NCBI GenBank assembly: GCA_046350755.1
Contig: JAXLZV010000001.1
Coordinates: 270,855 to 334,854 of the forward strand
Direction: 5' to 3'
DNA from: Candidatus Saccharimonadota bacterium
GTDB lineage: Bacteria > Patescibacteriota > Saccharimonadia > CAILAD01 > GCA-016700035
Length of the DNA stretch: 64,000 nt
Each line of letters starts with the position of its first letter. Positions within the stretch are counted from its first letter, which is position 1. The notes under the pieces were generated by a model. The model saw only the letters and a program-made list of their open reading frames with translations, did not search any database and was not told the origin of the DNA. The translations under genes were made by a program, and so were the position numbers. Below are positions 1-64,000 of this stretch, piece after piece.

Positions 1-495
1 ACCAGCATAAGACACTGATATTGGATCCGAATCACCTGGCTCGTTTGACCATCGATGGTGTCAGCACCAGCCCGGTTAATCGTCACAGCATTGGCGCTGG
101 AGTCAGTTTTTTTAATGTAATAGCGTTGACCGCCTTTACCAGAAGCCGCGGGCAAGGTATAGGTAATCGTACCGCCAGCACAGTTGGCGAGAGCGATAAC
201 ATTCGCAGTTGTGAGGGTATACGAACCAGTCGTATCGACTCGCGTCGCCTTGGCCACAGCCTCCAGCACACCGCTCGTCGGCAGCGTGACATTCGTCGTA
301 CCGGTCGAGGTAATGGTGATCGCTGAAGTGCCGGATGTCGTCAGATTACCAGCCAGGGACAAGGTGGACGTGCCACCAGTGATCGTCACGCTTCCCGCTG
401 TCAGTGTCAGGGTGCGCTTAGTGGTGCCGCCGCCCAGCTGCCAGCCATCGGCGTTATTAAGATAATCCTGACCTGCTGCATTTTGTGTAGCCATT
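1..495 (-). CDS. Partial CDS (N-terminal ~165 aa; runs off the left edge): beta-helix/tail-fibre-like repeat protein
   Basis: I translated the reverse complement by hand. ATG is at 495-493, preceded by GGGTGA, and the frame stays open to position 1. Sequence is MATQNAAGQDYLNNADGWQLGGGTTKRTLTLTAGSVTITGG...; the Gly/Thr-rich xLTxxG repeats are typical of phage tail fibres or surface adhesins. It is third in an operon with 1691..2929 and 507..1691. Not in the ORF track because it has no in-window stop. Confidence 0.45.
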
Positions 496-506
496 ATTCA
501 CCCATC

Positions 507-1691
507 CTAACTAATCGCAATGCTGCTAATATTACTTATAGATGATACACCATGTAATGCTGGCTCGGTAATCTCAACTTGCAAATAATAGGCAAATACT
601 AAGGTAAAGCTGACGTTGGTTGAAATCACCGTCTGACCAGCCTGGATATTATTCACCTTACTCTCTGTCCAGGGGCTGCCGTCCTGCGGATCGGTGTAAC
701 TAACGATAGGTGCATCACGGGGATACGAGGTGGAGTTGAACATATAGTTTGCATTTGGCGTGATTGAGGCAGACTGCAAGACCGTACCGCTATCCTGCGT
801 CTGAAGCTGAAATTTTATCGTCGCCCCACTGCCACCGTTGCCATAGAGGCCAGCCAATACCTCAACCACATTGATCTTATTGGCTGTACCAGTTGCTAAA
901 TTGCCAAACGCGTACCAGTCTGTCTGGCCGACTGTACTCGAGGATACATAGTCACCCGTGACCGGGCCATTTTCATCGACGCAGTCCCAATTCGCTGTCG
1001 GCCCGCCGGTTCGTGACCAAGCCACCGATTGGCCGTTAGCAGTTGGCTGCAGGAGCTTGATCTGTCCCGGTCCTGGAAAATGATTTTGATAGTTGCCAGA
1101 GTCATCGTTGATTGCGATGTCATCAAAGTAGGCCACATGACCATTATCAGAACAGTTCGAACCGATTCCCAGTACATTCAGGCCGTTGGCGATCGTGGAA
1201 CGATACGAACCTTGAAGTCGTCCGTCAATTCTCAAATCACCAACACAATTCACCCCATCGGTCATGTCGGCCGAAAACTCAACCATATACCAACGATTTG
1301 CGACAAGAGCCGTCGATGAAGTCACTGACGTGCCCGAGCCGCCCGCGACACCAACGTTGATCGTTAGTGCAGCCTGCAAGGTTACGGCGATGTAATTTGA
1401 TCCGGAAGTCGTACCGAGCGTACAAATATTCGTTCCATAACCGGTCGGGGCTGTATTGGTCTTGAGATAAAAGCGTACAAAGTATTTGCCTCGGGTTGGG
1501 CTCGCTAAAAAACGCCGAGAGGCTGTCGGCCCGCCAAAAATAAAAGTTTGAAAATACATCGCTCGCGAATCGGCCCCAGAGCGCCCTGTCGTCATGCCGA
1601 TCACGGTACTCTGAGGTGTCGCCAGCGAGTCCATTTCGTAGTTCGTCGCAGCATTATTAACTTCAAAGCCAATTGTCAGCAATCGTGCCAT
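507..1691 (-). CDS. Hypothetical secreted/structural protein with a LamG (concanavalin-A-like lectin) type domain; possible receptor-binding protein
   Basis: 394-aa ORF. The central region (..LVANRWYMVEFSADMTDGVNCVGDLRIDGRLQG..) matches the usual LamG signature (W-hydrophobic, then LYIDG). ATG at 1691-1689 overlaps the TAA of the upstream gene by 1 nt (TAATG), indicating translational coupling. Confidence 0.5.
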   Translation of the reverse strand: MARLLTIGFEVNNAATNYEMDSLATPQSTVIGMTTGRSGADSRAMYFQTFIFGGPTASRRFLASPTRGKYFVRFYLKTNTAPTGYGTNICTLGTTSGSNYIAVTLQAALTINVGVAGGSGTSVTSSTALVANRWYMVEFSADMTDGVNCVGDLRIDGRLQGSYRSTIANGLNVLGIGSNCSDNGHVAYFDDIAINDDSGNYQNHFPGPGQIKLLQPTANGQSVAWSRTGGPTANWDCVDENGPVTGDYVSSSTVGQTDWYAFGNLATGTANKINVVEVLAGLYGNGGSGATIKFQLQTQDSGTVLQSASITPNANYMFNSTSYPRDAPIVSYTDPQDGSPWTESKVNNIQAGQTVISTNVSFTLVFAYYLQVEITEPALHGVSSISNISSIAIS

Positions 1692-2929
1692 TAGACGTAG
1701 GTAATACTCCCTATAGAGCTATAAACTTCCCATTCTGTATCGGCTGTGATGCAGACCAACACCACCGAATCACGTCGATGCGTCGAAGCCAGATAACCGC
1801 CAGTCCCAGTGGTGGTAGTTGCGTTCCCAAAGTAAATGACCTCACTAGCGTTCTGGGCCAGTTTCCAGCCTCCAGCTCCCTGACCAGCAATCGCTACCGT
1901 ATCACCAACCGCTGCCGTGGTCGGTAAGGTCACCGTCACCAGCGATGCGTTATTGGTGATGTAGCCCGTGTTAACCGCGGCCGCCTGCGAGGTACCAGTC
2001 ACCGTAGTCCAGCTAAGAGATGTGGCAGGTGCCCAGGTCGTTACGCCGGATCCATTGGTTTGCAAAAACTCATTAGCGTTCCCGTCGGTAGTCGGTAATG
2101 TCATCGACCAAGTCCCAGCAGCTGCCGCAGCCTGTAATGTCACTGTCCCCGAGCTACTGCCATCAAGCGAGATCTTAGGAGTAGTCTCCGTTGTGCCCGC
2201 GACAATATGGAATCGACCGTTCATAGCGAACGTGTCAGCAGCTTCCCGCACAAGCGCAACATCACCATTCAGTTGAAAACCACCGAGACCAAAATCGATA
2301 TAGTCAGTGCCGCTATCACTCTCCAGCCTAAAAAGCGGGTTGGCCTGCGACGGGCTCCCCTTCAATAATAAAGCGTTATAGTCGCCCTGGGCCGTAATTT
2401 TTACCGTGGGGTCAACACTAGCCTGATACTCAAAGCCGGTCGCGCCAGCAAAACTGCCACCGTTATTATATTGCAGCTGTTTGGTCGAGCCGCCCGGCGA
2501 ACCACTACCTCCCGCGCCCCAGCTCGGCAAACCACCGGTGACTTTCAGTACATCATTCGTCGAACCAATCGGCAGGCGCGTAAATGCCCCTGAACTATTG
2601 CGGTAATAGATATCCCCTGTCGCCCCCGAGGCATCATCATACATGGCGATCGTCTTGCGAATCGTGCCGGTGGTAATCGTAAAGTAGAGCGTATCACTAT
2701 TGAACTCCAGCGCCCCAGCTTCAGCGCTCGAGAGCAGGGTGCCAGAAGTGAATTTTAGCGGAGCGGTACCGGCGGTGGCGGTGCCAGCGCGAATGGTAAT
2801 AGTTTTATGACCACCATTGGCCGCATTATCGGTACCGGTATCATAGTGTTCCTTTTGGAGAAATTGATTGAGAATATCTCCCCATACACCATCATCACCA
2901 TTGACTGTTGGCAAACGCTGTTCGGTCAT
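1691..2929 (-). CDS. Phage tail-fibre / minor-tail-like protein (first gene of a minus-strand operon)
   Basis: 412 aa. The N-terminus MTEQRLPTVNGDDGVWGDILNQFL..HKTITIRAGTATAGTAPLKFTSGTLLSSAEAGALEFNSDTLYFTIT resembles, from memory, the conserved N-terminal domain of actinophage minor tail / tail fibre proteins (D-x-WG-x-x-LN-x-x-L). Gly/Thr/Ser-rich beta-rich remainder. An AT-rich promoter region lies upstream (2930-3148). Confidence 0.5.
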   Translation of the reverse strand: MTEQRLPTVNGDDGVWGDILNQFLQKEHYDTGTDNAANGGHKTITIRAGTATAGTAPLKFTSGTLLSSAEAGALEFNSDTLYFTITTGTIRKTIAMYDDASGATGDIYYRNSSGAFTRLPIGSTNDVLKVTGGLPSWGAGGSGSPGGSTKQLQYNNGGSFAGATGFEYQASVDPTVKITAQGDYNALLLKGSPSQANPLFRLESDSGTDYIDFGLGGFQLNGDVALVREAADTFAMNGRFHIVAGTTETTPKISLDGSSSGTVTLQAAAAAGTWSMTLPTTDGNANEFLQTNGSGVTTWAPATSLSWTTVTGTSQAAAVNTGYITNNASLVTVTLPTTAAVGDTVAIAGQGAGGWKLAQNASEVIYFGNATTTTGTGGYLASTHRRDSVVLVCITADTEWEVYSSIGSITYV

Positions 2930-3148
2930 ACCCTATCCACCAGCTGGATAGATATATTCAGTTTCCTCATGCAAAAACCCAAACACCCTCCGAATAATGT
3001 GCTTATACTTGTCTATATTGTATGATTATATACAGTTCATAGCTAGAGAAAGACAAGCTGATAATAGCTCATCAAGCTATGTAGTTGGGCGGCTTTTGCA
3101 AATAGTGATCTACCTGCACGACGCCTTGCCGCCGCACAAAAGTACGAT

Positions 3149-3814
3149 ATGAATAAGGGGTACGCGATGCAACTCGATAAAGTTCTCAGGCAATTTCCAC
3201 AAGAAGTCTTTGAAAAAGGTCAGGCGATATTTCGGCTAGGTGAAGTGGCAAAACACGGCTACATCGTACTGGACGGCATCGTCAAGATATATATTTGCGA
3301 TCGGCTAGGCATCGAACGTCGTCTCTTCTCAGCGCATCGCTATGATATGGTGCCATCTGGCTGGCTCGCCGACCCCAGCCGTCCAATGCGCTATCACTAC
3401 GCGGCCTATGATCGAGTCATACTCGCCCGCATCCAGCCAGCCCAATTTCGTGCCATACTCACACAAGTGCCAGATGCCCTAATCGCCCTCCTCATCGCTC
3501 AGGACGATCGCGTCCATCATACCAAGCTTCGAATCGAGACTGTTATTCAGAGTCGAGCCGAAGATAAAGTCGCATACTTCTTCGAGTATCTTTCAGAACG
3601 AGTCGCCGACCCGCCCGATACAGATGGCTGGTCTAAAATTGTGGTCGGCCTATCTCACCAAGAGATGAGCGACGCACTCGGCTTAGCCCGCGAAACGACG
3701 GCAGCCGCGATTCAATCTCTTGAGAAGAAAGGCTACATCCGCAAAGCCGGACGACAAAAATACTTCATCCATATTGAAGGGCTCAGACACTACATTGATT
3801 CGGTCCGCTCGTAA
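3149..3814 (+). CDS. Crp/Fnr-family transcriptional regulator (cNMP-binding domain plus C-terminal HTH)
   Basis: 221 aa. N-terminal beta-roll-like region (FEKGQAIFRLGEVAKHGYIVLDGIVKI) and C-terminal HTH (LSHQEMSDALGLARETTAAAIQSLEKKGYI). Divergent from the tail-fibre-like operon. Confidence 0.7.
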   Translation: MNKGYAMQLDKVLRQFPQEVFEKGQAIFRLGEVAKHGYIVLDGIVKIYICDRLGIERRLFSAHRYDMVPSGWLADPSRPMRYHYAAYDRVILARIQPAQFRAILTQVPDALIALLIAQDDRVHHTKLRIETVIQSRAEDKVAYFFEYLSERVADPPDTDGWSKIVVGLSHQEMSDALGLARETTAAAIQSLEKKGYIRKAGRQKYFIHIEGLRHYIDSVRS

Positions 3815-3913
3815 CGATTTGGCACAAACTGCTTGCCTCCTTTGCATGCTTGCTTTTCTCGGAGAATAGGGTTATTTTGCAGTCAGCAGAAAAGTAAGTG
3901 AAAGGAAATCATA

Positions 3914-4495
3914 ATGAACGAAGTAACCGTCGTTGAGATGGAATCAGTTCGAGACACCGCTTGGTGGCTACTGATCATCCGCGGTATCATTGCGACCCTC
4001 TTCGGGATTGCGATCTTGCTCTGGCCAGGACTTACCCTCCTGACAGCAGCTGTGGTATTCGCGCTCTATATTTTGATCTCTGGTGTCATCGACATCGTGA
4101 CCTCAATCATGAGCATCCGTAAAAATAACACTTGGTGGCTAACTATGCTGCTTGGTATCGTCCAGGTAGCAGCTGGTGCTTACATCGCCCAGCGCCCAGC
4201 TATCACGCTGGCTGTGCTCATCCTCGTGATTGGTTTCGTACTGGTCGTGCGTGGATTGTTTGAATTCATTGCGGCTTTCGACTTCCATGGCTCGATGCGT
4301 GCCCTTCTGATCGTGGTGGGTATCATCACGGCGGTAGCTGGTGTATTCGTACTCCGTCACCCCCAGACCGGCGGTATCGCCTTTGCTTGGGTGCTCGGTA
4401 TCTACGGCTTGATCGCTGGCCCTGTCTCGATCGCGCTTGGTATCCAGACCAAACACTGGCAAGACGAACTGGCTAAAGGCAAGAAAAAAGCCTAA
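3914..4495 (+). CDS. HdeD-family (DUF308) acid-resistance-type membrane protein
   Basis: 193 aa, about 6 TM helices with the repeated WWLxxxxGIxxxxxGxxxL pattern typical of DUF308/HdeD. RBS GGAAA lies upstream of the ATG. Confidence 0.6.
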   Translation: MNEVTVVEMESVRDTAWWLLIIRGIIATLFGIAILLWPGLTLLTAAVVFALYILISGVIDIVTSIMSIRKNNTWWLTMLLGIVQVAAGAYIAQRPAITLAVLILVIGFVLVVRGLFEFIAAFDFHGSMRALLIVVGIITAVAGVFVLRHPQTGGIAFAWVLGIYGLIAGPVSIALGIQTKHWQDELAKGKKKA

Positions 4496-4511
4496 CCAAA
4501 CACAAATTCTC

Positions 4512-4547
4512 AAAAAAAAGACCCGGCTGGGTCTTTTTTTTGTACTC
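4512..4547. terminator. Bidirectional rho-independent terminator between converging genes
   Basis: AAAAAAAAGACCCGGCTGGGTCTTTTTTTTG: GC stem-loop flanked by an A-tract and a T-tract, so it can terminate both the + gene (3914..4495) and the - gene (4566..4829). Confidence 0.8.
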
Positions 4548-4565
4548 AGGGACCCCCTTGAAAAC

Positions 4566-4829
4566 CTACTTTCTAGAAGTCTTGGTGGCTAACCGTTTCT
4601 TTCGCCCACTCCGATGCACCCGCGTACGCCCCCAATGAATCCGGTTCCAGACTCGCTCATGGCCATAATACAGCAGAGTACTGGCCAGATTCGTAAAAAT
4701 CACAAGAGTCAGCGTGGCATCAAAGCGTCGGGTAATAAACAGAATCACCAGAAAATCCGACGTCAGAACCACGAGCCGAAAAGTGACGGCTTTAAGTAAT
4801 GATCGTTTGGATTTTTCGTGAAAGCGCAT
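4566..4829 (-). CDS. DUF2061 small membrane protein
   Basis: 87 aa; KAVTFRLVV..TLLYYGHERVWNRIHWG matches the YYxHERxW signature of DUF2061. Confidence 0.55.
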   Translation of the reverse strand: MRFHEKSKRSLLKAVTFRLVVLTSDFLVILFITRRFDATLTLVIFTNLASTLLYYGHERVWNRIHWGRTRVHRSGRKKRLATKTSRK

Positions 4830-4857
4830 GGTTTGTTTTGCTGGTCAAGTTGATTAC

Positions 4858-5067
4858 TTAAGCACCATACTTTCCGCCACCAAAACCACGCGGGCTAGAC
4901 TCCGGCTGACGCTTGGGTCGCGACTTTTTTTGACCAAGCTCAGACAAATTCTTCATAGCCGCCGAGACACCGACCACACCTGCCGCCGCCAAACCAATGT
5001 GCGCCAGAAAATCTTTCCGGCTCATCTTCTTATTGAGCAAGTCATCTATTGGGTTCTTGCGAGACAT
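4858..5067 (-). CDS. Small (55-69 aa) protein with a twin-arginine-like signal (SRKDFLAHIGLAAAGVVGVSAA), immediately downstream of tatC
   Basis: MSRKNPIDDLLNKKMSRKDFLAHIGLAAAGVVGVSAAMKNLSELG... has an S-R-K-x-F-L n-region/h-region like a Tat signal (RK variant), followed by only ~30 basic or Gly-rich residues. Confidence 0.45.
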   Translation of the reverse strand: MSRKNPIDDLLNKKMSRKDFLAHIGLAAAGVVGVSAAMKNLSELGQKKSRPKRQPESSPRGFGGGKYGA

Positions 5068-5087
5068 ATAGTTGTATTATACGCCGC

Positions 5088-6143
5088 TTATGCTGTTCCG
5101 GGCGAGTGGATATCGATAATCGGACGGGTTGCTGTTGGCAATTGATAACGCCGTTTTGGTCCCCGGCGAACAACGTGGGTGACGCGAGCCGTCGACAGAT
5201 CAATCACGTGATCTTGAGCGGTTTTCGCCTGAGGTGAAGATAACTCACTGCGTGTGAAGCCCCGCTTGGGCTGGCTGAGAGTCGCAGGCGCCAAATCTGC
5301 GACCGGCATAAATGCGCGAGAATCAAGCTGAGTAGCAACGAATGGCTGCCGAGCTGATTCGCGGGCGGGAGCCAATGGCTGACTGATAGCTGGCTTTGGT
5401 CGTGGAGCCTCGACGGTGCGGCTGGCGTGCGGTCGTCGTTGGCGCCGCAGACGTTGCAGATAGATTAACGCCACACTGCCTTCAAAAAGTATCAGCATTG
5501 GTCCCGTAATCATCAGTTGATTATAAGGATCAGGGGTTGGCGTAATCATTGCGCCAATGATAAAACTCGCTGCAATGATTGGCTTTTGAGCTTTCTTGAG
5601 GGTTCCAGGTGGTATTGGCCGAATGTGGTCAATAAAGAAAAGAATCACCGGCAACTGGAAGATGGCAGCAGTACCGAGGAGATAGGCTGACAGGAATGAA
5701 ATGTACTCATTGGTCGTAATCAGTGCACGCACATCACTACCGCCCAGATCCAAGAGGAAGTGCAAAGCGCTCGGCAAACTAATCAGGTAAGCATAGACGA
5801 TGCCGAGAGCCGCCATACCTAGTGACGCTAGCATAATCATGACTGCCGAGCGAGTCGTGATCTTGCGATGAACCGGCCGAATAAATTGCACCAGCTGGTA
5901 AACCGCAGCTGGTAAAGCAACTGCCAAGCCCAACACCAGACTAATAAACATCATGTAGTTTAAGCCGCCGGTTGGCGAAGTAAAATACAGTGTCTCGCCC
6001 AGTGGCTTGGTCAGCAAATGAGAAAACGGCTTATACCAGATGAAGCCAGCTAACATACCAACAGCAAACAAAGCGGCCGGTATGCGGAGTCGCTTGCTCA
6101 GTTCCTGAAGATGTTCTCGAAACGTTTGCTGTTCGTGTGTCAT
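5088..6143 (-). CDS. tatC: Sec-independent protein translocase TatC
   Basis: 351 aa, six TM helices, conserved TatC N-terminus (HLQELSKRL), TatC-like overall organisation, and a C-terminal hydrophilic extension. Confidence 0.85.
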   Translation of the reverse strand: MTHEQQTFREHLQELSKRLRIPAALFAVGMLAGFIWYKPFSHLLTKPLGETLYFTSPTGGLNYMMFISLVLGLAVALPAAVYQLVQFIRPVHRKITTRSAVMIMLASLGMAALGIVYAYLISLPSALHFLLDLGGSDVRALITTNEYISFLSAYLLGTAAIFQLPVILFFIDHIRPIPPGTLKKAQKPIIAASFIIGAMITPTPDPYNQLMITGPMLILFEGSVALIYLQRLRRQRRPHASRTVEAPRPKPAISQPLAPARESARQPFVATQLDSRAFMPVADLAPATLSQPKRGFTRSELSSPQAKTAQDHVIDLSTARVTHVVRRGPKRRYQLPTATRPIIDIHSPGTA

Positions 6144-6202
6144 GTTAGATATATTTACGTTGATTTTTCTTGTTGGACCGAAGCTGGTCAGGCAATTAAC
6201 AC

Positions 6203-6391
6203 TTACTTTTTGGTCGAAGATTTCTTAGCAGATTTCTTTGGCTCTTCTTCCTCACCAAAGCCCTTTTTGACTTCCTTACCAAAGGTCCCAATACTCCGAC
6301 CTAGCTCAGGCAATTTGCTCGCGCCAAAAAGCAGAAGCAAAACCAACACGATCAAGATTAATTCCGGGAGACCAATTCCTAATACTTCCAC
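6203..6391 (-). CDS. tatA: Sec-independent protein translocase TatA/E
   Basis: 62 aa: MEVLGIGLPELILIVLVLLLLFGASKLPELGRSIGTFGKEVKKGF is the TatA TM helix, FG hinge and amphipathic helix. Sits upstream of tatC. Confidence 0.85.
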   Translation of the reverse strand: MEVLGIGLPELILIVLVLLLLFGASKLPELGRSIGTFGKEVKKGFGEEEEPKKSAKKSSTKK

Positions 6392-6539
6392 GTTATACCA
6401 TCCTTTTTATATTCTCTTATTCCCAGGATACCATAACTAGAACAATGCACAAGTATTTTCTACAACAAATTACAGAAATAAGAAAACCCCCGACAGATGA
6501 CGATGTCATGACATCATCTTCCGTCAGGGGTGGAGGTAC

Positions 6540-7277
6540 TTATGGCAAAGCTGCTATCGCAGGACTCAAGCAACTGGCGAAAGCTCGGTAGCCAGCTTGA
6601 TTGGGATGCCACCGATCGACACCTGGAGTGTAACTCCAATAATTGGGGTTGAGGGCCTCAACCGCGCTGTACGCATCTCTGAGTGACGGATTGCAATCGA
6701 TGATGTCACCGACCACGCCGCCTGATGAGAGCCAGGCGTTGTACTCCAGTCGGCTGTCATATCGATGGTCGTAAGACAGGCTGGGTGGGTATAGTGCGAA
6801 GGGCGTGATGGGCAGCCAGACGACGCGTACACCCCTGCTCGCCAGTTCGGCGCTCAAGCTCGCAACAGCGTCGATCAATCCCTGAACCGGCTGGTCGACT
6901 GCCAAATCATTGATTCCACCCGACACTATGACCATACCGACGTTGTTATCACAAACGTCTAGCTGCCGCAAAAGACGGGCGCCGATGTTGTATTCCGGGT
7001 TGACTGCCGTGAATCCAGCACCGCCCTTTGCAGTGTTGTAGGCGATAGAACCAATCGGCAACTGCATGTATTGCGGCCACTGACCAACCAGTGAATCGCC
7101 AGCGTAGATGACGACCCGAGGGCCAGGGATTGAACAAGTCAGCTCTGGCGGTGTCGTTGTGAGGGTCGTGGATGATCCAGTTATCGATGGCGATGTCATA
7201 CAGGCTGTGGCGAACATCGCCAGTAGGACTGTCACCATCATGACGAACAGCCAACGATGCTTCATGAGTGAACTCAT
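6540..7277 (-). CDS. SGNH/GDSL-family hydrolase (lipase/esterase), probable lipoprotein or secreted
   Basis: GDSL block IYAGDSLVGQW, GGIND block and C-terminal DxxH-like region. N-terminal signal MKHRWLFVMMVTVLLAMFATAC is a possible lipobox. Start chosen at the ATG at 7277 (M18 of the ORF); 7265 is also possible. Confidence 0.65.
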   Translation of the reverse strand: MSSLMKHRWLFVMMVTVLLAMFATACMTSPSITGSSTTLTTTPPELTCSIPGPRVVIYAGDSLVGQWPQYMQLPIGSIAYNTAKGGAGFTAVNPEYNIGARLLRQLDVCDNNVGMVIVSGGINDLAVDQPVQGLIDAVASLSAELASRGVRVVWLPITPFALYPPSLSYDHRYDSRLEYNAWLSSGGVVGDIIDCNPSLRDAYSAVEALNPNYWSYTPGVDRWHPNQAGYRAFASCLSPAIAALP

Positions 7278-7406
7278 ATCGAAACCTTTCGGATCGGGCT
7301 GGAAGGTGCGGATTGGTCGAGTAACCAAGCATGACTACGTTACATACATTAAGCAACTATGTCAAGATGCGGGCTAGCTGCGAGAGCTTATAAATGACCT
7401 TTTGGG

Positions 7407-7634
7407 CTATTGAGCGGCCGATGCTTCATCGAGACTGCGTTGCAGGTTCGCTGCATCGTTATCGAGTTTGTCGGCATCAGTTCGGGCCTTTTGTGCATCC
7501 TCGCGCATGTTACGAATCTGAGCCTCGAGTTCACTCGCCTGACGATCGAGCTCATCAGCCCGCTGACGTTGGCTCTGGGCTTGTTCGCGTAATGTATCTG
7601 GGTTCATGCTGTACTCCATAGCGCAGTGGATCAC
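7407..7634 (-). CDS. Small coiled-coil hypothetical protein
   Basis: 75 aa, heptad-rich Q/E/R/A sequence (LREQAQSQRQRADELDRQASELEAQIRNMREDAQKAR). Coding status is uncertain because the region reads similarly on both strands. Confidence 0.3.
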   Translation of the reverse strand: MIHCAMEYSMNPDTLREQAQSQRQRADELDRQASELEAQIRNMREDAQKARTDADKLDNDAANLQRSLDEASAAQ

Positions 7635-7749
7635 TGCATTAATTATGACTCACCGTCATTCTACCAAGAAAAACGCCCGCAGCAGGGTTGCTACAAGGCG
7701 GAATTAATTAGATTTTACGAGCTAGTGAGCCGCAATCGAGTCGACAATG

Positions 7750-8124
7750 CTAGGCGCGAGGGTTATTGGCGTCTGCGCAGGCCTCTGAGCCGTCATAGTA
7801 CAGACTCATACAGATAACGTGCCCACCTTCGTGACCGATGATCTGTTGGTTTGTGACATAGGCAGAGTCAACTACGATATCGAAGCTACACACAACGACA
7901 CATGTCCAGCTAGTGAAAGCGGCATATCCAACCGGCGGGGTCCCCACATGCCAGGTGACATTGTTCCCCCGAGGAATCGATGCAGGCTCCCAAACGGCAG
8001 CAATGGTCTGATTGAGTGGGCTTGAGGCTGGCCCGCTTGTAGGTGGCGCGCTAGCACAGGCCGCAAAGAGCACCATCATTATCATGATTGCCGGGATTCG
8101 GATCCTCATCACAAGGCCTTTCAA
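7750..8124 (-). CDS. Small lipoprotein carrying an HExxH motif (HEGGH); putative metal-binding protein or mini-metallopeptidase
   Basis: Signal with lipobox LFAACAS. IIGHEGGHVICM contains HExxH. Several Cys residues. Confidence 0.4.
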   Translation of the reverse strand: MKGLVMRIRIPAIMIMMVLFAACASAPPTSGPASSPLNQTIAAVWEPASIPRGNNVTWHVGTPPVGYAAFTSWTCVVVCSFDIVVDSAYVTNQQIIGHEGGHVICMSLYYDGSEACADANNPRA

Positions 8125-8237
8125 CTGAGGTGCGGTTGGCTAAGTTGCCAACTGTGATGATTGTAACCTACTTATGCTTAATTGATGAAATGCACGAAAA
8201 GAAATACCCACAGCGATAAAGCTATGGGTAGGAAATA

Positions 8238-9212
8238 TTAGTCACGACGCAAACGATCCAAAGCGCGTTCGAGGGCGTGTGGCTTCTCGTGATAGGTATG
8301 CGGCACGAGCGTCTGTCGGTGACACTCGTGAGCAATCTCATGCATGACGGCATGACAGTCGTCATCGGTCTCTATGAAAGTCGGCCCCAGGATGGTACAA
8401 GCCGGCGGCTCGTCACCATCGAGGTTGACGGCCACTGGGATGACCCAACCACGCATCAACTGCATGGTGCCGGCCTTCAGCGGCTGCATATGGATGCGCT
8501 CGCTGTAGAAGATGTCGCGCGACGCGCTGGGGGCGATAGCCAGCAGCCGTCCACCTGGTTCGAGAAACTCGGCCAACTCCAGCTTGGTCAGCTCATTACT
8601 GGTGCGCACCAAGTCATCCGGAAATTTCTTGTTGCGAACCGTCGGCGTAGTCGGAAAACTCAAAGCCACGTTGGCGAACATCTGAATAGCCTCGACAGCC
8701 GGCATGAAAAACTCGTCTTCGCGGATGTAGAGCTGGGTCGTCGTGATGCCACGACTGATTACCAGGGCGGTCCGCTGCGTGAACTCAAGGGCGCTCAACC
8801 AGCGCTCGATCTCCAATCGCAAGGCACCCGCCACCAAAGCGATGTCGATGATGTTGCTGTGATTGGTGATGAGCGTAAAGTTAGTCCGGCCCCGCAGCAT
8901 CTCCCCTGCCATGAATCGCATCATGTCGCTGTGCTGGCGCCAAGCTTCTGGAATGACTCGAAAATTCTTGTGAGCCTTCGGCCCAAAGGGAGCCAGATCG
9001 CGATTCGAAACCGCCACGCTAGGAACCATCGCCGTAGTCAGCCGATGATAGGGTTTTGATGGATCGAAACCCATCGGCAACAGCGGCCCAGTCGTATGGC
9101 GACTGCCTAGCTCAGCGAGCAACGGGTAGACCGCTTGAGAGTTGAACTGCTCGAGGCGGGTCTGCAACTCCCGTCGGCGAGAGGCGTAGCTCGTCATGTC
9201 GACTCCATTCAT
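8238..9212 (-). CDS. Lysophospholipid/glycerol-phosphate acyltransferase-family protein (PlsC-like, HxxxxD motif)
   Basis: 324 aa. LITNHSNIIDIALV carries the H(x4)D acyltransferase catalytic motif; a downstream FP.G..-like block (FPTTPTVRN) is present. Confidence 0.45.
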   Translation of the reverse strand: MNGVDMTSYASRRRELQTRLEQFNSQAVYPLLAELGSRHTTGPLLPMGFDPSKPYHRLTTAMVPSVAVSNRDLAPFGPKAHKNFRVIPEAWRQHSDMMRFMAGEMLRGRTNFTLITNHSNIIDIALVAGALRLEIERWLSALEFTQRTALVISRGITTTQLYIREDEFFMPAVEAIQMFANVALSFPTTPTVRNKKFPDDLVRTSNELTKLELAEFLEPGGRLLAIAPSASRDIFYSERIHMQPLKAGTMQLMRGWVIPVAVNLDGDEPPACTILGPTFIETDDDCHAVMHEIAHECHRQTLVPHTYHEKPHALERALDRLRRD

Positions 9213-9325
9213 AGTAGGTACAAGAACGGACTATATTATCCCAGATTAGCTCCAGATTACAAAGACCCTACCACGATCACGCGCAAAGCATACAGACTCA
9301 CTTGACGCTGAGGACTATAATAGTA

Positions 9326-10141
9326 ATGCACTCATTTTTACATGGAAAAACCATAATTCAATCTCAAAGAGAGCCAAAGTCGAACCATCGACACAGATAT
9401 ATGACTACTCAATTCAGTCCTGATTATTCCCACGCAGTCGACCAGCTTGCTACTTCCCAGCTGGCGGAGCAAGATTACGCTACCCTTTTACAGCAGTCCA
9501 AAAGTATCGCTCGCAGACTAGATGTCCCTCAGTCGCTTCAGGAGACAGTCTTCCAGCTCCTCGCCCAGCTCCATCAGCACGACCAAAAAACCGCCAAAGA
9601 GTGCTTGCAGGCTCTCCCGCTGGCCCTCAAAGTTGCTCAAATCTACAGTCAATTCTACTCGCAGCCCGTGAACCTCAGCTACGTTTGGTCAGCGGCTATC
9701 CTGCACGATATCGGCAAAACTCACATACCTCAGTCGTTGATCACCAAAAGTAATCGTGGCCTTGAGTGGACCGACGCCGACCGAGAGCAGATGATGCATC
9801 ATGTTCAAGCTGGCTATACTATCGCACGAGCTCATCATCTACCTACTCCGGTCTGTCGAGCCATTGCCGAACACCATCATAAACAGCTAGGCGTCTCATA
9901 CGGCATGAATCCCCAGCTCAATGATATCGAACGCATCATCCGCGACAGTATCGCCATCGCCGACTTTACCGACGCCGACCTGAACCGTACCAATTGCCGT
10001 AATGCCACCAAGAACCGCCAGCAACGACTGGCAGAAATCATTGATGATATTATCTTTGTTTTTAATGACTATACGTATGGAAACCTATTGGCTCAGCTGA
10101 CTTTCCAGCAGCTGGCGCAGCCAGCCTACGCTTTTCGCTAG
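9326..10141 (+). CDS. HD-domain (HDIG) metal-dependent phosphohydrolase
   Basis: AAILHDIGKTHIP (HDIG) and downstream His/Asp residues (HHVQAGYTIARAHHLP). The ORF track starts at TTG 9302; I chose the first ATG (9326). 9401 is another option. Confidence 0.55.
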   Translation: MHSFLHGKTIIQSQREPKSNHRHRYMTTQFSPDYSHAVDQLATSQLAEQDYATLLQQSKSIARRLDVPQSLQETVFQLLAQLHQHDQKTAKECLQALPLALKVAQIYSQFYSQPVNLSYVWSAAILHDIGKTHIPQSLITKSNRGLEWTDADREQMMHHVQAGYTIARAHHLPTPVCRAIAEHHHKQLGVSYGMNPQLNDIERIIRDSIAIADFTDADLNRTNCRNATKNRQQRLAEIIDDIIFVFNDYTYGNLLAQLTFQQLAQPAYAFR

Positions 10142-10189
10142 ACTGATAGCCATTATCCACTCTGCAGATTTTCGGACTATACTGACAGT

Positions 10190-10882
10190 ATGGGTCCAAT
10201 CGTTCTGCTAGCCATTGTCATCTTCGGCCTGATCATCCTGGGTATTATTGTAGCTTTTAGCCCGACACTGATTCTGACGCAAGTTGCGATCTTAACGCGC
10301 TCAAAGCGGCCAATTCTTGATTCGGCCGCCCTGATAAGCGGTATTTTAGTGCCGATTGTTATTTATGGGGCTCTAGCCTATCTGTTTGTCGACCAAATCA
10401 CGACCTTCCAACTACCGTCACCACGAACTACCATTGCTAGCTTGCCTTTCATCGATGTCCTGGCTGGCGCACTGCTCCTTGTAGCCGGCCTGCGCTTACG
10501 TCGACCCCGCCAAGCTCAGCGTGCAGCGGCTGAGGCCGAACAACCCCACAAACTCATGAGCCCAAAAGCTCTCTTTGCCTTCGGCCTCATTAAGATGGCA
10601 ACCAGCCTGAGTAGTATCGCTGCGATTCTGATTGGCGTGCAGTTTATTGAAAGTTATATTACCGGCAATGTCTGGCAGGCTATGGCTCTGATTGGCTTCA
10701 TGGTGATTTCGATCTTCCCATTTTTGCTGATTGCCTCACTTCAAGCCTACTTCCCACATGTCTTCCAGCGCGTGAAATCCTCATCCGACCGCGTGGCCCA
10801 GCTCGACTGGATCAGTATCCTGAGCTGGATGCTGATTCTGGCCGGTACCGGCTTCGTCGCCTCGGGCTTACTCAATCTCTAA
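10190..10882 (+). CDS. Polytopic membrane protein of unknown function
   Basis: 230 aa, about 6 predicted TM helices; no recognisable catalytic motif. Confidence 0.4.
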   Translation: MGPIVLLAIVIFGLIILGIIVAFSPTLILTQVAILTRSKRPILDSAALISGILVPIVIYGALAYLFVDQITTFQLPSPRTTIASLPFIDVLAGALLLVAGLRLRRPRQAQRAAAEAEQPHKLMSPKALFAFGLIKMATSLSSIAAILIGVQFIESYITGNVWQAMALIGFMVISIFPFLLIASLQAYFPHVFQRVKSSSDRVAQLDWISILSWMLILAGTGFVASGLLNL

Positions 10883-11016
10883 ACCCATACAAGATGATCA
10901 AACAATTAAAAATGGCTGGGATAGTGGGATAGCGACTTCGCCTCCTCCGCTCGCAGCTGCTCGAAACAAGTTTCTGCGCGGTTACGGTTCGAATACCCTC
11001 AAGCGCTAGGCCAATG

Positions 11017-11040
11017 TTAAAACCCAGCTTTCACTGGGCT
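11017..11040 (-). terminator. Rho-independent terminator downstream of tRNA-Gln
   Basis: The minus strand reads AAAGCCCAGTGAAAGCTGGGTTTT: a GC hairpin followed by a U-tract. Confidence 0.6.
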
Positions 11041-11047
11041 TTAACAT

Positions 11048-11122
11048 TGGCTGGGATGGTAGGATTCGAACCTACGATCTCCTGTGCCAGAAACAGGCGC
11101 CTTACCACTTGGCCACATCCCA
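11048..11122 (-). tRNA. tRNA-Gln (anticodon CUG)
   Basis: Reverse complement TGGGATGTGGCCAAGTGGTAAGGCGCCTGTTTCTGGCACAGGAGATCGTAGGTTCGAATCCTACCATCCCAGCCA folds as a 75-nt cloverleaf: 7-bp acceptor stem, anticodon loop UUCUGGC (anticodon CUG), T-loop GGTTCGAATCC, encoded CCA. Confidence 0.85.
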
Positions 11123-11263
11123 ATAGTTATTCAGTTTTTTCAGAGCTCGATTTTTTTCAATTTGTACCGAGAAATTATACCTGATTTAGTGACATTTGAC
11201 CAGGTATTTATCCAAGAGATTGCCCCCGCACAACGCTGTGCGGGGGCTTGTATCATCCGCTCA

Positions 11264-11980
11264 TTAGGCGGCGAGCGTGAGATGCGGTCCCGACTCGAGC
11301 TGGTCGAGAACACCATCGACATATCTGTGCAGCGCTCGATGCCAGATGACCCCCAGGTGCTCAGCCCAACCATCGACTAGCTCGATGCCATGGCTGCGCG
11401 TCAGGCCAGCCCGAATGAGCAAGCGGTGGAGAAAGGCTGGTGCCAGTACGACGTTGTGGGCGCCGGACACCGTCGAGGCGAACCACGGCACCACCAGCTC
11501 GTCCATCACCGAGAAAAGTGAGTAGACGTTATCGGCCGTGAACGACTGATCCTCACGCAGCTCATGCAGATAGCGCGAGTGAGCAGCCATCGTACGAATC
11601 GCCGGCAACCAACTCAGAATCTGACCGAGATTTGCCAGCCGGGTGCCATGAAATGGTGCACCGAAGGCAATCACCGCCACGACCAGCCCAGAGAAATACT
11701 TGCCGTGATGCAGGGCATGCAAGGCACCCTGGCTGTGGCCGACCAAGATATAGCGCCGTTCTGGATTCGGCAGAAACACCTTAGTAGCCAGCTCGTCCGA
11801 AGCATCCTCCAGATGGCCGAGACCAAGCTTGGGAATTGCTAAGATGACAACGTCATAGCCGCGAGCCTCAAAGACTCGTGCCAGCGGCCGGTACACGCAA
11901 GCCGCTAGCTGAGGGCAGAATGTACCCATGTAGATCACAACCGTGGTGTTTTCGAGTGGAGTAGCTGCTGACTCGGACAC
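11264..11980 (-). CDS. Alpha/beta-hydrolase-fold esterase/lipase (GHSQG nucleophile elbow)
   Basis: 238 aa. VGHSQGALHA is GxSxG; the organisation resembles class-2 lipase or PGAP1-like hydrolases. Confidence 0.55.
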   Translation of the reverse strand: MSESAATPLENTTVVIYMGTFCPQLAACVYRPLARVFEARGYDVVILAIPKLGLGHLEDASDELATKVFLPNPERRYILVGHSQGALHALHHGKYFSGLVVAVIAFGAPFHGTRLANLGQILSWLPAIRTMAAHSRYLHELREDQSFTADNVYSLFSVMDELVVPWFASTVSGAHNVVLAPAFLHRLLIRAGLTRSHGIELVDGWAEHLGVIWHRALHRYVDGVLDQLESGPHLTLAA

Positions 11981-12148
11981 GATTCCCCCTTTCCGAGTCT
12001 CGGGTTTGGATTTTGAAGTACGCGCTTGGGTTACACGAAAGCGTTACGGCCATCCTACGCCGGCCCGAACGGAAATACTAGTGCGGTCTAGCTCTCCCAG
12101 ATTGAATCTGGCATAATAAGCCACAGCTTCGACTCTGGAGGAGAAATC

Positions 12149-12988
12149 ATGAGGCTTCGTACCTTCATACGTCAGGCCGCGCGTAGTCGCGTTCGGCCTG
12201 GTACCGCCGTACTTATCGGCCTTGGTGTGTCACAAGTCGCCAATCTCGCCACCACCATCTACTTGCATCGCCAGTTGGCTCATCGTGCCCTCGAGCTCGA
12301 TCCACGGTTGGCGCGCACCTGCGAGCTGATCGTTCGCTGTTCGACCGGCATGGTCCCGCTCGAATGGGCGGCCATCCATCAGCAGCACCACGCCCATACG
12401 GATGAGCCGGGTGATCCCCACTCACCACTCATCGAGGGACTCTATGAGGTGCAAGCCCATAACGTTCGTCTCTATAAGGAAGCCAAGGACACTCCGGATG
12501 TCCAACGACGGCTTCAAGTTTTGACCAAGAACAATCCCGGCCAGCTCGACTGGTTGAGTGGTGGTCGCGGGCTGGCCATCGGTATCGGCACCGCAATCGT
12601 TGTCTTTGGGCCAATTCCAGGCCTGATCATCTCACTGGTCCATTGGCCGGTTTACATCGGCCAGAGTGCCAGCGTGAATGGCGTCGGACACGCCGGCATG
12701 GACGCTGTCACGATGAAGCAGCAGAATCTCCGGTCACGCGTTCTGTGGCGGATAGCTCAGCGCTTCGGTTATCGCAACTTCGACACGCCGGACACGAGCT
12801 GGAACCTGCCGCCCCTCGCCTTTGCCACAGCTGGGGAGGGTTACCATAACAACCACCATGCACAGCCCGAATCACCGACTTTCGCCCTCCAGCCGGGTGA
12901 GCTTGACCTGGGTTGGGTAGTGATCAAGGCGCTGCAGCGACGTCAGCTGGTGACAATTCGCGAGTCGGAGCTCACGAGTCCCAGCTAA
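12149..12988 (+). CDS. Membrane fatty-acid (acyl-CoA/acyl-lipid) desaturase family protein
   Basis: Three His boxes: HRQLAH (HxxxxH), HQQHHAHTD (HxxHH) and HNNHHAQP (HxxHH), with hydrophobic segments between them. This is the classic di-iron membrane desaturase arrangement. Confidence 0.65.
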   Translation: MRLRTFIRQAARSRVRPGTAVLIGLGVSQVANLATTIYLHRQLAHRALELDPRLARTCELIVRCSTGMVPLEWAAIHQQHHAHTDEPGDPHSPLIEGLYEVQAHNVRLYKEAKDTPDVQRRLQVLTKNNPGQLDWLSGGRGLAIGIGTAIVVFGPIPGLIISLVHWPVYIGQSASVNGVGHAGMDAVTMKQQNLRSRVLWRIAQRFGYRNFDTPDTSWNLPPLAFATAGEGYHNNHHAQPESPTFALQPGELDLGWVVIKALQRRQLVTIRESELTSPS

Positions 12989-13083
12989 ACCATTGGGGAT
13001 TTCGATACGTCGAGATCCCCAAATTTTTTACTTTATAAATTGCTTGTGCTAGTATCAAGCCAAGTAACCTAATAGGTCTTATA

Positions 13084-14229
13084 ATGCCCAAGAAAAAGAA
13101 AACTCTAACAAAATCATCACGCACTCCACAGTCAAAAACTGGTAGCCTTAAGTCATTTAAGCTCAAGCCGTGGCATATCCTGACAGGTATCGCCCTGTTT
13201 GTCGTTGGTGGGTTTGTGGTGGCTTTTTCGCAAGCGGCAACCCAAACTCAAGGCCGGATAGCTCAAGACAAAGTCCTGATAAGCTTCGAGGATACGAGTC
13301 AGCCAGTGGTACTATCAGCTCCACTCGGGGCTGAGCCAAGTTTTTCGCTCGCCCCACAGACAATTGACGTTACAACCGATGGGACTATCTACTGCCTGCC
13401 TGCTAATGCAACTGAGGGACAAACTGGGCAATTACCCACCGCTAAACTTAAGGACCTCAAAGCCTTTTTAGCCCAACAAGCGCCTATCCAACTACCTGAA
13501 GCGCAAACTGATGCCGTTGTAGCGACTCAGACCGCCAGCTTCCGCACAGCCGACGGCGGGCCACTTCAAACTGTTGTTACTAAAGATGTAACGAATATCA
13601 ATAATTCGCTCGGAAAGCTGAAGAATAGTCTAGAAAAAGCTTGCACAAATGCCAATAAGCCAATGAAGCGAGCTGGTAAGCCCAGCTTTAATCAAAAGCC
13701 AGACGTACCAACTGCATCACCTGAAGCGATTAGTCGGCTGATTATCCCAACCGCACATGCGGCGATTCAAGACCCCTGGACTCAGGCTTTTGACGCCAAG
13801 CTGAAAGCTTTGGTCGGCGAATACCGTGCCCAAAATTCTAAACAGGTTGCCTGGGAACAAACTTGTTTGCTCAATATGTCGCTCTGGTGGTCACAGAGTA
13901 TGGCTGATCGCTACGGTCTACGACACATTTCGACAGTGCAATCGTATACCGATACTGCCGTATTTTTCTGCGCAAACCTCGGTAGCTTTGGCTTCGCCCT
14001 TGGTGAAAATGTTGGTTGGGTACCGCTAGCGGCTAGCTATCCAACTCCTGAGGCTGCGGCTCAAAAATTATTCGACACCTACAAGGCCAGCCCGGAACAT
14101 AATGCCAATATGCTTGATCCGCGCTGGAATCGCTGGGGCACAACCTCAGTTCTGACGAATGACAGGAATAATGTCTACAATACGCAAGAATTCTTGATGA
14201 TTAATTCGAATTATCAAAAGACTAAGTAG
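13084..14229 (+). CDS. Membrane-anchored secreted protein with a C-terminal CAP/SCP (YkwD-like) domain
   Basis: N-terminal basic region plus one TM. The C-terminus has GENVGW and SPEHNANMLDPRWNRWG, matching the bacterial CAP-domain signature SPGHRANILNP..G. Confidence 0.5.
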   Translation: MPKKKKTLTKSSRTPQSKTGSLKSFKLKPWHILTGIALFVVGGFVVAFSQAATQTQGRIAQDKVLISFEDTSQPVVLSAPLGAEPSFSLAPQTIDVTTDGTIYCLPANATEGQTGQLPTAKLKDLKAFLAQQAPIQLPEAQTDAVVATQTASFRTADGGPLQTVVTKDVTNINNSLGKLKNSLEKACTNANKPMKRAGKPSFNQKPDVPTASPEAISRLIIPTAHAAIQDPWTQAFDAKLKALVGEYRAQNSKQVAWEQTCLLNMSLWWSQSMADRYGLRHISTVQSYTDTAVFFCANLGSFGFALGENVGWVPLAASYPTPEAAAQKLFDTYKASPEHNANMLDPRWNRWGTTSVLTNDRNNVYNTQEFLMINSNYQKTK

Positions 14230-15249
14230 CTAAACTATCAGCATCGAATCGCCATAGGACAGGAAGCGATACTCGCCTTTCAAAGCGTGACGATAGCTGA
14301 GAAGTAGCAAATCCTGGCCAGTAAAAGCCGCGGCCAGCTGAATAACTGTGGAGTCTGGCGCGTGAAAATTCGTGAGTAGCACATCGACGAGCTTAAATTT
14401 GTAGCCGGGATGTATAAAGATGTCGGCTTCACCAGTAAGATTCTGCGTTATAGCCTGCTGGATATCCTGAGCCGCATATTCTAACGCCCGAGTGACAGTC
14501 GTGCCAACCGCCACAACTCGTCGACCTTCTAGTTTAGCCTGCTGGATCTCATGACCGGTGGCTACCGGGATGTCATAATACTCCTCATGCATCTTGTGCG
14601 CTGCAACATCGTCAGTCCGAATTGGCAGAAACGTACCGCGTCCGACGTGGAGCGTAAGTGACACGACCTTCACGCCTTTGGCATGGATCTTTTCGAGTAA
14701 CTCTTCGGTGAGATTGAGCGACGCGGTCGGGGCCGCGACCGAGCCGGTATTGGCTGCAAACACTGTCTGGTAACGTTCACGATCGGCCCGACTGGCTGCC
14801 CGCCGAATATAGGGTGGTAGTGGCGTGGCTCCATACTCAATAGCTATCGCCTCCAGCGGTTGCGGGCTCGATACAATCGCCTGTCCGCCGTCAATAATTT
14901 GCGCTACCCGCAGCTCATGCTGACCAATAGTCAGCTTGTCGCCGACCCTCAGTTTGCCGCGATAAACGACCTGGGCTTGCCCGCTTGGCAATGTGTGGGC
15001 GTGACGTTCGGTCAGCATTAATTCGCGCTGCCGACCATCCGGCAGCTTAGCCTTGAGCCGGGCCGGCAAGACTTTAGTTGTATTCAGCACTAGCACATCA
15101 CCGGCGTGTAAATAATCAATCAAATCTGTATACCGTCGATCGGCAAGTTCACCAGTTGCTCGATCAACAACCAGTAAGCGTGATGCGCCACGTTTTTTCG
15201 GCGGCTCCTGAGCAATCCTCTCAGGTGGCAAATCATAGAACTCAGCCAT
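14230..15249 (-). CDS. queA: S-adenosylmethionine:tRNA ribosyltransferase-isomerase QueA
   Basis: Conserved N-terminus FYDLPPERIAQEP...SRLLVV, central and C-terminal QueA blocks. Start at M16 of the ORF (15249) so that it abuts the trmD stop. Confidence 0.85.
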   Translation of the reverse strand: MAEFYDLPPERIAQEPPKKRGASRLLVVDRATGELADRRYTDLIDYLHAGDVLVLNTTKVLPARLKAKLPDGRQRELMLTERHAHTLPSGQAQVVYRGKLRVGDKLTIGQHELRVAQIIDGGQAIVSSPQPLEAIAIEYGATPLPPYIRRAASRADRERYQTVFAANTGSVAAPTASLNLTEELLEKIHAKGVKVVSLTLHVGRGTFLPIRTDDVAAHKMHEEYYDIPVATGHEIQQAKLEGRRVVAVGTTVTRALEYAAQDIQQAITQNLTGEADIFIHPGYKFKLVDVLLTNFHAPDSTVIQLAAAFTGQDLLLLSYRHALKGEYRFLSYGDSMLIV

Positions 15250-15250
15250 A

Positions 15251-15925
15251 CTAAAACTCAGTGAGGTCGGGACGATTTTCGGCAGTTTTTTCAATCGAGC
15301 TCTGACGGCGCCAATCTCGAATCTTGGCGTGATTCCCGCCTAGCAACTCTTCCGGTACTGTCATCCCGCGAAATTCCTGAGGCCGCGTATAGTGTGCGTA
15401 CTCCAGCAGACCCTGAGAGAAGCTTTCATCTTCACTCGACCGGGCATCACCCAGCACTCCCGGTAGCAAGCGCACCACACTGTCGGCGATTGCCATGGCT
15501 GGTATTTCGCCACCGGTCATAACAAAATCACCGAGTGATATTTCTTCATCAACTATCGACAAAATGCGCTCATCAAAGCCCTCGTAGTGACCACAAAGAA
15601 TAATTAGGCCCGACTCGCGAGCCAAGCGCTTCGCATCGACTTGGGCGTACCGCTTACCGCGTGGCGTCATCATCAGCACCTTAGCTGCCGGATTCGATAG
15701 CTTGCACTGCTCGACAGCTGCAAACATTGGCTCTGGCTTTAAGAGCATCCCAGCACCGCCACCGTAGGGTGTATCGTCAACTTGCTGGCGCGGGCCAATG
15801 CCAAAGTCGCGCAAATTCACTACCCGAAACTCGACCGCACCAGCCTCGCGAGCCTTATGCAGCATCGAATGATCAAGCATCTGCTCAAACACTTCGGGAA
15901 AGAGAGTGATAATATCGATTTTCAT
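15251..15925 (-). CDS. trmD: tRNA (guanine37-N1)-methyltransferase TrmD
   Basis: MKIDIITLFPE...GGGAGMLLKPEP...ILCGHYEGFDERI are canonical TrmD motifs (SPOUT knot). ATG at 15925. Confidence 0.9.
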   Translation of the reverse strand: MKIDIITLFPEVFEQMLDHSMLHKAREAGAVEFRVVNLRDFGIGPRQQVDDTPYGGGAGMLLKPEPMFAAVEQCKLSNPAAKVLMMTPRGKRYAQVDAKRLARESGLIILCGHYEGFDERILSIVDEEISLGDFVMTGGEIPAMAIADSVVRLLPGVLGDARSSEDESFSQGLLEYAHYTRPQEFRGMTVPEELLGGNHAKIRDWRRQSSIEKTAENRPDLTEF

Positions 15926-15949
15926 AGCATTTAATATCAAGTCATTACA

Positions 15950-15978
15950 TTGACAAATCTGTAAAATTTTAGCATAAT
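15950..15978 (+). promoter_or_regulatory. Near-consensus sigma-70 promoter (TTGACA, 17-bp spacer, CATAAT) driving the + strand ORF at 16014
   Basis: TTGACA at 15950-15955, spacer of 17 nt, CATAAT at 15973-15978; ORF start is 36 nt downstream. Confidence 0.5.
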
Positions 15979-16013
15979 ACGCACATTCTGTCCACGTACC
16001 TAGGAGTCGTTCC

Positions 16014-16319
16014 GTGTCACAGGCCCGCAGTAAGTTCACCCCCGAACAGTCACGCGAATATCGGCGTTGGCTCAAGCACCTGGAGGCCATGGTAGCACTT
16101 GAATACCAACCGACAGGCGAGGCGAAGTGGGTCGTGCGCTGCCCCGCCTGCCAGACACCCAACCGAACTCACCACCCACCAATCGCAAAATACCACGCAG
16201 CCGACTGCCGCTGGCTGCAAGCCTGGCTGACCATTCCCCGACCAGTTCGGGAACAATGTCAACGCAAATGGAATCAACTTTCACCCAGCGAACAACGCGC
16301 CAAGCGTCAGCTACCATAA
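16014..16319 (+). CDS. Small Cys-containing (zinc-ribbon-like) hypothetical protein on the strand opposite the rpsP-trmD operon
   Basis: 101 aa; CPACQ plus a downstream Cys/His. Consensus promoter upstream. Locally higher GC than neighbours. Occupies the position where rimM is normally found. Confidence 0.4.
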   Translation: MSQARSKFTPEQSREYRRWLKHLEAMVALEYQPTGEAKWVVRCPACQTPNRTHHPPIAKYHAADCRWLQAWLTIPRPVREQCQRKWNQLSPSEQRAKRQLP

Positions 16320-16379
16320 TCTCCGCCGGTCCTACTTTTATAGGACCGGCCTCCTTTATTTTTATTGCGCGTCGCTGTA

Positions 16380-16796
16380 CTAGAGATCCATATCGAGGTC
16401 ATCAAGCCCCTCGCGAGCCTTGGCTTTGATCGCCTCGACGTCTTCATCGGGTTTGGACGAGGTCGAGGCTTCAGGCTCATCGACGGCTTCAGCATCGGCC
16501 ACAGCTTTTGGCTCAGGGGGAGTGACTGGCGAGCTACCATCTTCCTCACCTTCAACATCGACTATCTTCAGATTATACCGAGCGTCATCCTTGGCGCCGA
16601 GAACGCGTAAGAGAGTCCGAATCGCCTTCGCGGTGGCGCCACCTTTGCCGATAATCTTACCCATATCTTCTTGGTTTACTGTCAGCTTTAGTAAAACGCC
16701 CCGCTCATCAACAGTGCGCTCTATCACAACTTCATCTGGGTGATCGACAATATTTTTTACGACATACTCTATGAATTGCTGATCATGTTCGGCCAT
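16380..16796 (-). CDS. KH-domain RNA-binding protein (KhpA/YlqC-like) with an acidic C-terminal extension
   Basis: VKNIVDHPDEVVIE...LKLTVNQEDMGKIIGKGGATAKAIRTLL is a type-II KH fold with a GKGG-like loop. Located downstream of rpsP as in the usual rpsP-KH-(rimM)-trmD operon. D/E-rich tail. Confidence 0.8.
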   Translation of the reverse strand: MAEHDQQFIEYVVKNIVDHPDEVVIERTVDERGVLLKLTVNQEDMGKIIGKGGATAKAIRTLLRVLGAKDDARYNLKIVDVEGEEDGSSPVTPPEPKAVADAEAVDEPEASTSSKPDEDVEAIKAKAREGLDDLDMDL

Positions 16797-16925
16797 ATCT
16801 GAATCCTCCTAGCGCGGCTGTGTTACTGTAAGTACCGCTTATGCTGCATTGTACAGCCTTACGTCAGATTTGCCAAAACAAAACGCCCCCAGTGAGAGGC
16901 GTTATCATGTGTTGAGATGCTTAGC

Positions 16926-17357
16926 TTAGGCTTCGGCTTGAGTCGCCGCTTCGGCCGCATCGGCGGCAGCTTCTTGAGCTGGCGCATCAGGCGTAGCTTC
17001 GGCTGGTGCGGCGGCTTCGGCCTGATCAGCTGCTTCTTCTGCAACTTCAGCTGTAGCTGCTTCTTTCACTTCAGGCTCTTTCTTTGGTGCTCGCTGTTTC
17101 TGGGCAACCTTAGCCCAAGCTGGAAGTTCAATGCCTTCGCGCACCATCAGCTTGAGGACCGTGTTCGATGGCTGAGCACCCTGCCCGACACGACGAGTGA
17201 TTCCCTCTTTGTCCATCACTAAGGTCTTGGTGTGTGGGTCATAGTGGCCGAGAACTTCGACAAACTTACCGGTCGCAGCCCGAGCTTTTTCGGCAGCAAC
17301 GATGCGGTAGGTAGCGTGTTTTGAGCGGCCGGTGCGGGCCAAGCGGATTACGAGCAT
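16926..17357 (-). CDS. rpsP: 30S ribosomal protein S16 (bS16) with an Ala/Glu-rich C-terminal low-complexity tail
   Basis: MLVIRLARTGRSKHATYRIVAAEKARAATGKFVEVLGHYDP is canonical bS16; the ~60-aa AEAAA-rich tail is low complexity. Confidence 0.9.
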   Translation of the reverse strand: MLVIRLARTGRSKHATYRIVAAEKARAATGKFVEVLGHYDPHTKTLVMDKEGITRRVGQGAQPSNTVLKLMVREGIELPAWAKVAQKQRAPKKEPEVKEAATAEVAEEAADQAEAAAPAEATPDAPAQEAAADAAEAATQAEA

Positions 17358-17484
17358 GAAAAATTAACTTCTCTGATTAGTATTAGTATGTCTTGTGACG
17401 CAATACACTGCTTGAATACAGTGCGAATGGACTTTAGTTTACAGGTTTCTGCTCAGATTGTCAACAGATTAGACGTTCAGTATA

Positions 17485-19950
17485 TTACCTGACCGTCAGG
17501 GCTTCAGCCGCCTGCAAATCAACAGCGATAACCGTCGAAGCTGCCTTGGGTGTCGTTGTAATACCGTACAGCGCATCAGCACTCAGCATCGTCTCGTGAT
17601 TATGGGTGATCACCAAGAGCTGCGAGTGACGCGCTAACTGCTTGAGCGTCTCCGTAAAGAGTTGAGCATTCGCATCATCAAGCGCGGCATCAACCTCATC
17701 GAGAACTACAAACGGGCTTGGATTGACCGACAGTATCGCGGCTAGCAGCGCAATCGCCGCGAGAGCCCGCTCACCGCCCGAGAGCGAGCTGAGTAACTCT
17801 ACTCGCTTACCCGGTGGTTTGGCGGTAATCTCGATGCCATATTCATCATCCTCATACCGGGTCAGCTCCAAGGCAGCGGTACCACCTCGAAAGAGCCGGG
17901 CAAATTGCTTAGCGTACTCAGCATTAATCCGCGCAAAATTCTTCTCAAACGTAGTTTGGATCCGACGCTCGAGCTCAGTCAACACTTTACGTAGATTCTT
18001 GACTCCCACTTCCATATCAGTGGCTTGAGCCTCGAGATAGCTCACTCGATCGGCAAGTTCAGTATGGGCTTGGACTAGCGCCTCATCGACTTCGCCAATT
18101 ACCTCGATTTCGGCTTCAACTCGGGTAATATCACGCTCATCAACTACTTCCACCTGATCGCTGGCTCGTGCGGCGACGTGCCAAGCCGCCGCCTGATCAC
18201 GCAGCGCTTGCTCAGCCCGCTCGTTCTCCTGAAACGCGTTTTCTAAACCAGCCAACTCCGCCTGAGCGTCCTCCACTACGCGCGCGGCAGCATCAACCGC
18301 ATGCGCCAAGGCCACCTGCTCATCGGTAGTCCCACCAGCCGTGAGCTCCGTTAGCTCAGCGCGCAGTGTCACTGCCTGGCCATCAAGGGCATCGCGACGC
18401 TTCGTGAGTCCTCGCAGCTCGGCCACGTGTTTGCTGCGCTCCTGGGGCGAATCCTGGTGGGCCTCACGAGTTTCAGCGAGTCGAGCTTGCAGCTCAATCT
18501 CCTCGCGCTCGAGAGCATGAATGTCTAACTCAATCGACCGCACCTTAATAATTTCTGTCGTTTGCTGCTCAACGATGTCTTCGCGCCGAGCAATCTCACG
18601 GCTAATTTGCTGCTGCAATTTGGCAATTTCCAGCGGGACTGCCGTCAAGTCGGATTCACTGGCTAGCTTTACCGAACGAATCAACTTGTGTAGAGCTAGA
18701 CGCATCGCCGCCGGCTGTAACGGCTTATCGGACTGCAAATCCTGAACCAGCAGACGAGCTAACCCCAGCGCTTGCGCTAAATACGAATTCCGCTGATTTG
18801 AACGTAGTTTGGCACGTAAGCGTGTCAGCTGCTTCGTAAAGCCTTCAATATTCTTGTTATGGGCGGCGATCCGATCGGCGTATTGCTCACTGGCCGCAAC
18901 TTGCTTAATGAGTTTTTTCCGAAACTCCGCCAACCGACTGTCAATTTGCTTGAGCTGATCCTTTAGCTCCACCGGGCGGGTGCCTTGCTGGCGCTGGAGC
19001 TGGTCCAGCATCTGCAGCTGAGCTTGGATGGTGGCGATTTGTTCGGCGAGTGCCGTCCGTTCGCTATCGATCTGGCTCAATTGCTCGAGCAGCTGGGCTT
19101 GTTTGGCGGAGTTATCAGCCGAGCTGCTCGCTAAAGCCTGAGCCTCGGCCTGGCGCTGTTTCAAGGTTTTCTCTGACTGACGTAATTTCTGCTGCCACTC
19201 TTTTTGGCTCTGCTTGGCAGCCGCCCGATCAGTCCGTAAGCGCTGCAGCTGGCTGCCAATATATTGTGATCGCAAGGCTCGCAGTTGCGCCGTTAGCTGA
19301 GCATGCCGGGCCAAGCGATCGACTTGCAGCGCCAGGGCATCCCGCTCAGGCATCAATTGACCTACCTCATCGCGCAAAGCCGTAGCGCGCTCCTCAGCTC
19401 GAGCCAACTTACGCAGCGTATCGGCTCGCTCAAGCTCAAAAGCTCGAATGCCACTTGCCTCTTCGAACAATAGTTTACGTTCTGCCGGACTGGCGATAAT
19501 TAACGAATCAATCATACCCTGACCAATCACCGTGTAACTAGAGGCACCGAAGCCCGCCTGTGCGAGAATCTTCATCAGATCCTTCACTAAGACTTTGCGT
19601 CCGCCTAGGCGATATTCAGTTTCACCTGACCGATAGAGTCGACGCGAGACGATCAGTTGATCAACGCCGAGTTCAGTCTCGCCAGTCTTACCTTCCAGGG
19701 TCATAACTACTTCAGCCATACTGGCCTTGGCTTTGCCGCCCTCACTACCGGAGTAAATTAGCTCTTCACTCTTGCGTGCCCGCAGGTCACGACTATTTTG
19801 CGCGCCCAAAACCCACTGAATGGCTTCGGCCACATTGCTCTTGCCGGAGCCATTCGGACCGACAATCGCCACCACGCCGGGCTTAAAATCAAACTTCACC
19901 CGGCCGGCAAACGATTTAAAGCCGGCGATTTCTAAACGGCGCAAATACAA
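17485..19950 (-). CDS. smc: SMC-family chromosome segregation ATPase (compact, 821 aa, reduced hinge)
   Basis: N-terminal Walker A ([10 protein letters not shown]), long coiled-coil, C-terminal ABC signature [14 protein letters not shown] and Walker [11 protein letters not shown]. It is shorter than canonical ~1150-aa SMC, with only a vestigial hinge-like segment ([16 protein letters not shown]). Confidence 0.7.
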
Positions 19951-20011
19951 TAACTCACCCTCATTAGTACTTACGCTCTATTGTACGGCTACCTGGAGGC
20001 CAGGAGCAAGG

Positions 20012-20743
20012 CTAGGGCTGTCGCTCGATGTCATCCGGCTGCACCACGATGAGCCCAAGTTCAGCCCCAACTCGCACAACTGCCACTGGATGAACCGACT
20101 TATTTGCCACCACCTCATGATCACTGTCGGGATTAGCTTCGAACTCATGAGCCGGAAGTATATATAGCAAGCTATCCGTAAAAGGCACCTCTCCCCGCGC
20201 CATGGCTTCAGTCAGAGCTGGTGAGAACTCGACTGTCCGTCCATCTTCGCTGCGAAACGGTTTAAGGGCATAGGTCTGTCCCCCATTCGGGTTGGCGTCA
20301 CGAAAACGGTGCTCGATCAATGCATGAGTCAATCCACCTTTCAGGCGTGTAGTGGCATAAACCCGCTTGCGGCTTTCTTCTTGATGTGAATACTGTGGGT
20401 CGAGCGCATCCCATGCATCCACATCTGGCATTCCGGCATCACGACGGTATTCATTATCTTGCATACCGTGGTATACATATTTTCCCTCTAGATCGAGTAA
20501 CTTCAGTAAGCTATAGGTCTGCTCAGGATCACTCGATCTCAAATCAAGAACTGGATAACCGTGTTCACTCGTATCCGCATCTACTTTCTGGCCCGATTTG
20601 TGCTCCCATGCCTGGACTTTACCAAGTAGCTCTTGATAGCCTGACTGACGCTCGGCTAAAGTCCGTAAATCATCTTGAGTTTCTGCAGCCCCATCAAGCT
20701 TATTATCTGATACTTCTGGCTGCTGCCTGTCAGATTCCAGCAT
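20012..20743 (-). CDS. Hypothetical protein (243 aa) between rnc and smc
   Basis: Acidic N-terminus; no recognisable motif. Tightly packed with flanking genes. Confidence 0.35.
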
Positions 20744-20749
20744 CAGAAA

Positions 20750-21457
20750 CTACCGCTTACGCGGCTTGTAGCTTTTGAGAGCTTCAGTCGCCGCCGCCTG
20801 CTGAGCGTTTTGTTTGGAGTTACCCTGACCTTTGCCACAGAGTTTGGTACCGATATACACACCGATCGTGAAAATTTTCTCGTGATCGGGGCCTTCTTCG
20901 CTCAAGAGCTCGTAGTGCGGGGTTACACCATCTTTCTCCTGCGCCAGTTCTTGGAAACGACTCTTGGCATCAATGTAGCTGCCATTTTCGAGAATTTGCT
21001 CAAGCTGAGAGATGATGTGCTTGGTAATAAACGCCGCCGCCGCATCGTAACCCTTATCCATATAGATCGCGCCGATAATCGCTTCAACCATGTTCGCCAG
21101 CAGCGCCATGCGGGTTCGACCACCGCTCTTGGCTTCACCGCGACTCATCAGCAGGTACTGACCAATATCAAGCCGTTCAGCCACATCCGCTAAACTCTCG
21201 GTTTTCACCAATGCGCTGCGCCAGGCCGTCATCTCCCCTTCGGGGTTATCAAAATTGCGGAACAAATAATCAGTCACGACGAGCTCAAGCACAGCATCAC
21301 CAAGAAATTCCAGACGCTCATTATGATTAATCTGGTGTTTCTTATGCTCGTTGATATAGCTGCGGTGAGTAAAGGCTTCACGATACAGCTCTTCGTTATC
21401 AAACTTAAGCTCAAGGATGGCTTCTATGGCCGCGCGGTCACGTAAAGTTATGGTCAT
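20750..21457 (-). CDS. rnc: Ribonuclease III
   Basis: ERLEFLGDAVLELVVTDYLF is the RNase III signature; a C-terminal dsRBD is present. Confidence 0.9.
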   Translation of the reverse strand: MTITLRDRAAIEAILELKFDNEELYREAFTHRSYINEHKKHQINHNERLEFLGDAVLELVVTDYLFRNFDNPEGEMTAWRSALVKTESLADVAERLDIGQYLLMSRGEAKSGGRTRMALLANMVEAIIGAIYMDKGYDAAAAFITKHIISQLEQILENGSYIDAKSRFQELAQEKDGVTPHYELLSEEGPDHEKIFTIGVYIGTKLCGKGQGNSKQNAQQAAATEALKSYKPRKR

Positions 21458-22140
21458 GCGAGTTGTCTCTGTTCGATTATAGCAAGCGAACGCTCCATCA
21501 GGTTCTTCAAATCCTTATATTCGAGCACTTGTTGGGCAGTTTTTGCCGGGAACCAGCGGGCGCCAACGATACCTTCACTTTCTTCGACGACGATTGGCTC
21601 TTCGGGGTCATTGGCTTCGATCAAAAATATATAGGTTGTCATAAAGATGAGCTTACCCTCAAAACGATAGAAAAAATGCACTTTATCAAGCTTTTCGTGA
21701 ATGCGCGTATTATGCAGACCAGTTTCTTCACCGATTTCGCGCAAGGCAGTTTGCTCCAATGTTTCGCCACTTTCGACGTGGCCTTTCGGAACACTCCAGC
21801 GCCCCTTGAGATCTTCGATTAAAAGAAACTCTACACCCTTATCGGTACTGCGAAAGACAACGCCACCGGCCGAGTATTCACGGACGGCTTTATTATTCTT
21901 TCGCCTGCCACCATCGCCGTTACGACCGCGCGTTTGTGAGCGCGGCTGCGTCTTTGGCGATTGAGCCTGATTAGTTGTCGGACGAGTGGCTGTCTGGGTC
22001 GGATTCGTGGTCGTCGACGCTATCGACTGAGTCGACTTGCGGCGGCGCGACCGGCGCCTTCCGTTGTGCAGGCGTTTTGGCTTTTTGGCCTGTGCTGGCT
22101 GACTGCTCTCGCTGGACTTTGTGGTCTTCGGTTGGGTCAT
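21454..22140 (-). CDS. NUDIX hydrolase with a basic low-complexity N-terminal region (start uncertain)
   Basis: Nudix box GHVESGETLEQTALREIGEETGL (Gx5Ex7REUxEExGU). The first ATG (22140) gives about 170 nt of overlap with nusB; the true start may be a non-ATG codon nearer 21970. Confidence 0.65.
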   Translation of the reverse strand: MTQPKTTKSSESSQPAQAKKPKRLHNGRRRSRRRKSTQSIASTTTNPTQTATRPTTNQAQSPKTQPRSQTRGRNGDGGRRKNNKAVREYSAGGVVFRSTDKGVEFLLIEDLKGRWSVPKGHVESGETLEQTALREIGEETGLHNTRIHEKLDKVHFFYRFEGKLIFMTTYIFLIEANDPEEPIVVEESEGIVGARWFPAKTAQQVLEYKDLKNLMERSLAIIEQRQLA

Positions 22141-22573
22141 AAAATTCGCTTTGTCGGTAAATGGTACCAAGCACACCGTTGATAAAACGGCTGGAGTTGT
22201 CACCACCGAAGCTCTTGGCGAGCTCGACGGCCTCATTGATCACTACCTTCGGTGGAACTTCACGCTTAATGTGAAGCTCGTAGATCGCCAGGCGCAAGAT
22301 CGCAAGATCCATCTTCGCAATTTGCTCGAGTGGCCACTCGGGCGCAGCTGGAGTAATCAGCGCGTCGGCCTCGGCCTGGTGCTTATGAGCGCCTTGCACG
22401 AGATCTCGTGTGAAGCTATCATCTTCCATCGTATCTTTATAGACTGCCAGATTGCGCTCGAGAATCTCGTCTAAATCTGCGGTCAAACCTTCAATACCCG
22501 AACGGGTACGAAACTCGTATTCGTAGAGCGTTTGCAGGGCAATGACGCGGGCTAGATGACGGTTGGAAGACAT
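21971..22573 (-). CDS. nusB: Transcription antitermination factor NusB with a C-terminal low-complexity extension
   Basis: ARVIALQTLYEYEF...AILRLAIYEL...INEAVELAKSFGGDNSSRFINGVLG matches NusB; an acidic Ser/Asp tail follows. Confidence 0.8.
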   Translation of the reverse strand: MSSNRHLARVIALQTLYEYEFRTRSGIEGLTADLDEILERNLAVYKDTMEDDSFTRDLVQGAHKHQAEADALITPAAPEWPLEQIAKMDLAILRLAIYELHIKREVPPKVVINEAVELAKSFGGDNSSRFINGVLGTIYRQSEFYDPTEDHKVQREQSASTGQKAKTPAQRKAPVAPPQVDSVDSVDDHESDPDSHSSDN

Positions 22574-22616
22574 GGTGTGGTGCGAGTGGTGACCTTAAAT
22601 GTGCTTATGTAATAGT

Positions 22617-22787
22617 TTAGCGTGTTGAGCCGATTCGCGCGACCCCTTTTTGGGCGGCTTTGTAGAGCCGGCGCGGGATTGTCAGGCCACTTTCTGGCTC
22701 GGTGATGAGCTGGGTGCTTTTGAGGGCATCGTGACTGCGGCGCTGACCTTTCGTGGCCTTCGACGTACGCTTCTTGGGTACTGCCAT
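22617..22787 (-). CDS. rpmF: 50S ribosomal protein L32 (bL32)
   Basis: MAVPKKRTSKATKGQRRSHDALK matches the bL32 N-terminal signature (MAVxxxKxSxxxxxxRRSHxAL). Start at the internal ATG at 22787 (~56 aa). Confidence 0.75.
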   Translation of the reverse strand: MAVPKKRTSKATKGQRRSHDALKSTQLITEPESGLTIPRRLYKAAQKGVARIGSTR

Positions 22788-23038
22788 ATTCCGATTCTCT
22801 CCTTGTGAAGTGAAATTAGTGGTATTCCACGCGTGCATGAAAACGTGCTGTTAGGTCGCAAAGTTAGGCCAGATAGCCTTCAAAACAAACTTTTTGTCCG
22901 TTAATGCATTCGCATGTTCCGGGTAATTGTAACAGATTAGAGGAGGATTGGCAAGGGTGATAATTGAAAAAAGAACGCCCGCGCTCTCTACCTCCGAAGA
23001 AGTAGAAATACGCGGACGTGAGCGGTCGACCAGCTAGG

Positions 23039-23608
23039 TCAGCCGCCAGCAGGGGGAGAATCCGACGCTTCGGCGTAGGCCTTGGTGAGACGCTGGATCT
23101 CCGACGAGGCCTTACTGACCTCGATGGCCCCGGGTTCCCCCGACTTGGCCGGCACGGCGAAGAACTCGCCAGGTGCCAACTGGGTGCCGGTGGTGGCGGT
23201 GAGGAGCCGTGAAAGTCGCAGCCACTCGGCCTGATAGCGCGCCAGCTCGAGAGCCTTGGCGTCATCGCTGAGCTTGTCCTCACGGATGCGAGTCTCGAGC
23301 AGCGTGTTCGGGAACACCGCGAGTGCGGCAGTCTCGAGCGTGTCGCCCTGGCGTGCCTGAAGGATGATCGTGTGGTCGTAGACCGCACTGATGTCCTCGG
23401 CATGCTTCACCTCGCTGGGACGTCCATCGATGAAGAAGATGAACATCACGGCCGTGAAGACGATGAGCGCGAGAACGATCAGCCCTCGCCACAGCTTGCC
23501 GGAACGAGGGGTGTCCTCAATCGGCTGCGCACGGCTCTTGAGCGGCGACTTGCCGGAAGTCGACCCACCCTTGCTGGGGGCGGGAGGATCTTGTGTGACG
23601 GACGACAT
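23039..23608 (-). CDS. Membrane-anchored hypothetical protein encoded in a conspicuously high-GC patch
   Basis: 189 aa: Ser/Pro-rich N-terminus, one TM (LIVLALIVFTAVMFIFFI), then an extracytoplasmic domain. I hand-counted 68 G/C in the first 100 nt of its sequence, versus about 52 in leuS. Confidence 0.45.
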   Translation of the reverse strand: MSSVTQDPPAPSKGGSTSGKSPLKSRAQPIEDTPRSGKLWRGLIVLALIVFTAVMFIFFIDGRPSEVKHAEDISAVYDHTIILQARQGDTLETAALAVFPNTLLETRIREDKLSDDAKALELARYQAEWLRLSRLLTATTGTQLAPGEFFAVPAKSGEPGAIEVSKASSEIQRLTKAYAEASDSPPAGG

Positions 23609-23697
23609 GGCGTCCCCTTTCGTGCAGGTTCATGCGGAGGTGCAAGACCAAATTGTTATACCATAACACTGAAATAAAATCAATAGCTTCGCTGAAG

Positions 23698-26133
23698 CTA
23701 ATCAGTCACAACAAAATTTACCAATCGGTCAGGTACCGTGATGACCTTGATAATTCTCAGCCCCTGGGTCCAGCCGTGCTGATCATCCTGTCGCCGAGCC
23801 TCTTCTTCAAGGGCGCCTGGCAGTTTGCCGGCCTCGTAAACAAACTCACCGCGCAACTTACCATTCACCTGGACAGCAATAGTTACCACACTTTCAGCGG
23901 CCAATTTTTCTTGATAAGTAGGCCAGCGCTCTAGGTGCACGCTTTCGGTCTGCCCTAAAGCCTGCCATATTTCCTCAGCGGCGTGCGGCGCAAACGGCGC
24001 AAACACGCGTGCAAACGTCAGTGCTGCCGCTTGCCACTCATCAGGCTCAATCACACCCTCTCGACTATCTATGGCAGCTTGATTCACAAATTCCATCATC
24101 GCCGAAATCGCCGTATTAAACTTAGCCGCCGACAAATCATCACCGACTTTGCGCACCAAGCGATGTAGGCTGCCCGTCAAGGCCGCTCCCCGGGCCGCAT
24201 CAAGCTGAGCCGGCGTATACGGGCTCCCAAAAGTTGCAACGGCCTTCAGCATAAACCTATAGGTACCTTCAAAGCGGCGCGGATCCCATGGGCCACCGTC
24301 TTCCCAAGGCCCCATGAACATCAGGTACAACCGGACAGCATCAGCGCCATATTTCTCAACATACTGCTCCGGATTGACCACATTCCCTTTCGACTTACTC
24401 ATCTTATTGCCATCCGGCCCCAAAATCATGCCCTGATTGATGAGCTTCGTGAACGGCTCCTCGAACTGAATAAGCTTCTGATCATGCAAGAATTTCGTCA
24501 CAAAGCGGGCGTACAACAGGTGTAGAATCGCATGTTCAACACCCCCCATATAACGATCAACTGGCAACCATGTCTTCACCGCTTCGGGATCAAACGGCCC
24601 TTTATCATAGCTAGGGTTAGGATAGCGTAAGAAGTACCAGCTCGAATCAACAAATGTATCCATCGTATCGGTCTCACGGCGGGCTTTGGCAGAGCCACAT
24701 TGCGGGCAATCGACGCGCACGAAATCCGGATGCGTCAGCAGTGGCGACCGACCAGTTTTATCAAAGGCTTGACCAGTTGGCAGAATAACCGGCAGATCCG
24801 ATTCGGCTACCGGTACAACGCCACACTCTTCACAATAAATCATTGGGATCGGAGCCCCCCAATAACGTTGACGGGATATCAGCCAATCACGCAAACGATA
24901 ATTGATCGTCGCTTGGCCGAGTTTGGCTTGCTGTAACCAGGCAATAATATCTTGCTGAGCTTGTTTAACCGACAAGCTATCAAACTGTCCGGAATTCACC
25001 AGTCGACCGCCACCAACGTAGGCAGCTTCGTGTACGTCACCACCAGAAATCACTTCAACGATCGGTAAATCATACTTCTTGGCAAAGGCCCAATCTCGCT
25101 CATCATGCGCTGGTACCGCCATGATGGCCCCCGTACCATAACCCATCAGCACATAATCGGCGATCCAAACCGGCACCTTCTGCCCACTGGCTGGATTCAC
25201 CACATAACTACCGGTGAAAACGCCCGTCTTTTCTTTGGCTTCCATGCGCGCTACGTCAGTTCGGGTGCCAGCCCATTCGACATACTGTTCGACCGCCAGT
25301 TGCTGGTCTTGGGTAGTTAACTCAGCAACGAGCGGATGCTCTGGCGCAATTACCATGAAAGTTGCCCCAAATACCGTATCGGGACGAGTCGTAAAAACCT
25401 CAAGGGTATGTTTGGTCGCACCATACACCTTAAACATCAGCTTGGCACCCTCGCTGCGCCCTATCCAATTGCGCTGCTGTTGCTTGACGCGCTCAGGCCA
25501 ATCGAGCTGATCAAGATCATTCAAGAGCCGATCAGCGTAATCGGTAATCGTAAAATACCACTGCTTGAGCTTCTTGCGCTCGACAGTTGTTCCGCAGCGC
25601 TCACACTCACCATGTACGACCTGCTCGTTAGCGAGCACAGTTTGACAGCTTGGACACCAATTAACGAGGCCATCCCGATGCACCGCCTTGCCGGCCTTAT
25701 AGAGCTGCAAAAATAACCACTGCGTCCAGCGATAATACTCAGGACTCGAGGTATTAATCTCACGCTCTAGATCATACATACCGCCCATACGTACATACTC
25801 GTCATGAAAGTTGGCGACGTTCTTGGCGGTCCATTCATCGGCTGGGATACCATTCTTGATGGCGGCATTTTCCGCCGGCAGACCAAAAGCATCGTACCCA
25901 AGTGGCTGCAAGACATCCCGACCACGCATCCGGGCAAATCGGCCCAGGGTATCAGCCGGAGCAAAATTATACCAGTGACCAACATGCAAATTGCCCGATG
26001 GGTACGGGAACATCACGAGATTATAATAGGGATCTTTCGGCGCCGTCGGCGTCTTGTAAATTCCCGTCTTCGCCCAAACCGCCTGCCATTTTGGCTCGGC
26101 AATATTCGGGTCGTATTTCTGTCCATCACTCAT
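23698..26133 (-). CDS. leuS: Leucyl-tRNA synthetase
   Basis: 811 aa; HVGHWYNF (HIGH), KMSKS (KMSKSKGN), CP1 editing domain and zinc-finger Cys clusters. Confidence 0.95.
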   Translation of the reverse strand: MSDGQKYDPNIAEPKWQAVWAKTGIYKTPTAPKDPYYNLVMFPYPSGNLHVGHWYNFAPADTLGRFARMRGRDVLQPLGYDAFGLPAENAAIKNGIPADEWTAKNVANFHDEYVRMGGMYDLEREINTSSPEYYRWTQWLFLQLYKAGKAVHRDGLVNWCPSCQTVLANEQVVHGECERCGTTVERKKLKQWYFTITDYADRLLNDLDQLDWPERVKQQQRNWIGRSEGAKLMFKVYGATKHTLEVFTTRPDTVFGATFMVIAPEHPLVAELTTQDQQLAVEQYVEWAGTRTDVARMEAKEKTGVFTGSYVVNPASGQKVPVWIADYVLMGYGTGAIMAVPAHDERDWAFAKKYDLPIVEVISGGDVHEAAYVGGGRLVNSGQFDSLSVKQAQQDIIAWLQQAKLGQATINYRLRDWLISRQRYWGAPIPMIYCEECGVVPVAESDLPVILPTGQAFDKTGRSPLLTHPDFVRVDCPQCGSAKARRETDTMDTFVDSSWYFLRYPNPSYDKGPFDPEAVKTWLPVDRYMGGVEHAILHLLYARFVTKFLHDQKLIQFEEPFTKLINQGMILGPDGNKMSKSKGNVVNPEQYVEKYGADAVRLYLMFMGPWEDGGPWDPRRFEGTYRFMLKAVATFGSPYTPAQLDAARGAALTGSLHRLVRKVGDDLSAAKFNTAISAMMEFVNQAAIDSREGVIEPDEWQAAALTFARVFAPFAPHAAEEIWQALGQTESVHLERWPTYQEKLAAESVVTIAVQVNGKLRGEFVYEAGKLPGALEEEARRQDDQHGWTQGLRIIKVITVPDRLVNFVVTD

Positions 26134-26272
26134 GCGCGTATTATACCCGATTATCAGGAGTGAAGCGATCTGGGTGGGTCGTTATTGTACTGGCGCGCGA
26201 TACCAACCGGCTGCAAATAAGCTCGCAGATTACTGACTAGTCACGAAGTTGTCGAACGTAATTCTTTCCGGT

Positions 26273-27886
26273 TTACTTACACACACCATACCAAGTACAG
26301 GTGGTACTTATGGTGAGTTGGATAGCATCCCCAGCATTGCGCCCATCAGCAGTCAGTGGCTGAATGTAGATTTTCTGCTGACCCGTCGCGAGGTGCCAGA
26401 TAGTCGTGCTGGTAGTGGTGGTTGTACGATCAAAGCCGCTATTGACACGGACCCGGTATTTAACTGCCCCCTCAACTGGCTGCCAGCTTACCAGTGAGCG
26501 ATTAATAAAGAGAAATGAGCCTACTACCGAGCTACTAATTGCTGCCTTCTGGCTACCAGCAGTTCGACGCGATTTAAGATCAACACTATCGTTGAACGAA
26601 GGGGTAGCAGTCGGAGTGGCCGATGGCGATGCTTGAGCAGCCTCACCTGTCCTGCTCGAACCGCTCGTGCTAGGCTGAGCAGCCTTCGGATTGGTGGGTG
26701 TAACGGTGCGACTAGTTGGCGTACTATTGGCGGCCGCACTGGTGCCATTTGTGCCGGGTCCGGTGGGGGCGGGTGCAATTGGAACTGGTGCCACAGGCGG
26801 CACAGTTGATGCTGTATTGCCCCAACTGTAGGCTTTTGTGCCATCAGTATTCCATTGTGGCTGAATCATCTTAATTCGATCCCATGGTATATGCGTCATG
26901 CTCGAATAATCGCCAGCTGGTAATCCCGCCCGCGTATAAACATTGCGGCCAGTCCGGTCAAATTCCATGCCAAAGCCAAAGGTGAGCGAGGTGTCGTTGG
27001 CGTAAGCACCATATTTCTGCAGAGCTTTCGCCACCATCTTCTCAAAAGCCGTAATGCCTGGGAGTGCATCGACATTGACCGCAGGATCAAGCTGTATGCG
27101 CGAACCTATCGGCATGCAGGTCGATTGATTTGTAGTTACTCCATCACTATAAAGTGCCGGGTAGAAAGGAACTCCCTGGCAAGTGGTACCAGTGGCGAAG
27201 GTCAGCGCGTGATCAATCACGCCAGCTTCCACCTCATAGGTACGGATCATCCCTCCGGCTAGTCCAGCTACGTTTGTTCCGCCACCAACACCATTACCGT
27301 CCAAGCTCGCAATACCGGCTGATGCCGGGCAGTAATTCGCATTCACAAAATTCACAACCCACGAGCAATCCTTCCATATCCAATAATCATAAACTTTGCG
27401 GGTACTATGATCGATGATGGTGACATGACCATCACTCCCCTGTTGACCGTACACACCATAAGGGATCGGGACGAGTGTATTGGTGATCTCATCGCAGGTG
27501 TAGACATAGCAAAAGACCTTAACTTTCGGCGAGCTTCCATCCACATCAAATACTGGCACTGACCAAGTTAGTTGGGAAAGATTGGCGGGCGGACCTGCGG
27601 CCTGTATGCGAGTCTGTCCATCAGCGCGATATTGCACATCGGCAGGAATTGCCTGATTGAGTGGTGAATCTGCCGAAAACAACCGACCTGCTTGGGCGCC
27701 AGTTGCAGGATTCCACGTATAGGTTGCCGAACCGGCCCGGGAAGTAAGCACAAGTGAACCGACTAGCAATGCCAACACTATGCATATCAACGCCGTAAGT
27801 GCACGAAAGCGCGGAATTGGAATTTTTTTACGACTGGCTGGGACTGGCTGGGACTTTTTTGGTAAAGTTTGGCGACTTGCCCTCAT
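26273..27886 (-). CDS. Large membrane-anchored secreted protein of unknown function (Cys-rich central domain, Pro/Thr linker, C-terminal FN3-like domain)
   Basis: 537 aa; N-terminal TM anchor; PVAPVPIAPAPTGPG linker; C-terminal W.PVEGAVKYRV pattern typical of fibronectin-III-like domains. Confidence 0.4.
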   Translation of the reverse strand: MRASRQTLPKKSQPVPASRKKIPIPRFRALTALICIVLALLVGSLVLTSRAGSATYTWNPATGAQAGRLFSADSPLNQAIPADVQYRADGQTRIQAAGPPANLSQLTWSVPVFDVDGSSPKVKVFCYVYTCDEITNTLVPIPYGVYGQQGSDGHVTIIDHSTRKVYDYWIWKDCSWVVNFVNANYCPASAGIASLDGNGVGGGTNVAGLAGGMIRTYEVEAGVIDHALTFATGTTCQGVPFYPALYSDGVTTNQSTCMPIGSRIQLDPAVNVDALPGITAFEKMVAKALQKYGAYANDTSLTFGFGMEFDRTGRNVYTRAGLPAGDYSSMTHIPWDRIKMIQPQWNTDGTKAYSWGNTASTVPPVAPVPIAPAPTGPGTNGTSAAANSTPTSRTVTPTNPKAAQPSTSGSSRTGEAAQASPSATPTATPSFNDSVDLKSRRTAGSQKAAISSSVVGSFLFINRSLVSWQPVEGAVKYRVRVNSGFDRTTTTTSTTIWHLATGQQKIYIQPLTADGRNAGDAIQLTISTTCTWYGVCK

Positions 27887-27923
27887 AGCCCTTATGCTAC
27901 CCGAAACAGATCACTTACGCCAG

Positions 27924-28547
27924 TTAATGATCGAGTCGCGTGAAGATCGCCCAATAATTGGCGTATTCTAATAATTTCGCCTCGTCGACGAGATCGGGGC
28001 CAGTGGTATGTACCGGATCATGAACTAAAAATTGCCGTGTTGCCGCTAACCAGCCAGCAATAACCACCTGGTGATTCTCGCTATTTTTCGAAAACCCACT
28101 GCGCACACTCAGCAGCACCGGCGATTGACCCTGTAAAGACGTGCGGAGGGCGAGAAGCAGCTTCTCAGAATTCTCGCGGATATTTTTTTCGGCATCAATC
28201 TGGCTACGTACTAAATGCATCTGCAAGTCACTATAGCCTTCATGTTCGGCAAAATACTGCGGGTCCTGAGAGGGCGCTGTCCAATTACGACGCCAGGCCA
28301 ACAAGCCATAACTCGTCAGCACCCGGACCTGTCCGGGGTGCCACCAATCATTGTGATCGTTGATCGCATGGTAGCTCTCAGCTCGCCGAAATATTTCTTC
28401 AGCCGGAATGCCGTGACTCAGAAAATATTCTAGAATCATCTCGAGACTAGCGAGACCGCAACGTTGCCGTGGCTCCATCAGGTGTACGCTTAAGAGTTCA
28501 GGATCTTCCTGCCAGGAGTGCTTGAGCTGTAAACGAATATCGCTCAT
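27924..28547 (-). CDS. C39-like (papain-fold, Peptidase_C39_2 / BtrH-N-like) cysteine peptidase domain protein
   Basis: RQRCGLASLEMILEYF resembles the Q..CG catalytic Cys context of C39-like peptidases; a candidate His lies downstream (HQVVIAGW). Start at the ATG at 28547 gives an ATGA overlap with the murF stop. Confidence 0.45.
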   Translation of the reverse strand: MSDIRLQLKHSWQEDPELLSVHLMEPRQRCGLASLEMILEYFLSHGIPAEEIFRRAESYHAINDHNDWWHPGQVRVLTSYGLLAWRRNWTAPSQDPQYFAEHEGYSDLQMHLVRSQIDAEKNIRENSEKLLLALRTSLQGQSPVLLSVRSGFSKNSENHQVVIAGWLAATRQFLVHDPVHTTGPDLVDEAKLLEYANYWAIFTRLDH

Positions 28548-29830
28548 ATACCAAATGATTTTTTCTTTTTGCGCTTCCAAGCCTTCGACTGACGAACCAG
28601 CTCTCGGCCCGGGTGGTGCCCAGGTGCCAGCAAGATTCGGCTTGTTTCCTCAGTAAAGACGCCATTTTGCGAGCCTTTGACGAGTATGTAGTCATTCGCC
28701 TGAACGTGCTTCTTGAGATAGTGTCCGGCCTCGTAAGGGGTGCGAAAAATCTTCACCTTGGGCTTGTCCATGCCAGCCTCGATCGCCGCTGGTGCCAAAT
28801 ACTGACCAGCTACCTTACCAACGGTCACTAACATGTCGAGCTGGCTCTTGGCTGCATATCTGCCAATCTCACGATGCAAATCGGCGCTAAAATCACCAAG
28901 CTCATTCATGCTTCCCAGCACCGCTACCCGACTACGTGCCGGCAACTGCTGCAGCGTGTCGAGCGCGGCTTTGACTGCGGCTGGACTTGAGTTATAGCTA
29001 TCGTCGAGTAGCACTGCGTCGTTGACAGCTGGCAGGCGGCGCATCCGACCGACCGGTGACTCAATCGCCTGCAACCCGCGCGTTATCACCTTGTCGGACA
29101 ATCCGAGCTCACGACCAACGGTAGCGGCAGCCAGGACCGCACTCAAACCATGCTGTGCTATCAGGCGTGTCTTAATCGGTAGTTTCTTCCGATCGAGCAC
29201 TAGGTCGAAGGTCAGGTAGCCGGCTGGCGTCCGCGTCACACGTTCGGCACGGACAAAACCATGCTGCAAACCAAAACCGTGTGTCTGCTTTTTGCGCTCC
29301 ATCACGCTCCGGACCAGCTCAAAATCGGCATTATACAGAACGGTGTCAGCCAACGATGCCAAAGCCACAGCATCATCGCGCAATTGCTCGACCGATGCAA
29401 AGCGCTCCATATGGGCTGGGCTGACACCAGTCAAAACGCACAGTGTCGGCTTGAGTAGCTCAACCCAAGGCGTCATCATCGCCCGTTCGTCTTCAGCTAT
29501 TTCGATCACTAAGACATCATACGGATAGTCAGCCAGACTGAGCTTAATATCGGCAAAGATCTTGCGCCACGCCGCTGGACTGGTGTTCCGATCTGGTGAC
29601 TTGAGACCGAATATCGCCAGCGGCACACCAGTCTCGGTGTTGTAACTATCCTCAGAATAGCCGACTTTCTTGCCGGCCGCTTCCAATAGTGTACCAATCG
29701 CCACCTTAGTACTGGTCTTTCCTACCGTGCCGGTCACCGTGATAATCATCAAATCACGCGATGCCAGTAACTGACGGACGTATTTCCTTAAGCGCGCCAC
29801 GACGACTCGGCTGGCGAGGCGCTTAATCAT
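28544..29830 (-). CDS. murF: UDP-N-acetylmuramoyl-tripeptide--D-alanyl-D-alanine ligase (Mur ligase family, MurF-like)
   Basis: Mur-ligase ATP-binding P-loop TGTVGKTST, central and C-terminal Mur ligase domains; directly downstream of ddl. Confidence 0.75.
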   Translation of the reverse strand: MIKRLASRVVVARLRKYVRQLLASRDLMIITVTGTVGKTSTKVAIGTLLEAAGKKVGYSEDSYNTETGVPLAIFGLKSPDRNTSPAAWRKIFADIKLSLADYPYDVLVIEIAEDERAMMTPWVELLKPTLCVLTGVSPAHMERFASVEQLRDDAVALASLADTVLYNADFELVRSVMERKKQTHGFGLQHGFVRAERVTRTPAGYLTFDLVLDRKKLPIKTRLIAQHGLSAVLAAATVGRELGLSDKVITRGLQAIESPVGRMRRLPAVNDAVLLDDSYNSSPAAVKAALDTLQQLPARSRVAVLGSMNELGDFSADLHREIGRYAAKSQLDMLVTVGKVAGQYLAPAAIEAGMDKPKVKIFRTPYEAGHYLKKHVQANDYILVKGSQNGVFTEETSRILLAPGHHPGRELVRQSKAWKRKKKKSFGI

Positions 29831-30888
29831 TCGTAATGACCTGATTCATATGTATGTAATTCTACCACCTCGGGCCGTGAAAATGCGCGCTGCGCGAGGT
29901 GTTCGATCAATGCCGCATAGTCATAGCCGATGGCCGCTGCAGCTTGCGGCAAGAGACTGACGCCAGTTAAGCCAGGTAAAGTATTTGTCTCCAGTACCCA
30001 TAGCCGGTTTCGGCCCAGAATAAAATCAGTCCGGCTATAATCACGACAGCCAAGTGCCCGATGCGCGGCCAAAGCTGCTCGCTGCACCGCCGCGCTAACC
30101 GATTCACTCAACGGCGCGGGTGTTATCTCCTCAGTCGCATCCGGTGTGTATTTTGCTAAGTAATCAAAAAACTTTGCCTCACGCGGTCGAATCATCGTCG
30201 GCGGCAGAGCAAATGCTCCCTGTTCGTCCTCTAGCACACCGCAGGTCAACTCCACGCCTTGCACAAAACGCTGGACGATGAGCTGATCATACTCCACACT
30301 CGCGCTTTCCAGCGCTTCAGCTAGTTGCGCGGCTGAAAAACAGATTTTTACTCCGATCGAGCTGCCGGCGGCATTTGGCTTCACCACTACCGGAAAACCA
30401 TAGGCCGCTATGATTTGCCGAATGAGTCGGGCTCGGGCACTGACCCACTGGGCGCGATTCACAATCGTATAGTCAGGTACCGCCAGTCCGAGTCGTTTAA
30501 ATACCTGCATCGAGCGGTGCTTATCGAACGCCAAGCGACTGGCCCGCACGCCACTCCCCTGATAGGGTATCGTCGCCTGATCAAGAATGCGCTGCAACTG
30601 ACCGTCCTCGCCAAACTCACCATGCATCATGATCAGGGCTGCATCAATTAAATACGGTAATCGCCCAACTGCCTCCGCATGAGGGAATTCGATAGTTGGT
30701 CGGCCCGACTGATAGTCTTGTGTCGAACTGTGAAGTTGCCACATCGAATCAGCCGTAACGAGAATAGGCGTAATGGTGTATCGATTCGGATCGAGAACTG
30801 AGAGAGCATAATCAGCACTGGCCCGCGAGACATCATGCTCACGCGACGGACCACCGATCAATACCCCCAAACGTGGTTGCGCGCTCAT
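29827..30888 (-). CDS. ddl: D-alanine--D-alanine ligase
   Basis: LGVLIGGPSREHDVS N-terminus, ATP-grasp fold; 4-nt overlap with murF. Confidence 0.85.
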   Translation of the reverse strand: MSAQPRLGVLIGGPSREHDVSRASADYALSVLDPNRYTITPILVTADSMWQLHSSTQDYQSGRPTIEFPHAEAVGRLPYLIDAALIMMHGEFGEDGQLQRILDQATIPYQGSGVRASRLAFDKHRSMQVFKRLGLAVPDYTIVNRAQWVSARARLIRQIIAAYGFPVVVKPNAAGSSIGVKICFSAAQLAEALESASVEYDQLIVQRFVQGVELTCGVLEDEQGAFALPPTMIRPREAKFFDYLAKYTPDATEEITPAPLSESVSAAVQRAALAAHRALGCRDYSRTDFILGRNRLWVLETNTLPGLTGVSLLPQAAAAIGYDYAALIEHLAQRAFSRPEVVELHTYESGHYE

Positions 30889-30908
30889 ATACTCAGATTA
30901 TAGCGGAA

Positions 30909-31289
30909 TCATCGCTGCGACGCGGACTTTTTCGGGCCTGGAGCTTTGGGTAAACACAGCGCCGCGATACCGAGTAGACTGCGCGGAGCGATAACGCTGA
31001 CAAGAATCGCTATCACCAGCCAGACCGCCAGCGGAATCCTCAGCATCGCTAACATCGCAATCATAACTATCCAAGCGATCACTATCGCACCCCAGACAGC
31101 CGAGCGGATATCACGAGCCTGACGACTATGTGGCTTCTGGAGCCTGTCGAGCTCAAAGAAGTTCAGATACGGTCTCGTCAGCGCCCGAAAGGCTCGCCGT
31201 TCGTAGCCGGACTTCTCTGCAAGCACACCAATCCCGGCCACAAATTGCGGCCCGAAGCATGATAGATAGTTTCTGAGGCGAATGTTCAT
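30909..31289 (-). CDS. DUF454/YbaN-family small inner-membrane protein
   Basis: 126 aa with two TM helices; the basic-then-hydrophobic arrangement fits YbaN-like proteins. Confidence 0.4.
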   Translation of the reverse strand: MNIRLRNYLSCFGPQFVAGIGVLAEKSGYERRAFRALTRPYLNFFELDRLQKPHSRQARDIRSAVWGAIVIAWIVMIAMLAMLRIPLAVWLVIAILVSVIAPRSLLGIAALCLPKAPGPKKSASQR

Positions 31290-31585
31290 AGTATTAGTAT
31301 ACTGTTTTCAAACTATTTTGGAGTCACCTTTCTACTGTTTGATAGTTCATTCAACCATCGAGATGAGCTGGGCCTGCAAATTGGCCATTTCCCGATCCAC
31401 TGGCTCCCCACTGAAATCCGTAAGTAATGTCGCCTATCGCCGCCTATACCCTTATCGGAAATACTACGATAATTAACATAGCAATAGAATCAAACAGTAA
31501 TGATATTTTTCGGAGTTGAGTAAGAAAGTCAATGCGACTAGATAACATAAGTGAATTGTCTCATATCAATTATCTTAGGTTAAAC

Positions 31586-32740
31586 CTATCTATTACGAAC
31601 TTTCCATCGAAATAGCCATACCATAATTAAGAAAGAGCCCATAGCAAGTAATCCTCTTAGAAAGATAAAACCGCCACTACTCCCAACCCGGGGCAATTGC
31701 CCAGAAGCCGGAATAACCGATGGGCCTGCTGTGGGGTTGCCGGAAGAAACAGGTGGCGAAACGATTCCGCTCAGTCGACCAATTGCATTCCCATCACCTT
31801 CGACAAACCAAATATTATCATCTAGTCCAGCTACAATACCATTCGGCAAACTAGCATTTGTAGGGATCGAGTACTCAGTAATCACGCCTGATGTCGTTAT
31901 GCGTGCGACGTTATTACCATTTGACTGTGTAAACCATAAGTTATCATCAGGACCTAACGCGATATAGAAAGATGCGCTATTCGCGGTCGGGATGGGGAAC
32001 TCAGTCACTACTCCGCTCGTGGTAATCCGACCAATACTGTTACTCGAAGTTTCGGTAAACCACAAGTTGCCATCAGAGCCAGCTGTAATACCTGCAGGGT
32101 TCGCACCAGGAGTAGAGATCGGAAACTCTGTGACAACACCGCTAGTTGTGATGCGACCAATGTTATTGCCAAGATATTCCGAAAACCATAAATTCCCATC
32201 AGGACCTGAGGTAATAACGGATGGTATCCCGCCTGAAGTAGGAATAGGATATTCGGTTACAACTCCGGCCGTGGTAATGCGACCGATGTTTCCAGCCTGC
32301 TCGGTAAACCACAGATTCCCGTCAGGGCCGACTACCAACCCAACTGGAGTGCTATTTGGAGTTAAGACAGGAAACTCTGTGACAACACCGCTAGTTGTGA
32401 TGCGACCAATGTTATTGCCATTCCCTTCCGTAAACCACAAATTACCATCGGGGCCAGTCACTATAGTTATTGGATAGCTGCTATTAGTGGGTAGCGAGAA
32501 TTCAGTCATCAACCCTGAAGATGTGACACGCCCTATCTGATTGCCATTACTTTCCGTAAACCACAAATTACCATCGGGGCCAGTCGTTATAATACCTAGC
32601 CCACAAGATGGTGTGGGAACAGAAAACTCCGAGAAGGTCGGTGCAGCTAGTGTGTGAACTGGTGAAATCACCGTAATAATGGCAATCACGAAACAAATTG
32701 AGATGACTTTAGTCGTACTCAGAGAAAAGTGAGAAAGCAT
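31586..32740 (-). CDS. Secreted Vgb (virginiamycin B lyase)-like beta-propeller repeat protein with a C-terminal sorting-signal-like tail
   Basis: About 7 repeats of GPDGNLWFTE..NNIGRITTSGVVTEFP, matching the Vgb blade motif WFTE..NKIGRIT..G.ITEY.LP. N-terminal signal peptide; C-terminus LPRVG plus hydrophobic stretch plus RWKVRNR. Confidence 0.65.
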   Translation of the reverse strand: MLSHFSLSTTKVISICFVIAIITVISPVHTLAAPTFSEFSVPTPSCGLGIITTGPDGNLWFTESNGNQIGRVTSSGLMTEFSLPTNSSYPITIVTGPDGNLWFTEGNGNNIGRITTSGVVTEFPVLTPNSTPVGLVVGPDGNLWFTEQAGNIGRITTAGVVTEYPIPTSGGIPSVITSGPDGNLWFSEYLGNNIGRITTSGVVTEFPISTPGANPAGITAGSDGNLWFTETSSNSIGRITTSGVVTEFPIPTANSASFYIALGPDDNLWFTQSNGNNVARITTSGVITEYSIPTNASLPNGIVAGLDDNIWFVEGDGNAIGRLSGIVSPPVSSGNPTAGPSVIPASGQLPRVGSSGGFIFLRGLLAMGSFLIMVWLFRWKVRNR

Positions 32741-32819
32741 AACAGAATTGTCTCACTGGACAATCAGGAATGCAAAAACCGGTATCCCATTTACTTACGG
32801 ATTGGACGTAGTGTGACTA

Positions 32820-34367
32820 CTATCGAACACCCGGCGTTGGGAAAGTTTCCGTACGCCTTGTAGCCTGTCGTGAGGTGCGATTGCGGATGATGCCGGCCGC
32901 TGGCACGACGGTAAATGCGAGTGCGGCCGCCAAGAACAGCCAGAGGTTCTCTCCGGTATTCGCGAGGCCGGTGCCCGTCGAACTAGCGGTGGTCGCCAGC
33001 CCAACTGGATCGACGATGATGCCGTTCTCCGCACCATCATCATCCAGGGATCCGCCATCAGTGATGGAGTACGTGAGCTTAAGGGCATGATGGCCGTTCA
33101 GAGTCGTCTCGGTGATAACAGCGCCAGGAATGTCTGAGAATGTCTGAACACTCGAGTGATACTTCCGGGCTGTCACTTGGTTCGGGAGCAGATCAGTCTC
33201 AAAGGTGAGATTGACCACCTGCGTCGAGCCCGTGGGCGCAGTCATGGTGAAGTTCACCAGGCCAAGTGGATACATCTGACCAGTATCTGTCTTGGGTAGC
33301 GAGCTAGCTGCCGTGGCACTCAGAGCTGTAATACTCGTACCATCCCCTGTCTGCAGCTGGATGTCTGGCGAGCCACCTGGCTGATTCACCGTCTTGGTGG
33401 TGATGGGAAGTTCGAGGCGGCCGATGTTGTTAGTTCCCGCTTCAGCGAACCAGATATTGTCTTGGCCGGCGGCAACAACAAAGGTCGAGCTACCGGGGCT
33501 TGGTATCGAGTATTCGGTAATGACTCCAGCTGCGTTAATACGACCTACATTATTGCCAATAATTTCCGCGAACCACATATTACCATCAATTCCGGTAGTT
33601 ATAAATCCTGGAGCAGAGCTCGATGTAGGCACAGGATACTCAGTGATTGTGCCGGCTGGTGTTATACGTCCAATATTATTGCCAGTATTCTCTGTGAACC
33701 ATAGATTGCCGTCAGAGCCACTCGTTATACCAGCTGGGAAACTAGTGAGTGTTGGCGTTGGGAATTCTGTAATACTGCCTGCAGGAGTAATGCGACCAAT
33801 ATTGCTTCCTTCCGCTTCTGTGAACCATAGATTGCCGTCAGAGCCAGCGATAATCCCGAATGGACTGCTCAACTGTGTTGGTATCGGGAATTCGGTGATT
33901 ACGCCAGAAGTTGTAATCCGACCAATATTGTTTCCCGCTGTTTCTGTGAACCAGAGGTTTCCATCGGGTCCTATGGTGATACCAAGTGGCTCACTGTTAG
34001 GGGTTAATATCGAGAATTCTGTAATATCACCACTTGGGGTGATGCGACCAACATTATTGCCTCCCGCCTCTGTGAACCAGAGGTTTCCATCGGGTCCTAT
34101 GGTGATAAATCTCGATAATGAGCCTGGGGTCGGTATTGCATACTCTGTAATATCACCACTTGGGGTGATGCGACCAACATTGTTGCCTCCCGCCTCTGTG
34201 AACCACGTATTACCGTCGGGTCCAGCTACAATACCTGTTGGCATTGCGTTCGGCGTAGATATCGGATACTCCGTAATATCATTCGGCGCAGCTAGCGCCT
34301 TACATGGGACTACTACTGCTAGTGCAGCTACGGTAAGTCCAGTTACTATTAGTCGCCAAGTACGCAC
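32820..34367 (-). CDS. Secreted Vgb-like beta-propeller repeat protein (8+ blades) with an extra C-terminal domain and a LAxTG-type sortase signal
   Basis: Same blade motif, repeated. C-terminal LANTG, then a hydrophobic segment, then a basic tail (cell-wall sorting signal of the class-E LAxTG type). Confidence 0.65.
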   Translation of the reverse strand: MRTWRLIVTGLTVAALAVVVPCKALAAPNDITEYPISTPNAMPTGIVAGPDGNTWFTEAGGNNVGRITPSGDITEYAIPTPGSLSRFITIGPDGNLWFTEAGGNNVGRITPSGDITEFSILTPNSEPLGITIGPDGNLWFTETAGNNIGRITTSGVITEFPIPTQLSSPFGIIAGSDGNLWFTEAEGSNIGRITPAGSITEFPTPTLTSFPAGITSGSDGNLWFTENTGNNIGRITPAGTITEYPVPTSSSAPGFITTGIDGNMWFAEIIGNNVGRINAAGVITEYSIPSPGSSTFVVAAGQDNIWFAEAGTNNIGRLELPITTKTVNQPGGSPDIQLQTGDGTSITALSATAASSLPKTDTGQMYPLGLVNFTMTAPTGSTQVVNLTFETDLLPNQVTARKYHSSVQTFSDIPGAVITETTLNGHHALKLTYSITDGGSLDDDGAENGIIVDPVGLATTASSTGTGLANTGENLWLFLAAALAFTVVPAAGIIRNRTSRQATRRTETFPTPGVR

Positions 34368-34506
34368 TACTGTTGAAGACGCTTAAACATAACCAGATTC
34401 TCTCATAGCTGCAAAGGAGTGACAATTGTAGCCAAGCAGTTGCCTCATTGATGTGACCGTTCTATGCACATTGAACGGTATTGACAACGGACTCACAAAC
34501 AGCGAA

Positions 34507-34575
34507 GACAAGAATAGACACCCGCAAGAGTGCCTATTTGATGTGTTCAATAATTGCCGGTGGAGCTAGGGAGAC
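34507..34575. repeat. Distal imperfect direct repeat (about 80% identical to 39140..39210) containing a degenerate copy of the tRNA-Ala 3' end and its terminator hairpin; putative island boundary (att-like)
   Basis: gacaagaatagacacccgcaagagtgcctatttgatgtgttcaataattgccggtggagctagggagac aligns with gacgaaaacaggcacccataatagagtgcctgtttgacatgttcattaaatcgtggtggagctagggagac; both end in the last ~17 nt of tRNA-Ala (reverse-strand sequence). Confidence 0.6.
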
Positions 34576-34723
34576 AGCGGGCTACGCCCTTCCCCCTGCG
34601 TTGCTCGGCATGACATGAGGCAAGCATCAGCCTTGCCTGCGCTACTCGTCCGCCGAACTCCACGGCAGTTCTCACACCCCGATTTACCAAAGTAAAAGGC
34701 CAGCGCTGAGCTGGTCTTTTACT

Positions 34724-35146
34724 TTGGTGGACCTTGTGAGTCAGTATTCGCGGTCACGGTTGCATCTGGAAAGGCGAACCATAACCGGATTCAATACGAA
34801 CGTGAGATGGATCGGGGCGAAGGGATCGTCTGTCGAGGGTGGTTCTGCGGTACACACCCTCTCTACATCTCGCCATCGGCACTTGTCGTCAAATGAGGCC
34901 GCAGAGCTTGTAGCTCGATACCGAAGTGGAGAGAAGATCAAGGATCTAGCTGCCAGCTACAAGATTCACCGCTCCACGGTGATGGCGCACCTCCGCAGAG
35001 CTGGGGAGCTGAAGCACAAGGGCTGGACCGACGAAACAACGGCCGAAGCCAGGAAGCTCAGAGCTGCCGGCCTAACGATCGTGGAGGTCGCAGCCAGACT
35101 TGGACGACCACCGTCGACGGTCCAGAGACGGCTGAACCAGAATTAA
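34724..35146 (+). CDS. Helix-turn-helix DNA-binding protein (two HTH-like segments; resembles N-terminal DNA-binding modules of transposases/resolvases); copy 1
   Basis: 140 aa: ...LVARYRSGEKIKDLAASYKIHRSTVMAHLRRAG...LTIVEVAARLGRPPSTVQRRL. High GC. Paralogue of 35883..36296. Confidence 0.5.
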   Translation: MVDLVSQYSRSRLHLERRTITGFNTNVRWIGAKGSSVEGGSAVHTLSTSRHRHLSSNEAAELVARYRSGEKIKDLAASYKIHRSTVMAHLRRAGELKHKGWTDETTAEARKLRAAGLTIVEVAARLGRPPSTVQRRLNQN

Positions 35147-35208
35147 ATAGAAAAGGGCCCTCGCTTTCGAGGACCCGTGTGCCTAGAGGCGCAGCCCAAG
35201 GCATCGTG

Positions 35209-35625
35209 TCAGATCTTTAGCACGCGCTTGACTTTGGCGAGCTCAGCGCCGGTTCGCTTCCGCTGCCGTGAGCGCTTATCAGCCTCGCGCTTGACGGCGG
35301 GTTGCTGCATGAGAGCTTCCTGGCAGAACGCCACGAACAGGTCCTGGGCCAACATGACCCAACCTGAGGCTTCGCGGATCATGCCTTCACTCTCCATGGA
35401 CAGCTCGGCCCAGTTCGGAAAGGCACGGATCATCTCGACCAGCATGACTCTGGCTTCGTCGATCGTGTCGATCTTCGCTCGGGCGGCGTAGTAGGCGGCG
35501 TCTTCGAGGTTCAGCGGCCAGCGCTCCCCGTTCTCCTCAACGAGCGTGTAACTCATGAATACACGCTTCGCCTCCTCCGCCAAGCCATTGAACAGAACGG
35601 ACGGGGTGTCTGTCATCGTGGGCAT
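35209..35625 (-). CDS. Hypothetical protein (138 aa) between the two HTH paralogues
   Basis: Protein-like composition with a C-terminal basic tail (KREADKRSRQRKRTGAELAKVKR); no motif recognised. Confidence 0.35.
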   Translation of the reverse strand: MPTMTDTPSVLFNGLAEEAKRVFMSYTLVEENGERWPLNLEDAAYYAARAKIDTIDEARVMLVEMIRAFPNWAELSMESEGMIREASGWVMLAQDLFVAFCQEALMQQPAVKREADKRSRQRKRTGAELAKVKRVLKI

Positions 35626-35882
35626 TTGCTCCTCCGAACGTCATGCTGACTCTCAGCAGGACGTGGAAAGGAGCAAGTACTTTGCGAACAGCGGAACCCG
35701 CACACTTTACCATATTTAATCAATTTTGGGAATACCGCGGGATGCATCAAAGGCGGTTGACGCGCAGCTCACAAACTGAGAAGACGAAAATAGACCCTTG
35801 CATAGGGCCTACATCTTGAATATCATCTGTCCTACAGCTTCTGAAAGATGTCAGAAGTCGGGTTTCTATTGGTGTCTTACTG

Positions 35883-36296
35883 GTGGACGTACTGAGACAG
35901 TATTCGCGGTTAGCTGCCTATCTCGAAAACCGAACCATAACCGGTTTTCATCCGAACACGAGATGGGTTGGCGCCAAGGGATCGTCCGTCGAGGCCGTCC
36001 AGCCGTCACTCTCTACATCTCGCCATCGGCGCCTGTCGTCAAGTGAAGTGGCCGAGCTCGTAGCTCGATATAGAGGCGGCGAGAAGATCAAAGACCTGGC
36101 TGTCAGCTACAAGATCCACCGCTCCACCGTGATGGCACACCTCCGCAAGGCCGGAGAGCTGAAGCACAAGGGGTGGACCGACGAAACCACGGCCGAGGCA
36201 CGATGGCTCCGGGATGCCGGGCTGACGATCGCGGAGATTGCGGCCAGGCTCGGCCGACCGCCTTCGACGGTGCAGAGGCGGCTGAGTCGGGGTTAA
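35883..36296 (+). CDS. Helix-turn-helix DNA-binding protein; copy 2 (paralogue of 34724..35146)
   Basis: 137 aa, about 80% identical to copy 1 by hand alignment. Confidence 0.5.
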   Translation: MDVLRQYSRLAAYLENRTITGFHPNTRWVGAKGSSVEAVQPSLSTSRHRRLSSSEVAELVARYRGGEKIKDLAVSYKIHRSTVMAHLRKAGELKHKGWTDETTAEARWLRDAGLTIAEIAARLGRPPSTVQRRLSRG

Positions 36297-36712
36297 TGCA
36301 TTGAATGGTCCATCATCATCGATGAATCGTAAGTTCCGTAGCCCCAATCTGAATACCAAGCTTCCATACGATCAATCTCAGATGTTTGAGCAGCAATAAT
36401 GTCACGACCCAGCGCCTTCACTTCCTCATGCTTGGCACGATCGTTGATCAATTCAGCCATCTCTATCGCCCCCTCGTGATGAGGAATCATCTGACGGATG
36501 AACTCCTTGTCAAACTCATCCCCCTCTTTATCGCGCAACATCGCAACCATGTGATCCATCGAACCTTCGCTATACATCATCTGAGACTTATCGATCGACT
36601 GCGGTTCAGACTTTGCAGTTGCCTGCATCACACCAAACGTCACGCTTGCCCCAACAATGAGACCTACTATTCCAAACAAGATCTGCTCTTTATTCATAAT
36701 TACTCCCTCCAT
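36293..36712 (-). CDS. DUF305-family protein (metal/copper-resistance associated), membrane-anchored
   Basis: MIPHHEGAIEMAE is the DUF305 HHxGAI signature; N-terminal TM; downstream of the copper ATPase. Confidence 0.6.
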   Translation of the reverse strand: MEGVIMNKEQILFGIVGLIVGASVTFGVMQATAKSEPQSIDKSQMMYSEGSMDHMVAMLRDKEGDEFDKEFIRQMIPHHEGAIEMAELINDRAKHEEVKALGRDIIAAQTSEIDRMEAWYSDWGYGTYDSSMMMDHSMH

Positions 36713-36722
36713 CTACATTTTG

Positions 36723-38753
36723 CTACGAACTATGATCCTCGGGCCGCAGCTGCACCCTGCGCAGCAATTGCGCATTCAGTGCGACGACCACGGTGGAAGC
36801 ACTCATCAAGATTGCTCCCGCCGCGGGCGACAACGTGAGGCCAGCAAATGCGAACACGCCCGCAGCCAACGGGATTGCCATAACGTTGTACCCGGCTCCC
36901 CATACAAGGTTCTGCACCATTTTGTTGTAGCTTGCCCGCGAGAGCTTGATCACTCCTACAACTCCACGAGGATCGGATGATGCGAGCACCACACCGGCAG
37001 ACTCGATCGCAACATCGGTGCCTGCACCGATAGCGAGTCCGACATCTGCGCGAGCAAGAGCCGGTGCGTCGTTCACACCATCTCCCACCATGGCGACTTT
37101 TCGGCCACGCCCCATAAGGTCGGACACCGCCCGGTCTTTGTCATCGGGCAGCACCTCAGCAAACACTTCGTCGATCTCGAGCTGTTTGGCGACCGACTCC
37201 GCTACTTGCTTAGCGTCGCCAGTAATCATGGCGGAGCGGATACCCAGGCTACGCAGAGTATTGATCGCGCTTTCCGACTCGGGACGAATTGCATCCTCAA
37301 GTGCAAACGCACCGACTATCTGCTTGCCACGGATCACATGCAGGACGGCTGCTCCACGAGCGCGCCAGGCATCTGTATGCTTTGCGAGTCCTGCAGGTTC
37401 AACCAGCTCCCGTTCATTGAGTAAGGCTGGTCCACCAACAGCCACCTGTGCTCCATCGACTGTCGCCTCTACCCCACGTCCGGTCAGACTGCGAACTCGC
37501 GTAGCTTTTCCTCGTGCATCCATCTCCTTAGCTTTCGAAACGATTGCTCGAGCCAGTGGATGCTCACTTTCTGCCTCTACGGCTGAGGCGATCTTGAGAA
37601 GCTGCTTCTCGCCAATTCCATGAGTTGCTAGATTGGTAACTCGGTGCTCACCCAGGGTGAGAGTGCCAGTCTTATCAAACAAAACTGTATCGACTGTCCT
37701 CATTCGCTCCAGTGCGAGCCGACTCTTCACCAAGATGCCCGCCCGTGCCGACACTGCGGTTGAAACAGCAATAGTCAAAGGAATCGCCAAGCCAAGCGCA
37801 TGCGGGCAGGCAATCACAAGAACGGTGACCGTGCGCTCAATTGCCGCGTCAACGTTGCCAAGCGCAGTCCATACTACAAAAGTAACCAGGCCAGATATCA
37901 CAGCAACATAGAAGAGCATCGCGGCAAACCTGTCCGCTAGTACCTGTGCTTTGGACTGCGACTGCTGGGCTTCTTGCACGAGACGCTGGATGCCAGCCAG
38001 TGCCGTGTCATCACCAACTGCGGAGACTCGGACTCGGATAGACGAATCTGTAGAGACAGTGCCGGCAACAACACGATCGCCAATGTGCTTGGAGACCGGT
38101 CTCGACTCACCCGTTATCATCGACTCATCCAGAGCTGCATCACCTTCAGTAATCTCGCCATCCGCTGGCACACGAGCCCCCGCCCGGACGAGTACAACAT
38201 CACCGACTATTAGCTGCGCAATACGCACTTTCGTGGGCTCACCATCCTTCCCGATTCGCTCGGCTTCATCTGGCAGCAGCTCCGCAAGAGCCGATAGTGC
38301 CCCTTGCGCCTGCCCAATCGCACGCATCTCTAGCCAATGGCCAAGAAGCATGATCGTTACGAGCGTCGCCAACTCAAACCACAGGTCGACATCGATCAGA
38401 CCCAGAGTGGTTGCAAGCGAAGCCGTGAAAGCAACCAGTAGCCCCATTGAGATGAGCAACATCATTCCCGGCTGACGGGACTTGATCTCATGCCACCCAC
38501 CCTTTAAGAAGACGGGGCCGCCGTAGAGAAATACAGCTGTACCAAAAAGCGGCGCAATCCATTCATGACCCGGAACCATCGGGGCTGTGTAGCCAAGAAG
38601 TTCCTGAAGCATATGACTATAAGCCACGGCGGGCATCGTAAGCAGGAGACAAATCCAGAACTTGCGCCGAAAGACAGCAGGGTCATGTCCTGCATGCTTA
38701 TCGTGGCTGTGTTCAGCTCCGTCGTGATGATCATGGGAATGGTGATTCATCAT
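36723..38753 (-). CDS. copB: Heavy-metal (copper) translocating P1B-type ATPase, CPH-motif CopB-like, with a His-rich N-terminus
   Basis: N-terminus MMNHHSHDHHDGAEHSHDKHAGHD; TM6 CPH motif (ACPHALGLAIP); phosphorylation site DKTGTLT; hinge GDGVNDAPAL; 8 TM helices. Confidence 0.85.
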   Translation of the reverse strand: MMNHHSHDHHDGAEHSHDKHAGHDPAVFRRKFWICLLLTMPAVAYSHMLQELLGYTAPMVPGHEWIAPLFGTAVFLYGGPVFLKGGWHEIKSRQPGMMLLISMGLLVAFTASLATTLGLIDVDLWFELATLVTIMLLGHWLEMRAIGQAQGALSALAELLPDEAERIGKDGEPTKVRIAQLIVGDVVLVRAGARVPADGEITEGDAALDESMITGESRPVSKHIGDRVVAGTVSTDSSIRVRVSAVGDDTALAGIQRLVQEAQQSQSKAQVLADRFAAMLFYVAVISGLVTFVVWTALGNVDAAIERTVTVLVIACPHALGLAIPLTIAVSTAVSARAGILVKSRLALERMRTVDTVLFDKTGTLTLGEHRVTNLATHGIGEKQLLKIASAVEAESEHPLARAIVSKAKEMDARGKATRVRSLTGRGVEATVDGAQVAVGGPALLNERELVEPAGLAKHTDAWRARGAAVLHVIRGKQIVGAFALEDAIRPESESAINTLRSLGIRSAMITGDAKQVAESVAKQLEIDEVFAEVLPDDKDRAVSDLMGRGRKVAMVGDGVNDAPALARADVGLAIGAGTDVAIESAGVVLASSDPRGVVGVIKLSRASYNKMVQNLVWGAGYNVMAIPLAAGVFAFAGLTLSPAAGAILMSASTVVVALNAQLLRRVQLRPEDHSS

Positions 38754-39043
38754 GATTTCACCAAGCGATCAACTGCTGCTATTGCCTCATCGAGCTTTTC
38801 TCGGCCCGCTACCGAATCACTCCGAACTGCATCCACTACGCAATGATCCAAATGGTCACGCAAAAGCGAAAGCGCTACTCGATCGAGTGCACCGTTAACG
38901 GCACTTACCTGGTCGAGAACGTCGATGCAGTATCGATCCTCGTCAACCATCTTGCGTACGCCTCTGATCTGCCCTTCTATTCGCGACAGTCTCTTCAATA
39001 TTGCCTGTTTGTCAGAGCTGTATCCAGCCATAGCCTTACTCAC
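38750..39043 (-). CDS. csoR: CsoR/RcnR-family metal-sensing transcriptional repressor (copper-sensitive operon repressor)
   Basis: 97 aa; the conserved C..H...C ligand pattern (RYCIDVLDQ...RDHLDHC) typical of CsoR; 4-nt overlap with copB. Confidence 0.75.
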   Translation of the reverse strand: MSKAMAGYSSDKQAILKRLSRIEGQIRGVRKMVDEDRYCIDVLDQVSAVNGALDRVALSLLRDHLDHCVVDAVRSDSVAGREKLDEAIAAVDRLVKS

Positions 39044-39139
39044 CTTAACATCTTCACTATACCCCTAGGGGGTATAGTGAAGCAAGGCCTGACTCTATGG
39101 AATATAGAATGGCTTGACTCGCAAGCGAGCATGTGTGAT

Positions 39140-39192
39140 GACGAAAACAGGCACCCATAATAGAGTGCCTGTTTGACATGTTCATTAAATCG

Positions 39193-39210
<18 letters not shown>
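39140..39210. repeat. Proximal direct repeat: tRNA-Ala 3' end plus downstream terminator hairpin (partner of 34507..34575)
   Basis: Contains the hairpin aacaggcac...gtgcctgtt immediately 3' of tRNA-Ala. Confidence 0.6.
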
Positions 39211-39269
<59 letters not shown>

Positions 39270-39366
39270 TCATAGAACCGCCTCATTGTGCCAGATTTGC
39301 GGAGAATTTTCAAGGCAAAAGTAGAACCCCACCCCCTTTCGGGAGTGGGGCATCTGACCGCGGTGG

Positions 39367-39723
39367 TCAGGAGACGAGAGCGAGCTTCCCCTTGCGGGAG
39401 CGCTTGGGCGCAGCCCGTCGTTTGGGGTATGGCGTCTGCTTCGGATTCGGCTTCGACTTGGCAGCCGGTGCTTCCTCGATCGAGGAGACGTCACGCAGAC
39501 GACCATCGAACTCGTAATCCATCCAGCAGGTCTTGTTACAGAATGCCGGATTGCCCGTGAGGCCGTCGACGTAATCGTACAACGTACGACCAGAAGCGCC
39601 GCAAGCGGCACATTCGTGAGCATCAGCCCGCAATTCGCGAACGGTGCGTCGATGCTTGGTCACCGCAACAGCCATGAAGCCTTTGGTTTTGGACAATGTG
39701 CCACTTTCTTGATAGAGGTACAA
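39367..39723 (-). CDS. Cys-rich (zinc-ribbon-like) hypothetical protein with a basic C-terminal tail, GC-rich
   Basis: 118 aa (or 102 from the M at 39675); CAACG...C..TC pattern; Lys/Arg/Pro-rich tail. Confidence 0.35.
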   Translation of the reverse strand: MYLYQESGTLSKTKGFMAVAVTKHRRTVRELRADAHECAACGASGRTLYDYVDGLTGNPAFCNKTCWMDYEFDGRLRDVSSIEEAPAAKSKPNPKQTPYPKRRAAPKRSRKGKLALVS

Positions 39724-39855
39724 AAACTAACCCTGTTAAAATATACTTTTTGAGGCTATTTGTCAATAATATCTTCACCCACAAGATGAAATCGAGAACT
39801 TGCGCGAAATTGTTTTCCAGCCGAGATTTCAAGCTCTCTAGACCAGTTTGGATTG

Positions 39856-40401
39856 CTATTTGTCAGCTGCCAGCACAACGTGTTTCTGTGTTCGGGCAAG
39901 CACTTGAGAACTACCAAAGACCGCGTTGAGTTCGCGCTGCACCCAAGGCTTGAGCCGAGCTTCCACGACAAAAACGAGCTGACCACTGGGTTCTAGCCGA
40001 GTATGACTCTCGCGAATCATTGATTCAACAACTTCGCGGCCCCGGTGCGTCGGCGGGTTACTAACAATGAGATCAAACTTTGCTTGCTCATCAAGGTCTT
40101 CATAGCCTGGGCTGGCAAGAATTTCGATATTACTGAGCTGGTTATGCAACACGTTGTGACGACTCACCTTCACAGCGCCAACATCGCTATCAAGTCCAAT
40201 GACTTGTGCCCTCGGACGGTGCGCCGCTAGCCAGACCGACATCGCGCCCCAGCCACAGCCCCAATCCAGGGCTCGTGTGTAGTCGATCGATGCAACCCGC
40301 TCTAACAGCAGCCGAGTCCCCTTATCGAGATCCTTTGGTGAAAACAAATCCGGTCGCGTTTCACACTCGACTTTGGTGTGAGCTATCTCGAAACTTACCA
40401 C
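39856..40401 (-). CDS. Class I SAM-dependent methyltransferase, RsmC/RlmG-like (MTS domain, NPPxH motif); probable rRNA m2G methyltransferase
   Basis: LDWGCGWGAMSVWLA (SAM motif I) and VSNPPTHRG (NPPF/H motif); 7-nt overlap with obg. Confidence 0.6.
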   Translation of the reverse strand: MVSFEIAHTKVECETRPDLFSPKDLDKGTRLLLERVASIDYTRALDWGCGWGAMSVWLAAHRPRAQVIGLDSDVGAVKVSRHNVLHNQLSNIEILASPGYEDLDEQAKFDLIVSNPPTHRGREVVESMIRESHTRLEPSGQLVFVVEARLKPWVQRELNAVFGSSQVLARTQKHVVLAADK

Positions 40402-41660
40402 GTCAGCTCCTGACCATTGACCTCTATGATTGTATGACCTTCACGGGCATCAAGCTGCTTCAACCGACGAAACACGCCAGCTCGCGACATCGAACTGCGC
40501 AGTCGCTCGACAGCCTGGGATTGCTGAAAATTCGTCCGATCGCCCCAGCGCTCAGCGATGCGGCCTTTCAAAATATAACGATCTTTGCCAGCTGGTTCGA
40601 GGTACCAATCGACCACGGACTCAACTGGGACATCAATAATCTTATCTGGATCCACCTCGGGCGTAATCTCCGGAGTAACCTGCAGAGTATGTGCTGTAGC
40701 AGCCAGCAGCTCTTGCAGTCCCTGATGCTCCTGGGCGGATAATTCGAGCACCTCAGCTATCTTGCATTTGGCCGCTCGAGCGAGTGCTTTGCGTTTAGCT
40801 TTGGCGGTCGCGTCATCAATAAAAGCCCGCTTGGACAGCACTACCAGTGTTGGCCGATGAGCTAGCTGTGGGGCATAAGCCACCAGCTCGTCCCGGATAA
40901 TCTGGTAGCTTTTAGCTACATCCAGATCAGTCGCGTCGACGAGATGGATGAGCACGCGCGTACGTTCAACGTGACGCAAGAAATCGTCACCCAAGCCCTT
41001 ACCCTCCGATGCGCCTTCGATGAGTCCGGGTATATCGGCGACCACAAACTCAGTCTTATCAAACCGCGCCACCCCAAGATTTGGCACCAGGGTCGTAAAA
41101 GCATAATCAGCGATTTTCGGACGAGCTGAAGTAATAACTGATAATAGCGTCGACTTACCGGCATTTGGTAGGCCGACGAGGCCGACATCGGCAATCAGCT
41201 TAAGCTCCAACGTCAACTCCTTCTCCCCACCTGGCGCGCCAAGCTCAGCAAATTTAGGGGCTTGAAACGTGCTGGTAGCGAAGTGCGTATTACCCAGACC
41301 ACCGCGCCCACCCTTGGCAACTATCGCCTCATCACCATCGTGCACTAGATCTGCGAGGATGGTGTCACCGTCACGAACGATCGTACCGGGCGGTACGATA
41401 AGCGTCAGATCACCGCCATTCTTGCCGTGACGTTTATTAGTGCCGCCAGCTGTACCAGCTTCGGCTTTCCAGAGAGTTTTAACACGATATTTTGAGAGTG
41501 TTGAGCTATTATGACTGGCGCGGACGATGACATTGCCACCATGACCACCGTCACCACCGTCCGGACCACCTTTCGGCTGATGTCGATTACGCAAAAACGA
41601 GACACGGCCATCTCCACCGCGCCCGGCTTGTACTTGGGCTGTTGCTCGATCAATAAACAT
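40395..41660 (-). CDS. obg: GTPase Obg/CgtA
   Basis: Gly-rich Obg fold (GGDGGHGGNVI), G1 GLPNAGKST, G3 DIPGLIEGA, G4 NKxD-like, C-terminal OCT domain. Confidence 0.9.
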   Translation of the reverse strand: MFIDRATAQVQAGRGGDGRVSFLRNRHQPKGGPDGGDGGHGGNVIVRASHNSSTLSKYRVKTLWKAEAGTAGGTNKRHGKNGGDLTLIVPPGTIVRDGDTILADLVHDGDEAIVAKGGRGGLGNTHFATSTFQAPKFAELGAPGGEKELTLELKLIADVGLVGLPNAGKSTLLSVITSARPKIADYAFTTLVPNLGVARFDKTEFVVADIPGLIEGASEGKGLGDDFLRHVERTRVLIHLVDATDLDVAKSYQIIRDELVAYAPQLAHRPTLVVLSKRAFIDDATAKAKRKALARAAKCKIAEVLELSAQEHQGLQELLAATAHTLQVTPEITPEVDPDKIIDVPVESVVDWYLEPAGKDRYILKGRIAERWGDRTNFQQSQAVERLRSSMSRAGVFRRLKQLDAREGHTIIEVNGQELTW

Positions 41661-41756
41661 ACAATTTTTCGTCTGCGAAACTTTGACAGTATAGCATAAA
41701 TATGGTTATATTGCACTAGTCTCGTACCTCACGATGAATGCACAAGGGGGATTTCT

Positions 41757-41936
41757 ATGCGTTCATATCAGCCAATCATCCCGCCATACCTAACCACGGC
41801 GGTATTTCTCGCAATCCTGGCCTGCGTGGCCTTCGTCATCGTCGTCCTGATGATCGCCCTCACCATCGAGGCAATCAGCTTGCGGCGATCGAGGGACACC
41901 ATCCCATCAAGCTCGCAACCACCCAGAGAGAGGTGA
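41757..41936 (+). CDS. Small (59 aa) single-pass membrane protein, hypothetical
   Basis: Hand translation: MRSYQPIIPPYLTTAVFLAILACVAFVIVVLMIALTIEAISLRRSRDTIPSSSQPPRER; its stop lies 3 nt before the next ATG. Below the ORF-track length cutoff. Confidence 0.3.
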   Translation: MRSYQPIIPPYLTTAVFLAILACVAFVIVVLMIALTIEAISLRRSRDTIPSSSQPPRER

Positions 41937-41939
41937 ACT

Positions 41940-42215
41940 ATGTCGACGCTACAAGGGTGCCTGCTCGGTTCGGCGCTATTCATAGCCGGCGTAGTGGCAA
42001 TCGTGTACGGTACTCGCAAAAGCCTGAATGCCTCCGAGTTGATGGTCGAGGATACGATCCGCATCTTGCGCGACCGGCCAGACATCATCGATCTCGATAC
42101 CGATCAGAGCTTTCATTCGCACCGAGCAATCGAACACACGTGGCTGATCGTCGCCATTCTCGGCATCATCTGTGCCATCTGCGGCGGCGGGCTCTTTTTC
42201 GCCTTCGCCTTCTAA
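41940..42215 (+). CDS. Small two-TM membrane protein, hypothetical
   Basis: 91 aa, hydrophobic N- and C-terminal helices; RBS GAGAGG is upstream. Confidence 0.4.
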   Translation: MSTLQGCLLGSALFIAGVVAIVYGTRKSLNASELMVEDTIRILRDRPDIIDLDTDQSFHSHRAIEHTWLIVAILGIICAICGGGLFFAFAF

Positions 42216-42266
42216 CCACAAACCGACCCAAGAGTAATCTTGGGTCGGTCTCTATTTATCTGGATA

Positions 42267-43466
42267 TTAGTAGATGTAGCGGAATGTACTGGCTGGTACT
42301 GTGCGGGTCGAAACCCGATTCCAGCCACCATTGTAGTTCATCTCGGAAACCGTTACCGATCCCCCATTCACGCTCTCCACGTAGGCAACGTGACCAAAGC
42401 CTCCCCAACCGCCCGAGGTCTGGGCTATGGCACCCGGGCGGGGTGACGAGCCAACGGAGTAGCCTGAGGCGATAGCATTGTAGTACCACTGGCTGGCATT
42501 ACCCCAGTTTGACGGGACCCGACGGCGACCGGCCACATAGTAGGTACAGTACCCGTATGAATAGCCGTTCGCTCCATAGCTCGCGCTAAACGTTGGACGG
42601 CTCTTTGGCGTGGCTGCTGCCACCGCAACGCTACTTTTAACCGGTGCTGGCGCTGCTGGCTGCGGCTTCACACCATCAGGGATGATTAGCTTCTGACCGG
42701 CCGTCAGTGGCTTGCCTTCAAGCTGGTTATAGCTATCGATGAGGTTAGCATTTGACTGGAAGCGACTAGCCAGCTCCTCAAGCGTTTCATTACCCGCGGC
42801 TGCATACATCAGACCATTAACTGGCAAGATCATGAGCTGGGTACCTGGCTTTAAGACTGCATCAGCTTCGAGGTTATTCGCCCACAGCACGGTGTCGGTA
42901 GTGACGCCGAATTTTTGCGCGATGGTTGAGGCAGTATCACCGTTGACCACCACGTAATTGGTGACACTACGACTGGCTGTGCCGCCGCTAGCGATCGGGG
43001 CGCGCTTCGTCAAGAACGACTCACCAGTCGTGGCTAACTTAGCTTGTGATGCCACGCTATTAGCGCGCTCTTTCACGTCTGACGCTATCAATGAACTACT
43101 TTGTTCAGCGAGTACGGCACCAGCAGCCAACATGGTTGACTGGTCTTCGGCGGCGGCCCCTAAACCACGCGGCTTAGCGCCCGTTAGGCTTTCAGCCTGT
43201 ATTTTACCGGCCCCAACAATAAAGATAGCACCTGCGGCTACCAGAACGTGGGAAGCGAGACGCCAAGCGCCTCCGGATTGTATTGATTGTTGAATTTTTG
43301 CCACGAGTCGGATATCCGACTGGGCTTCACGTTGATTCTCTGCGTTTGGGAGAGTATTTGGCGTGTTTGTATGAGAAGAAGTCTGTGCGACACCAACACC
43401 GGCTGGAGCGAAACGCTTCAGTGATGATGGAAGGCTCTGGCTTATTCTACGAATACAGCGCTCCAT
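42267..43466 (-). CDS. Peptidoglycan hydrolase with two LysM domains and a C-terminal CHAP (amidase/endopeptidase) domain, membrane-anchored
   Basis: LysM: YVVVNGDTASTIAQKFGVTTDTVLWANNL and a second copy. CHAP: GYCTYYVA...GHVAYVESV with conserved Cys and His. Confidence 0.75.
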   Translation of the reverse strand: MERCIRRISQSLPSSLKRFAPAGVGVAQTSSHTNTPNTLPNAENQREAQSDIRLVAKIQQSIQSGGAWRLASHVLVAAGAIFIVGAGKIQAESLTGAKPRGLGAAAEDQSTMLAAGAVLAEQSSSLIASDVKERANSVASQAKLATTGESFLTKRAPIASGGTASRSVTNYVVVNGDTASTIAQKFGVTTDTVLWANNLEADAVLKPGTQLMILPVNGLMYAAAGNETLEELASRFQSNANLIDSYNQLEGKPLTAGQKLIIPDGVKPQPAAPAPVKSSVAVAAATPKSRPTFSASYGANGYSYGYCTYYVAGRRRVPSNWGNASQWYYNAIASGYSVGSSPRPGAIAQTSGGWGGFGHVAYVESVNGGSVTVSEMNYNGGWNRVSTRTVPASTFRYIY

Positions 43467-43780
43467 CGCTTGCAGCTGACAGTGATATGTGTATCTGTTG
43501 GGATGTCATATACTCGCTGTTTATCAAGCTTATTACTATCGGGCTCATCGGTCTCTGCTCTTATGAACAGACTGAAGGGCAATCGACCTTTATTATTACG
43601 TGTATTTGCCTTCTTATCAGATGAGCTGACAGGAGTTTTGAAAGCAACATGAGGGTTTCTAAGAAGTGTCAGATGAACAATCATCAGTGTCTCCGGCCTC
43701 AGGCTTTCAAAAGCTACGTTGGAATACTAGCAGAGGGGTCTGGGTAGTGTCAAACGGCTTACCCTATCTGGTGAACAGGT

Positions 43781-44899
43781 CTATTTGAGATACTTCTCAA
43801 TATTCTGCATATGCTCGGCATAGGTTTTGGCAAAGTAGACTTTCTTATCCTTGCCACCGATGAAATAGATGTAATCATTTGAAGTGGCACAGATGGTTGA
43901 GGTGATCGCGTCGAGACTCGGATTATTGGTCGGCGTCGGTGGTAAGCCCCTAGCCTTATACGTATTGTAAGGTGAGTCAATCGTCAGATCCTTGGCGGTC
44001 GGTACGGTTTTTCCCGTCACATAGTTAATCGTCGGGTCACTCTCAAGCCGCAAACTGGCCGCCAATCGATTGTAGAATACGCCGGCGATCGCCGCGCGAT
44101 CTTCACTCCGACTTGCCTCCTTTTCAACCATCGAGGCTAAGGTGAGCCGCTGATAAGGGGTCAGTTTGGCAGTGTACGGATGTGGCGTGCAAGTTAAGGC
44201 ACCTTTCGCTTGAGTCAGCAGTGGCAACGCCGAGTCCTCAAAATTCTTCAGCATCTTAGCTGCGAGCACGTCAGCACCATCCGTCTTGAGCACCGTATAG
44301 CTATCAGGCGCAAACAGCCCTTCGGGGTTAGCCGTTCCGGCGGGCGCACCAAGAGCTATCAACAAACGCTGGGCATCGGGCTGAGTGGTCGCAACAGTCG
44401 CAAAATTTTTCCCGGCAAAATCTGAGTCAGCTGCTAAGGTCTCGCTGATCTGTTGAATAGTTTTGCCTTCGGCAATCGTAACTTGACGCGAGGCCAACTT
44501 TCCTGCCGCCAAATAGTCAATAATCTCAACTGTCGACATGCTCGGCTTGAGCTGGTAAGGTCCAGGTTTGAGCTGGCCACGAGCCGGCCCGATACGAGCG
44601 TACAAACGGAAGGCAAAGGCGTCCCGAATGATTTGCTTACTAGCCAACTCACGCGATATTTCATCGACCGACATACCCTGTTTGATAGTTACCAAGGTTG
44701 AGTTAGTTGAGTTGCTAACTGGTACATTGATTGAATAGCTTAACCAAATGCCAAAACTCACTACTGCCAATAATAAGGCGACCAGACCAAGAAAACCGAG
44801 CTTCATCGCCCGTTTACGCTTATCGACTCGATTTACCGTGTGAATAGCGTGGCTCGAACCGAGATTGTTCTGCTTTGGCCATTTCCCCCTCGCCGCCAT
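43781..44899 (-). CDS. mltG: Endolytic murein transglycosylase MltG (YceG-like)
   Basis: N-terminal TM; YceG-like domain with conserved SPYNTY-like block and catalytic Glu region (EKEA). Confidence 0.8.
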   Translation of the reverse strand: MAARGKWPKQNNLGSSHAIHTVNRVDKRKRAMKLGFLGLVALLLAVVSFGIWLSYSINVPVSNSTNSTLVTIKQGMSVDEISRELASKQIIRDAFAFRLYARIGPARGQLKPGPYQLKPSMSTVEIIDYLAAGKLASRQVTIAEGKTIQQISETLAADSDFAGKNFATVATTQPDAQRLLIALGAPAGTANPEGLFAPDSYTVLKTDGADVLAAKMLKNFEDSALPLLTQAKGALTCTPHPYTAKLTPYQRLTLASMVEKEASRSEDRAAIAGVFYNRLAASLRLESDPTINYVTGKTVPTAKDLTIDSPYNTYKARGLPPTPTNNPSLDAITSTICATSNDYIYFIGGKDKKVYFAKTYAEHMQNIEKYLK

Positions 44900-45333
44900 T
44901 AGACCATGCTCCGCATGTAATCATCGAGTAATACGGCCGCCGCCAAAGCATCCAGCTGTCGCTTTTCCTCATCTCGACTGGCCTTCCCTAATTGAGCCCG
45001 AGCGCGCTCAGAGGTCGAAAATTCATCAAAGAGTATCACGTGCAAGCCAGATTCATCTGCCAGCTCTCCAGCAAACTCACGCGCCTTGCGAGTTTGAGCC
45101 GTATCATTACCGTTAATGTCTCGCGGCAAGCCAACCACCACCGTCTCAGCATCATACTGCTGAGCGAATTGCAGAATCTGAGTCATCACTGATGGTCCAG
45201 CTGGAAATACGCCGAGTGGCTCGGCTTCGATGCTATCGGCTGGCTTCAAAGCTATCCCTACCCTAACGTCGCCAGTATCAACACCAATCAATGGCTGACT
45301 GACTGCCAGCTCGATGTGGTCGGCCCCCTTCAT
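44899..45333 (-). CDS. ruvX: Putative pre-16S rRNA nuclease / Holliday-junction-resolvase-like RuvX (YqgF)
   Basis: LIGVDTGDVRVGIAL (conserved Asp); VVGLPRDINGNDTAQTRKAREFA is the typical YqgF central block; C-terminal LLDDY. Confidence 0.8.
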   Translation of the reverse strand: MKGADHIELAVSQPLIGVDTGDVRVGIALKPADSIEAEPLGVFPAGPSVMTQILQFAQQYDAETVVVGLPRDINGNDTAQTRKAREFAGELADESGLHVILFDEFSTSERARAQLGKASRDEEKRQLDALAAAVLLDDYMRSMV

Positions 45334-46889
45334 TTTGAGACCGATATTTCGACCTTGATATTTTGTGGCGGAACCGGCATATTCGGCACCAGCGGCCAGG
45401 CATCGACCGTTGCGCCTGAGACATTCGGATACTGCTTAGCGATATCCGATACATCCTTCTTCGGCTTACCAGCCACTTGCTTAGCAAGCGCTTCTTTATC
45501 GATTGGCTGGCCGATATAGGCGACCGTGGTCAAGCTATAGGTAAAGGTACCATTAGTATTTTTTATCAGCTTGTAGGTCGCTTGATCAAGGCCCGGGTCG
45601 AGTACCTGAGAGCCGTTTTTGAGGCTGTCAGCCAGAGACTTCGTTACGACTTTTTCCAGATCGGCCCTATCAACGACTAAGACACTATATTTAGCCTTCA
45701 CCGTAACGGTGGCATTGGTGGCCTCTGCCCCTACCGGCGGGTTGCTTGATTGAGTGACGACCGTCGCGGTCAGAGTCTCATCAAGGACCTTTTGCTCTTC
45801 AGTCGCTTTTTCGCGCAATTCATTGAGCGCCTGGGGTCTACTGCCATCAACGAGAGCTTTGACAGCCCCGTCTAGATCAGTCTGGCTGACGACCTTAATG
45901 ACCTTAGAAACACCTCCTGAAGTCGTTCCCGTCGCGGTTACTTTTGCATAACTGCCAACCGTGAACGTAGCGTTCGAAAAGTTATAACTATCACCGTTCT
46001 CCGCAGCCGTTACTGCTGCCGAACCAGTCCCCGCCTTCGAGCAGCTCCCTCCTGAGAATTTTGCACCTGTAACTGCGGTCGAGGTAGTTGTAGTGAACTT
46101 CTTGCCAGCCGTTGACACGACTGAGCCAGCTGGCAGCGTAAAGTCTTCACTCTCAGAACAGTTTGAGATGCTGAGCGTGCCGGTGGCTTTTGCGCCGACA
46201 TCCTTTTGCCCGGTCGACTCAATACTTTGCGAGAGATCCTTAGTGGTTTCCAGCGCTCGGGCTGGCACATCGCCAGAGCCAGTACTCGTCACAACAAACG
46301 TCGTCGAGACATCACGCCGATCAGCCGCCGCCTGCACCCTAACTGTCGCCGTCTGCACAAAAGAGGACATCAGCCACATGAAGAGGAGAAAGCCAAGCAG
46401 ACCGGCACCCGCCCAAATCCAGACTTTAAAGCGATCGTAATTTGGGATCTTGCCACGACTATTCTTTTTCGACTTTTTACTTTTCTTGCGGGCTGTTTGC
46501 GGCTCATCAAACCGCTGAACCGGCACATCGTCATTGCGTGGCTCATCCCGAGCAATCGGTGGCACGATGGCAGCTTGAGTAACTGACTTAGGCTCTGGGT
46601 CCGCCTCTGGCACTTTAGCTTCAGCTTTCACGTTTTTAGCCACTAGTAGACCGACTTTCCCAGCTAGGGCTGTGGCGTGCTTGTCGGCCGTAACTAGCAC
46701 CAGTTCTTTATCAGATGATTTCGCAGCTTTCTTAAGCAATTTGAGATTGACGATACTCTGCAGAAACGGCGAACGGGCAGGCACAACAATGCGCACCTCA
46801 TCACCAGCGGCTTTCTTCAGCTTCTCAATTGCTTCGGTGATCTCAGCATCATGCTCGAGATAAATAATATTGTCTTCGTGGTCTGCCAT
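45330..46889 (-). CDS. Hypothetical bitopic membrane protein (cytoplasmic N-domain, TM, Ser/Thr/Gly-rich beta-rich exodomain)
   Basis: 519 aa; 4-nt overlap with ruvX; no motif recognised. Confidence 0.4.
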   Translation of the reverse strand: MADHEDNIIYLEHDAEITEAIEKLKKAAGDEVRIVVPARSPFLQSIVNLKLLKKAAKSSDKELVLVTADKHATALAGKVGLLVAKNVKAEAKVPEADPEPKSVTQAAIVPPIARDEPRNDDVPVQRFDEPQTARKKSKKSKKNSRGKIPNYDRFKVWIWAGAGLLGFLLFMWLMSSFVQTATVRVQAAADRRDVSTTFVVTSTGSGDVPARALETTKDLSQSIESTGQKDVGAKATGTLSISNCSESEDFTLPAGSVVSTAGKKFTTTTSTAVTGAKFSGGSCSKAGTGSAAVTAAENGDSYNFSNATFTVGSYAKVTATGTTSGGVSKVIKVVSQTDLDGAVKALVDGSRPQALNELREKATEEQKVLDETLTATVVTQSSNPPVGAEATNATVTVKAKYSVLVVDRADLEKVVTKSLADSLKNGSQVLDPGLDQATYKLIKNTNGTFTYSLTTVAYIGQPIDKEALAKQVAGKPKKDVSDIAKQYPNVSGATVDAWPLVPNMPVPPQNIKVEISVSK

Positions 46890-47002
46890 AAGAGTATTCG
46901 TTTTCTAGTATACCTTATAGGAAGAGCTTACAAAACAGTCCTGAAGAAATGATGAAGGCCCACAATCCCGAAGGAGAGTGGACCTTATTTGTTCGTGTGA
47001 GC

Positions 47003-47317
47003 TCATGCAGACATGGAAGCGTTGCTCCGCTGGCTGATGTGGTCATCAATGTTTCTCATGACCTGACCAACAGCAAATGCGAAGCACCACATTACGATGG
47101 CGAGCAAGACGCCCGCTACAGCCTGTTCGTTTGACGCCAGCTCAAAGCAGGCGAAACCGACTGCCACATAACCAGGGGCCAGGAAGAACCATGGTACGCC
47201 ACGCGAGAGAGCATGCTCACCCGTGGCGAACGCCAGGGCACACGTGAGGATCGCCAGGATATTGGCGAAGAGGTACACCAGAACGCACAGAAGCACGATC
47301 AGCATATGAGTACTCAT
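47003..47317 (-). CDS. Small 3-TM membrane protein, hypothetical
   Basis: 104 aa, hydrophobic throughout. Confidence 0.35.
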   Translation of the reverse strand: MSTHMLIVLLCVLVYLFANILAILTCALAFATGEHALSRGVPWFFLAPGYVAVGFACFELASNEQAVAGVLLAIVMWCFAFAVGQVMRNIDDHISQRSNASMSA

Positions 47318-47404
47318 CTGTAACCAATCTGTTGGAGGAACATAAACGAACCTGGTTATTATACCTTAAAGCTTATGCTTTGTCAAGTATAACGAGGGCA
47401 ATTA

Positions 47405-48712
47405 TCAGATAGACAGCGTGCGACTGAGGCGCTGGAGGATCTGCTCGCCGGCTGGTTCGGAACCAACGATATCGAGCGCGAGGTTCGCGAGACCCATTGG
47501 CGTGATGTCCTGCGGACTCGTCAGGCGGCCGGTGTGATCGACGACGCGATTCACATCCGCCGGGGCGACAAAATCAATCTTCGGTTTGCGAGCGAAAGGC
47601 AGGTCCTTATACCAGCCGGCGGTCAGTAGAGCTTCTTTAATCTCCGGCAGAGCCGAGCCGCCACCACAGAGCAAGATGCGATTCGGCAAATGATCGAGCT
47701 CATCAAACTCCGACAGCGACAGCTCTACGCCCGACAACCAGACGTCAACGTCACGCGCCAGCGCTTCAGCCACTTCTTTCTCCTGGGCTTTATTCAGCTT
47801 CCCGGCTGAATGGTGCAACTTGAGCTCTTCGGCTTCTTCAAAGCTGACACTCAAGCTCTGGCCGATGCGCTTCGTAAAACTACGTCCACCGATTGCGAAC
47901 ATCTTCGTGCCAACCACGCCACCATTATTCACCACCGCGATGTCGGACGTGCCACCACCGATATCAATGAAAATCGCTGAAAACTCAGTCGAATCGTCCG
48001 CACCGACGCTCTTCGCGACGGCAAACGGCTCAGCGGCTATATTAATGAGGTTAAGATCCAGATCGCGGGCGACCGACTGTAAAGCACCAAGATGCACCAT
48101 TGGCGCAAAGGCCGTAAAAACCGCGATCGACACATCTCGCCCCTGGAAGCCAACTGGGTTTGTCACCCGATAGCCGTCAATCTCGACATCAACCACGGCG
48201 GCATTGACCAGCTTGACCTGGACGTCCTCGGAGCCGGTCTCCCAAGCTAACTGATCACGGACTTTTTCAAAAGCCGTGCGCTGCACGCGCTCGATGATGT
48301 CCTTCAGCTCCACCATATCAATCTGTACTTCCGGCCGCGCTCGGCGATAACTCACCGTCGTGCTCATTCCCTTCACCAGCTCGCCAGCGATACCAATTAC
48401 TGTATTACGAGCCACTACGCCCGCCATCGCCTCAGCTTCACGGAGCGCCTTATCGCAATTCTCAACCACGCCAGCAATATCCGTCACGGCACCGTTGGCC
48501 ATATCAGTAAGTCGTTGATGCGCCCGGGCCGCGCCAATAATTTCGACATGACTACCCTTTACTTCGCCGATCAAAGCTTTGACGTACTCCGTACCGATAT
48601 CGAGCGAAACGATATACGGATCAGCCGCAACTTTCGCCGCTCGTGATTTCTGACCACGACCAGGAAGCTTCGGCAGCTTGGGGATTTTTGGAAGCTTGAG
48701 CGCCATACGCAT
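47405..48712 (-). CDS. ftsA: Actin-like ATPase of the FtsA/PilM family (probably cell division protein FtsA)
   Basis: VSLDIGTEYVKALIGE (phosphate-1), IDIGGGTSDIAV (phosphate-2), actin-fold adenosine motif; 435 aa. There is no adjacent ftsZ, so a PilM-like role cannot be excluded. Confidence 0.6.
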   Translation of the reverse strand: MRMALKLPKIPKLPKLPGRGQKSRAAKVAADPYIVSLDIGTEYVKALIGEVKGSHVEIIGAARAHQRLTDMANGAVTDIAGVVENCDKALREAEAMAGVVARNTVIGIAGELVKGMSTTVSYRRARPEVQIDMVELKDIIERVQRTAFEKVRDQLAWETGSEDVQVKLVNAAVVDVEIDGYRVTNPVGFQGRDVSIAVFTAFAPMVHLGALQSVARDLDLNLINIAAEPFAVAKSVGADDSTEFSAIFIDIGGGTSDIAVVNNGGVVGTKMFAIGGRSFTKRIGQSLSVSFEEAEELKLHHSAGKLNKAQEKEVAEALARDVDVWLSGVELSLSEFDELDHLPNRILLCGGGSALPEIKEALLTAGWYKDLPFARKPKIDFVAPADVNRVVDHTGRLTSPQDITPMGLANLALDIVGSEPAGEQILQRLSRTLSI

Positions 48713-48805
48713 TCATTCTAGCAGATTTTGGCCCCCCCTTGCGCTTTTGCCCAGATGTCGGTAACCTGTCAAGCGGTACCTTCACTCTGACCGAAAGGTA
48801 ATTAC

Positions 48806-49651
48806 ATGCCTGAGATGTATGACGCAAGCGATCCACCCGTCGTCCGCGAAGTTAAGGCCCTGCTGTGGGCAGTAGCTGCAGTGCTGCTCGGCTGGTGGTT
48901 GCAGTACATCAAATATCGCTGGCCACGATCCAAGTCAATCGTGAACCAAGTGCCGAACGCGATGTCGGTTTTTCGCATTCCCGTCTCCCCAGTTGTTGCC
49001 GTCATGTTGTCGATCTCCATCTGGGAGGGCAACACGACTGCCGCCTGGTGGTGGTTTGTAGCCGTCGTCGGACTGATCATCCTCGATGGTCTGGATGGGC
49101 CGTTGGCGCGTCAGCTCGACGCGGTCTCCGACTTCGGGAAGGCCATCGATCCAGCTGCCGACAAGGTACTCATCCTGTCGCTAGCCATCGCCTACTCGGT
49201 CCTGGTCATGCATTTTCAGGGCCTTGGAGTGTTCATCCCGCTCGTCGTGGCGCTCAGTTGGGCGATCTGGGTCGAGATCAAACTCGTCATGATTGCCCGC
49301 GATACAGATCGACTGGTCAAACTACTTGGCAATGTTGATTTGCCGGGTGCGAATGTGTTCGGCAAGATAAAGTTCAGCATCCAAGCGCTGTCATTCTTGC
49401 TGGCCTACGCCCTGATGATCACCATGCCAGCTGATCCAGTTGGTGGTTTGTGGCTGACGGTCAGCATGATCGTGGCGCGTTTCTTCGCCGACAAGAGCCT
49501 CGGACGCCACCGTCAAGACGTGTGGGAGTTCGAGAACCTGGCACGTCATCGGCATCTGCCAGTTCCGGCCGCAACCACGGTCCGCGAGCTGGTTCTCTTG
49601 CCCTTTACCCGCAAGGAAAAGTCCACCGAGTCCGGCCAATCAGCCGCCTGA
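48806..49651 (+). CDS. CDP-alcohol phosphatidyltransferase-family protein (PgsA-like phospholipid synthase)
   Basis: DGLDGPLARQLDAVSDFGKAIDPAADK fits D-G-x2-A-R-x8-G-x3-D-x3-D; multiple TM helices. Confidence 0.7.
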   Translation: MPEMYDASDPPVVREVKALLWAVAAVLLGWWLQYIKYRWPRSKSIVNQVPNAMSVFRIPVSPVVAVMLSISIWEGNTTAAWWWFVAVVGLIILDGLDGPLARQLDAVSDFGKAIDPAADKVLILSLAIAYSVLVMHFQGLGVFIPLVVALSWAIWVEIKLVMIARDTDRLVKLLGNVDLPGANVFGKIKFSIQALSFLLAYALMITMPADPVGGLWLTVSMIVARFFADKSLGRHRQDVWEFENLARHRHLPVPAATTVRELVLLPFTRKEKSTESGQSAA

Positions 49652-49668
49652 AATCAGGAGGAAGCACA

Positions 49669-49827
49669 TTGCAGAAGGTCAAGAAACTCATCATCGCCAG
49701 CCTGGCGACCATCGGGGCCCTCGTCGTTGGCGTCATTGTCGCGACGATTGGCTCCGGAGTCGCCCAGGGCTGGGGTCAGCCGGCTCCGTCGCTCGAAAGG
49801 GACTTCGATCCGCCATGGCCGCACTGA
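49669..49827 (+). CDS. Small (52 aa) TM peptide, TTG start with a strong RBS
   Basis: AGGAGG lies 7 nt upstream of the TTG at 49669; LQKVKKLIIASLATIGALVVGVIVATIGSGVAQGW...; first of three overlapping small ORFs. Confidence 0.35.
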   Translation: MQKVKKLIIASLATIGALVVGVIVATIGSGVAQGWGQPAPSLERDFDPPWPH

Positions 49828-50156
49828 AACAACCCTTCATACCCGGGAGTGCTCTGACACTCCGCGAAGGAGACTGGATTGTCGTCTCGCGATGGACTGG
49901 CGTCGAAGAGATCATCGACATCGAGCGAATCGATACTGAGCCTTTCAACTTCCAGCGTCGTGGCGTCGCAGTCATGACTGAAACAGGATATCGTCAGGTG
50001 TTCAGCCCGACTGAGCAGATCTATCGACAGCCTGGCAAAGGTTCACGGCGTAACCCGCCGCCAGCTGGTGATCGTGAACCGCGTGTCGCGGCACCGTCCA
50101 GCGGTTCAGATAGCCGAGTCATCGAAGCATCGGCCGTTGAGGTTGGTGCTCCATGA
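49815..50156 (+). CDS. Hypothetical protein (113 aa)
   Basis: Start overlaps the previous ORF; no motif; high GC. Confidence 0.35.
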   Translation: MAALKQPFIPGSALTLREGDWIVVSRWTGVEEIIDIERIDTEPFNFQRRGVAVMTETGYRQVFSPTEQIYRQPGKGSRRNPPPAGDREPRVAAPSSGSDSRVIEASAVEVGAP

Positions 50157-50380
50157 CCGAAGTGCAGCAGCATACCAAGCTCGACGACAAACTCGTCTCA
50201 GCCCTGGTGTACGGCGATATCGTCAACCCTCAAGGACACCATGTCATGCAGACTGATGTTTTCTACACGCCAGGTAGACTCTCCACAGTCTACCTCTCGA
50301 ATGGTGACACCATGCTGCTCGGCCACGCCGATAAGCTGCCGTTCTACGGCAACATCATGCGGCGACACACAGCAAATTGA
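50153..50380 (+). CDS. Hypothetical protein (75 aa)
   Basis: ATGA overlap with the previous ORF; followed by a terminator hairpin. Confidence 0.35.
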   Translation: MTEVQQHTKLDDKLVSALVYGDIVNPQGHHVMQTDVFYTPGRLSTVYLSNGDTMLLGHADKLPFYGNIMRRHTAN

Positions 50381-50396
50381 GCTCAGCTTGAGCCGG

Positions 50397-50426
50397 CCTC
50401 TCCACATCTGTGGGGAGGCTTTTTAA
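50397..50426 (+). terminator. Rho-independent terminator
   Basis: CCTCTCCACATCTGTGGGGAGG followed by CTTTTTAATT: GC stem plus T-tract, downstream of 50153..50380. Confidence 0.6.
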
Positions 50427-52337
50427 TTATTCGAGCACGGCCTTGATACGGCGGACACCAGCCGAGGAGCTTTCTTCCTTCAGGATGCGGAATTTACCAA
50501 GCTCACCGGTGTGTGGCACATGTGGTCCACCACAGATCTCACGACTGTACCAATCGCCGTCATTATGACCGACCGTATAAACCTTCACGATGTCCGGATA
50601 TTTTTCACCAAAAGCACCGAGCGCGCCAGCTGCAAAAGCCTCGTCCTTGCCCATCTCGACAAAGCTGACCGGTAAATCTCGACGAATGACGTCATTCACG
50701 ATCCGCTCGACTTCAGCGATTTGCTCAGGGGTCATCTTTTCGTGGTGAGAAAAATCAAACCGCAGGCGTTCGGGTGTGATATTGCTTCCCCGTTGCATCA
50801 CATGATCGCCAAGTACATTGCGTAGGGCGCGGTACATCAAATGGGTAGCCGTATGATAAGCGATAGTTTTCGTCGAATGATCCGCCAGACCGCCCTTAAA
50901 TTGCCCAGCTGTCGCAGTACGAGACCGATCTTTCTGCTCATTGAGCAAGCGATCATATTCGGCCTGCCAATGTTCATCGACTGGCACATTTTCCTTGGCG
51001 GCCTCCTCGAGGCTCAGCTCGGCCGGAAAGCCATAGGTGTCCGATAGCTGAAAGATCAACTTGCCCGTGAGCGCGGTGCGCTTACCGGTCGCAACTGGTG
51101 GACGCTGCGAAAAGTCCAGCTCCGACGTCCGTTTCTCAAACTCCTTCAAGCCCCGCTCCAGCGTCTTGCGAAACTGCTCTTCCTCACCCGTCAGCACTGC
51201 CATGACTTCCTCGGCCCGCTCAACGACTTCGGGATAATCATCTTTATAGATATCAACAACTACTGGTACAATCGCCGCCATCAGGCCGGTCTCTATACCA
51301 AGCTCTAATCCGCGCCGAATCGCCCGCCGCGCCATCCGCCGCAGCACATAGCCTTGAGCTGTATTACTTGGCCGTACACCGTCGACCGCCATAAAGCTCA
51401 CACTGCGCAAGTGATCAGCAATCACACGCATCGCCGCTTCATTCCCTTCATAACGAACATTCGTGAGTAAAACTAACTGATCAATGATTGGCCACAACAG
51501 ATCCGTCCGAAAGACATCGGGTGAGTCAAGGACCGCTGCCGCCAAGCGCTCGAGACCCCCACCGAAGTCGATGTTCTTGTGACGTAATTGATCAAAACCA
51601 GTATCAGTTTTGATGTACTGCATAAAGACATTGTTACCGATCTCCATGAAGCGACCAGAGTCACTCGCCGGATGTGGCTCCCCATAGCTTGCGTCATGAT
51701 GCTCAGGCCCGAAGTCATAGAACATCTCACTGTCCGGTCCACCAGGCTCACCGACAGGCATCGCCGCTGGCACGCCAGCCCGACTCCACCAGTTTTCTTT
51801 GGCGTCGTAGTAAAAAATTCGTCCACCTTGCATACCGTCACGATCACCATTTTCAGCCGAACCAATCTCGACGACTTTCGCTTCAACACCGGCCGATGCA
51901 AACAGCTCCTGCCAAAGCATAGCTGCTTCTTCATCGCGAGGGATGCCGAGTGATACATCACCAGCAAAGCAGCTGACATACAACTTGTTTGGATCCAACC
52001 GAAGTTCAACAGTGAGAAATTCCCACATCCAACGAATTTGCTCAGTCTTAAAGTAGTCACCCAGTGACCAGTTACCAAGCATTTCAAAAAAGGTTGTATG
52101 ACGATTATCACCTACATCATCGATATCCTGAGCCCGTACACAGGTTTGTGAATTAGCTAAACGCGTACCTTTGGGATGCGGCTCACCCAAGAGATATGGC
52201 ACCATTGGCTGCATACCCGAGCCGGTGAACAGTGTCGTCGGGTCTCCATCGGGGACAATATTGGCACGCGGCACCAGGACATGCCCTTGGCGCTGCATAA
52301 ACTCTAAGTATTTTCTTCGAACTTCTTGGGCCTTCAT
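50427..52337 (-). CDS. alaS: Alanyl-tRNA synthetase, compact form (636 aa)
   Basis: Class-II catalytic core (FTGSGMQPMVPY...), tRNA-recognition domain, and a C-terminal Cys/His metal-binding motif (REICGGPHVPHTG). The C-Ala domain of long AlaS is absent. Confidence 0.85.
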   Translation of the reverse strand: MKAQEVRRKYLEFMQRQGHVLVPRANIVPDGDPTTLFTGSGMQPMVPYLLGEPHPKGTRLANSQTCVRAQDIDDVGDNRHTTFFEMLGNWSLGDYFKTEQIRWMWEFLTVELRLDPNKLYVSCFAGDVSLGIPRDEEAAMLWQELFASAGVEAKVVEIGSAENGDRDGMQGGRIFYYDAKENWWSRAGVPAAMPVGEPGGPDSEMFYDFGPEHHDASYGEPHPASDSGRFMEIGNNVFMQYIKTDTGFDQLRHKNIDFGGGLERLAAAVLDSPDVFRTDLLWPIIDQLVLLTNVRYEGNEAAMRVIADHLRSVSFMAVDGVRPSNTAQGYVLRRMARRAIRRGLELGIETGLMAAIVPVVVDIYKDDYPEVVERAEEVMAVLTGEEEQFRKTLERGLKEFEKRTSELDFSQRPPVATGKRTALTGKLIFQLSDTYGFPAELSLEEAAKENVPVDEHWQAEYDRLLNEQKDRSRTATAGQFKGGLADHSTKTIAYHTATHLMYRALRNVLGDHVMQRGSNITPERLRFDFSHHEKMTPEQIAEVERIVNDVIRRDLPVSFVEMGKDEAFAAGALGAFGEKYPDIVKVYTVGHNDGDWYSREICGGPHVPHTGELGKFRILKEESSSAGVRRIKAVLE

Positions 52338-52385
52338 ATCTGTTGATTATACCTGATATGAGGGGTTTTGTGGAGGATTTTACTA

Positions 52386-52414
52386 TTGACAAATAGCTTA
52401 TGCTATGCTACAAT
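52386..52414 (+). promoter_or_regulatory. Consensus sigma-70 promoter TTGACA, 17 nt spacer, TACAAT
   Basis: TTGACA at 52386-52391, 17-nt spacer, TACAAT at 52409-52414; RBS GGAGAA then ATG at 52464. Confidence 0.55.
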
Positions 52415-52463
52415 ATACAGGTTTCGCAAGACCGCGAAATCCCCCAGAACCTTGGAGAACATC

Positions 52464-52886
52464 ATGAGCAACAACCGACGTCGAGTCGTCCTGAGCCTGT
52501 TGGCTGTGACGCTCGCGATCATTGCGATCGTGATCGGCAGCGGCAGCGCCGGAGCGACGGGTCACCAGACCTGGCCGCACCCGGACTGTGAGGACCATGT
52601 GTATGGGAACGAGTACTGCTCGCCCGCTACAACTGTCCCCCACCCGCCGAGCACCGTCAAGTGCCCACCACGGTCCACGACCACCACGACCACCGTTCCG
52701 GAGGTCACGGTCCCACCGACCACGGCCGTCACTCCGACGACCACTCCGACGACGACCACCACGACCGAGGTCCTGGAGTTCCCGCCGCCGGACTACGCGT
52801 ACCACCCGGCTCCGCCGGCACCCACACCGACCCCGGCTCCGCCGGCACCGGTTCAGCCGGTCAAGAAGATCAGCTTCACCGGCTGA
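52464..52886 (+). CDS. Secreted Thr/Pro-rich small protein encoded in a high-GC patch
   Basis: MSNNRRRVVLSLLAVTLAIIAIVIGSGSAGA signal, then Cys-containing segments and TTTTTT / PAPPAP low-complexity sequence. By eye the GC content is much higher than in neighbouring genes. Start at the internal ATG at 52464. Confidence 0.45.
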   Translation: MSNNRRRVVLSLLAVTLAIIAIVIGSGSAGATGHQTWPHPDCEDHVYGNEYCSPATTVPHPPSTVKCPPRSTTTTTTVPEVTVPPTTAVTPTTTPTTTTTTEVLEFPPPDYAYHPAPPAPTPTPAPPAPVQPVKKISFTG

Positions 52887-52963
52887 TCACAGCTCATCTC
52901 CCAACCACAAGGGCGCCCCACCGGGGCGCCCTTTCACTTTCTATTGACTCAGTGATACTGACA

Positions 52964-53608
52964 TTAAGGCATGTCGGTCGGAATACCATAGATAGCAATG
53001 TCGGTTGCACTTGGGGTATTTTGTAGGCCAGCAACGATAACCACCCAAACCCCATTCGTCTTTTTCAGGATGAGTGAATAACCACCCGTTTCACCTTTTG
53101 CACTCACCGCAACACTCGCAAAATTTTTGTCTTTAGCACTGATTTTCGGAGCCCCATAGACAACTGTGTCAGCCTTATAGGCCACAGTGCTGGGCACAAA
53201 GACTTTTGCGGCAGCCGTTATAGCCTCGGCGTCGGTCTTCGGCGTCGGGGTTGGACTCGGACTCGGCGAAGCCTCGAGCTCTTTTACCTTCTTCTCGGCC
53301 TCAGCTAGTTTCTTCTCGGCTGCGTCTTTGGCATCGACTGCTGTCTGAGTAGTTTGATTGATCATTGTCCGCTGCTGCCACCAGAGATACCCAAACGTAG
53401 CGGCCGCACCTGCCAAAATAACAAATAGCAGCACCAGTAAAATCTTCTTACCTTTTTTTGGTTTGCCAACATTCCCAGACGGCGCACCCAGCGGCGTAGA
53501 CCCCGACCCGGCGGTGTGGGTTGGTAAGGTCGAAGGCGGTACATTCATGGCTGGTTTCGCGTCAGGATCAACCGGTCGACTGATTGGTTCGGGCGTATTT
53601 GGTTCCAT
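52964..53608 (-). CDS. Bitopic membrane protein: Pro-rich cytoplasmic N-terminus, TM, coiled-coil, C-terminal beta domain; paralogue of 53608..54567
   Basis: LLVLLFVILAGAAATFGYLWWQQ as TM, then DAKDAAEKKLAEAEKKVKELEA. Confidence 0.4.
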   Translation of the reverse strand: MEPNTPEPISRPVDPDAKPAMNVPPSTLPTHTAGSGSTPLGAPSGNVGKPKKGKKILLVLLFVILAGAAATFGYLWWQQRTMINQTTQTAVDAKDAAEKKLAEAEKKVKELEASPSPSPTPTPKTDAEAITAAAKVFVPSTVAYKADTVVYGAPKISAKDKNFASVAVSAKGETGGYSLILKKTNGVWVVIVAGLQNTPSATDIAIYGIPTDMP

Positions 53609-54567
53609 TAATTACTCTCCTTGAGTGTCTTTAATAGCTCAGTAACTGCCGGCTTATCGGTGGTGGCAACTTGCTGAACCGTCTTATCGGCCGAGCAACT
53701 CGACTGCGCTGCATCATAAACGTAGTACGTGTCGCCTACCTTAAAGATAGTGGTATCATTTGGCTCCTGAGTGTCGATCTTTGCTCCTTTATACGTCTCG
53801 CCACTAGCGTAGCTCGTGAGCGTACCGAGGGGAGCAAATTCGGCCGTACACTTTGGTGCCGCATTACTTATCTTGACTTCGGCCGCAACAAGATTTCCCG
53901 AAGAGAAAGTAATCACCTTGTGCACCTTCTTCTCAGCATCAGTCGTTTCGCGATAGCGGTAAGTGATGTTCTTCGTAGTGTCAGTCAATGAATAGGTGAC
54001 GCCAAGTTCTGGTATTAATCGAACCGTCGCTGTACCCGTCGTTGTCGAACCGCCGCTGAGCTCCTTGACTTGCTTATCGAGCGCTTGATTACTGGCGGTG
54101 AGCTGGGCATTTTTCTGAGCTAAATCATCAGCGTTGGCTTTGCCGCTCCACCAAAGATAGGCGAAAGCTCCGGCGGCAATCAGGGCAATCACCAAGAGAG
54201 CAATCAATAGCCCCTTCCCGCCGCCTGATCCACCACCTGTCGATGGACGAGCAGTATTTAACGGAGGCATCTCATCATCGCCGCCATCAATAACTTCTGG
54301 AGTTAGCACTTCTGGCTCTTCGTCCTTGGTGAGCTTGGGTGGCTTCGGCTCTTTTGCTACCGGTGCGCTAGCTTTTACGGGAATCTGGGCCGGCTTATCG
54401 TCGTCTTTCTTGAGCTCATCGGCAATATCTGCCATGGTCTTAGATTCTTCTTTTTTACTATTCAGCTTGATTTCGTCAGTAGTCTCCGACGAATCTGGCT
54501 TGGGCATATACGCAAGTGAGCCACTTGCTACGTCAGGATCACCTGACTTTCCAACATTGATATTCAT
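53608..54567 (-). CDS. Bitopic membrane protein, larger paralogue of 52964..53608
   Basis: LLIALLVIALIAAGAFAYLWWSGK as TM, then a coiled-coil. Start at the ATG at 54567 (MNINVGK...); the ORF-track start at 54675 is a possible alternative. Confidence 0.4.
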   Translation of the reverse strand: MNINVGKSGDPDVASGSLAYMPKPDSSETTDEIKLNSKKEESKTMADIADELKKDDDKPAQIPVKASAPVAKEPKPPKLTKDEEPEVLTPEVIDGGDDEMPPLNTARPSTGGGSGGGKGLLIALLVIALIAAGAFAYLWWSGKANADDLAQKNAQLTASNQALDKQVKELSGGSTTTGTATVRLIPELGVTYSLTDTTKNITYRYRETTDAEKKVHKVITFSSGNLVAAEVKISNAAPKCTAEFAPLGTLTSYASGETYKGAKIDTQEPNDTTIFKVGDTYYVYDAAQSSCSADKTVQQVATTDKPAVTELLKTLKESN

Positions 54568-54692
54568 AGAAAAAACGCGTCCGTTTACCTGCCAACAGTG
54601 TAGCATAAGGACTTTATAGAGTGCGAGCTTATGCTTGCCATTGACTGAAAAATAGTACACAATCAGCCCCAACATCTACCCGAAAGGCGCTG

Positions 54693-54956
54693 ATGAGCAC
54701 CCCAGACTTTGACCCGGAATATGAGATTGAGTGCGATACCGAGGAGGCCATACGGGAACACTTCGGACTCGATGAAGCCGATGGCCAATACGGTCTCACC
54801 GTTTGGTTCGACCCGGAAGCCTATGAGATGATCGTGCATTTCTGCACTATCTTCGGGATCTGCCCGGTTGAGCTGGCTGAATTCGGACTACGTGCCGTCA
54901 TCGAAGCCACGATCGACCCCGAGACCATCGTTACACCGTTCCCGACCAGCAACTAG
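54693..54956 (+). CDS. Small acidic hypothetical protein (87 aa)
   Basis: D/E-rich; followed 8 nt later by a small basic protein. Confidence 0.35.
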   Translation: MSTPDFDPEYEIECDTEEAIREHFGLDEADGQYGLTVWFDPEAYEMIVHFCTIFGICPVELAEFGLRAVIEATIDPETIVTPFPTSN

Positions 54957-54964
54957 GAGCTGTC

Positions 54965-55267
54965 ATGCCACGATCGAACACGGTCCCGCCGGGATACACT
55001 CGAGTCGGTAGTATCGATGCGGTCATACCGCATGCGCTGCGAGCTCGGCTCAAGCCCTACGCCCGCCTGGTTGGTGCCCGCCGAGCCAGCGATTACGTCC
55101 GCTACTGCGTGGTTGTCACCACCAAGTTGCTCCAAGCCAAACGCCGCGGTGCCAAATTGCTCATCATTGAGCAGGATGGCGAGCTCTGGGACTACAGCTT
55201 GGGCACTCGCGAGCTGGGCAACGATACCGAGCGCGCCGCCGAGATCTTCCGCGAATTTGAGTTGTAG
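54965..55267 (+). CDS. Small basic hypothetical protein (100 aa)
   Basis: Arg/Lys-rich; paired with the preceding acidic ORF. Confidence 0.35.
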   Translation: MPRSNTVPPGYTRVGSIDAVIPHALRARLKPYARLVGARRASDYVRYCVVVTTKLLQAKRRGAKLLIIEQDGELWDYSLGTRELGNDTERAAEIFREFEL

Positions 55268-55293
55268 ATTCCTGCCCACTTATGTGGGCATTT

Positions 55294-56340
55294 TTATTGT
55301 AAGATGCCGCCACCTAGCACCAATTGACCATCATAGAGCACCGCGTGCTGCCCAGCGGCTACTCCCCGATGCGCATCACCGATCAATTGCACCCGCCAAA
55401 AATCAGGCTGCACCTGTTCAAGACGACAGGGCAAGAGTTCACCAAGATGACGAATGCGCACCATATATTCATGTCCATCGACTGGCTCATCCCACCAAAC
55501 GCACTGCCCAATGTCGTAGTGATCACGCTTCAACTCATCGGGATTCGTCGTAACGGTCACGGTGTTCGCGGCTAAGTCCTTCGACTTTACATAAAACGGT
55601 TGACCGCCACCAATACCTAAACCATGACGCTGACCGACCGTATACAGCGCCGCGCCATCATGCTGCCCAATTACATTACCATCGACAGTCAATACATCGC
55701 CGGGCTGTAATTCCATAAACTCACCCAGAAAATCCTTGAGCGGTACTTTACCAACGAAACACAGCCCCATGCTCTCTGGCCGACTCGCCGTCGGCAGAGC
55801 AAACTCCTCGGCCAGACGACGAACTGCCGGCTTTTGATAATCTCCCAGCGGGAAAAGCACCTGCCGAGCAGTCTCTGGCGGCATACGGTACAGAAAATAG
55901 GTTTGATCTTTCTTCCGATCCACCGCTTGCGCTAGTCGACCATCGACGAGCTGGGCGTAGTGGCCGGTCGCGACCAGATCGGCTCCATCGGCACGGCACA
56001 CATCATAAAACAGGCGAAACTTAATCTCTTCATTACAGAGGACGTCTGGATTTGGAGTCAACCCTGCCGCGTAGGCTGCGACCATCGTATCGACCACCCG
56101 CTGTTTATACTCAGACTGCAGATCGAAAACTTTTAAGCCAATATCCAGGCGAGCCGCGACGCGCTTGGCGCTGAGCAAGTCCTCCTCCCACGGGCAAACA
56201 TTGCCAGCAATATCGCGGGTCCAATTTTTCATATAGGCACCGACGACATGATAGCCAGCGCGCTGTAAGAGCGCGGCCGTTACGCTCGAATCAACGCCAC
56301 CAGATAAACCGACGTAAACTGTGCTTGGCTCTTTGATCAT
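55294..56340 (-). CDS. mnmA: tRNA-specific 2-thiouridylase MnmA
   Basis: PP-loop VGLSGGVDSSV, catalytic Cys region (LCNEEIKF), and MnmA C-terminal domains. Confidence 0.9.
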   Translation of the reverse strand: MIKEPSTVYVGLSGGVDSSVTAALLQRAGYHVVGAYMKNWTRDIAGNVCPWEEDLLSAKRVAARLDIGLKVFDLQSEYKQRVVDTMVAAYAAGLTPNPDVLCNEEIKFRLFYDVCRADGADLVATGHYAQLVDGRLAQAVDRKKDQTYFLYRMPPETARQVLFPLGDYQKPAVRRLAEEFALPTASRPESMGLCFVGKVPLKDFLGEFMELQPGDVLTVDGNVIGQHDGAALYTVGQRHGLGIGGGQPFYVKSKDLAANTVTVTTNPDELKRDHYDIGQCVWWDEPVDGHEYMVRIRHLGELLPCRLEQVQPDFWRVQLIGDAHRGVAAGQHAVLYDGQLVLGGGILQ

Positions 56341-56404
56341 AGTTGACTATTCTACCAATTTATTTTATTATGCTCAAGTTGTCTGGCTATTGAAAGGTAC
56401 AACG

Positions 56405-56725
56405 ATGTCCAAATATCCTGAACTGGGAAGCCATCTCTGGGACTGTTTCCCGAACGGTGTGGTGTCGCGACGAGCGCATGTGATCACCGGAAGCAGCGCT
56501 GTCTACTCGGCCAGCACGCGTGACGGCGCGATCCTGATTCACTCTTCGGAAGCCGAGCGGCCCATCGCTGTCTATGCGAGTGATGACGCACATCACCAGG
56601 CCATCGGCCGGCGCAATATCGCCGAATTGATTGCCATCACCGTTGAGGTTCCCCTGAGCCACGTGCGCCCCCACACTCACTGCCTGGCGTCACCCCGTCA
56701 GACCGACTCATTCGTCGCCATCTAA
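56405..56725 (+). CDS. Hypothetical protein (106 aa), GC-rich
   Basis: Starts at the internal ATG at 56405 (MSKYPELG...); no motif. Confidence 0.3.
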   Translation: MSKYPELGSHLWDCFPNGVVSRRAHVITGSSAVYSASTRDGAILIHSSEAERPIAVYASDDAHHQAIGRRNIAELIAITVEVPLSHVRPHTHCLASPRQTDSFVAI

Positions 56726-57249
56726 CCGCCAGTTGAACAACTCTCCTCCACCATCACAGATGGTGGAGTTTTTCATTACGGATCAGTAAAAATTTGAGAC
56801 CCCGGACAGAGCGTGAGCTCCGTCCGGGGTCTATCCCCAGAAGCGCCGAGGCGCATATGTGAGCTTGCAGGGGGATGCAAGCACAGCGATTTTTTTGGGT
56901 AGTCGAGATTCATGGCTGAATAGAGGGTTGAGTCCCACTCGACCACCCGCGCCGGTGCAGAAGCAACAGCGAAGATGAGATAGCCAGGCGGAGGGAAGGG
57001 AAGGGTCCTCTTTAGCACCTTTGATGGCACCAGAGGCACCTGGCTATCTCAACAATGGCCCACCGAAAAGGCGGGTACGATCACGACAAGTCCGGGGGAA
57101 ACACCCCGCGCGAGTGAGTCCACACCCGGACTTGTCATGCTGGAAGCTCTATGACGGTACCCCCGTATTCCGTCAAGCTCCAAGATCAAAGAACGTGCCT
57201 GATAGGCAATAGCCGGAATCATACGCCGCTATGATCTTTCTGTCAAGGG

Positions 57250-57867
57250 TTATTGCAAGTTACCGGTGGCGTAAATATAGCCAACCTTGCCGAGCTCAGA
57301 TAGCGTAATCCAGATGCCAAATGGTGTCGCCCACCAAGCCGATTTACTCCAGCGACTATCGAAACTCGATTCGTTGATAAATGCATAACCATCACCATAG
57401 ACCTTTTCAAAAGTCACTAAGGTTCGGCGCTGATGATAGGGTGAAGTTACCAGATAAATTTGCTTGGCTCCCAACTTATCAATGATTGATTTAGTATTCG
57501 TCGCATTCTGATAGGTAGTTTTGGCTTCTTCGTCAGTGATAATATCGCGCTCCGGTACGCCGGATCGGCGAGCTTCGGCCGCCATCTCGCGAGCGTTACT
57601 CGGGCCATCATCCAGCGATGCTCCAGAAAATATCAATTTTGGCGCCAGGCCCTGCTTATACAGCTCAATGCCACGCCTTGCTCGCGATAGAGTCTGGCCG
57701 CCAGAAACCACAATAATTGCATCGGCTGAGGTAAGTTTATCTTGCGGTGAAAGATAGTATGCCGCCCCGAAAATCGCTCCAAAAAATAGCATGATCGCCA
57801 ACCCAACAAAAAGGAAGAAGTTGCGAATTGGATGCGGCCGTTTGCTGTGATGACGATCAGTGCTCAT
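57250..57867 (-). CDS. DUF218 / YdcF (SanA/ElyC)-family membrane-anchored protein
   Basis: N-terminal TM; DAIIVVSGG...KLIFSG...YLVTSPYHQRR are the typical DUF218 blocks. Confidence 0.6.
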   Translation of the reverse strand: MSTDRHHSKRPHPIRNFFLFVGLAIMLFFGAIFGAAYYLSPQDKLTSADAIIVVSGGQTLSRARRGIELYKQGLAPKLIFSGASLDDGPSNAREMAAEARRSGVPERDIITDEEAKTTYQNATNTKSIIDKLGAKQIYLVTSPYHQRRTLVTFEKVYGDGYAFINESSFDSRWSKSAWWATPFGIWITLSELGKVGYIYATGNLQ

Positions 57868-59021
57868 GCAACAATTATCGCACGCAGCGCAAGTGCCAAG
57901 GCTCGAATGTCGGCTGTCGTCGTGTCGCGCCCGAGCGAGATACGCAAACTCCCCTGCGCCTCTTCGGCAGATCGACCAATCCCGAGTAAAACATGGCTTG
58001 GTGCCCGGCTTGATTCAGCACAGGCAGCCCCAGTGGCAACGGCGAAACCTTGAGCATCAAGCTTCAACATTAGCTCCTCACCATCACGGTCGGCAAACGA
58101 AATGTTCAGAACATTGGCTAGCCGCTTGGTCGGATGGCCGTTCAAAAGAATACCTGGAAGATCCTTGAGCTGATCCCATAATGCTTGGCGCAGCGCCACC
58201 AGGCGCTTGTGTTCATCGCGACGCATAGCTTCCGCTTTTGTCAGCGCCGCGGCAAAACCAACAATAGCCGGGAGGTTCGGTGTCCCCGCTCGCAGGCTCG
58301 ACTCTTGACCGCCGCCAATGACGAGGGGCGTAAGTGGAGTACCACTAGCAACGTAGAGCGCCGCCGCACCATGCGGACCATAAATTTTTGCACTCGATAA
58401 CGTCATCAGGTCAACCCCTAATCGATCAACCGATAACGGCAACAGACCAGCACAAGCCGAAGCGTCAGTATGAAAAATAATTGGTGTCGCCTGACCACGA
58501 CGAGCCCGATCGCCACGTACAGCGCGTACCAGTTTTCCAATCTCGCCAATCGGCTGGAGGGTGCCAATCTCACTCGTAGCCATCGCAATTGAAATCAGTA
58601 TCGTATTGTCATTCAACTTATTTTTCAAAGCCGCCATATCCACCAAACCATGTTGATTGATCTCAAGATCAACCACGTCGTAGCCACTGGCCCGCGCGAC
58701 GTTCGTGCACGCCCGCACTGCGGCATGCTCAGTGGACACGGTCAGGATGCGTGCCCCCGACCGACCAGCTGCCGTGATGGCTCCAAGTAAAGCCAGATTA
58801 TTCGCCTCGGTCGCAGTGCTTGTAAAAACAATTTCCCGTTCGCGCGCGCCGAGTACCTTTGCCACCTGCTTCCGAGCCACCGTGAGTCGATCTCGCGCCG
58901 CCTGACCTTCGGTATGGAGGCTGGAGGGATTTGCAAACATCGTCTCAGCTTGGTGCATTACCATTGCGGCTTCTTTATCAAGCGGTGTAGCAGCGGCATA
59001 ATCAAAATAATAGCGTTTCAT
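57864..59021 (-). CDS. Cysteine desulfurase (class-V aminotransferase, NifS/IscS-like)
   Basis: MKRYYFDYAAATP N-terminus, PLP-binding Lys region, C-terminal active-site Cys region (ATGAACAESS). Lies between tatD and the DUF218 gene; mnmA, its usual sulfur acceptor, is nearby. Confidence 0.8.
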   Translation of the reverse strand: MKRYYFDYAAATPLDKEAAMVMHQAETMFANPSSLHTEGQAARDRLTVARKQVAKVLGAREREIVFTSTATEANNLALLGAITAAGRSGARILTVSTEHAAVRACTNVARASGYDVVDLEINQHGLVDMAALKNKLNDNTILISIAMATSEIGTLQPIGEIGKLVRAVRGDRARRGQATPIIFHTDASACAGLLPLSVDRLGVDLMTLSSAKIYGPHGAAALYVASGTPLTPLVIGGGQESSLRAGTPNLPAIVGFAAALTKAEAMRRDEHKRLVALRQALWDQLKDLPGILLNGHPTKRLANVLNISFADRDGEELMLKLDAQGFAVATGAACAESSRAPSHVLLGIGRSAEEAQGSLRISLGRDTTTADIRALALALRAIIVA

Positions 59022-59022
59022 A

Positions 59023-59805
59023 TTAGCTCGCAAGCCCAAATAAACTTTGCGCGTTCAGATCCGTCTGGCGAGCCAGTTCAGCGACTTCAACCCCACGTAG
59101 AATCGCCAAAAATTCAGCAATAGCAGGCACGTAAGCGGGTTCATTGCGTTGACCGCGGTACGGCACCGGTGCCAGATACGGGCAATCAGTCTCCAACAGC
59201 AGCCGATCAGCCGGTAGTATGCGTGCCGCCGTCAGCTGATCATCATCCTTCGTGAAGGTCATGATGCCATTCAGCCCAAAATACAGCTGGCTATCGTGCT
59301 CTAAGGCAAGATCAACCTCGGCTGAATGACCTGTGAAGCTATGAATCACGCCTCGAGCCTGCGGATAATCTCGTAGTACTGCAAAAAAATCATCCCAGGC
59401 GTCCCGAACATGAAAGACCAGTGGCAAATTATGCTCGATAGCAATTTCGATCTGTGCGCGTAAGGCTCGATCTTGTTCGTTCTTTGTGGCGTGATTGCGG
59501 TAATAATCAAGTCCACACTCGCCAATCGCGATGACGTCTTCGGCTAAATCATGGATCGCATCCAGAGCCCCATCGCCACGGGCCGCCTCGTGCGGATGTA
59601 AGCCAGCCGTCGCAAACAGGCGCACGCCAGTTTTGCTAACTGCGTGATCGGAGTGGGCGACAAATTTCAGTGCCCGCTGGCTATCTTCTGGCGTCACCCC
59701 CACATTAATAATTGTGTCTACTCCAGCCTCGTGCGCCCTGACGAGTGCCGCCTCAGCGTCCTCAAAGGCATCGACAAAATGCAGATGAGCGTGGGTATCG
59801 ATCAC
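59023..59805 (-). CDS. tatD: TatD-family metal-dependent deoxyribonuclease
   Basis: MIDTHAHLHF plus conserved His/Glu/Asp metal ligands of the TatD TIM barrel. Confidence 0.85.
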   Translation of the reverse strand: MIDTHAHLHFVDAFEDAEAALVRAHEAGVDTIINVGVTPEDSQRALKFVAHSDHAVSKTGVRLFATAGLHPHEAARGDGALDAIHDLAEDVIAIGECGLDYYRNHATKNEQDRALRAQIEIAIEHNLPLVFHVRDAWDDFFAVLRDYPQARGVIHSFTGHSAEVDLALEHDSQLYFGLNGIMTFTKDDDQLTAARILPADRLLLETDCPYLAPVPYRGQRNEPAYVPAIAEFLAILRGVEVAELARQTDLNAQSLFGLAS

Positions 59806-59808
59806 GGC

Positions 59809-61263
59809 CTAATCCGCTAACTCTACTCGCGGGAAAAGCATGCCGACCGAGCTATCAACTTTACCACTCGCGAAAGTTTGCTGAATCTTTTCTGCGGTTT
59901 GCGGCAAGAATGGCCCAAGCTGCATGCCTATCTTCATAATCTCATGCGTCCATTGAGTGAGTAATTTTGCCACCGCAGCCGGATCCGTCTTGGCTACTTG
60001 CCACGGTTGCTCGCGCTCGATCGACTCGTTCAAGTCATCCAATTTTTCCCATAACTGCTTGAGTACGAGATCAAAGGCTGCATCTTTCAGCGCGTCGTTC
60101 TGACTCGACAAAACTGACTTGACGCTCTCGCACTCGCCAGCACAATATTTTATAGTCATGCTAGCCACCCGCTGCACGAGATTACCAAGATTATTGACGA
60201 GATCAGCTGTGTAGACGTCGTGAAAACGCTCGACGCCAAACTCACCATCACCATCGTGCGGGATGTAGCGCAAGAGGTAATAACGCAATGCATCAACGCC
60301 ATACCGATCAAGGATCTGCTGTGGTTCGACTGAATTACCCAGGCTCTTGCTCATCTTGACCCCACCCGGAGCATTGATAAACCCGTGCACGTAGAGAGCT
60401 TTTGGTGTGGCTACTCCAGCGCTCATCAGCATAATCGGCCAGTAGACTGAATGAAAACGGTTGATGTCTTTGCCGACAATATGAAGATCAGCCGGCCACC
60501 ACTTCGAAAAGTCTGGATCGTCGGGATAGCCAACGCTGGTGATGTAGTTTGCCAGTGCATCGAACCATACATACATCACGTGACTTGAGTCGCCCGGGAC
60601 TTCAACTCCCCACGCCAGCTGCGACTTTGGTCGAGATATCGACAAATCCTCGAGCTGATGATTCTTGAGAAAACTCAGAATCTCGTTCTTCCGCAGAGCT
60701 GGAAACAGTCGGTAGTCGTCGTTTTCGATCAGTTGTATAAGGCGCTGCTGGTAGGGAGCGAGCTTGAGAAAATAGCTTTCGATCGTTAAGTCTTCGAGCG
60801 GGCGATTATGATGGACGGGGCAATTACCATCAACTGCATCTTTCGGAGTATAAAAAAGCTCACAGGCCACACAGTATAACCCAGTGTAACTGCCTTTATA
60901 GATATCGTGTGCGCAAGCCTGCCAGAGTTTTTGGGCGCCTGATTTATGGCCTTCATCAGTGGTGCGGATAAAAACGTCATAGTCGATATTCAACTGCTTG
61001 GCGAGCTGAACAAAAGACTCACTCATCTCGTTGACAAAGTTGAGTGGCTCGATGCCTGCCGCTTCGGCAGCTTCGAATAATTTTTGACCATGTTCGTCGG
61101 TGCCGATCTGAAACTTGACCTCCACCCCCCGCTGTCGTCGCCAGCGGGCTAGCGTATCGGCCTGAATAAATTCCATGGCATGACCAAGATGCGGCTTCGC
61201 ATTGGCATACGGAATCGAAGTCGTTAGATAAAACTTATTTTCGGGCTGATTGTTGAGTGTCAT
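59809..61263 (-). CDS. metG: Methionyl-tRNA synthetase (compact form)
   Basis: FYLTTSIPYANAKPHLGHA (HIGH region), KMSKS (VKMSKSLGN), Cys knuckle. Start at the ATG at 61263 (MTLNNQPENKFYL). Confidence 0.9.
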   Translation of the reverse strand: MTLNNQPENKFYLTTSIPYANAKPHLGHAMEFIQADTLARWRRQRGVEVKFQIGTDEHGQKLFEAAEAAGIEPLNFVNEMSESFVQLAKQLNIDYDVFIRTTDEGHKSGAQKLWQACAHDIYKGSYTGLYCVACELFYTPKDAVDGNCPVHHNRPLEDLTIESYFLKLAPYQQRLIQLIENDDYRLFPALRKNEILSFLKNHQLEDLSISRPKSQLAWGVEVPGDSSHVMYVWFDALANYITSVGYPDDPDFSKWWPADLHIVGKDINRFHSVYWPIMLMSAGVATPKALYVHGFINAPGGVKMSKSLGNSVEPQQILDRYGVDALRYYLLRYIPHDGDGEFGVERFHDVYTADLVNNLGNLVQRVASMTIKYCAGECESVKSVLSSQNDALKDAAFDLVLKQLWEKLDDLNESIEREQPWQVAKTDPAAVAKLLTQWTHEIMKIGMQLGPFLPQTAEKIQQTFASGKVDSSVGMLFPRVELAD

Positions 61264-63271
61264 GAGGTGGCTTTCGCTTTCGGGCTTTGGCGGGTGGTGA
61301 TTCGAGCTCGGCGGTCTGCGGGGCAACGGCGATGGCCGATCCCTGGGGGATTTCCGGAATCGTCCGGGTTGATTGCTTGAGCTCCCGCTCGTGTCGTTTC
61401 TTGAGCCACAATTCTAGCAGAACCAGAGCAATTATTCCAGATAGGACAATCAGGATCACAAAGAACGGCCACCATTGCGGCGCGGCGGTAGCGGCTGCCA
61501 GCACAAGCTGCGCATCATCGCCGCTAGTCTGCACAAAGACTAGTTCGGCATTAGCGGCATAACTGGCACCGGGCTGCACGATGCTTTTGGAGAATTTCTG
61601 ACGGGGGGCCAGCGAGCCGACAGCATAACTATCATTGCGACTTCCCTGCTTAATTTGTGCTGTGTAGTTATCTCCCGCCACATTCTCTGGTGCCTGTACT
61701 TCGTACTTGATCAAGGTAACCCCCGGAAAGAGGACATACTTCTGGATCTTGGCCTGGCCGGTTGTAGCAGCCGTTGGGAAATCGGCCGCATAGGTAATCT
61801 TGGTGTTCTCATACTGATAGTTTTCATCTCGCATGCCCGTCATGACGGCTGCCGGTGCGGAATCATTTTGTCCCCAGACTGCGAAAGTAAAATGATCGAG
61901 ATCACTCTTGCCGAAGTTATCAAACTTCTCGCCCCAAGTCGGGTCGAGATTCATCCAACCAATCCCCGGCACATAAGCTTCGACCCAGCTGTGCAGAGAA
62001 TCAGATACTTCTTTTGATTGTTTGAGATTACCCGCATAGGCATAACCGACCGGCATCCGTGCAGGAATACCCTGGCTCCGCAAGAGAGCAATCATCAGAT
62101 CGGAATATTCGAGGCAAACAGCATTATCGGGATTAAGCAAAGCCTTCGTACTACCCTGGCGAATGTTGTACTGAATCTTTGCATTATTATAGGTAAGTGT
62201 GTCGATGGTCAGCTTTTGGAGATTTCGGACCTTATCAATTACCGTCTCAGTGCCAGCCGTAGCCTGTTTGGCCTTGACCTGCAAATCTGGATTAGTCGTC
62301 TGCCAATAGCGAGTTGCACCAGTGTAGGCATCCTTAAGACTCTTTGGGATATCCTTGATGGTACCGCTTTTTGTCAGGTCATATTCGGCATATTTCACAC
62401 TGGCTGAGATGTCTGTCTTGACGATAATTTTCGTCCGGGCCGGTACTGAGTAATCAGCCAATATATTGCCATCGGCGTCGAGACGGGTGGCGATGGGTGC
62501 CGGATCAAGCGATTTGATAAATACTTTCTGAGTGCTCGTGTCGGGCGGTAGCGTTACCGTCATCGTTTTCGTCTGACCACTATCATTGGTAAGCGGATAA
62601 TTAAAGTCCACATTATAAACGGTCGAATCTCCAAAAATCAGCGTGGTCGAGCGCTGCAGCTCAGCCGGCTTCATAAAGCTGTAACGGATATTTGACCCAT
62701 CAGCACCATTGAGCTCCGGCGCCACCCCACTGGCATACATCTTGCCGAAGCCCTGCGGTACGGACACGTTTACTGTGTAGGTCTCATCGTTGCCGATCTC
62801 TGCAAGATTTGGTACATAGAACGCTTTACTCGGACCCTTAATATCCATCAGCTCGCTCGTGTCGTAGCTGACGGTGAAATTTAGAACCGCCCCACGACCA
62901 CCAGTCCCACTGTCAAAATCAACGGTAATCTCAGTATACGGATACGAGTAGCCAAGTGACTGACTCGTCTTTTCGGCAGTCGTCGTCTTAGTCGGACGAC
63001 CATCAGCATAGCTCACCTTTAAATTCTTGACGTCATTAGTAGGCGTCGAAATCTTGATCAAATCAAGAATTTTATCCGGTCGGTTATAGGTGACCTTATA
63101 ATTTGAAATAACCTTCGTATTGCCATTCGGATCAAGCTTGTAGGTTAGATCGATATTATAGCTAAAGTCTTCGGCCGCCTTGCCAGGGCGAGCACCGCCC
63201 ACATACGCCGCAAACACCAGCCAAATGAGCATGACCGTAATAACTCTTACGCGACGCCACGAAAAATGCAT
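61235..63271 (-). CDS. Large exported protein with a transglutaminase-like (papain-fold) core and a C-terminal TM anchor
   Basis: AVCLEYSDLMIALLRSQGIPARMPVGYAY matches the transglutaminase-like core (Cys nucleophile, then LR..GIPAR.V.GY). N-terminal signal; C-terminal TM plus basic tail. Confidence 0.6.
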   Translation of the reverse strand: MHFSWRRVRVITVMLIWLVFAAYVGGARPGKAAEDFSYNIDLTYKLDPNGNTKVISNYKVTYNRPDKILDLIKISTPTNDVKNLKVSYADGRPTKTTTAEKTSQSLGYSYPYTEITVDFDSGTGGRGAVLNFTVSYDTSELMDIKGPSKAFYVPNLAEIGNDETYTVNVSVPQGFGKMYASGVAPELNGADGSNIRYSFMKPAELQRSTTLIFGDSTVYNVDFNYPLTNDSGQTKTMTVTLPPDTSTQKVFIKSLDPAPIATRLDADGNILADYSVPARTKIIVKTDISASVKYAEYDLTKSGTIKDIPKSLKDAYTGATRYWQTTNPDLQVKAKQATAGTETVIDKVRNLQKLTIDTLTYNNAKIQYNIRQGSTKALLNPDNAVCLEYSDLMIALLRSQGIPARMPVGYAYAGNLKQSKEVSDSLHSWVEAYVPGIGWMNLDPTWGEKFDNFGKSDLDHFTFAVWGQNDSAPAAVMTGMRDENYQYENTKITYAADFPTAATTGQAKIQKYVLFPGVTLIKYEVQAPENVAGDNYTAQIKQGSRNDSYAVGSLAPRQKFSKSIVQPGASYAANAELVFVQTSGDDAQLVLAAATAAPQWWPFFVILIVLSGIIALVLLELWLKKRHERELKQSTRTIPEIPQGSAIAVAPQTAELESPPAKARKRKPPHDTQQSARK

Positions 63272-63392
63272 ATACTTTTATGATAGCATAGCCGCTATCT
63301 GTCGGACAGAAGGAAAAAGCCAAGAGCTTCAACACACTTAGCTCGGTGCATGAGTCCAGAAATTACAGTCATCGGCCGCCCCTCACAGTGGG

Positions 63393-64000
63393 CTAAATGC
63401 CGAGCGCGTCATAAATACGTTTCCAATCCTCCATCGACAACTCTTGAGCGCGTACAGTAGCCGACAAGCTGAGCTTAAGTAAGGTTGACTCGATCTCACT
63501 GGGCGAAACATGGAGGCCAGCACCGAGCGTATTCTTTAGCTGCTTGCGTTTCTGGGCGAAGCCAAACTTCACCAGCCGCATGAAGCGTTTCTCATCCACA
63601 TCCAGCGTCAGGCTCTCCACCAGATCGACATGGACAACCGCCGAATCAACCTTCGGTGCTGGATAAAAGCTCTCGGGCGGCACGATACGAGCGATCTGCG
63701 GCACACCATGCAGCTGCACCGCAACTGACAGTACACTCATCTGCCCGGGTGTCGCGCACATCCGCTCGGCTACCTCTTTTTGCACCAAGAGTGTCAGAGA
63801 TGTTGGAGCTGATGGGGAAGTAATCAGCCGCCGAATCAGCGCGCCCGTAATAGAGTAGGGGATGTTCGCCACAACTTTGTAGGGGAGAGTCCCCCGCGGG
63901 GGGAGTGGCAAGCTGAGCGCGTCGCCTTTTTCAACGTGGAGGTTTGGCAAACCCTGTGATTCTATTAAAGCTGCCAGGGTTGGATCCAGTTCGTAGACGA
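63393..64000 (-). CDS. ksgA: 16S rRNA (adenine1518/1519-N6)-dimethyltransferase KsgA/RsmA, C-terminal portion (N-terminus beyond the right edge)
   Basis: KVVANIPYSITGALI (NxPY motif context) and the RsmA C-terminal helical domain; the ORF continues past 64000. Confidence 0.75.
   Translation of the reverse strand, partial: VYELDPTLAALIESQGLPNLHVEKGDALSLPLPPRGTLPYKVVANIPYSITGALIRRLITSPSAPTSLTLLVQKEVAERMCATPGQMSVLSVAVQLHGVPQIARIVPPESFYPAPKVDSAVVHVDLVESLTLDVDEKRFMRLVKFGFAQKRKQLKNTLGAGLHVSPSEIESTLLKLSLSATVRAQELSMEDWKRIYDALGI

Follow-up and report, generated by a model that had tools for sequence, protein, structure and literature searches.

The three genes A, B and C, which run leftwards off the edge of a 64,000-nucleotide stretch of Saccharibacteria DNA (the whole stretch is called the window here), are the first of 11 genes in a cluster that spans about 10 kb of the chromosome and recurs in dozens of species of Saccharibacteria (class Saccharimonadia). 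We read A-C, with a probability of about 55%, as phage-type receptor-binding fibres that were co-opted and are presumably displayed on the cell surface, and not as a prophage or tailocin. A full-text literature search gave no description of this cluster. The means by which ultrasmall episymbiotic bacteria select a host and attach to it still await explanation, and to our knowledge the genetic handles on this binding have so far been type IV pili and a few adhesins only. The locus would offer a testable candidate, namely a fibre family, conserved among Saccharibacteria from the environment, in which the anchor stays constant and receptor-binding tips of phage origin can be swapped.

Gene layout and neighbourhood of the cluster

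The features considered here are the following.

Gene A, 1691..2929, minus strand: ORF call of 412 aa, modular fibre-like protein without signal peptide
A residues 1-146, 2492..2929, minus strand: conserved N-terminal domain, putative adaptor
A residues ~147-305, 2015..2491, minus strand: central shaft cassette, exchangeable
A residues ~306-412, 1694..2014, minus strand: C-terminal beta-rich knob
Gene B, 507..1691, minus strand: 394 aa, two predicted jelly-roll domains (ConA/LamG-like and CBM-like), without signal peptide
Gene C, 494..<1, minus strand: truncated by the edge of the window, which contains 164 of the 175 codons; Thr/Gly-rich short shaft and C-terminal knob, without signal peptide
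Spacer between A and the Crp/Fnr gene, 2930..3148: 219 bp, presumed promoter region of the operon
Crp/Fnr-family regulator, 3149..3814, plus strand: divergent from A (Pfam HTH_Crp_2, E 2.6e-10; cNMP_binding, E 1.5e-8)
s70, 4858..5067, minus strand: small membrane protein of 69 aa, Tat-associated family
tatC, 5088-6143, and tatA, 6203-6391: followed by s70

As the sequence-only reading had described, A, B and C are co-oriented and tightly coupled on the minus strand. The TAA of A and the ATG of B overlap by one base (TAATG at 1691), and 12 nt (495-506) separate B from C. The Gly/Thr-rich character of the three products was likewise confirmed by composition counts (Gly/Thr 13.1/14.8% in A, 10.9/10.7% in B and 12.0/19.4% in C). 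Full-length C, taken from contigs of the same strain, has 175 aa, and the part inside the window is 99% identical to the full-length orthologue. Because A has 1,096 relatives in the database, and orthologues of B and C are 95-99% identical in other assemblies, A, B and C are real genes and not chance ORFs. Their base composition is native, with GC and GC3 inside the range of 21 other genes.

The genes left of position 1 were taken from two same-strain contigs (L172 and L174) and from a relative (L001). Their order is D, E, F, G, H, I, J, K, followed by Dus and a class-II aaRS. D, like A-C, is assembled from phage tail-fibre modules and has no signal peptide, E is glycosyltransferase-like and F is a methyltransferase. 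Neither a signal peptide nor a TM segment was found in A-F (the maximum hydrophobicity of the first 55 aa of A is 0.14), and the lack of a signal peptide in A-D was counted against a surface location of the fibres. G-K are five signal-peptide or membrane proteins, with hydrophobic N-termini in G, I, J and K and C-terminal TM segments also in G and J. G and J carry a signal peptide, contain Ig-like domains and are anchored by a TM segment at the C-terminus; weak matches to WxLIP_PGBD (DUF916) were obtained for 23 of the 53 members of their family, the best with an E value of 1.8e-5 and the scores shown being under the Pfam cutoff. H (166-178 aa) and I are small, beta-rich and secreted, and none of the 55 members of the H/I family matched any Pfam family, WxL included.

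The remaining structural genes of a phage had been suggested to lie upstream of position 1. Instead, the genes there lie downstream in the operon and are not phage structural genes. No Pfam or PHROG match to capsid, portal, terminase, tape-measure, sheath or baseplate proteins was obtained in the nine genes beyond the left edge (10 kb) or in the precomputed Pfam annotation of the same-strain contigs, and lysis genes were absent from the same 10 kb. The annotated genes of the remaining window (61 kb rightwards) are housekeeping genes, with no phage structural gene among them. Genes for tube, sheath, baseplate (gp25/gp27/gp6-like) and spike were found neither in the 10 kb to the left nor in the annotation of the 61 kb on the right, and no integrase was present among the annotated neighbours.

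The distribution of the cluster was mapped over 46 loci. The full N-terminal domain of A was found in at least 42 Saccharibacteria species genomes. All 46 mapped loci carry A, 38 carry s70, and I, J, G, H and K are found in 33, 33, 32, 31 and 29 of them. The steadiest companions of A encode the small Tat-associated membrane protein and five proteins with a signal peptide or membrane anchor, two being tentatively DUF916-like. E and F occur in about a third of the loci. B is a rare accessory member of the cluster: true B was found in 3 of the 46 loci, and a word-based search gave 15 relatives.

On the other side of A, the AT-rich intergenic region that the operon was said to have in common with a divergent Crp/Fnr gene is indeed present, with 41.6% GC over its 219 bp compared with 52.8% in the window. 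A promoter consensus scan of this spacer gave promoter-like sites no more frequently than in shuffled sequence. The Crp/Fnr gene is a neighbour specific to this lineage rather than a constant member of the cluster: only close relatives of the window have it (loci L001-L004 and L172-L175), and the gene tables of L005, L011 and L012 do not list it. Directly upstream of A, 33 of the 46 mapped loci have s70, a small TM gene, instead. In the window, s70 stands three genes away from A. It matched NCBIfam NF038009 ('Tat system-associated protein') with E 1.8e-15 and 56.9 bits against a cutoff of 100, and TIGR01409 with 16.2 bits against a cutoff of 16.7. The family shares the motif (S/T/D)R(K/R)xFL, followed by a TM helix and a C-terminal GFGxxK(F/Y)G; the motif reads SRKDFL (RK) in the window, while RR is found in eight members, RK in most and RS, RQ or RE in a few. 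The RK/RS/RQ/RE motifs, the NCBIfam and TIGR01409 scores under cutoff and the distance of three genes between s70 and A in the window were also counted against surface display of the fibres.

Phage-type domains in A, B and C

The N-terminal domain of A is the constant part of a highly variable family. Residues 1-138 share 53-81% identity among Saccharibacteria MAGs, and 28 columns are invariant in an alignment of 45 sequences. The domain always occupies residues 1-~142, in proteins of about 130-2,775 aa, and heads 134 clusters at 50% identity (E<=1e-30), with more than 130 different downstream architectures. SGNH/GDSL esterase domains are present in some members of the family. It had been taken for an actinophage-type domain, which was not supported, as no match was obtained in 50,697 GenBank phage genomes. 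Two stretches of it, aa 44-98 and 101-143, recur as sub-motifs in viral contigs of IMG/VR as well as in other phyla.

The central cassette of A is swapped between near-identical strains: against strain L001 its DNA identity is 52-57%, compared with 96-98% in the background, and the C-terminal knob is 99% conserved between the same two strains. Phage relatives were found for both parts. Residues 223-302 match gp55, a protein of the tail module of Pelagibacter phage HTVC026P, at 37% identity (E 2e-7), and the C-terminal knob matches the C-terminus of a protein from a Microcoleus phage at 45% identity (E 2e-8). Variation of A by a diversity-generating retroelement was also considered and rejected. 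No second copy of any part of positions 1-3000 was found within the window, leaving no repeat pair; no reverse transcriptase is present among the annotated genes, and the allele differences are wholesale and not adenine-specific.

The AF2 model of A (mean pLDDT 72) is a monomer in which the N-terminal and central parts (residues 1-280) are modelled with low confidence and the C-terminal knob has a pLDDT of about 90. A Foldseek search of the PDB gave nine matches at E<=1e-3, all to phage spike, fibre or baseplate proteins, including the N-terminal region of CBA120 TSP4 (E 1e-6), the Pa223 capsid spike, the Solidus tailspike and the KP1 baseplate. Moreover, 133 matches at E<=1e-3 were obtained among the BFVD viral models, some of them named tail fiber, Gp9/Gp10 or lambda Stf. 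The predicted fold thus places A in the structural class of phage tail-fibre and receptor-binding proteins, by a monomer model that is of low confidence for residues 1-280.

B is predicted to be a lectin-type protein of two jelly rolls. Its AF2 model (mean pLDDT 86, pTM 0.86) gave 315 PDB matches at E<=1e-3, among them CBMs, ConA-like lectins and glucanases and the receptor-binding Hc domains of clostridial neurotoxins. The LamG domain that had been proposed for B stood in part: the match to Pfam Laminin_G_3 (E 7e-4, 20.2 bits) is under the gathering cutoff of 27.6, but the jelly-roll fold was confirmed by the structure model. B also matched PHROG 14065 (E 3.6e-24) and PHROG 2448 (E 6e-18). 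It aligns over 93-95% of its length, at 27-31% identity, with the first ~370 residues (the N-terminal third) of the 'minor tail proteins' Galactica gp11 and Hiyaa gp13 of Streptomyces phages. For Galactica gp11, 'minor tail' is an annotation only, and its gene is located between the capsid and head-tail adaptor genes. Caulobacter phage virion proteins are homologous to B as well.

The xLTxxG pattern of a putative beta-helix, as described before, is visible in the sequence of C. The knob of C (aa ~85-175) shares 36-49% identity with the very C-terminal ends of viral tail proteins, namely minor tail proteins of Gordonia phages (among them Petra gp32), a 'T7 tail fiber protein' of a Thermocrinis virus and proteins of Halorubrum tailed viruses, with E values from 3e-13 to 2e-3 among the matches listed. 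In the Gordonia phage proteins the match covers the last ~75-90 residues, at 36-45% identity. A knob of this type also ends common A-type proteins of ~235 aa (53% identity). Because knob domains are also found in phages of archaea and Aquificae, the actinophage link of the knobs is not exclusive.

Taken together, the fold matches of A, the phage homology of B and the knob homology of C bear out the proposal that these are phage tail-fibre or receptor-binding-like proteins. Homology to actinophages was found for B (Streptomyces phages) and C (Gordonia phages), but not for the N-terminal domain of A.

Readings of the cluster

In the mechanism that we propose, the N-terminal domain of A would serve as an adaptor and attach the fibre to a cellular partner, itself conserved, and the variable distal parts of A, the lectin B and the knob of C would bind surface glycans of another cell. 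The bound cell would most plausibly be the host, because the carrier is an episymbiont. E and F may modify the fibres. The weakest step is export, for which the signal-less and probably pre-folded fibres may depend on the Tat-associated s70; how signal-less fibre proteins leave the cell is a mechanistic puzzle that the locus raises.

The sequence-only reading had offered a prophage or tailocin and, alternatively, a co-opted surface adhesin set. It had named a lack of structural genes together with non-phage folds as speaking against a phage-type module; no structural genes were found in the 10 kb to the left or among the annotated genes of the window, but structure searches still give phage-type folds. 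An integrated phage was rejected, because neither structural genes nor an integrase were found among the annotated neighbours of the locus, synteny extends over at least 42 species and GC and GC3 are in the host range. A tailocin or contractile injection system was rejected because no tube, sheath, baseplate or spike genes were found in the 10 kb to the left or in the annotation of the 61 kb on the other side. A prophage remnant or the receptor-binding module of a tailocin, with the other structural genes beyond the left edge, would agree with the homology or structural similarity of A, B and C to phage fibre proteins and with their lack of signal peptides, as in virion proteins. However, D, E, F, five envelope proteins, Dus and an aaRS fill the 10 kb to the left, the genes annotated over 61 kb to the right are housekeeping genes, and the synteny and native composition of the cluster, as well as a conservation of the N-terminal domain of A that exceeds expectation for a decaying remnant, leave this reading largely refuted and highly improbable. 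The class-wide conservation of this domain points to domestication rather than a decaying mobile element.

Domestication could also have produced a GTA-like particle of which only the fibres are encoded here, with head and tail genes elsewhere in the genome. RcGTA has separate head-spike and tail-fibre loci, signal-less fibres with a highly conserved N-terminal adaptor resemble proteins with a virion-attachment domain, and conservation across the class would fit. On the other hand, no phage-particle genes were found in about 74 kb around the locus and the constant neighbours of A are envelope proteins, not virion proteins, which makes such a dispersed accessory locus very improbable. It is also improbable that the proteins are cytoplasmic and unrelated to the surface, or released only at cell lysis. 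The absence of signal peptides and TM segments from A-F favours this, but a role in the cytoplasm is not apparent for folds of the lectin and fibre-knob type, and A is found consistently among exported envelope proteins, beside a Tat-associated membrane protein.

Surface proteins with a task other than host attachment, such as a protective or decoy coat that masks or competes for phage receptors, or glycan capture for nutrition, are a less improbable alternative, but still an unlikely one. Nothing specific argues against them, as they draw on the same structural evidence as the co-opted receptor-binding fibres and differ only in the binding target. The lectin/CBM-like nature of B, the esterase domains of some A-family members and the hypervariable cassettes, which suit any arms-race surface molecule, agree with such a role, as does the dispensability of DUF916/WxL-fold genes for epibiotic growth of Southlakia, according to a published report (PMC10633639).

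Overall, a co-opted surface adhesin set, presumably displayed on the cell, is a better reading than a prophage or tailocin, and the locus would exemplify long-term cellular domestication of phage tail-fibre modules with no other phage-particle gene nearby. A wider and tentative proposal is that Saccharimonadia recognise and hold their hosts by phage-type fibres. A class-wide N-terminal adaptor would sit on a conserved envelope complex, maybe reached via the Tat-associated small protein, and the distal shafts, lectins and knobs would be exchanged by recombination from a domain pool in common with the tail fibres of phages of the host phylum (Gordonia and Streptomyces phages). If this is true, the epibiont would be a competitor of the phage for shared receptors, and the fibre allele could reveal the host range.

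Comparison with known systems

WxL/DUF916 ('Csc') cell-surface protein clusters are known from Firmicutes. G and J are similar to the proteins of these clusters and of Southlakia in their signal peptide, Ig-like domains and C-terminal TM anchor, and their family gave recurrent weak WxLIP_PGBD matches, but no G/J member was shown above the Pfam cutoff and the H/I family has no WxL match. In the cultured Saccharibacterium Southlakia epibionticum, SEML1_0626-0627 were annotated from structure as DUF916/WxL-fold genes, the WxL-fold protein having 188 aa, and these genes were reported as non-essential in co-culture Tn-seq (PMC10633639). H (166-178 aa) is comparable to the WxL-fold protein in size. 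According to the same source (PMC10633639), the large proteins of the Southlakia cluster are RCC1/FN3 proteins and not phage-fibre-like. The published Southlakia cluster, the weak DUF916 matches of the G/J family and the hydrophobic termini of G, I, J and K were counted in favour of a surface setting; the missing WxL match of the H/I family and the Tn-seq result were counted against a surface-fibre role of the cluster.

In [NiFe] hydrogenases, for example, a folded partner that lacks a signal is exported together with a subunit bearing the Tat signal, a route known as Tat 'hitch-hiker' export. By analogy, s70 might play the part of the carrier, as it has one hydrophobic helix and a Tat-like motif, (S/T)R(R/K)xFL, and is the constant upstream neighbour of a signal-less fibre gene. 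However, the motif is degenerate in some members, the scores are under the curated cutoffs, and NCBIfam treats the family as a component associated with the Tat system and not as a substrate.

D, E and F form a module shared with phages, because the uncultured podovirus ctKR88 (MW202524, Manatee Spring) contains a D-like protein, a methyltransferase and homologues of E (45% identity, E 4e-52) and F (41%, E 8e-43) contiguously. Unlike in the cluster here, the module of ctKR88 follows a major capsid gene and three glycosyltransferases, and no homologues of A, B or C were found in the 27-kb stretch of ctKR88 that was compared.

The closest parallel of A is with the modular phage tail fibres and tailspikes (CBA120 TSP4, T4 gp10-type domains and T7-like tail fibres) that are its top fold matches. 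These also have an invariant N-terminal part (~140 aa in A) followed by highly variable extensions, exchange their distal cassettes (between close strains in A) and lack a signal peptide. Such fibres are attached to virions as homotrimers, and A was modelled as a monomer; the locus of A offers no virion or baseplate genes to attach to, and its full N-terminal domain is confined to Saccharibacteria chromosomes and absent from the GenBank phage genomes. Actinophage minor tail proteins provide the counterparts of the other two genes, the knob of C resembling the ends of Gordonia phage Petra gp32, DalanDe gp24 and Commandaria gp23, and B resembling the N-terminal part of Streptomyces phage Galactica gp11 and Hiyaa gp13. 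In the phages these are single chains of 830-1,100 aa encoded in virion modules, whereas here their domains are split over small genes at a cellular locus.

Gene layout and phage relatives of A, B and C

Three minus-strand genes, A, B and C, lie at the left edge of the window, followed by a divergent Crp/Fnr-type regulator and, further right, by tat genes.

Features at the left end of the window
<1-494, minus: C, separated from B by a 12-nt gap; 164 codons inside the window
507-1691, minus: B, 394 aa; its ATG overlaps the TAA of A by one base
1691-2929, minus: A, 412 aa
3149-3814, divergent from A: Crp/Fnr-type regulator, identified with Pfam
4858-5067, minus: s70, a 69-aa membrane protein, directly after tatC and tatA
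5088-6143, minus: tatC
6203-6391, minus: tatA
6540-7328, minus: 262-aa ORF adjoining tatA

The genes of the three-gene operon proposed from sequence alone proved to be real, A having 1,096 relatives in the database and B and C having orthologues with 95-99% identity. On a same-strain contig full-length C is 175 aa, so just 11 codons are missing from the window. All three proteins are Gly/Thr-rich, without a hydrophobic N-terminus. The spacer between A and the Crp/Fnr gene is 219 bp (GC 41.6%), and a consensus scan of 1-5200 showed no excess of promoter- or terminator-like sites over shuffled sequence. For the 262-aa ORF, the counterpart on the compared contig L001 (241-aa product) matches Pfam Lipase_GDSL families.

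No family was found for A or C in Pfam or NCBIfam, similarity between A and C was undetectable, and PDB sequence searches with A, B and two genes beyond position 1 (E and F) returned nothing useful. The AlphaFold model of A (mean pLDDT 72; ~90 over residues 285-412) was compared with PDB structures. All nine matches with E≤1e-3 were phage proteins, among them CBA120 tailspike TSP4 (its N-terminal region, E 1e-6), the Solidus tailspike, the KP1 baseplate and the Pa223 capsid spike; T4 gp10 ranked next with a weaker score. Predicted viral structures gave 133 matches with E≤1e-3, some labelled tail fiber, Gp9/Gp10 or lambda Stf. By sequence, residues 223-302 resembled gp55, encoded within the tail module of the Pelagibacter phage HTVC026P, and residues 320-412 resembled a Microcoleus phage protein at its C-terminus.

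B was modelled confidently (pLDDT 86, pTM 0.86) as two jelly-roll domains, with a fold similar to carbohydrate-binding modules, ConA-like glucanases and the receptor-binding domains of clostridial neurotoxins. The model upholds the LamG lectin-like domain earlier read in B, although the Pfam LamG match alone was under threshold. B also matched PHROG 14065 (E 3.6e-24). Nearly the whole of B (93-95% of the protein) aligned at 27-31% identity with the N-terminal third of the 'minor tail protein' of the Streptomyces phages Galactica and Hiyaa, and phiCbK-like Caulobacter phages gave weaker matches. Galactica genes 8-10 (a methyltransferase and two hypotheticals) showed no similarity to F, E or C.

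The last ~90 residues of C aligned at 36-49% identity with the outermost C-terminal part of several viral proteins, namely minor tail proteins of Gordonia phages, Petra gp32 among them (counterpart at 5001-5216 of the Petra locus, L180), a Thermocrinis virus 'T7 tail fiber protein' (4001-4279 of L181) and proteins of Halorubrum tailed viruses. Mycosynbacter amalyticus, a parasite from the Saccharimonadia that has been cultured, uses the genus Gordonia as host, and cryo-ET has revealed unassigned appendages on a Saccharimonadia parasite of Gordonia, with no link to A-C (PMC11880426).

The phage matches of A, B and C indicate that the sequence-only reading was right to call these proteins tail-fibre-like. 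Its assignment of the A N-terminal domain to an actinophage type did not hold: the domain gave zero matches in 50,697 GenBank phage genomes, and the actinophage homology sits in B and C.

The cluster beyond the left edge

B recurs unchanged on many public contigs, and two of them, L172 and L174, have A and B identical to the window. Genes left of position 1 were read from these two and from L001, whose DNA is about 96% identical to the window. Eleven reference proteins were then placed on 46 loci.

Genes beyond position 1, with the number of the 46 loci carrying each
D: 445 aa, ~55-aa Gly-rich repeats; D-like in about 20
E: 241 aa, PHROG 1574 match, weak glycosyltransferase-family match; 17
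F: 181 aa, SAM methyltransferase; 17
G: 290 aa, signal peptide, C-terminal TM segment, weak DUF916/WxLIP match; 32
H: opposite strand, 166-178 aa, signal peptide; 31
I: about 350 aa, signal peptide; 33
J: 332 aa, signal peptide, TM segment, weak WxLIP match; 33
K: about 315-346 aa, TM segment, PKD domain; 29
After K: Dus, then a class-II aminoacyl-tRNA synthetase

A itself was present on all 46 loci, a C-type knob on 21, and true B, which is rare, on three. The s70 gene (67-70 aa) was found on 38, in about 33 of them immediately upstream of A, and the minimal order s70-A-G-H-I-J-K on ten. The flanks vary by lineage (PolA, FtsH, TatAC, Dus). Only in close relatives of the window does the Crp/Fnr gene stand beside A, with DUF2061, DUF308 and Crp between s70 and A. 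In a scan of one genome per species, the complete A N-domain (aa 1-138, 53-81% identity) was detected in at least 42 Saccharibacteria/Saccharimonadia assemblies; outside Saccharibacteria, the matches listed covered only the sub-motif aa 44-98 (other phyla, archaea). These comparisons indicate that A, B and C are the variable, putatively fibre-encoding part of a conserved Saccharibacteria cluster.

The sequence-only reading had offered two interpretations, a prophage or tailocin module and a co-opted surface adhesin set, and had suggested that the remaining structural genes may lie to the left of the window. The proteins are indeed phage-fibre-like. However, leftward extension yielded D-F, the envelope proteins G-K, Dus and the aminoacyl-tRNA synthetase instead, and no capsid, portal, terminase, tape-measure, tube, sheath, baseplate, integrase or lysis gene among them. 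The remaining annotated window genes are housekeeping (tRNA synthetases, SMC, RNase III, NusB, Mur ligase, Ddl, FtsA, Obg and others), and A, B and C have GC and GC3 values within the range of 21 other genes. The particle-gene search, the native-range composition and the conservation of the cluster argue against a prophage or tailocin, and tests for membership of either class, or of diversity-generating retroelement targets, were negative. The locus map indicates that the constant partners of the fibre gene belong to the cell envelope, being exported or anchored in the membrane, and are not proteins of a phage particle. The sequence-only interpretation is partly supported, a co-opted surface set being the better reading. 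Beside the viral-contig matches L013 and L014, PHROG scans left almost all genes unannotated, the sole structural match being one 'virion structural protein'.

Other genes of the window were also recorded.

31586-32740 and 32820-34367, both minus: tandem beta-propeller pair of Vgb_lyase (virginiamycin B lyase) type (Pfam E 9e-109 and 3e-107), unexpected for a reduced genome
42267-43466, minus: LysM + CHAP peptidoglycan hydrolase
27924-28580, minus: Peptidase_C39_2-like protein, adjoining a 537-aa protein without a family

The hydrolase and the Peptidase_C39_2-like protein are possible cell-wall-acting or secreted factors.

Variation within A and the question of export

The first ~140 residues of A contain 28 invariant columns in an alignment of 45 sequences. 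An exhaustive HMMER search recovered, at E≤1e-30, 134 clusters defined by 50% identity; the N-domain always occupied residues 1-~142, and protein length ranged from about 130 to 2,775 aa. The commonest form, of ~235 aa, consists of the N-domain and a C-type knob. Some members, e.g. P0034, P0040 and P0055, end in SGNH/GDSL esterase domains, as do some phage tailspikes. Two to three A-type genes with the conserved N-domain share one locus in L106, L113, L120 and L122, suggesting that alternative fibres are encoded in arrays.

The window strain and L001 share 96-98% DNA identity overall and 97-99% in the A N-domain and C-terminal knob, whereas A residues ~147-305 share only 52-57%. The difference is a cassette replacement. 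A diversity-generating retroelement target was rejected because the region has no second copy elsewhere in the window. A fibre-specific sweep was also rejected: the 100% identity of window and L172 over 1-3223 is uninformative on the fibres specifically, since on the same-strain contig L174 the identity spans the entire cluster and reaches Dus and the aminoacyl-tRNA synthetase. The tatC/s70/DUF2061 stretch (4474-6473) is only 78-90% identical to L172, which may reflect recombination or a metagenome-assembly chimera.

Signal peptides are absent from A-F, and envelope signals are present in G-K. Proteins of the s70 family are characterised by the motif (S/T/D)R(K/R)xFL and a single hydrophobic helix, and GFGxxK(F/Y)G is conserved at their C-terminus; the window copy has SRKDFL, a TM helix and GFGGGKYG. 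It matches the NCBIfam model for a 'Tat system-associated protein', NF038009, with E 1.8e-15, under the curated cutoff. The near-constant position of s70 directly before A suggests that the folded fibre could be exported or anchored through a Tat-linked step. However, the motif is degenerate in some members and s70 lies three genes from A in the window, and we regard such a step as rather doubtful.

Proposed role and known systems

In the mechanism we propose, the invariant A N-domain would dock the fibre onto a conserved cellular partner, while the knobs of A and C, together with the distal A shaft and the lectin B, would bind glycans of another cell, most plausibly the host given the episymbiont lifestyle. 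E and F may modify the Thr/Ser-rich fibres. By its predicted function and localisation, the cluster is a specific candidate, open to experiment, for how environmental Saccharibacteria recognise their hosts. Full-text searches on fibres, surface proteins and host attachment in Saccharibacteria/Patescibacteria yielded no description of it.

The downstream genes resemble, weakly by sequence, the WxL/DUF916 surface clusters of Firmicutes: WxLIP_PGBD was matched by 23 of the 53 G/J members, and WxL by none of the 55 H/I members. Cultured Southlakia epibionticum has, by structure-based annotation, a DUF916-fold and WxL-fold gene pair beside large RCC1/FN3 proteins, all non-essential in Tn-seq (PMC10633639 supplement), which calls for caution in presuming that genes of the DUF916/WxL-fold type are essential to attachment.

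D, E and F are contiguous, as in the cluster, in the uncultured podovirus ctKR88 (L178, MW202524.1; 42.6 kb). There, a D-like repeat protein, a methyltransferase and homologues of E (45% identity) and F (41%) stand in a row at 8340-11978, just after the major capsid gene and three glycosyltransferases, showing that phages, too, have the D-E-F part. A conserved adaptor with swappable tips makes the cluster comparable to the receptor-binding fibres of phages. Cells are known to have domesticated phage fibre modules; what is particular here is the lineage-specific adaptor domain.

Follow-up and report, generated by a model that had tools for sequence, protein, structure and literature searches.

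Lands-cycle deacylation and reacylation, as well as the salvage of exogenous lipids, occur in fatty-acid auxotrophs. Patescibacteria lack lipid synthesis, and by 2024 no mechanism of lipid uptake or breakdown had been identified in them (PMC11665869). Moreover, lysolipids are abundant in CPR membranes, which are presumably scavenged (PMC7242380), and a Patescibacterium is reported to have acquired a lysophospholipase by horizontal transfer (PMC12455944). We analysed a 64-kb stretch of DNA (hereafter, the window) for which close homologues bear the names Candidatus Saccharibacteria or Patescibacteria, in agreement with the type of organism proposed in the original prediction; named relatives in its source clade are mostly freshwater MAGs. 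Saccharibacteria of such a clade are believed to lack the capacity for fatty-acid synthesis. Profile searches revealed no FAS-II genes in the 64-kb window, the absence at phylum level being taken from PMC11665869 and PMC10939385. Open reading frames for all four of the lipid-related genes originally predicted are present at the coordinates given below. Here we establish folds, catalytic residues, rarity, phylogenetic placement and gene-neighbourhood statistics for this locus, in which a desaturase, a lipase-like enzyme and an acyltransferase plausibly provide the means to re-use the lipids of other cells.

The membrane fatty-acid desaturase (12149..12988, plus strand, 279 aa) is a short-form, Δ9-type member of the SCD/DesA family, with a score of 62.7 bits against Pfam FA_desaturase (cut-off 29.7). 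Its His boxes HRQLAH (40-45), HQQHH (77-81) and HNNHH (233-237), of the HX4H, HX2HH and HX2HH types, form the di-iron site together with the N-X3-H ligands (N177/H181), and none of the ten metal-ligand positions varies among the 83 sequences aligned. A hydroxylase had been considered as an alternative for this His-box protein; the fold found is SCD-like and not that of AlkB or of the sphingolipid hydroxylases. O2-dependent Δ9 desaturation is the predicted activity, and no ferredoxin, cytochrome b5 or reductase that could serve as electron donor is encoded in the window. Identity with mouse SCD1 (PDB 4ymk) is 19%, and a short basic amphipathic helix appears to take the place of the first SCD1 transmembrane helix. 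Box 2 reads HQQHH, whereas SCD1 and DesA carry HRKHH. Compared to bacterial DesA Δ9 desaturases (e.g., Pseudomonas aeruginosa DesA), the ~110-aa C-terminal extension of the 390-aa forms is missing. The NCBIfam DesA-family score (NF049918) is 164.9 bits, below the equivalog cut-off of 400, with the best stretch covering just the N-terminal 174 of the 385 profile positions; by this score, it is related to DesA without being an equivalog.

That a desaturase is unusual in such genomes, as originally proposed, was supported by the occurrence of only 6 close clusters among 5.8 billion protein clusters, while JGI metagenome contigs yielded no match above 42% identity. The identical protein was found in the MAG GCA_041910195.1 (NCBI) and in 21 further contigs. 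The next-best matches are 250-aa short forms of ~40% identity (36-45%), whose five named members are all Acidimicrobiia. In neighbour-joining bootstrap analysis, the Saccharibacteria desaturases were monophyletic in 100 of 100 replicates; in 93 of 100, they branched from within the short forms. This nesting among short forms whose named members are all Acidimicrobiia suggests that the gene was gained horizontally, most likely from Acidimicrobiia-like Actinobacteria. The ~250-aa Acidimicrobiia-annotated desaturases, the nearest relatives outside Saccharibacteria, share the ligand set and the short architecture, whereas they lack the Saccharibacteria-specific insertion of ~23 aa after H181 and the longer, basic N-terminus. 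In the single locus of this type inspected, a TetR regulator adjoins the desaturase. The median GC of short-form desaturase loci in JGI metagenomes is 66%, and the GC3 of the desaturase gene ranks top or second among the tabulated genes in the window and in 4 of 5 relatives' loci.

Its rarity in the phylum, together with a GC3 above that of its neighbours, would also be compatible with a mis-binned contaminant or a decaying, functionless product of horizontal transfer. We consider this very improbable, and synteny and conservation data effectively refute it. The gene is embedded in one contiguous 64-kb window that also carries housekeeping genes typical of Saccharibacteria, its arrangement beside queA-trmD-rpsP-smc recurs in independent assemblies and in seven lineages at ~50-56% identity, and both the metal ligands and the promoter element are conserved. 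The latter, an extended -10-like element (TCTGGCATAAT; 12107..12121, plus strand) ~30 nt 5' of the start codon, occurs once in the window; upstream of the desaturase, TCTGnCATAAT and the GGAG ribosome-binding site are kept in 5 of 6 lineages. A terminator-like hairpin with a 13-bp stem and a T-run (12993..13022, plus strand) directly follows the stop codon. With di-iron ligands, conserved promoter and own terminator all present, the desaturase is predicted to be maintained as a functional enzyme.

Divergent from the desaturase lies the gene of a 238-aa alpha/beta hydrolase resembling family I lipases (11264..11980, minus strand). The GHSQG lipase originally proposed is borne out by a match to Abhydrolase_6 (27.7 bits, cut-off 26.3), by a catalytic triad (S83/D160/H208) invariant in 20 sequences and by comparison of the family profile with the PDB, where a Streptomyces lipase (5h6b, E 1.7e-16) is followed by Proteus and Burkholderia lipases and more than 15 lipase entries fall below 1e-7. 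The GHSQG motif, the Ser-Asp-His triad and the oxyanion GTF segment are common to this protein and the family I lipases (5h6b/5h6g; Proteus, Burkholderia, Pseudomonas; profile E-values of 1.7e-16 to 1e-8). Those lipases are exported, whereas no signal peptide is found in the Saccharibacteria members shown, in which the N-terminus opens at the first beta-strand; a hydrophobic leader with a cysteine occurs solely in a distant homologue (P0188). Given that it has no signal peptide, the hydrolase is presumably cytoplasmic and would therefore have no direct reach to host lipids.

The lipase-desaturase pair is the sole recurring combination of the four genes. A lipase homologue lies at most one gene away from the desaturase in 7 of 7 desaturase-bearing Saccharibacteria loci, in either divergent or convergent configuration, as against none of 80 loci of other short-form desaturases (within ~6 kb, where the flank was available). 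It should be noted that lipase homologues also adjoin queA in two lineages that have no desaturase (L109, L111), so this adjacency may partly reflect history, with the desaturase inserted next to a gene that was already there.

The third gene encodes an SGNH/GDSL hydrolase lipoprotein (6540..7328, minus strand), recognised by Pfam (Lipase_GDSL_2, 39.5 bits, cut-off 32.9; Lipase_GDSL, 38.5 bits, cut-off 23.6) and by the translated motifs of blocks I, III and V (GDS, GxND and DxxH, here YAGDSL, GGINDL and DRWHPN). A lipobox (...MFATAC) is readable in the translation, and the start is likely the ATG 17 codons inside the frame. Its closest solved relative, 7TOG (E 1e-6), appears in papers on acetyl-xylan and carbohydrate esterases, and for this reason a lipid role is not established; the target may be acetyl groups of the host cell wall. 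Overall, the four domain assignments of the original prediction hold at superfamily level, with this one reservation as to lipids. Nearby lies the gene of a small lipoprotein of 124 aa with an HEGGH motif (7750..8124, minus strand), for which neither Pfam nor NCBIfam gave a match.

These two predicted surface lipoproteins invite a host-directed reading, in which the hydrolase and the SGNH protein would attack the host envelope by releasing lipids or deacetylating wall polymers, and saturated fatty acids arriving from the host would be detoxified or modified by the desaturase, with no remodelling of the epibiont's own membrane. Saccharibacteria in culture live as epibionts on Actinobacteria (PMC11665869) and alter the lipid organisation of their hosts (PMC10939385), and the solved structures nearest to the hydrolase belong to secreted lipases. 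Against this, every Saccharibacteria member shown of the hydrolase family lacks a signal peptide, no secretion-system genes are seen beside these genes in the window, and the SGNH gene is not kept together with the others: outside the window, its place beside them is shared by L002 alone, whose contig is 100% identical to the window, and by no other species. We therefore regard an offensive role as improbable.

The fourth gene encodes a previously unannotated HX4D acyltransferase (8238..9212, minus strand) of the GPAT/AGPAT superfamily, most like the soluble plastid glycerol-3-phosphate acyltransferase. Among the Pfam families named in the original prediction, FA_desaturase and Lipase_GDSL_2 are matched above their cut-offs, whereas Acyltransferase (PF01553) gave no match to this protein at E<=0.01; 18 of 97 members of the extended family do match PF01553 (best E 2.7e-7). 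The superfamily fold with its HX4D motif is present nonetheless: in block I (NHSNIID), 27 sequences all share H118 and D123, and H118 is common to 97. Relatedness to the plastid type is visible at sequence level in the IAPSGGRD block and in the extended family profile, which retrieves chloroplast GPAT 8ia1 at E 1.2e-7 and squash GPAT 1iuq/1k30 at E 1.9e-6, with APSG..D and NH....D aligned, despite an identity of ~14%. PlsC (Thermotoga maritima 5kym), tafazzin, PatA and LpxM score lower than GPAT, and neither the two-helix membrane anchor of PlsC nor its FPEGTR-type block III is seen.

The acyl donor of plastid GPAT is acyl-ACP. In the squash enzyme, R235 and R237 are conserved basic residues that bind glycerol-3-phosphate. 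In the sequence alignment, the equivalent of R235 (R232) varies between R, K, E, H and Q across the family and the equivalent of R237 is absent, being replaced by Ile; glycerol-3-phosphate may thus not be the acceptor. A conserved VRxK stretch lies upstream. The close family is restricted to Saccharibacteria, and in 14 other genomes the gene sits among housekeeping genes. At 12 of 15 other acyltransferase-bearing loci, lipase and desaturase are absent from the available flanks, the neighbours being DnaE, L19, RNase HII and NusA, or DUF308, Dus and a tRNA synthetase; the acyltransferase adjoins a lipase homologue in L018 and lies within ~7 kb of the lipase-desaturase pair in L022. It is a clade-specific gene with core-like behaviour in relatives.

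Other genes of the region were also assigned. An HD/HDIG phosphohydrolase (9302..10141, plus strand; Pfam HD 48.1 bits, TIGR00277 45 bits) has no evident lipid link. It is followed by a multi-pass membrane protein of the SfLAP family (PF11139, 'sulfolipid-1-addressing protein'; 10190..10882, plus strand; 38.1 bits, cut-off 35), which possibly handles lipids at the membrane. This gene did not figure in the list of the original prediction. In L015, an SfLAP homologue and the acyltransferase are ~4 kb apart; L025 has an SfLAP fragment upstream of its lipase-desaturase pair. A tRNA-Gln(CTG) (11048..11122, minus strand; ARAGORN, Rfam) marks a strain-level synteny break at its 3' end, L001 matching the window only from 11045 rightwards. 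Downstream of the desaturase, a membrane-anchored protein with a C-terminal CAP/YkwD-like domain (13084..14229, plus strand; NCBIfam YkwD E 7.7e-4) gave no PDB sequence match; it recurs at this position in four lineages, including L024/25 and L026/27, and its homologue in L110 carries precomputed matches to PF00188 CAP (weak) and YkwD (E 3.7e-6). Further away, the CDP-alcohol phosphatidyltransferase originally placed at 48806 proved correct (48806..49651, plus strand; Pfam 67 bits, cut-off 22): it is PgsA-like, with a complete DGx2ARx8Gx3Dx3D catalytic motif in the translation (DGPLARQLDAVSDFGKAIDPAAD), and scores 52.3 bits against TIGR00560 (cut-off 109.1), below PgsA equivalog level.

The genes of the original prediction are all in place, and the concentration of lipid functions that it claimed was assessed by simulating random placement with an assumed 800-1000 genes, 6-15 of them lipid genes. 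Finding at least three lipid genes within 8 consecutive genes had p ~0.003-0.08, whereas p rose to 0.2-0.8 when the lipase-desaturase pair was counted as one unit and the SGNH gene dropped, leaving 2 units; the significance of clustering thus depends on debatable choices. Strands alternate among the four genes and each has a predicted terminator or promoter of its own, with predicted terminators after the desaturase and the acyltransferase (8230-8205, minus strand), whose hairpins resemble each other. The four genes are not one conserved operon and, by these signals, are predicted not to be co-transcribed.

Such an organisation is also what would be expected if the neighbourhood were a coincidence and no salvage pathway joined the enzymes, namely a housekeeping acyltransferase, a stand-alone cold or fluidity desaturase acting on the cell's own membrane, a general esterase and an SGNH lipoprotein removing O-acetyl groups from carbohydrate or peptidoglycan. 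The separate transcription units with their terminators, the lack of conserved synteny of all four genes, the housekeeping surroundings of the acyltransferase in relatives, the lipase homologue adjoining queA even without a desaturase, the carbohydrate-esterase papers citing the SGNH relative and the loss of significance with the pair as one unit all agree with it. However, the lipase-desaturase adjacency (7/7 versus 0/80) has survived at least two local rearrangements, the acyltransferase adjoins the lipase in L018, and the four clear lipid enzymes occupy GC3 ranks 2-5 of 46 window ORFs, which hints at a shared history or a shared expression regime. Taken as a whole, coincidence seems to us rather unlikely, although clearly less so than an attack on the host.

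We give an even chance to the reading that the three acyl-chain enzymes constitute a Lands-cycle-like salvage and remodelling kit for acquired glycerolipids. Here, on the inner side of the membrane, the hydrolase would strip acyl chains or yield lysolipids, the acyltransferase would re-esterify a glycerol acceptor bearing phosphate, and the desaturase would use O2 to put a cis double bond into the acyl chain, which could allow a cell that cannot choose its acyl chains by synthesis to tune membrane fluidity. What the enzymes act on, which way acyl groups flow, where the electrons come from and any coupling of the three enzymes are inferred here. Counting against salvage are the alternating-strand transcription units, the acyltransferase loci without lipase or desaturase, the variable R235 equivalent, the lipase-queA arrangement in desaturase-less lineages, the hydrolase without signal peptide, and the absence from the window of an acyl-activating enzyme, ACP, ferredoxin and reductase. 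The uptake and tailoring of host-derived acyl chains, as originally suggested, is reasonable but unproven. The window yielded no LplT/Aas, FakAB or PlsX/PlsY, the known salvage components. Compared to described Lands-cycle and salvage systems, the homology does not match, whereas the logic does: a hydrolase and an acyltransferase would act on pre-formed glycerolipids with no fatty-acid synthesis.

The region begins with an SGNH lipoprotein gene (6540-7328, minus strand), a small lipoprotein gene with an HEGGH (HExxH-like) motif (7750-8124, minus) and the gene for an unannotated 324-aa protein, a GPAT-like acyltransferase (8238-9212, minus). An HD phosphohydrolase (9302-10141, plus), an SfLAP-family membrane protein (10190-10882, plus) and a tRNA-Gln gene (11048-11122, minus) separate these from a lipase-like alpha/beta hydrolase with a GHSQG motif (11264-11980, minus), a His-box desaturase (12149-12988, plus) and a membrane-anchored CAP/YkwD-like protein (13084-14229, plus), after which come queA-trmD-khpA-rpsP-smc. 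The GC content of the window is 53%, and no rRNA was found in its 64 kb. Identical copies of the desaturase are encoded on 22 public contigs, one of them from the NCBI MAG GCA_041910195.1, and the named close homologues of the protein belong to Candidatus Saccharibacteria or Patescibacteria. The 324-aa protein is carried by 15 species genomes labelled Saccharibacteria, Saccharimonadia, Patescibacteria or simply "bacterium"; several of their record names, as we interpret the isolate labels, indicate lake or river metagenomes.

The identity of the desaturase is supported by several lines of evidence. It matches Pfam FA_desaturase with 62.7 bits, its top NCBIfam model is the DesA family (165 bits against a cut-off of 400 bits), and its sole sequence matches in the PDB are stearoyl-CoA desaturases. 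Moreover, ten residues (H40, H45, H77, H80, H81, N177, H181, H233, H236 and H237) are invariant in an alignment of 83 desaturase sequences, and AF2 predicts the structure with very high confidence (pLDDT 95.7). These matches, the invariant ligands and the model therefore speak against a hydroxylase or other non-lipid enzyme, the alternative that the original prediction had raised for this protein.

Such a desaturase had been predicted to be unusual in genomes of this kind, which is borne out: of 5.8 billion protein clusters, just six share more than 48% identity with it, each of them in a gene context of Saccharibacteria type, and a scan of JGI metagenome contigs returned no relative of the Saccharibacteria desaturase above 42% identity. 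The second tier of matches consists of short forms of 240-265 aa with ~36-45% identity, followed by the 390-aa proteobacterial DesA forms. The short forms are assigned to Acidimicrobiia on the basis of five named NCBI entries (5/5) and of the high GC of their loci (median 66%). When neighbour-joining (NJ) trees were rooted on the long forms, the desaturases of Saccharibacteria were monophyletic in 100 of 100 bootstrap replicates and nested inside the short-form radiation in 93 of them. The GC3 of the desaturase is the highest or second-highest among the tabulated genes in the window and in four comparison loci (L022, L025, L026 and L028), and ranks third of nine in L023. The rarity of the gene, the tier of short forms, the nesting and the base composition thus support horizontal acquisition, and these sequence comparisons suggest that a single transfer, with an Actinobacteria-like donor and vertical descent thereafter, is likely; we grade it no higher because the trees are NJ trees without model testing and taxon labels are sparse. 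The apparent origin in Acidimicrobiia provides a testable clue to the bacteria on which these Saccharibacteria live.

The lipase-like hydrolase belongs to a family of 42 clusters in which the Ser-Asp-His triad is invariant and no signal peptide was found. Its profile matches a Streptomyces lipase (E 1.7e-16) and then classical family I lipases. In every Saccharibacteria locus with sufficient flank (the window, L022, L023, L025, L026/27, L028 and L110), a homologue of this hydrolase lies at most one gene from the desaturase. Depending on the locus, the two genes are divergent (on opposite strands, pointing apart) or convergent, and in some loci a small ORF or a PrsW protease separates them; a 240-aa ORF upstream of the L022 desaturase was considered and is not a lipase homologue. 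The JGI contig scan doubled as a negative control for this pairing: in 80 other loci with short-form desaturases, no lipase homologue was found within ~6 kb, where flank was available, and the one such locus that we inspected had a TetR neighbour. Co-transfer of the pair from Actinobacteria was therefore rejected. Given that the hydrolase already sits beside queA in two lineages lacking the desaturase (L109 and L111), the desaturase may have landed next to a pre-existing hydrolase, and part of the adjacency may thus reflect inheritance rather than selection.

The 324-aa protein has no Pfam or NCBIfam match, and a simple sequence search of the PDB returned none. Its close family is small (26 clusters, without precomputed domains), and when 1.84 billion representatives were searched with a profile, only 249 proteins were retrieved at E<=0.001. 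A 97-sequence profile of the extended family matches chloroplast GPAT by sequence (E 1.2e-7), the alignment covering the HX4D block as well as the plastid-type IAPSGGRD block, and 18 of its 97 sequences match PF01553. These profile matches place the protein in the HX4D acyltransferase superfamily as a divergent member, closer to soluble GPAT than to PlsC; the superfamily originally proposed stands. The glycerol-3-phosphate-binding arginines of plant GPAT are not conserved in the 324-aa family, and its acceptor is therefore uncertain.

In other genomes the acyltransferase gene lies between dnaE-rplS and rnhB-nusA, or adjoins DUF308-dus-tRNA synthetase, which is a core-gene pattern. It adjoins a lipase homologue in L018, and in L022 it is no more than ~7 kb from the pair; at 12 of the 15 other acyltransferase loci, the available flanks contain neither lipase nor desaturase.

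The layout of the sequence argues against an operon of the four genes (SGNH, acyltransferase, hydrolase and desaturase). Strands alternate, strong terminator-like hairpins are predicted after the acyltransferase (8230-8205) and the desaturase (12993-13022), and an operon was rejected on these two grounds; the desaturase also has its own conserved extended -10 element. Apart from the window itself, the SGNH gene is beside the others in a single contig, L002, whose sequence is identical to it, and the best solved relative of its product is cited in carbohydrate-esterase papers. How far the genes are concentrated depends on how they are counted: in a random-placement simulation, three lipid genes in eight gave p ~0.003-0.08, but with the conserved pair counted once and SGNH excluded p rose to 0.2-0.8. 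The main rival explanation, that these enzymes have independent functions and are close together by happenstance, draws on the latter figure and has the constant pairing against it; we consider it rather unlikely. The lipid enzymes also share a composition. Ranks 2-5 in GC3 among 46 ORFs are those of a PgsA-like CDP-alcohol phosphatidyltransferase (48806-49651, plus), the acyltransferase, the desaturase and the lipase, these four clear lipid enzymes having values of 0.66-0.71 (mean of the 46 ORFs 0.557, sd 0.071); the first rank goes to a 189-aa ORF without annotation (23039-23608, GC3 0.79). Both foreign origin and a shared expression regime are possible reasons.

Other neighbours touch on lipids to varying degrees. 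Downstream of the desaturase, four lineages (the window, L110:2919-4088, L025:4835-5974 and L026:7701-8882) encode a membrane-anchored protein, ~30% identical between them, whose C-terminal domain weakly resembles CAP/YkwD. Sterols and fatty acids are ligands of some eukaryotic CAP proteins, and by analogy this one might, speculatively, be a candidate external lipid-binding protein. The SfLAP-family protein, whose family is named after the mycobacterial sulfolipid-addressing protein, lies between acyltransferase and lipase in the window and near one or the other in two further lineages (L015:3043-3738 and L025:1-189). A PDB sequence search gave no match for either protein. A 14-helix MFS protein, absent from the window, adjoins the acyltransferase or the lipase homologue, in two lineages each (L014:4132-5550, L022:776-2362, L109:3519-5123 and L111:139-1743). 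It was rejected as a lysophospholipid transporter, being a generic DHA2/EmrB-type efflux pump, and does not strengthen the lipid case; nor does a VTT/DedA protein adjoining the L018 lipase, which resembles undecaprenyl-phosphate transporters.

Several further features of the window were recorded. The small HEGGH lipoprotein has no family match and has its own terminator-like hairpin (7697-7676). Rightwards of position 11045, the window and L001, a contig from an NCBI MAG of this species, share 99.9% identity; left of the tRNA-Gln 3' end, the DNA of L001 (L001:1-2442) differs and encodes an FtsK/SpoIIIE-family protein, which looks like a strain-specific integrative element at the tRNA gene. The segment 20019-20755, holding a 243-aa ORF (20012-20743) without family match, is missing from L003, a related strain (98% identity). 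At 4858-5067, 5088-6143 and 6203-6391, a tatC gene and a tatA-like small ORF adjoin a 69-aa ORF whose N-terminus, by eye, resembles a twin-arginine-type signal (SRKDFL, then a hydrophobic stretch). Two adjacent genes (31586-32740 and 32820-34367) encode virginiamycin-B-lyase-family beta-propeller proteins (Pfam Vgb_lyase, E ~1e-107 to 1e-109) and, judged by this match, may be streptogramin-type resistance genes, which would suit living on antibiotic-producing Actinobacteria. A direct repeat (34725-35146 and 35881-36296; ~420 nt per copy, ~1.15 kb spacing, 81-87% nucleotide identity) yields two paralogous ~140-aa ORFs with two resolvase-type HTH domains each, and adjoins a DUF305 protein (36293-36712), a P-type ATPase (36723-38753) and a CsoR-like metal repressor (38750-39043).

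Membrane acquisition and maintenance are a recognised gap in Patescibacteria, which are described as lacking lipid synthesis and as having no known route of uptake or breakdown (PMC11665869). Their membranes are rich in lysolipids, probably scavenged (PMC7242380), Saccharibacteria perturb host lipids (PMC10939385), and another lineage acquired a lysophospholipase by horizontal gene transfer (PMC12455944). FAS-II, ACP, acyl-CoA/acyl-ACP synthetase, PlsX/PlsY and CdsA had no Pfam or NCBIfam match among 50 ORFs of the window (all those of at least 150 aa plus seven shorter ones, minus overlapping shadow ORFs and a few annotated via L001-L003 only); smaller ORFs in the gaps between them were inspected mostly by eye. 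Against this literature background, a salvage and remodelling toolkit is the most economical reading, and we give it about an even chance. The cytoplasmic lipase would deacylate lipids, the GPAT-like enzyme would re-acylate them, the PgsA-like enzyme would carry out head-group chemistry, and O2-dependent desaturation would set fluidity. Only at the level of families is the enzymology shown, and we infer the substrates, acyl donors, electron donor and coupling of the enzymes. The full scenario we regard as unlikely: a Saccharibacteria subclade, its named relatives largely freshwater, would build and tune its membrane without fatty-acid synthesis or ACP. Its tools would be a plastid-GPAT-like acyltransferase specific to the lineage, a lipase in the cytoplasm and a Δ9 desaturase acquired from its actinobacterial (Acidimicrobiia) host lineage.

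If true, the scenario would give Patescibacteria a first concrete proposal for a pathway of lipid salvage and remodelling, and the transferred gene would hint at the identity of uncultured hosts. To our knowledge, within the searchable literature, the lipase-desaturase pair specific to Saccharibacteria, the desaturase's probable origin in Actinobacteria and an acyltransferase family missed by domain databases are new. This acyltransferase, the always-adjacent lipase-like hydrolase and the desaturase with its complete active site are three cloneable candidates, all testable by heterologous expression without culturing the organism. The finding is thus useful and directly testable for a recognised question, if mechanistically unsurprising; the enzymes come from well-known superfamilies, so the advance concerns biological context rather than new chemistry. 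Compared with their relatives, the Saccharibacteria desaturases are distinguished by an insertion of ~23 residues after H181, by HQQHH in place of HRKHH and by a longer basic N-terminus.

Follow-up and report, generated by a model that had tools for sequence, protein, structure and literature searches.

Two adjacent genes, A and B, in a MAG of an uncultured Candidatus Saccharibacteria (CPR) bacterium encode seven-bladed beta-propellers with the fold of virginiamycin B lyase (Vgb), which are probably exported and displayed on the cell surface and most likely serve, without a lyase site, as ligand-binding or adhesive 'heads' of the envelope. The active site of the Vgb-type streptogramin lyases has, as part of this joint explanation, probably been lost from A and B or was never present in them. 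While the canonical lyase mechanism is refuted at the sequence level by the replaced active-site residues and the lack of histidine, the binding or adhesive role is drawn only from architecture and analogy. In general terms, A and B provide good documentation of an architecture already known and introduce no new principle.

Both genes lie within the window, the whole 64-kb stretch of DNA that was analysed, and carry the following features (propeller, stalk and tail positions are given in protein and DNA coordinates).

32820..34367, minus strand: gene A, 515 aa, GTG start; predicted exported Vgb-fold propeller with choice-of-anchor U domain and LANTG
34290..34367, minus strand: signal peptide of A, aa 1-26 (ending VVVPCKALA, followed by AP); read from the sequence, with hydropathy, alignment to the signal peptide of B and a helix at 4-17 in the model
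33408..34286, minus strand: seven-bladed beta-propeller of A, aa 28-320, no His and no Lys; Pfam, repeats, AF2, Foldseek
33943..34281, no strand assigned: tandem DNA repeat of 126 bp (one blade), 78-84% identical, across the first blades of A
32988..33362, minus strand: beta-sandwich 'stalk' of A, aa 336-460; strands in the model, pLDDT 53-84
32952..32966, minus strand: LANTG pentapeptide of A, aa 468-472; LAxTG-type sorting motif
32886..32945, minus strand: hydrophobic segment of A, aa 475-494 (LWLFLAAALAFTVVPAAGII), 20 residues; sequence, hydropathy
32823..32885, minus strand: basic tail of A, aa 495-515 (RNRTSRQATRRTETFPTPGVR), 6 Arg; sequence
31586..32740, minus strand: gene B, 384 aa, ATG start; predicted exported Vgb-fold propeller with Pro/Ser/Gly-rich linker and LPRVG C-terminus
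32645..32740, minus strand: signal peptide of B, aa 1-32 (ending ISPVHTLA, followed by AP); read from the sequence, hydropathy
31766..32644, minus strand: seven-bladed propeller of B, aa 33-325, no His and no Lys; Pfam, repeats, PDB sequence match
31697..31765, minus strand: Pro/Ser/Gly-rich linker of B, aa 326-348, candidate wall-spanning spacer; read from the sequence
31682..31696, minus strand: LPRVG pentapeptide of B, aa 349-353 (TTG CCC CGG GTT GGG); sequence
31589..31669, minus strand: hydrophobic segment of B, aa 358-377 (one Arg inside), and basic tail RWKVRNR, aa 378-384; sequence, hydropathy
34397..34425, minus strand: weak match to a sigma-70-like promoter (TTGTCA-17-GAGAAT with TG), about 30 nt upstream of the GTG of A; consensus match only

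The adjacent paralogous ORFs that a preliminary description had placed at 31586-34367 were both recovered there on the minus strand, and their products are 56% identical across signal peptide and propeller. In most public gene calls A begins at Met42 and has 474 aa, so that its signal peptide and first propeller strand are lost. Three observations favour the GTG start: homology to the N-terminus of B, a public call that uses GTG (P0144), and strand 31-35 of the model, which closes blade 7. From this start the N-terminus of A reads MRTWRLIVTGLTVAALAVVVPCKALA followed by AP, while that of B ends in VISICFVIAIITVISPVHTLA followed by AP. Both contain a hydrophobic core (Kyte-Doolittle 2.7 in A and 3.0 in B) and then an AxA-type site, ALA/AP in A and TLA/AP in B, so that the N-terminal signal peptides described earlier for both proteins are upheld, as Sec-type, by a reading of the sequence. 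Both signal peptides contain a Cys without a lipobox, and lipoprotein anchoring was rejected. Seven promoter-like sites were found against 5.3 expected, which is not significant. An operon-level functional tie of A and B to the ddl-murF or CsoR/CopA/DUF305 genes was set aside, adjacency being its sole evidence.

The propellers of A and B consist of exactly seven blades each, of 42 aa, with the consensus +TE+++PT..S.P..I+.G+DGNLWFTE..GNNIGRIT.+G+; the Vgb blade motif noted previously is confirmed in both proteins, and the count of 7-8 repeats is corrected to seven. Both proteins scored above the gathering threshold (50 bits) of Pfam PF24684 Vgb_lyase ('Virginiamycin B lyase family'), A with 358.1 bits (E = 3e-107) and B with 363.1 bits (E = 9e-109), and their top PDB matches were the S. 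aureus Vgb chains 2z2n/2z2p (E = 3e-86 for A and 3e-72 for B). The AF2 model of A showed pLDDT >90 in the propeller, and its Foldseek comparison with Vgb 2z2o gave a TM score of 0.95, an rmsd of 1.4 Å and 43% identity. Blade-to-blade identity was 0.60-0.62 in A and B versus 0.42 in Vgb. The most variable blade positions, 12 and 14 (3.4 and 3.2 bits), are occupied mostly by small or hydrophobic residues and are the loop positions that bear catalytic residues in Vgb. The 126-bp repeat in A is likely the substrate behind two putative six-bladed variants, shorter by one blade (P0142 and P0144). The propeller family has >7,988 members with many kinds of anchors in many phyla, and fusions of this propeller to SLH, TIG, CARDB and FN3 domains or to IPTL-CTERM-like tails occur in other phyla; the suggestion of a lineage-specific system is not supported by this spread.

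The proposal that A and B are lyases was examined against the active site of S. aureus Vgb. Tyr18, His228, Glu268 and His270, located in blades 1, 6 and 7, are reportedly the catalytic and Mg2+-site residues of that enzyme (Korczynska et al. 2007). This list is corroborated by the H270A difference between 2z2n and 2z2p, the latter titled 'catalytically inactive H270A', by the retention of RPH and EPH in both VgbA and VgbB, and by the CylK paper (PMC8916777), according to which Vgb binds its substrate and Mg2+ through conserved polar residues in blades 6-7. A global MAFFT alignment revealed that all four residues are replaced in A/B (Y18→T44/G49, H228→G254/F258, E268→gap/L298, H270→T295/N300); the assignment of Glu284 of Vgb in A and B is ambiguous, as it adjoins the generic WF.E glutamate. 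Since the blades are so alike, local HMMER alignment of A with Vgb is shifted by two blades; the global alignment was therefore used together with an alignment-free count, which found zero histidines in the mature propellers of both proteins. The PH…E.H signature was present in none of 144 homologues and none of 93 propeller ORFs in related loci. Against the NCBIfam models NF000022 Vgb(A) and NF000096 Vgb(B), A scored 325.8 and 325.0 bits and B 377.8 and 308.7 bits, both under the curated cut-off of 600 bits. Judged by these sequences, neither A nor B can be a Vgb-type lyase, and the catalytic-residue comparison goes against the lyase proposal.

Vgb (S. aureus VgbA 2Z2N/2Z2O/2Z2P; S. cohnii VgbB 2QC5) shares with A and B the seven blades, the 42-residue motif and PF24684. 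However, it has about 299 aa with neither signal peptide nor anchor, while A and B are predicted to be exported and anchored; its blades are less symmetric than theirs, and A and B fall well under the curated Vgb cut-offs. Wall-anchored lyases of the streptogramin-B type, with the extracellular inactivation of cyclic depsipeptides as their role, are a very improbable explanation of the two genes. It draws on the strong resemblance of both proteins to Vgb in family and fold, on the frequent life of Saccharibacteria on Actinobacteria, which make such compounds, and on the counting of Saccharibacteria 'vgb' homologues as AR-like genes (PMC8651080), but it conflicts with the replacement of every active-site residue, with the complete lack of histidine, although Vgb cannot do without His270 (its H270A mutant is inactive), with NCBIfam scores of about half the curated cut-off, and with the hypervariable and mostly hydrophobic character of the equivalent loop positions. 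Nor does the earlier rationale of Actinobacteria and host-made depsipeptides apply, the host of A and B being a Saccharibacterium.

CylK and BrtB have the same propeller fold and use it for alkylation. It is unlikely, in our view, that A and B are surface enzymes in which the Vgb scaffold supports another chemistry, such as that of a metal-dependent hydrolase, lyase or alkyl-transferase with host envelope polymers as substrates. The capacity of the fold for several chemistries (CylK; PMC8916777), the abundance of Asp and Glu in the propellers (10 and 17 in A, 10 and 13 in B), and weak Pfam matches to SGL/gluconolactonase and strictosidine-synthase-like families are consistent with such an activity. 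Nevertheless, the Asp, Glu and Arg residues sit in the blade-invariant motif (GPDGN, WFTE, GRIT), repeated seven times without an asymmetric active site, and an internal symmetry of 0.60-0.62 is typical of binding propellers. Moreover, the extra N-terminal Ca-binding domain needed for the active site of CylK (PMC8916777) is absent from A and B, and no partner enzyme genes occur nearby. A role as structural envelope components, in an S-layer-like or wall-associated lattice instead of as specific binders, is quite unlikely. SLH domains occur in many homologues, two of which bear the name 'S-layer homology domain-containing protein', Foldseek matched the model of A to the archaeal S-layer YVTN propeller and PKD protein 1l0q, and co-assembly of two tandem paralogues is conceivable; A and B themselves, however, contain neither SLH nor any known lattice-forming domain, and their single-copy anchors are typical of individually displayed proteins.

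The anchors of individually displayed propeller heads would reside in the C-termini, which have the layouts described previously (LANTG or LPRVG, hydrophobic segment, basic residues); the scissile Thr is missing from LPRVG. 'Choice-of-anchor' domains are a mark of surface proteins whose C-terminal anchors come in alternative types, and the NCBIfam choice-of-anchor U domain NF041766 was detected in A at aa 363-458 with 61.6 bits (cut-off 32), ten residues before LANTG; the NCBI name of the protein is accordingly choice-of-anchor U domain-containing. A resembles the choice-of-anchor U surface proteins (NF041766) in that the domain directly precedes the C-terminal sorting signal, whereas B has no such domain. 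The C-terminal order of A is LANTG-EN-LWLFLAAALAFTVVPAAGII-RNRTSRQATRRTETFPTPGVR, with an unusually long basic tail of 21 aa. All 20 homologues of the C-terminal module of A share YPLGLVNF…ITDGG.LDDDG..NG.I.DPVGLA and then keep LAxTG or xPxTG, a hydrophobic segment and a basic tail, while the heads joined to this module elsewhere include NHL repeats (P0122, P0129) and other N-termini (P0125, P0140). Tails of the xPxTG type also occur in the homologues P0003, P0067, L011 and L070. The curated anchor models TIGR01167 and PF00746 matched the tail of neither A nor B even at E ≤ 10; the homologues P0003 and P0067 likewise lack a match, and the models may fail to cover this LAxTG/xPxTG variant. That LAxTG serves as a sortase signal has been established by experiment (PMC5148588). 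The conservation in 20 of 20 module homologues, together with sortase genes near related substrates, supports the LAxTG-type sorting signal reported for A, and its LANTG looks like a real sortase signal by sequence.

The C-terminal order of B is LPRVG-SSGG-FIFLRGLLAMGSFLIMVWLF-RWKVRNR. To our knowledge, every characterised sortase signal has Thr at the position that Val occupies in B. For B the chances appear evenly balanced between a sorting signal of atypical sequence and a type I membrane protein held by its C-terminal transmembrane helix, with LPRVG decayed or coincidental and no substrate of a sortase. The latter accords with the Val in place of the scissile Thr, any Thr codon being two nucleotide changes away, with the Arg within the hydrophobic segment, and with the lack of an anchor-HMM match, a choice-of-anchor domain and tail homologues; an exhaustive HMMER search of 1.84 billion representatives with the 66-aa tail of B found no relatives, its one match lying in the low-complexity linker. 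Yet L-P-x-x-G after a Pro-rich spacer and before a hydrophobic segment and basic tail matches the canonical arrangement of sorting signals, which by a rough estimate would arise by chance with a probability of <1% in a 10-residue window, and the paralogue A has the conserved signal.

Neither a motif search nor phmmer --max queries with SrtA and a CPR sortase found a sortase in the 64-kb window. A database search with the L089 sortase, which depends on shared words, returned 164 matches, none of them on the 643,864-bp contig carrying A. The 29 regex matches for sortases across 86 loci were all off-frame and were discarded; the real L011 sortase was missed by the regex. Sortase genes were located 0-5 kb from related substrates in three loci: at about 5 kb from P0003, at about 4 kb from P0129, and directly downstream of an Arthrobacter propeller with a VPNTG tail. 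Sortases beside related xPxTG substrates scored 107 and 100 bits as class F versus 47 and 29 as class E (NF033747), all under the cut-offs; the 'class E' label given earlier is therefore not retained, as these neighbours are best described as class F-like and the window has no sortase. The LANTG of A, with its hydrophobic segment and basic tail, has the LAxTG form of class E sortase substrates in Actinobacteria, such as the Streptomyces chaplins, which are cleaved and anchored by SrtE1 and SrtE2 (PMC5148588). Unlike those systems, the host of A is a CPR bacterium and the window encodes no sortase of any class. A sortase family is present in more than half of CPR genomes (PMC6744442). Judging from the conserved LAxTG/xPxTG tails, sorting by sortases on non-canonical motifs appears to extend into these bacteria.

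Vgb-family matches in genomes of CPR bacteria and Saccharibacteria have been counted as antibiotic-resistance-like genes (PMC8651080). As A and B illustrate, 'vgb' matches in CPR can be exported, anchored propellers without the lyase active site, and before a 'vgb' call is made in a resistome survey, His228, Glu268 and His270 should therefore be checked and signal peptides looked for.

A combines the propeller as head with the choice-of-anchor U beta-sandwich as stalk and, as anchor, LANTG with the hydrophobic segment and Arg-rich tail; a sortase encoded elsewhere in the genome would cleave between Thr and Gly of LANTG, and the protein may then be linked covalently to peptidoglycan. The C-terminal hydrophobic segment of B, which follows the Pro/Ser/Gly-rich spacer, would keep the protein at the surface, acting as a simple membrane anchor unless LPRVG serves as an atypical signal. 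The diversified loops on the top face could bind a partner, possibly on the host bacterium or on an environmental polymer. A more specific proposal is that Saccharibacteria, in which 'vgb' homologues are reported to be unusually abundant, have a family of sortase-anchored, catalytically dead Vgb-fold proteins whose hypervariable top-face loops act as host-recognition adhesins in episymbiosis, with blade number and loops varying between strains; this is speculative and, in our judgement, rather unlikely. If the adhesin reading were true, the scaffold of a resistance enzyme would have been repurposed as a surface receptor, and LAxTG-type sorting would operate in CPR bacteria.

Propellers comparable to A and B are known from other surface systems. 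The sensor domain of M. tuberculosis PknD (1RWI), which matched in sequence and fold, is likewise extracytoplasmic, highly symmetric and without a catalytic site, but it has six NHL-like blades and is joined to a kinase, whereas A and B are free-standing and seven-bladed. In the Saccharibacteria strain TM7x, the pilin PilX2, a seven-bladed propeller, contributes to host binding (PMC11623550). It resembles A and B as an extracytoplasmic symmetric propeller without a catalytic site, although its blades are of the RCC1 type and it forms part of a pilus, while A and B have Vgb-type blades and would be anchored to wall or membrane. Surface propellers with diversified loops and a conserved design of head, stalk and anchor are reasonable candidates for host recognition alongside type IV pili.

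The two adjacent minus-strand ORFs that had been described as virginiamycin B lyase (Vgb)-like propeller genes, A and B, are present and are separated by 79 nt.

Features of the propeller genes
31586–32740, minus strand: B, ORF of 384 aa
32820–34367, minus strand: A, ORF of 515 aa with a GTG start
33943–34281: tandem DNA repeat in A, 126-bp unit, copies 78–84% identical, coinciding with the deletions in the public variants P0142 and P0144

The preliminary description had counted 7–8 Vgb repeats; the blades are indeed of the Vgb type, and each protein has exactly seven of 42 residues, with the consensus +TE+++PT..S.P..I+.G+DGNLWFTE..GNNIGRIT.+G+. Pfam PF24684 (Vgb_lyase) matches the two proteins with E = 3e-107 and 9e-109, and among solved structures Vgb from S. 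aureus is nearest (chains of 2z2n/2z2p; E = 3e-86 for A, 3e-72 for B). A and B share 56% identity over the signal peptide and propeller, and no further propeller paralogue was found in the window. The AlphaFold2 model of A contains a closed seven-bladed propeller (residues 30–320, pLDDT >90), a beta-sandwich at about residues 336–460 (pLDDT 53–84) and a low-confidence tail; in a Foldseek search with this model, Vgb ranked first (TM 0.95, rmsd 1.4 Å, 43% identity). Long ORFs run antisense to the propeller genes on the plus strand (31992–32477, 161 aa; 33394–34386, 330 aa). Since their translations are themselves 42-residue repeats, these are shadow ORFs produced by the repeat structure, not genes.

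In most public gene calls, the NCBI record among them, A begins only at Met42 (474 aa), so that a typical signal peptide is lost together with the first beta-strand, which closes the propeller (residues 1–41, window 34245–34367). This is likely a systematic mis-call at a GTG start: the N-terminus of A aligns to the signal peptide and first strand of B, one public call (P0144) starts MRTWRL, and strand 31–35 completes blade 7 in the model. Two public variants of A, P0142 (L004:5089-6387) and P0144, each lack exactly one 42-aa blade, in slightly different registers that both fall inside the 126-bp tandem repeat; they could be true recombination products (six-bladed alleles) or assembly collapses. 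A third variant, P0143, keeps LANTG; its seven residue differences from A include several in the variable loops and the tail.

Judged by their residues, A and B are not Vgb-type lyases. The catalytic and Mg2+-site residues of Vgb, which we take to be Tyr18, His228, Glu268 and His270 (Korczynska et al. 2007), are all replaced in a global alignment with S. aureus VgbA: Tyr18 corresponds to T44 in A and G49 in B, His228 to G254 and F258, Glu268 to a gap and L298, and His270 to T295 and N300; Glu284 is uninformative because the generic WF.E glutamate of every blade adjoins it. The list is corroborated by 2z2p, the inactive quinupristin complex, whose title reads 'catalytically inactive H270A' and which carries this one substitution relative to 2z2n, by the RPH and EPH common to blades 6 and 7 of VgbA and VgbB, and by the CylK paper (PMC8916777), according to which conserved polar side chains of Vgb blades 6–7 bind substrate and Mg2+. 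An alignment-independent count found no histidine in the mature propellers (A residues 28–320, B residues 33–325), and the NCBIfam Vgb(A)/Vgb(B) scores of 309–378 bits are far under the 600-bit cut-off. Together with the replaced active-site residues, these results contradict the lyase activity that had been suggested for the pair. The PH…E.H signature was found in none of the 144 retrieved homologues and in none of 93 propeller ORFs of related loci. In blade register, all four Vgb residues map to positions 12 and 14, the two positions that vary most over the 14 blades of A and B (3.4 and 3.2 bits) and are occupied mostly by small or hydrophobic residues; blade-to-blade identity is 0.60–0.62, compared with 0.42 in Vgb. 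A and B are the more symmetric propellers and lack an asymmetric active site. Lysine is likewise absent from both mature propellers (Arg, 7–8 each), which may be a by-product of the repeat motif or the outcome of selection, with Lys-directed proteases or modification as possible causes.

A and B are probably surface-displayed, non-catalytic binding modules, in which the variable top-face loops would bind ligand; A would combine head, stalk and anchor, and B head, spacer and membrane anchor. The extracellular sensor propeller of PknD offers an analogy for such a role, and so does PilX2 of the Saccharibacteria member TM7x, a pilin built as a seven-bladed propeller and with a part in host binding (PMC11623550). 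Enzymes with a non-Vgb chemistry and S-layer-like structural components are less likely alternatives. The architecture belongs to known kinds, and labels already exist: in NCBI, A (MFO0955233.1) carries the name 'choice-of-anchor U domain-containing protein [Candidatus Saccharibacteria bacterium]', so the Actinobacteria premise of the preliminary description is wrong, and JGI lists relatives as 'streptogramin lyase'. Saccharibacteria 'vgb' homologues have been counted as AR-like genes by Maatouk et al. (PMC8651080), and the present analysis is useful as a corrective: the homologues here are predicted to be displayed and anchored on the surface, and their propellers do not have the catalytic residues.

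The case for surface anchoring of A, built on comparison of C-termini, appears good. NCBIfam NF041766 ('choice-of-anchor U') matches after the propeller with 61.6 bits (cut-off 32); 'choice-of-anchor' domains owe their name to their presence in surface proteins with alternative C-terminal anchors. A search with the C-terminal 198 residues returned 20 homologues. At the end of every one stands LAxTG or xPxTG (LANTG in ten, LADTG in two, LAETG, LAQTG and LAPTG in one each; APNTG, VPNTG, TPDTG or SPKTG in the remainder), then a hydrophobic stretch and a basic tail, despite differences in the intervening linkers. Heads differ from protein to protein (Vgb-type, NHL-type and others), and stalk and anchor therefore form a portable cassette. 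The closest full-length homologue (P0003, 52% identity; APNTG, hydrophobic and basic tail) lies ~5 kb from a Pfam Sortase gene on the same contig, another (P0129, SPKTG) lies ~4 kb from a sortase, and a Saccharibacteria relative (L070) has VPATG with a hydrophobic segment and basic tail. Arthrobacter sp. SW1 has a class F-like sortase gene (L011:11346-12245) directly after its propeller gene (L011:9848-11362), which encodes a VPNTG tail, and the two overlap where the sortase gene begins; this cultured actinobacterium is a tractable system for sortase anchoring of the family. A itself would be cleaved by a sortase and then linked to the wall. A sortase family is present in more than half of CPR genomes (PMC6744442); none was detected in the 64-kb window by motif or sensitive homology search, a database search with a related sortase traced none to A's contig, and curated LPXTG-anchor HMMs did not match the tails of A or B. 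LAxTG is experimentally established as a signal for sortases of class E (PMC5148588), the class to which A had been assigned; this label is unproven, since the sortases near related substrates are class F-like (class F 107 and 100 bits, class E 47 and 29 bits, all under cut-offs).

Sortase-type signals had been proposed for both proteins; this is likely for the LANTG of A and doubtful for the LPRVG of B. In B, the signal peptide and propeller are followed by a Pro/Ser/Gly-rich spacer and LPRVG-SSGG-FIFLRGLLAMGSFLIMVWLF-RWKVRNR, a layout that mimics a sorting signal but has Val in place of the scissile Thr; this Val codon is GTT, two changes away from any Thr codon, and the hydrophobic segment holds an Arg. 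No choice-of-anchor domain was found in B, and an exhaustive HMMER search with its tail, which covered 1.84 billion representatives, returned no related one. For B, a plain membrane anchor is about as likely as an atypical sortase signal.

The propeller family is very large, with at least 7,988 members (7,988 of 8,000 scored candidates at E ≤ 1e-10). A scan of GTDB genomes gave 599 pattern-matching stretches, of which 580 encode a relative; these come from Acidobacteriota, Actinomycetota, Nitrospirota, Melainabacteria, Chloroflexota, Patescibacteria and others; fusion partners include SLH, TIG, CARDB, DUF11 and FN3 domains, and other tails are xPxTG or, in Nitrospirota, IPTL-CTERM-like ('VVPT.SEWGMI'). 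From this size, spread and variety of fusions and tails, it follows that exported, anchored Vgb-fold propellers are common and the cytoplasmic lyase is the exception. The Nitrospirota and Thermodesulfovibrio homologues (L013:9818-11053, L044:9947-11077, L072:9944-11065) end in 'VVPT[MIL]SEWGMI…RRQ', which resembles the IPTL-CTERM sorting signal and therefore represents the same head with a Gram-negative-type anchor.

Identical copies of B are present on 17 contigs, drawn from aquatic metagenomes and two MAGs, in the same gene neighbourhood: CsoR, Cu-ATPase, DUF305, 138-aa ORF, A, B, 126-aa ORF, ddl, murF and C39-like peptidase.

Neighbouring features
26273–27886, minus strand: conserved 537-aa protein, no Pfam match
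30909–31289, minus strand: 126-aa hydrophobic protein, no Pfam match
34724–35146 and 35883–36296, plus strand: paralogous ORFs of ~140 aa each, TTG and GTG starts
35209–35625, minus strand: 138-aa ORF, no Pfam match, bracketed by the ~140-aa ORFs just upstream of A

The copper-homeostasis cluster adjoining the propeller genes (36293–38753 and upstream; compare L001:3710-6448) comprises a CsoR-like repressor, a P-type ATPase (676 aa) and a DUF305 protein, and no functional link between it and the propeller genes is evident. The ~140-aa ORFs carry two helix-turn-helix motifs each (HTH_23, resolvase HTH_7, sigma-70 r4; E ~1e-10) and could be a regulator pair or a mobile-element remnant; public gene calls at the locus have the 138-aa ORF only. 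Just downstream of B, the 537-aa and 126-aa proteins flank the ddl, murF and C39-like peptidase genes.
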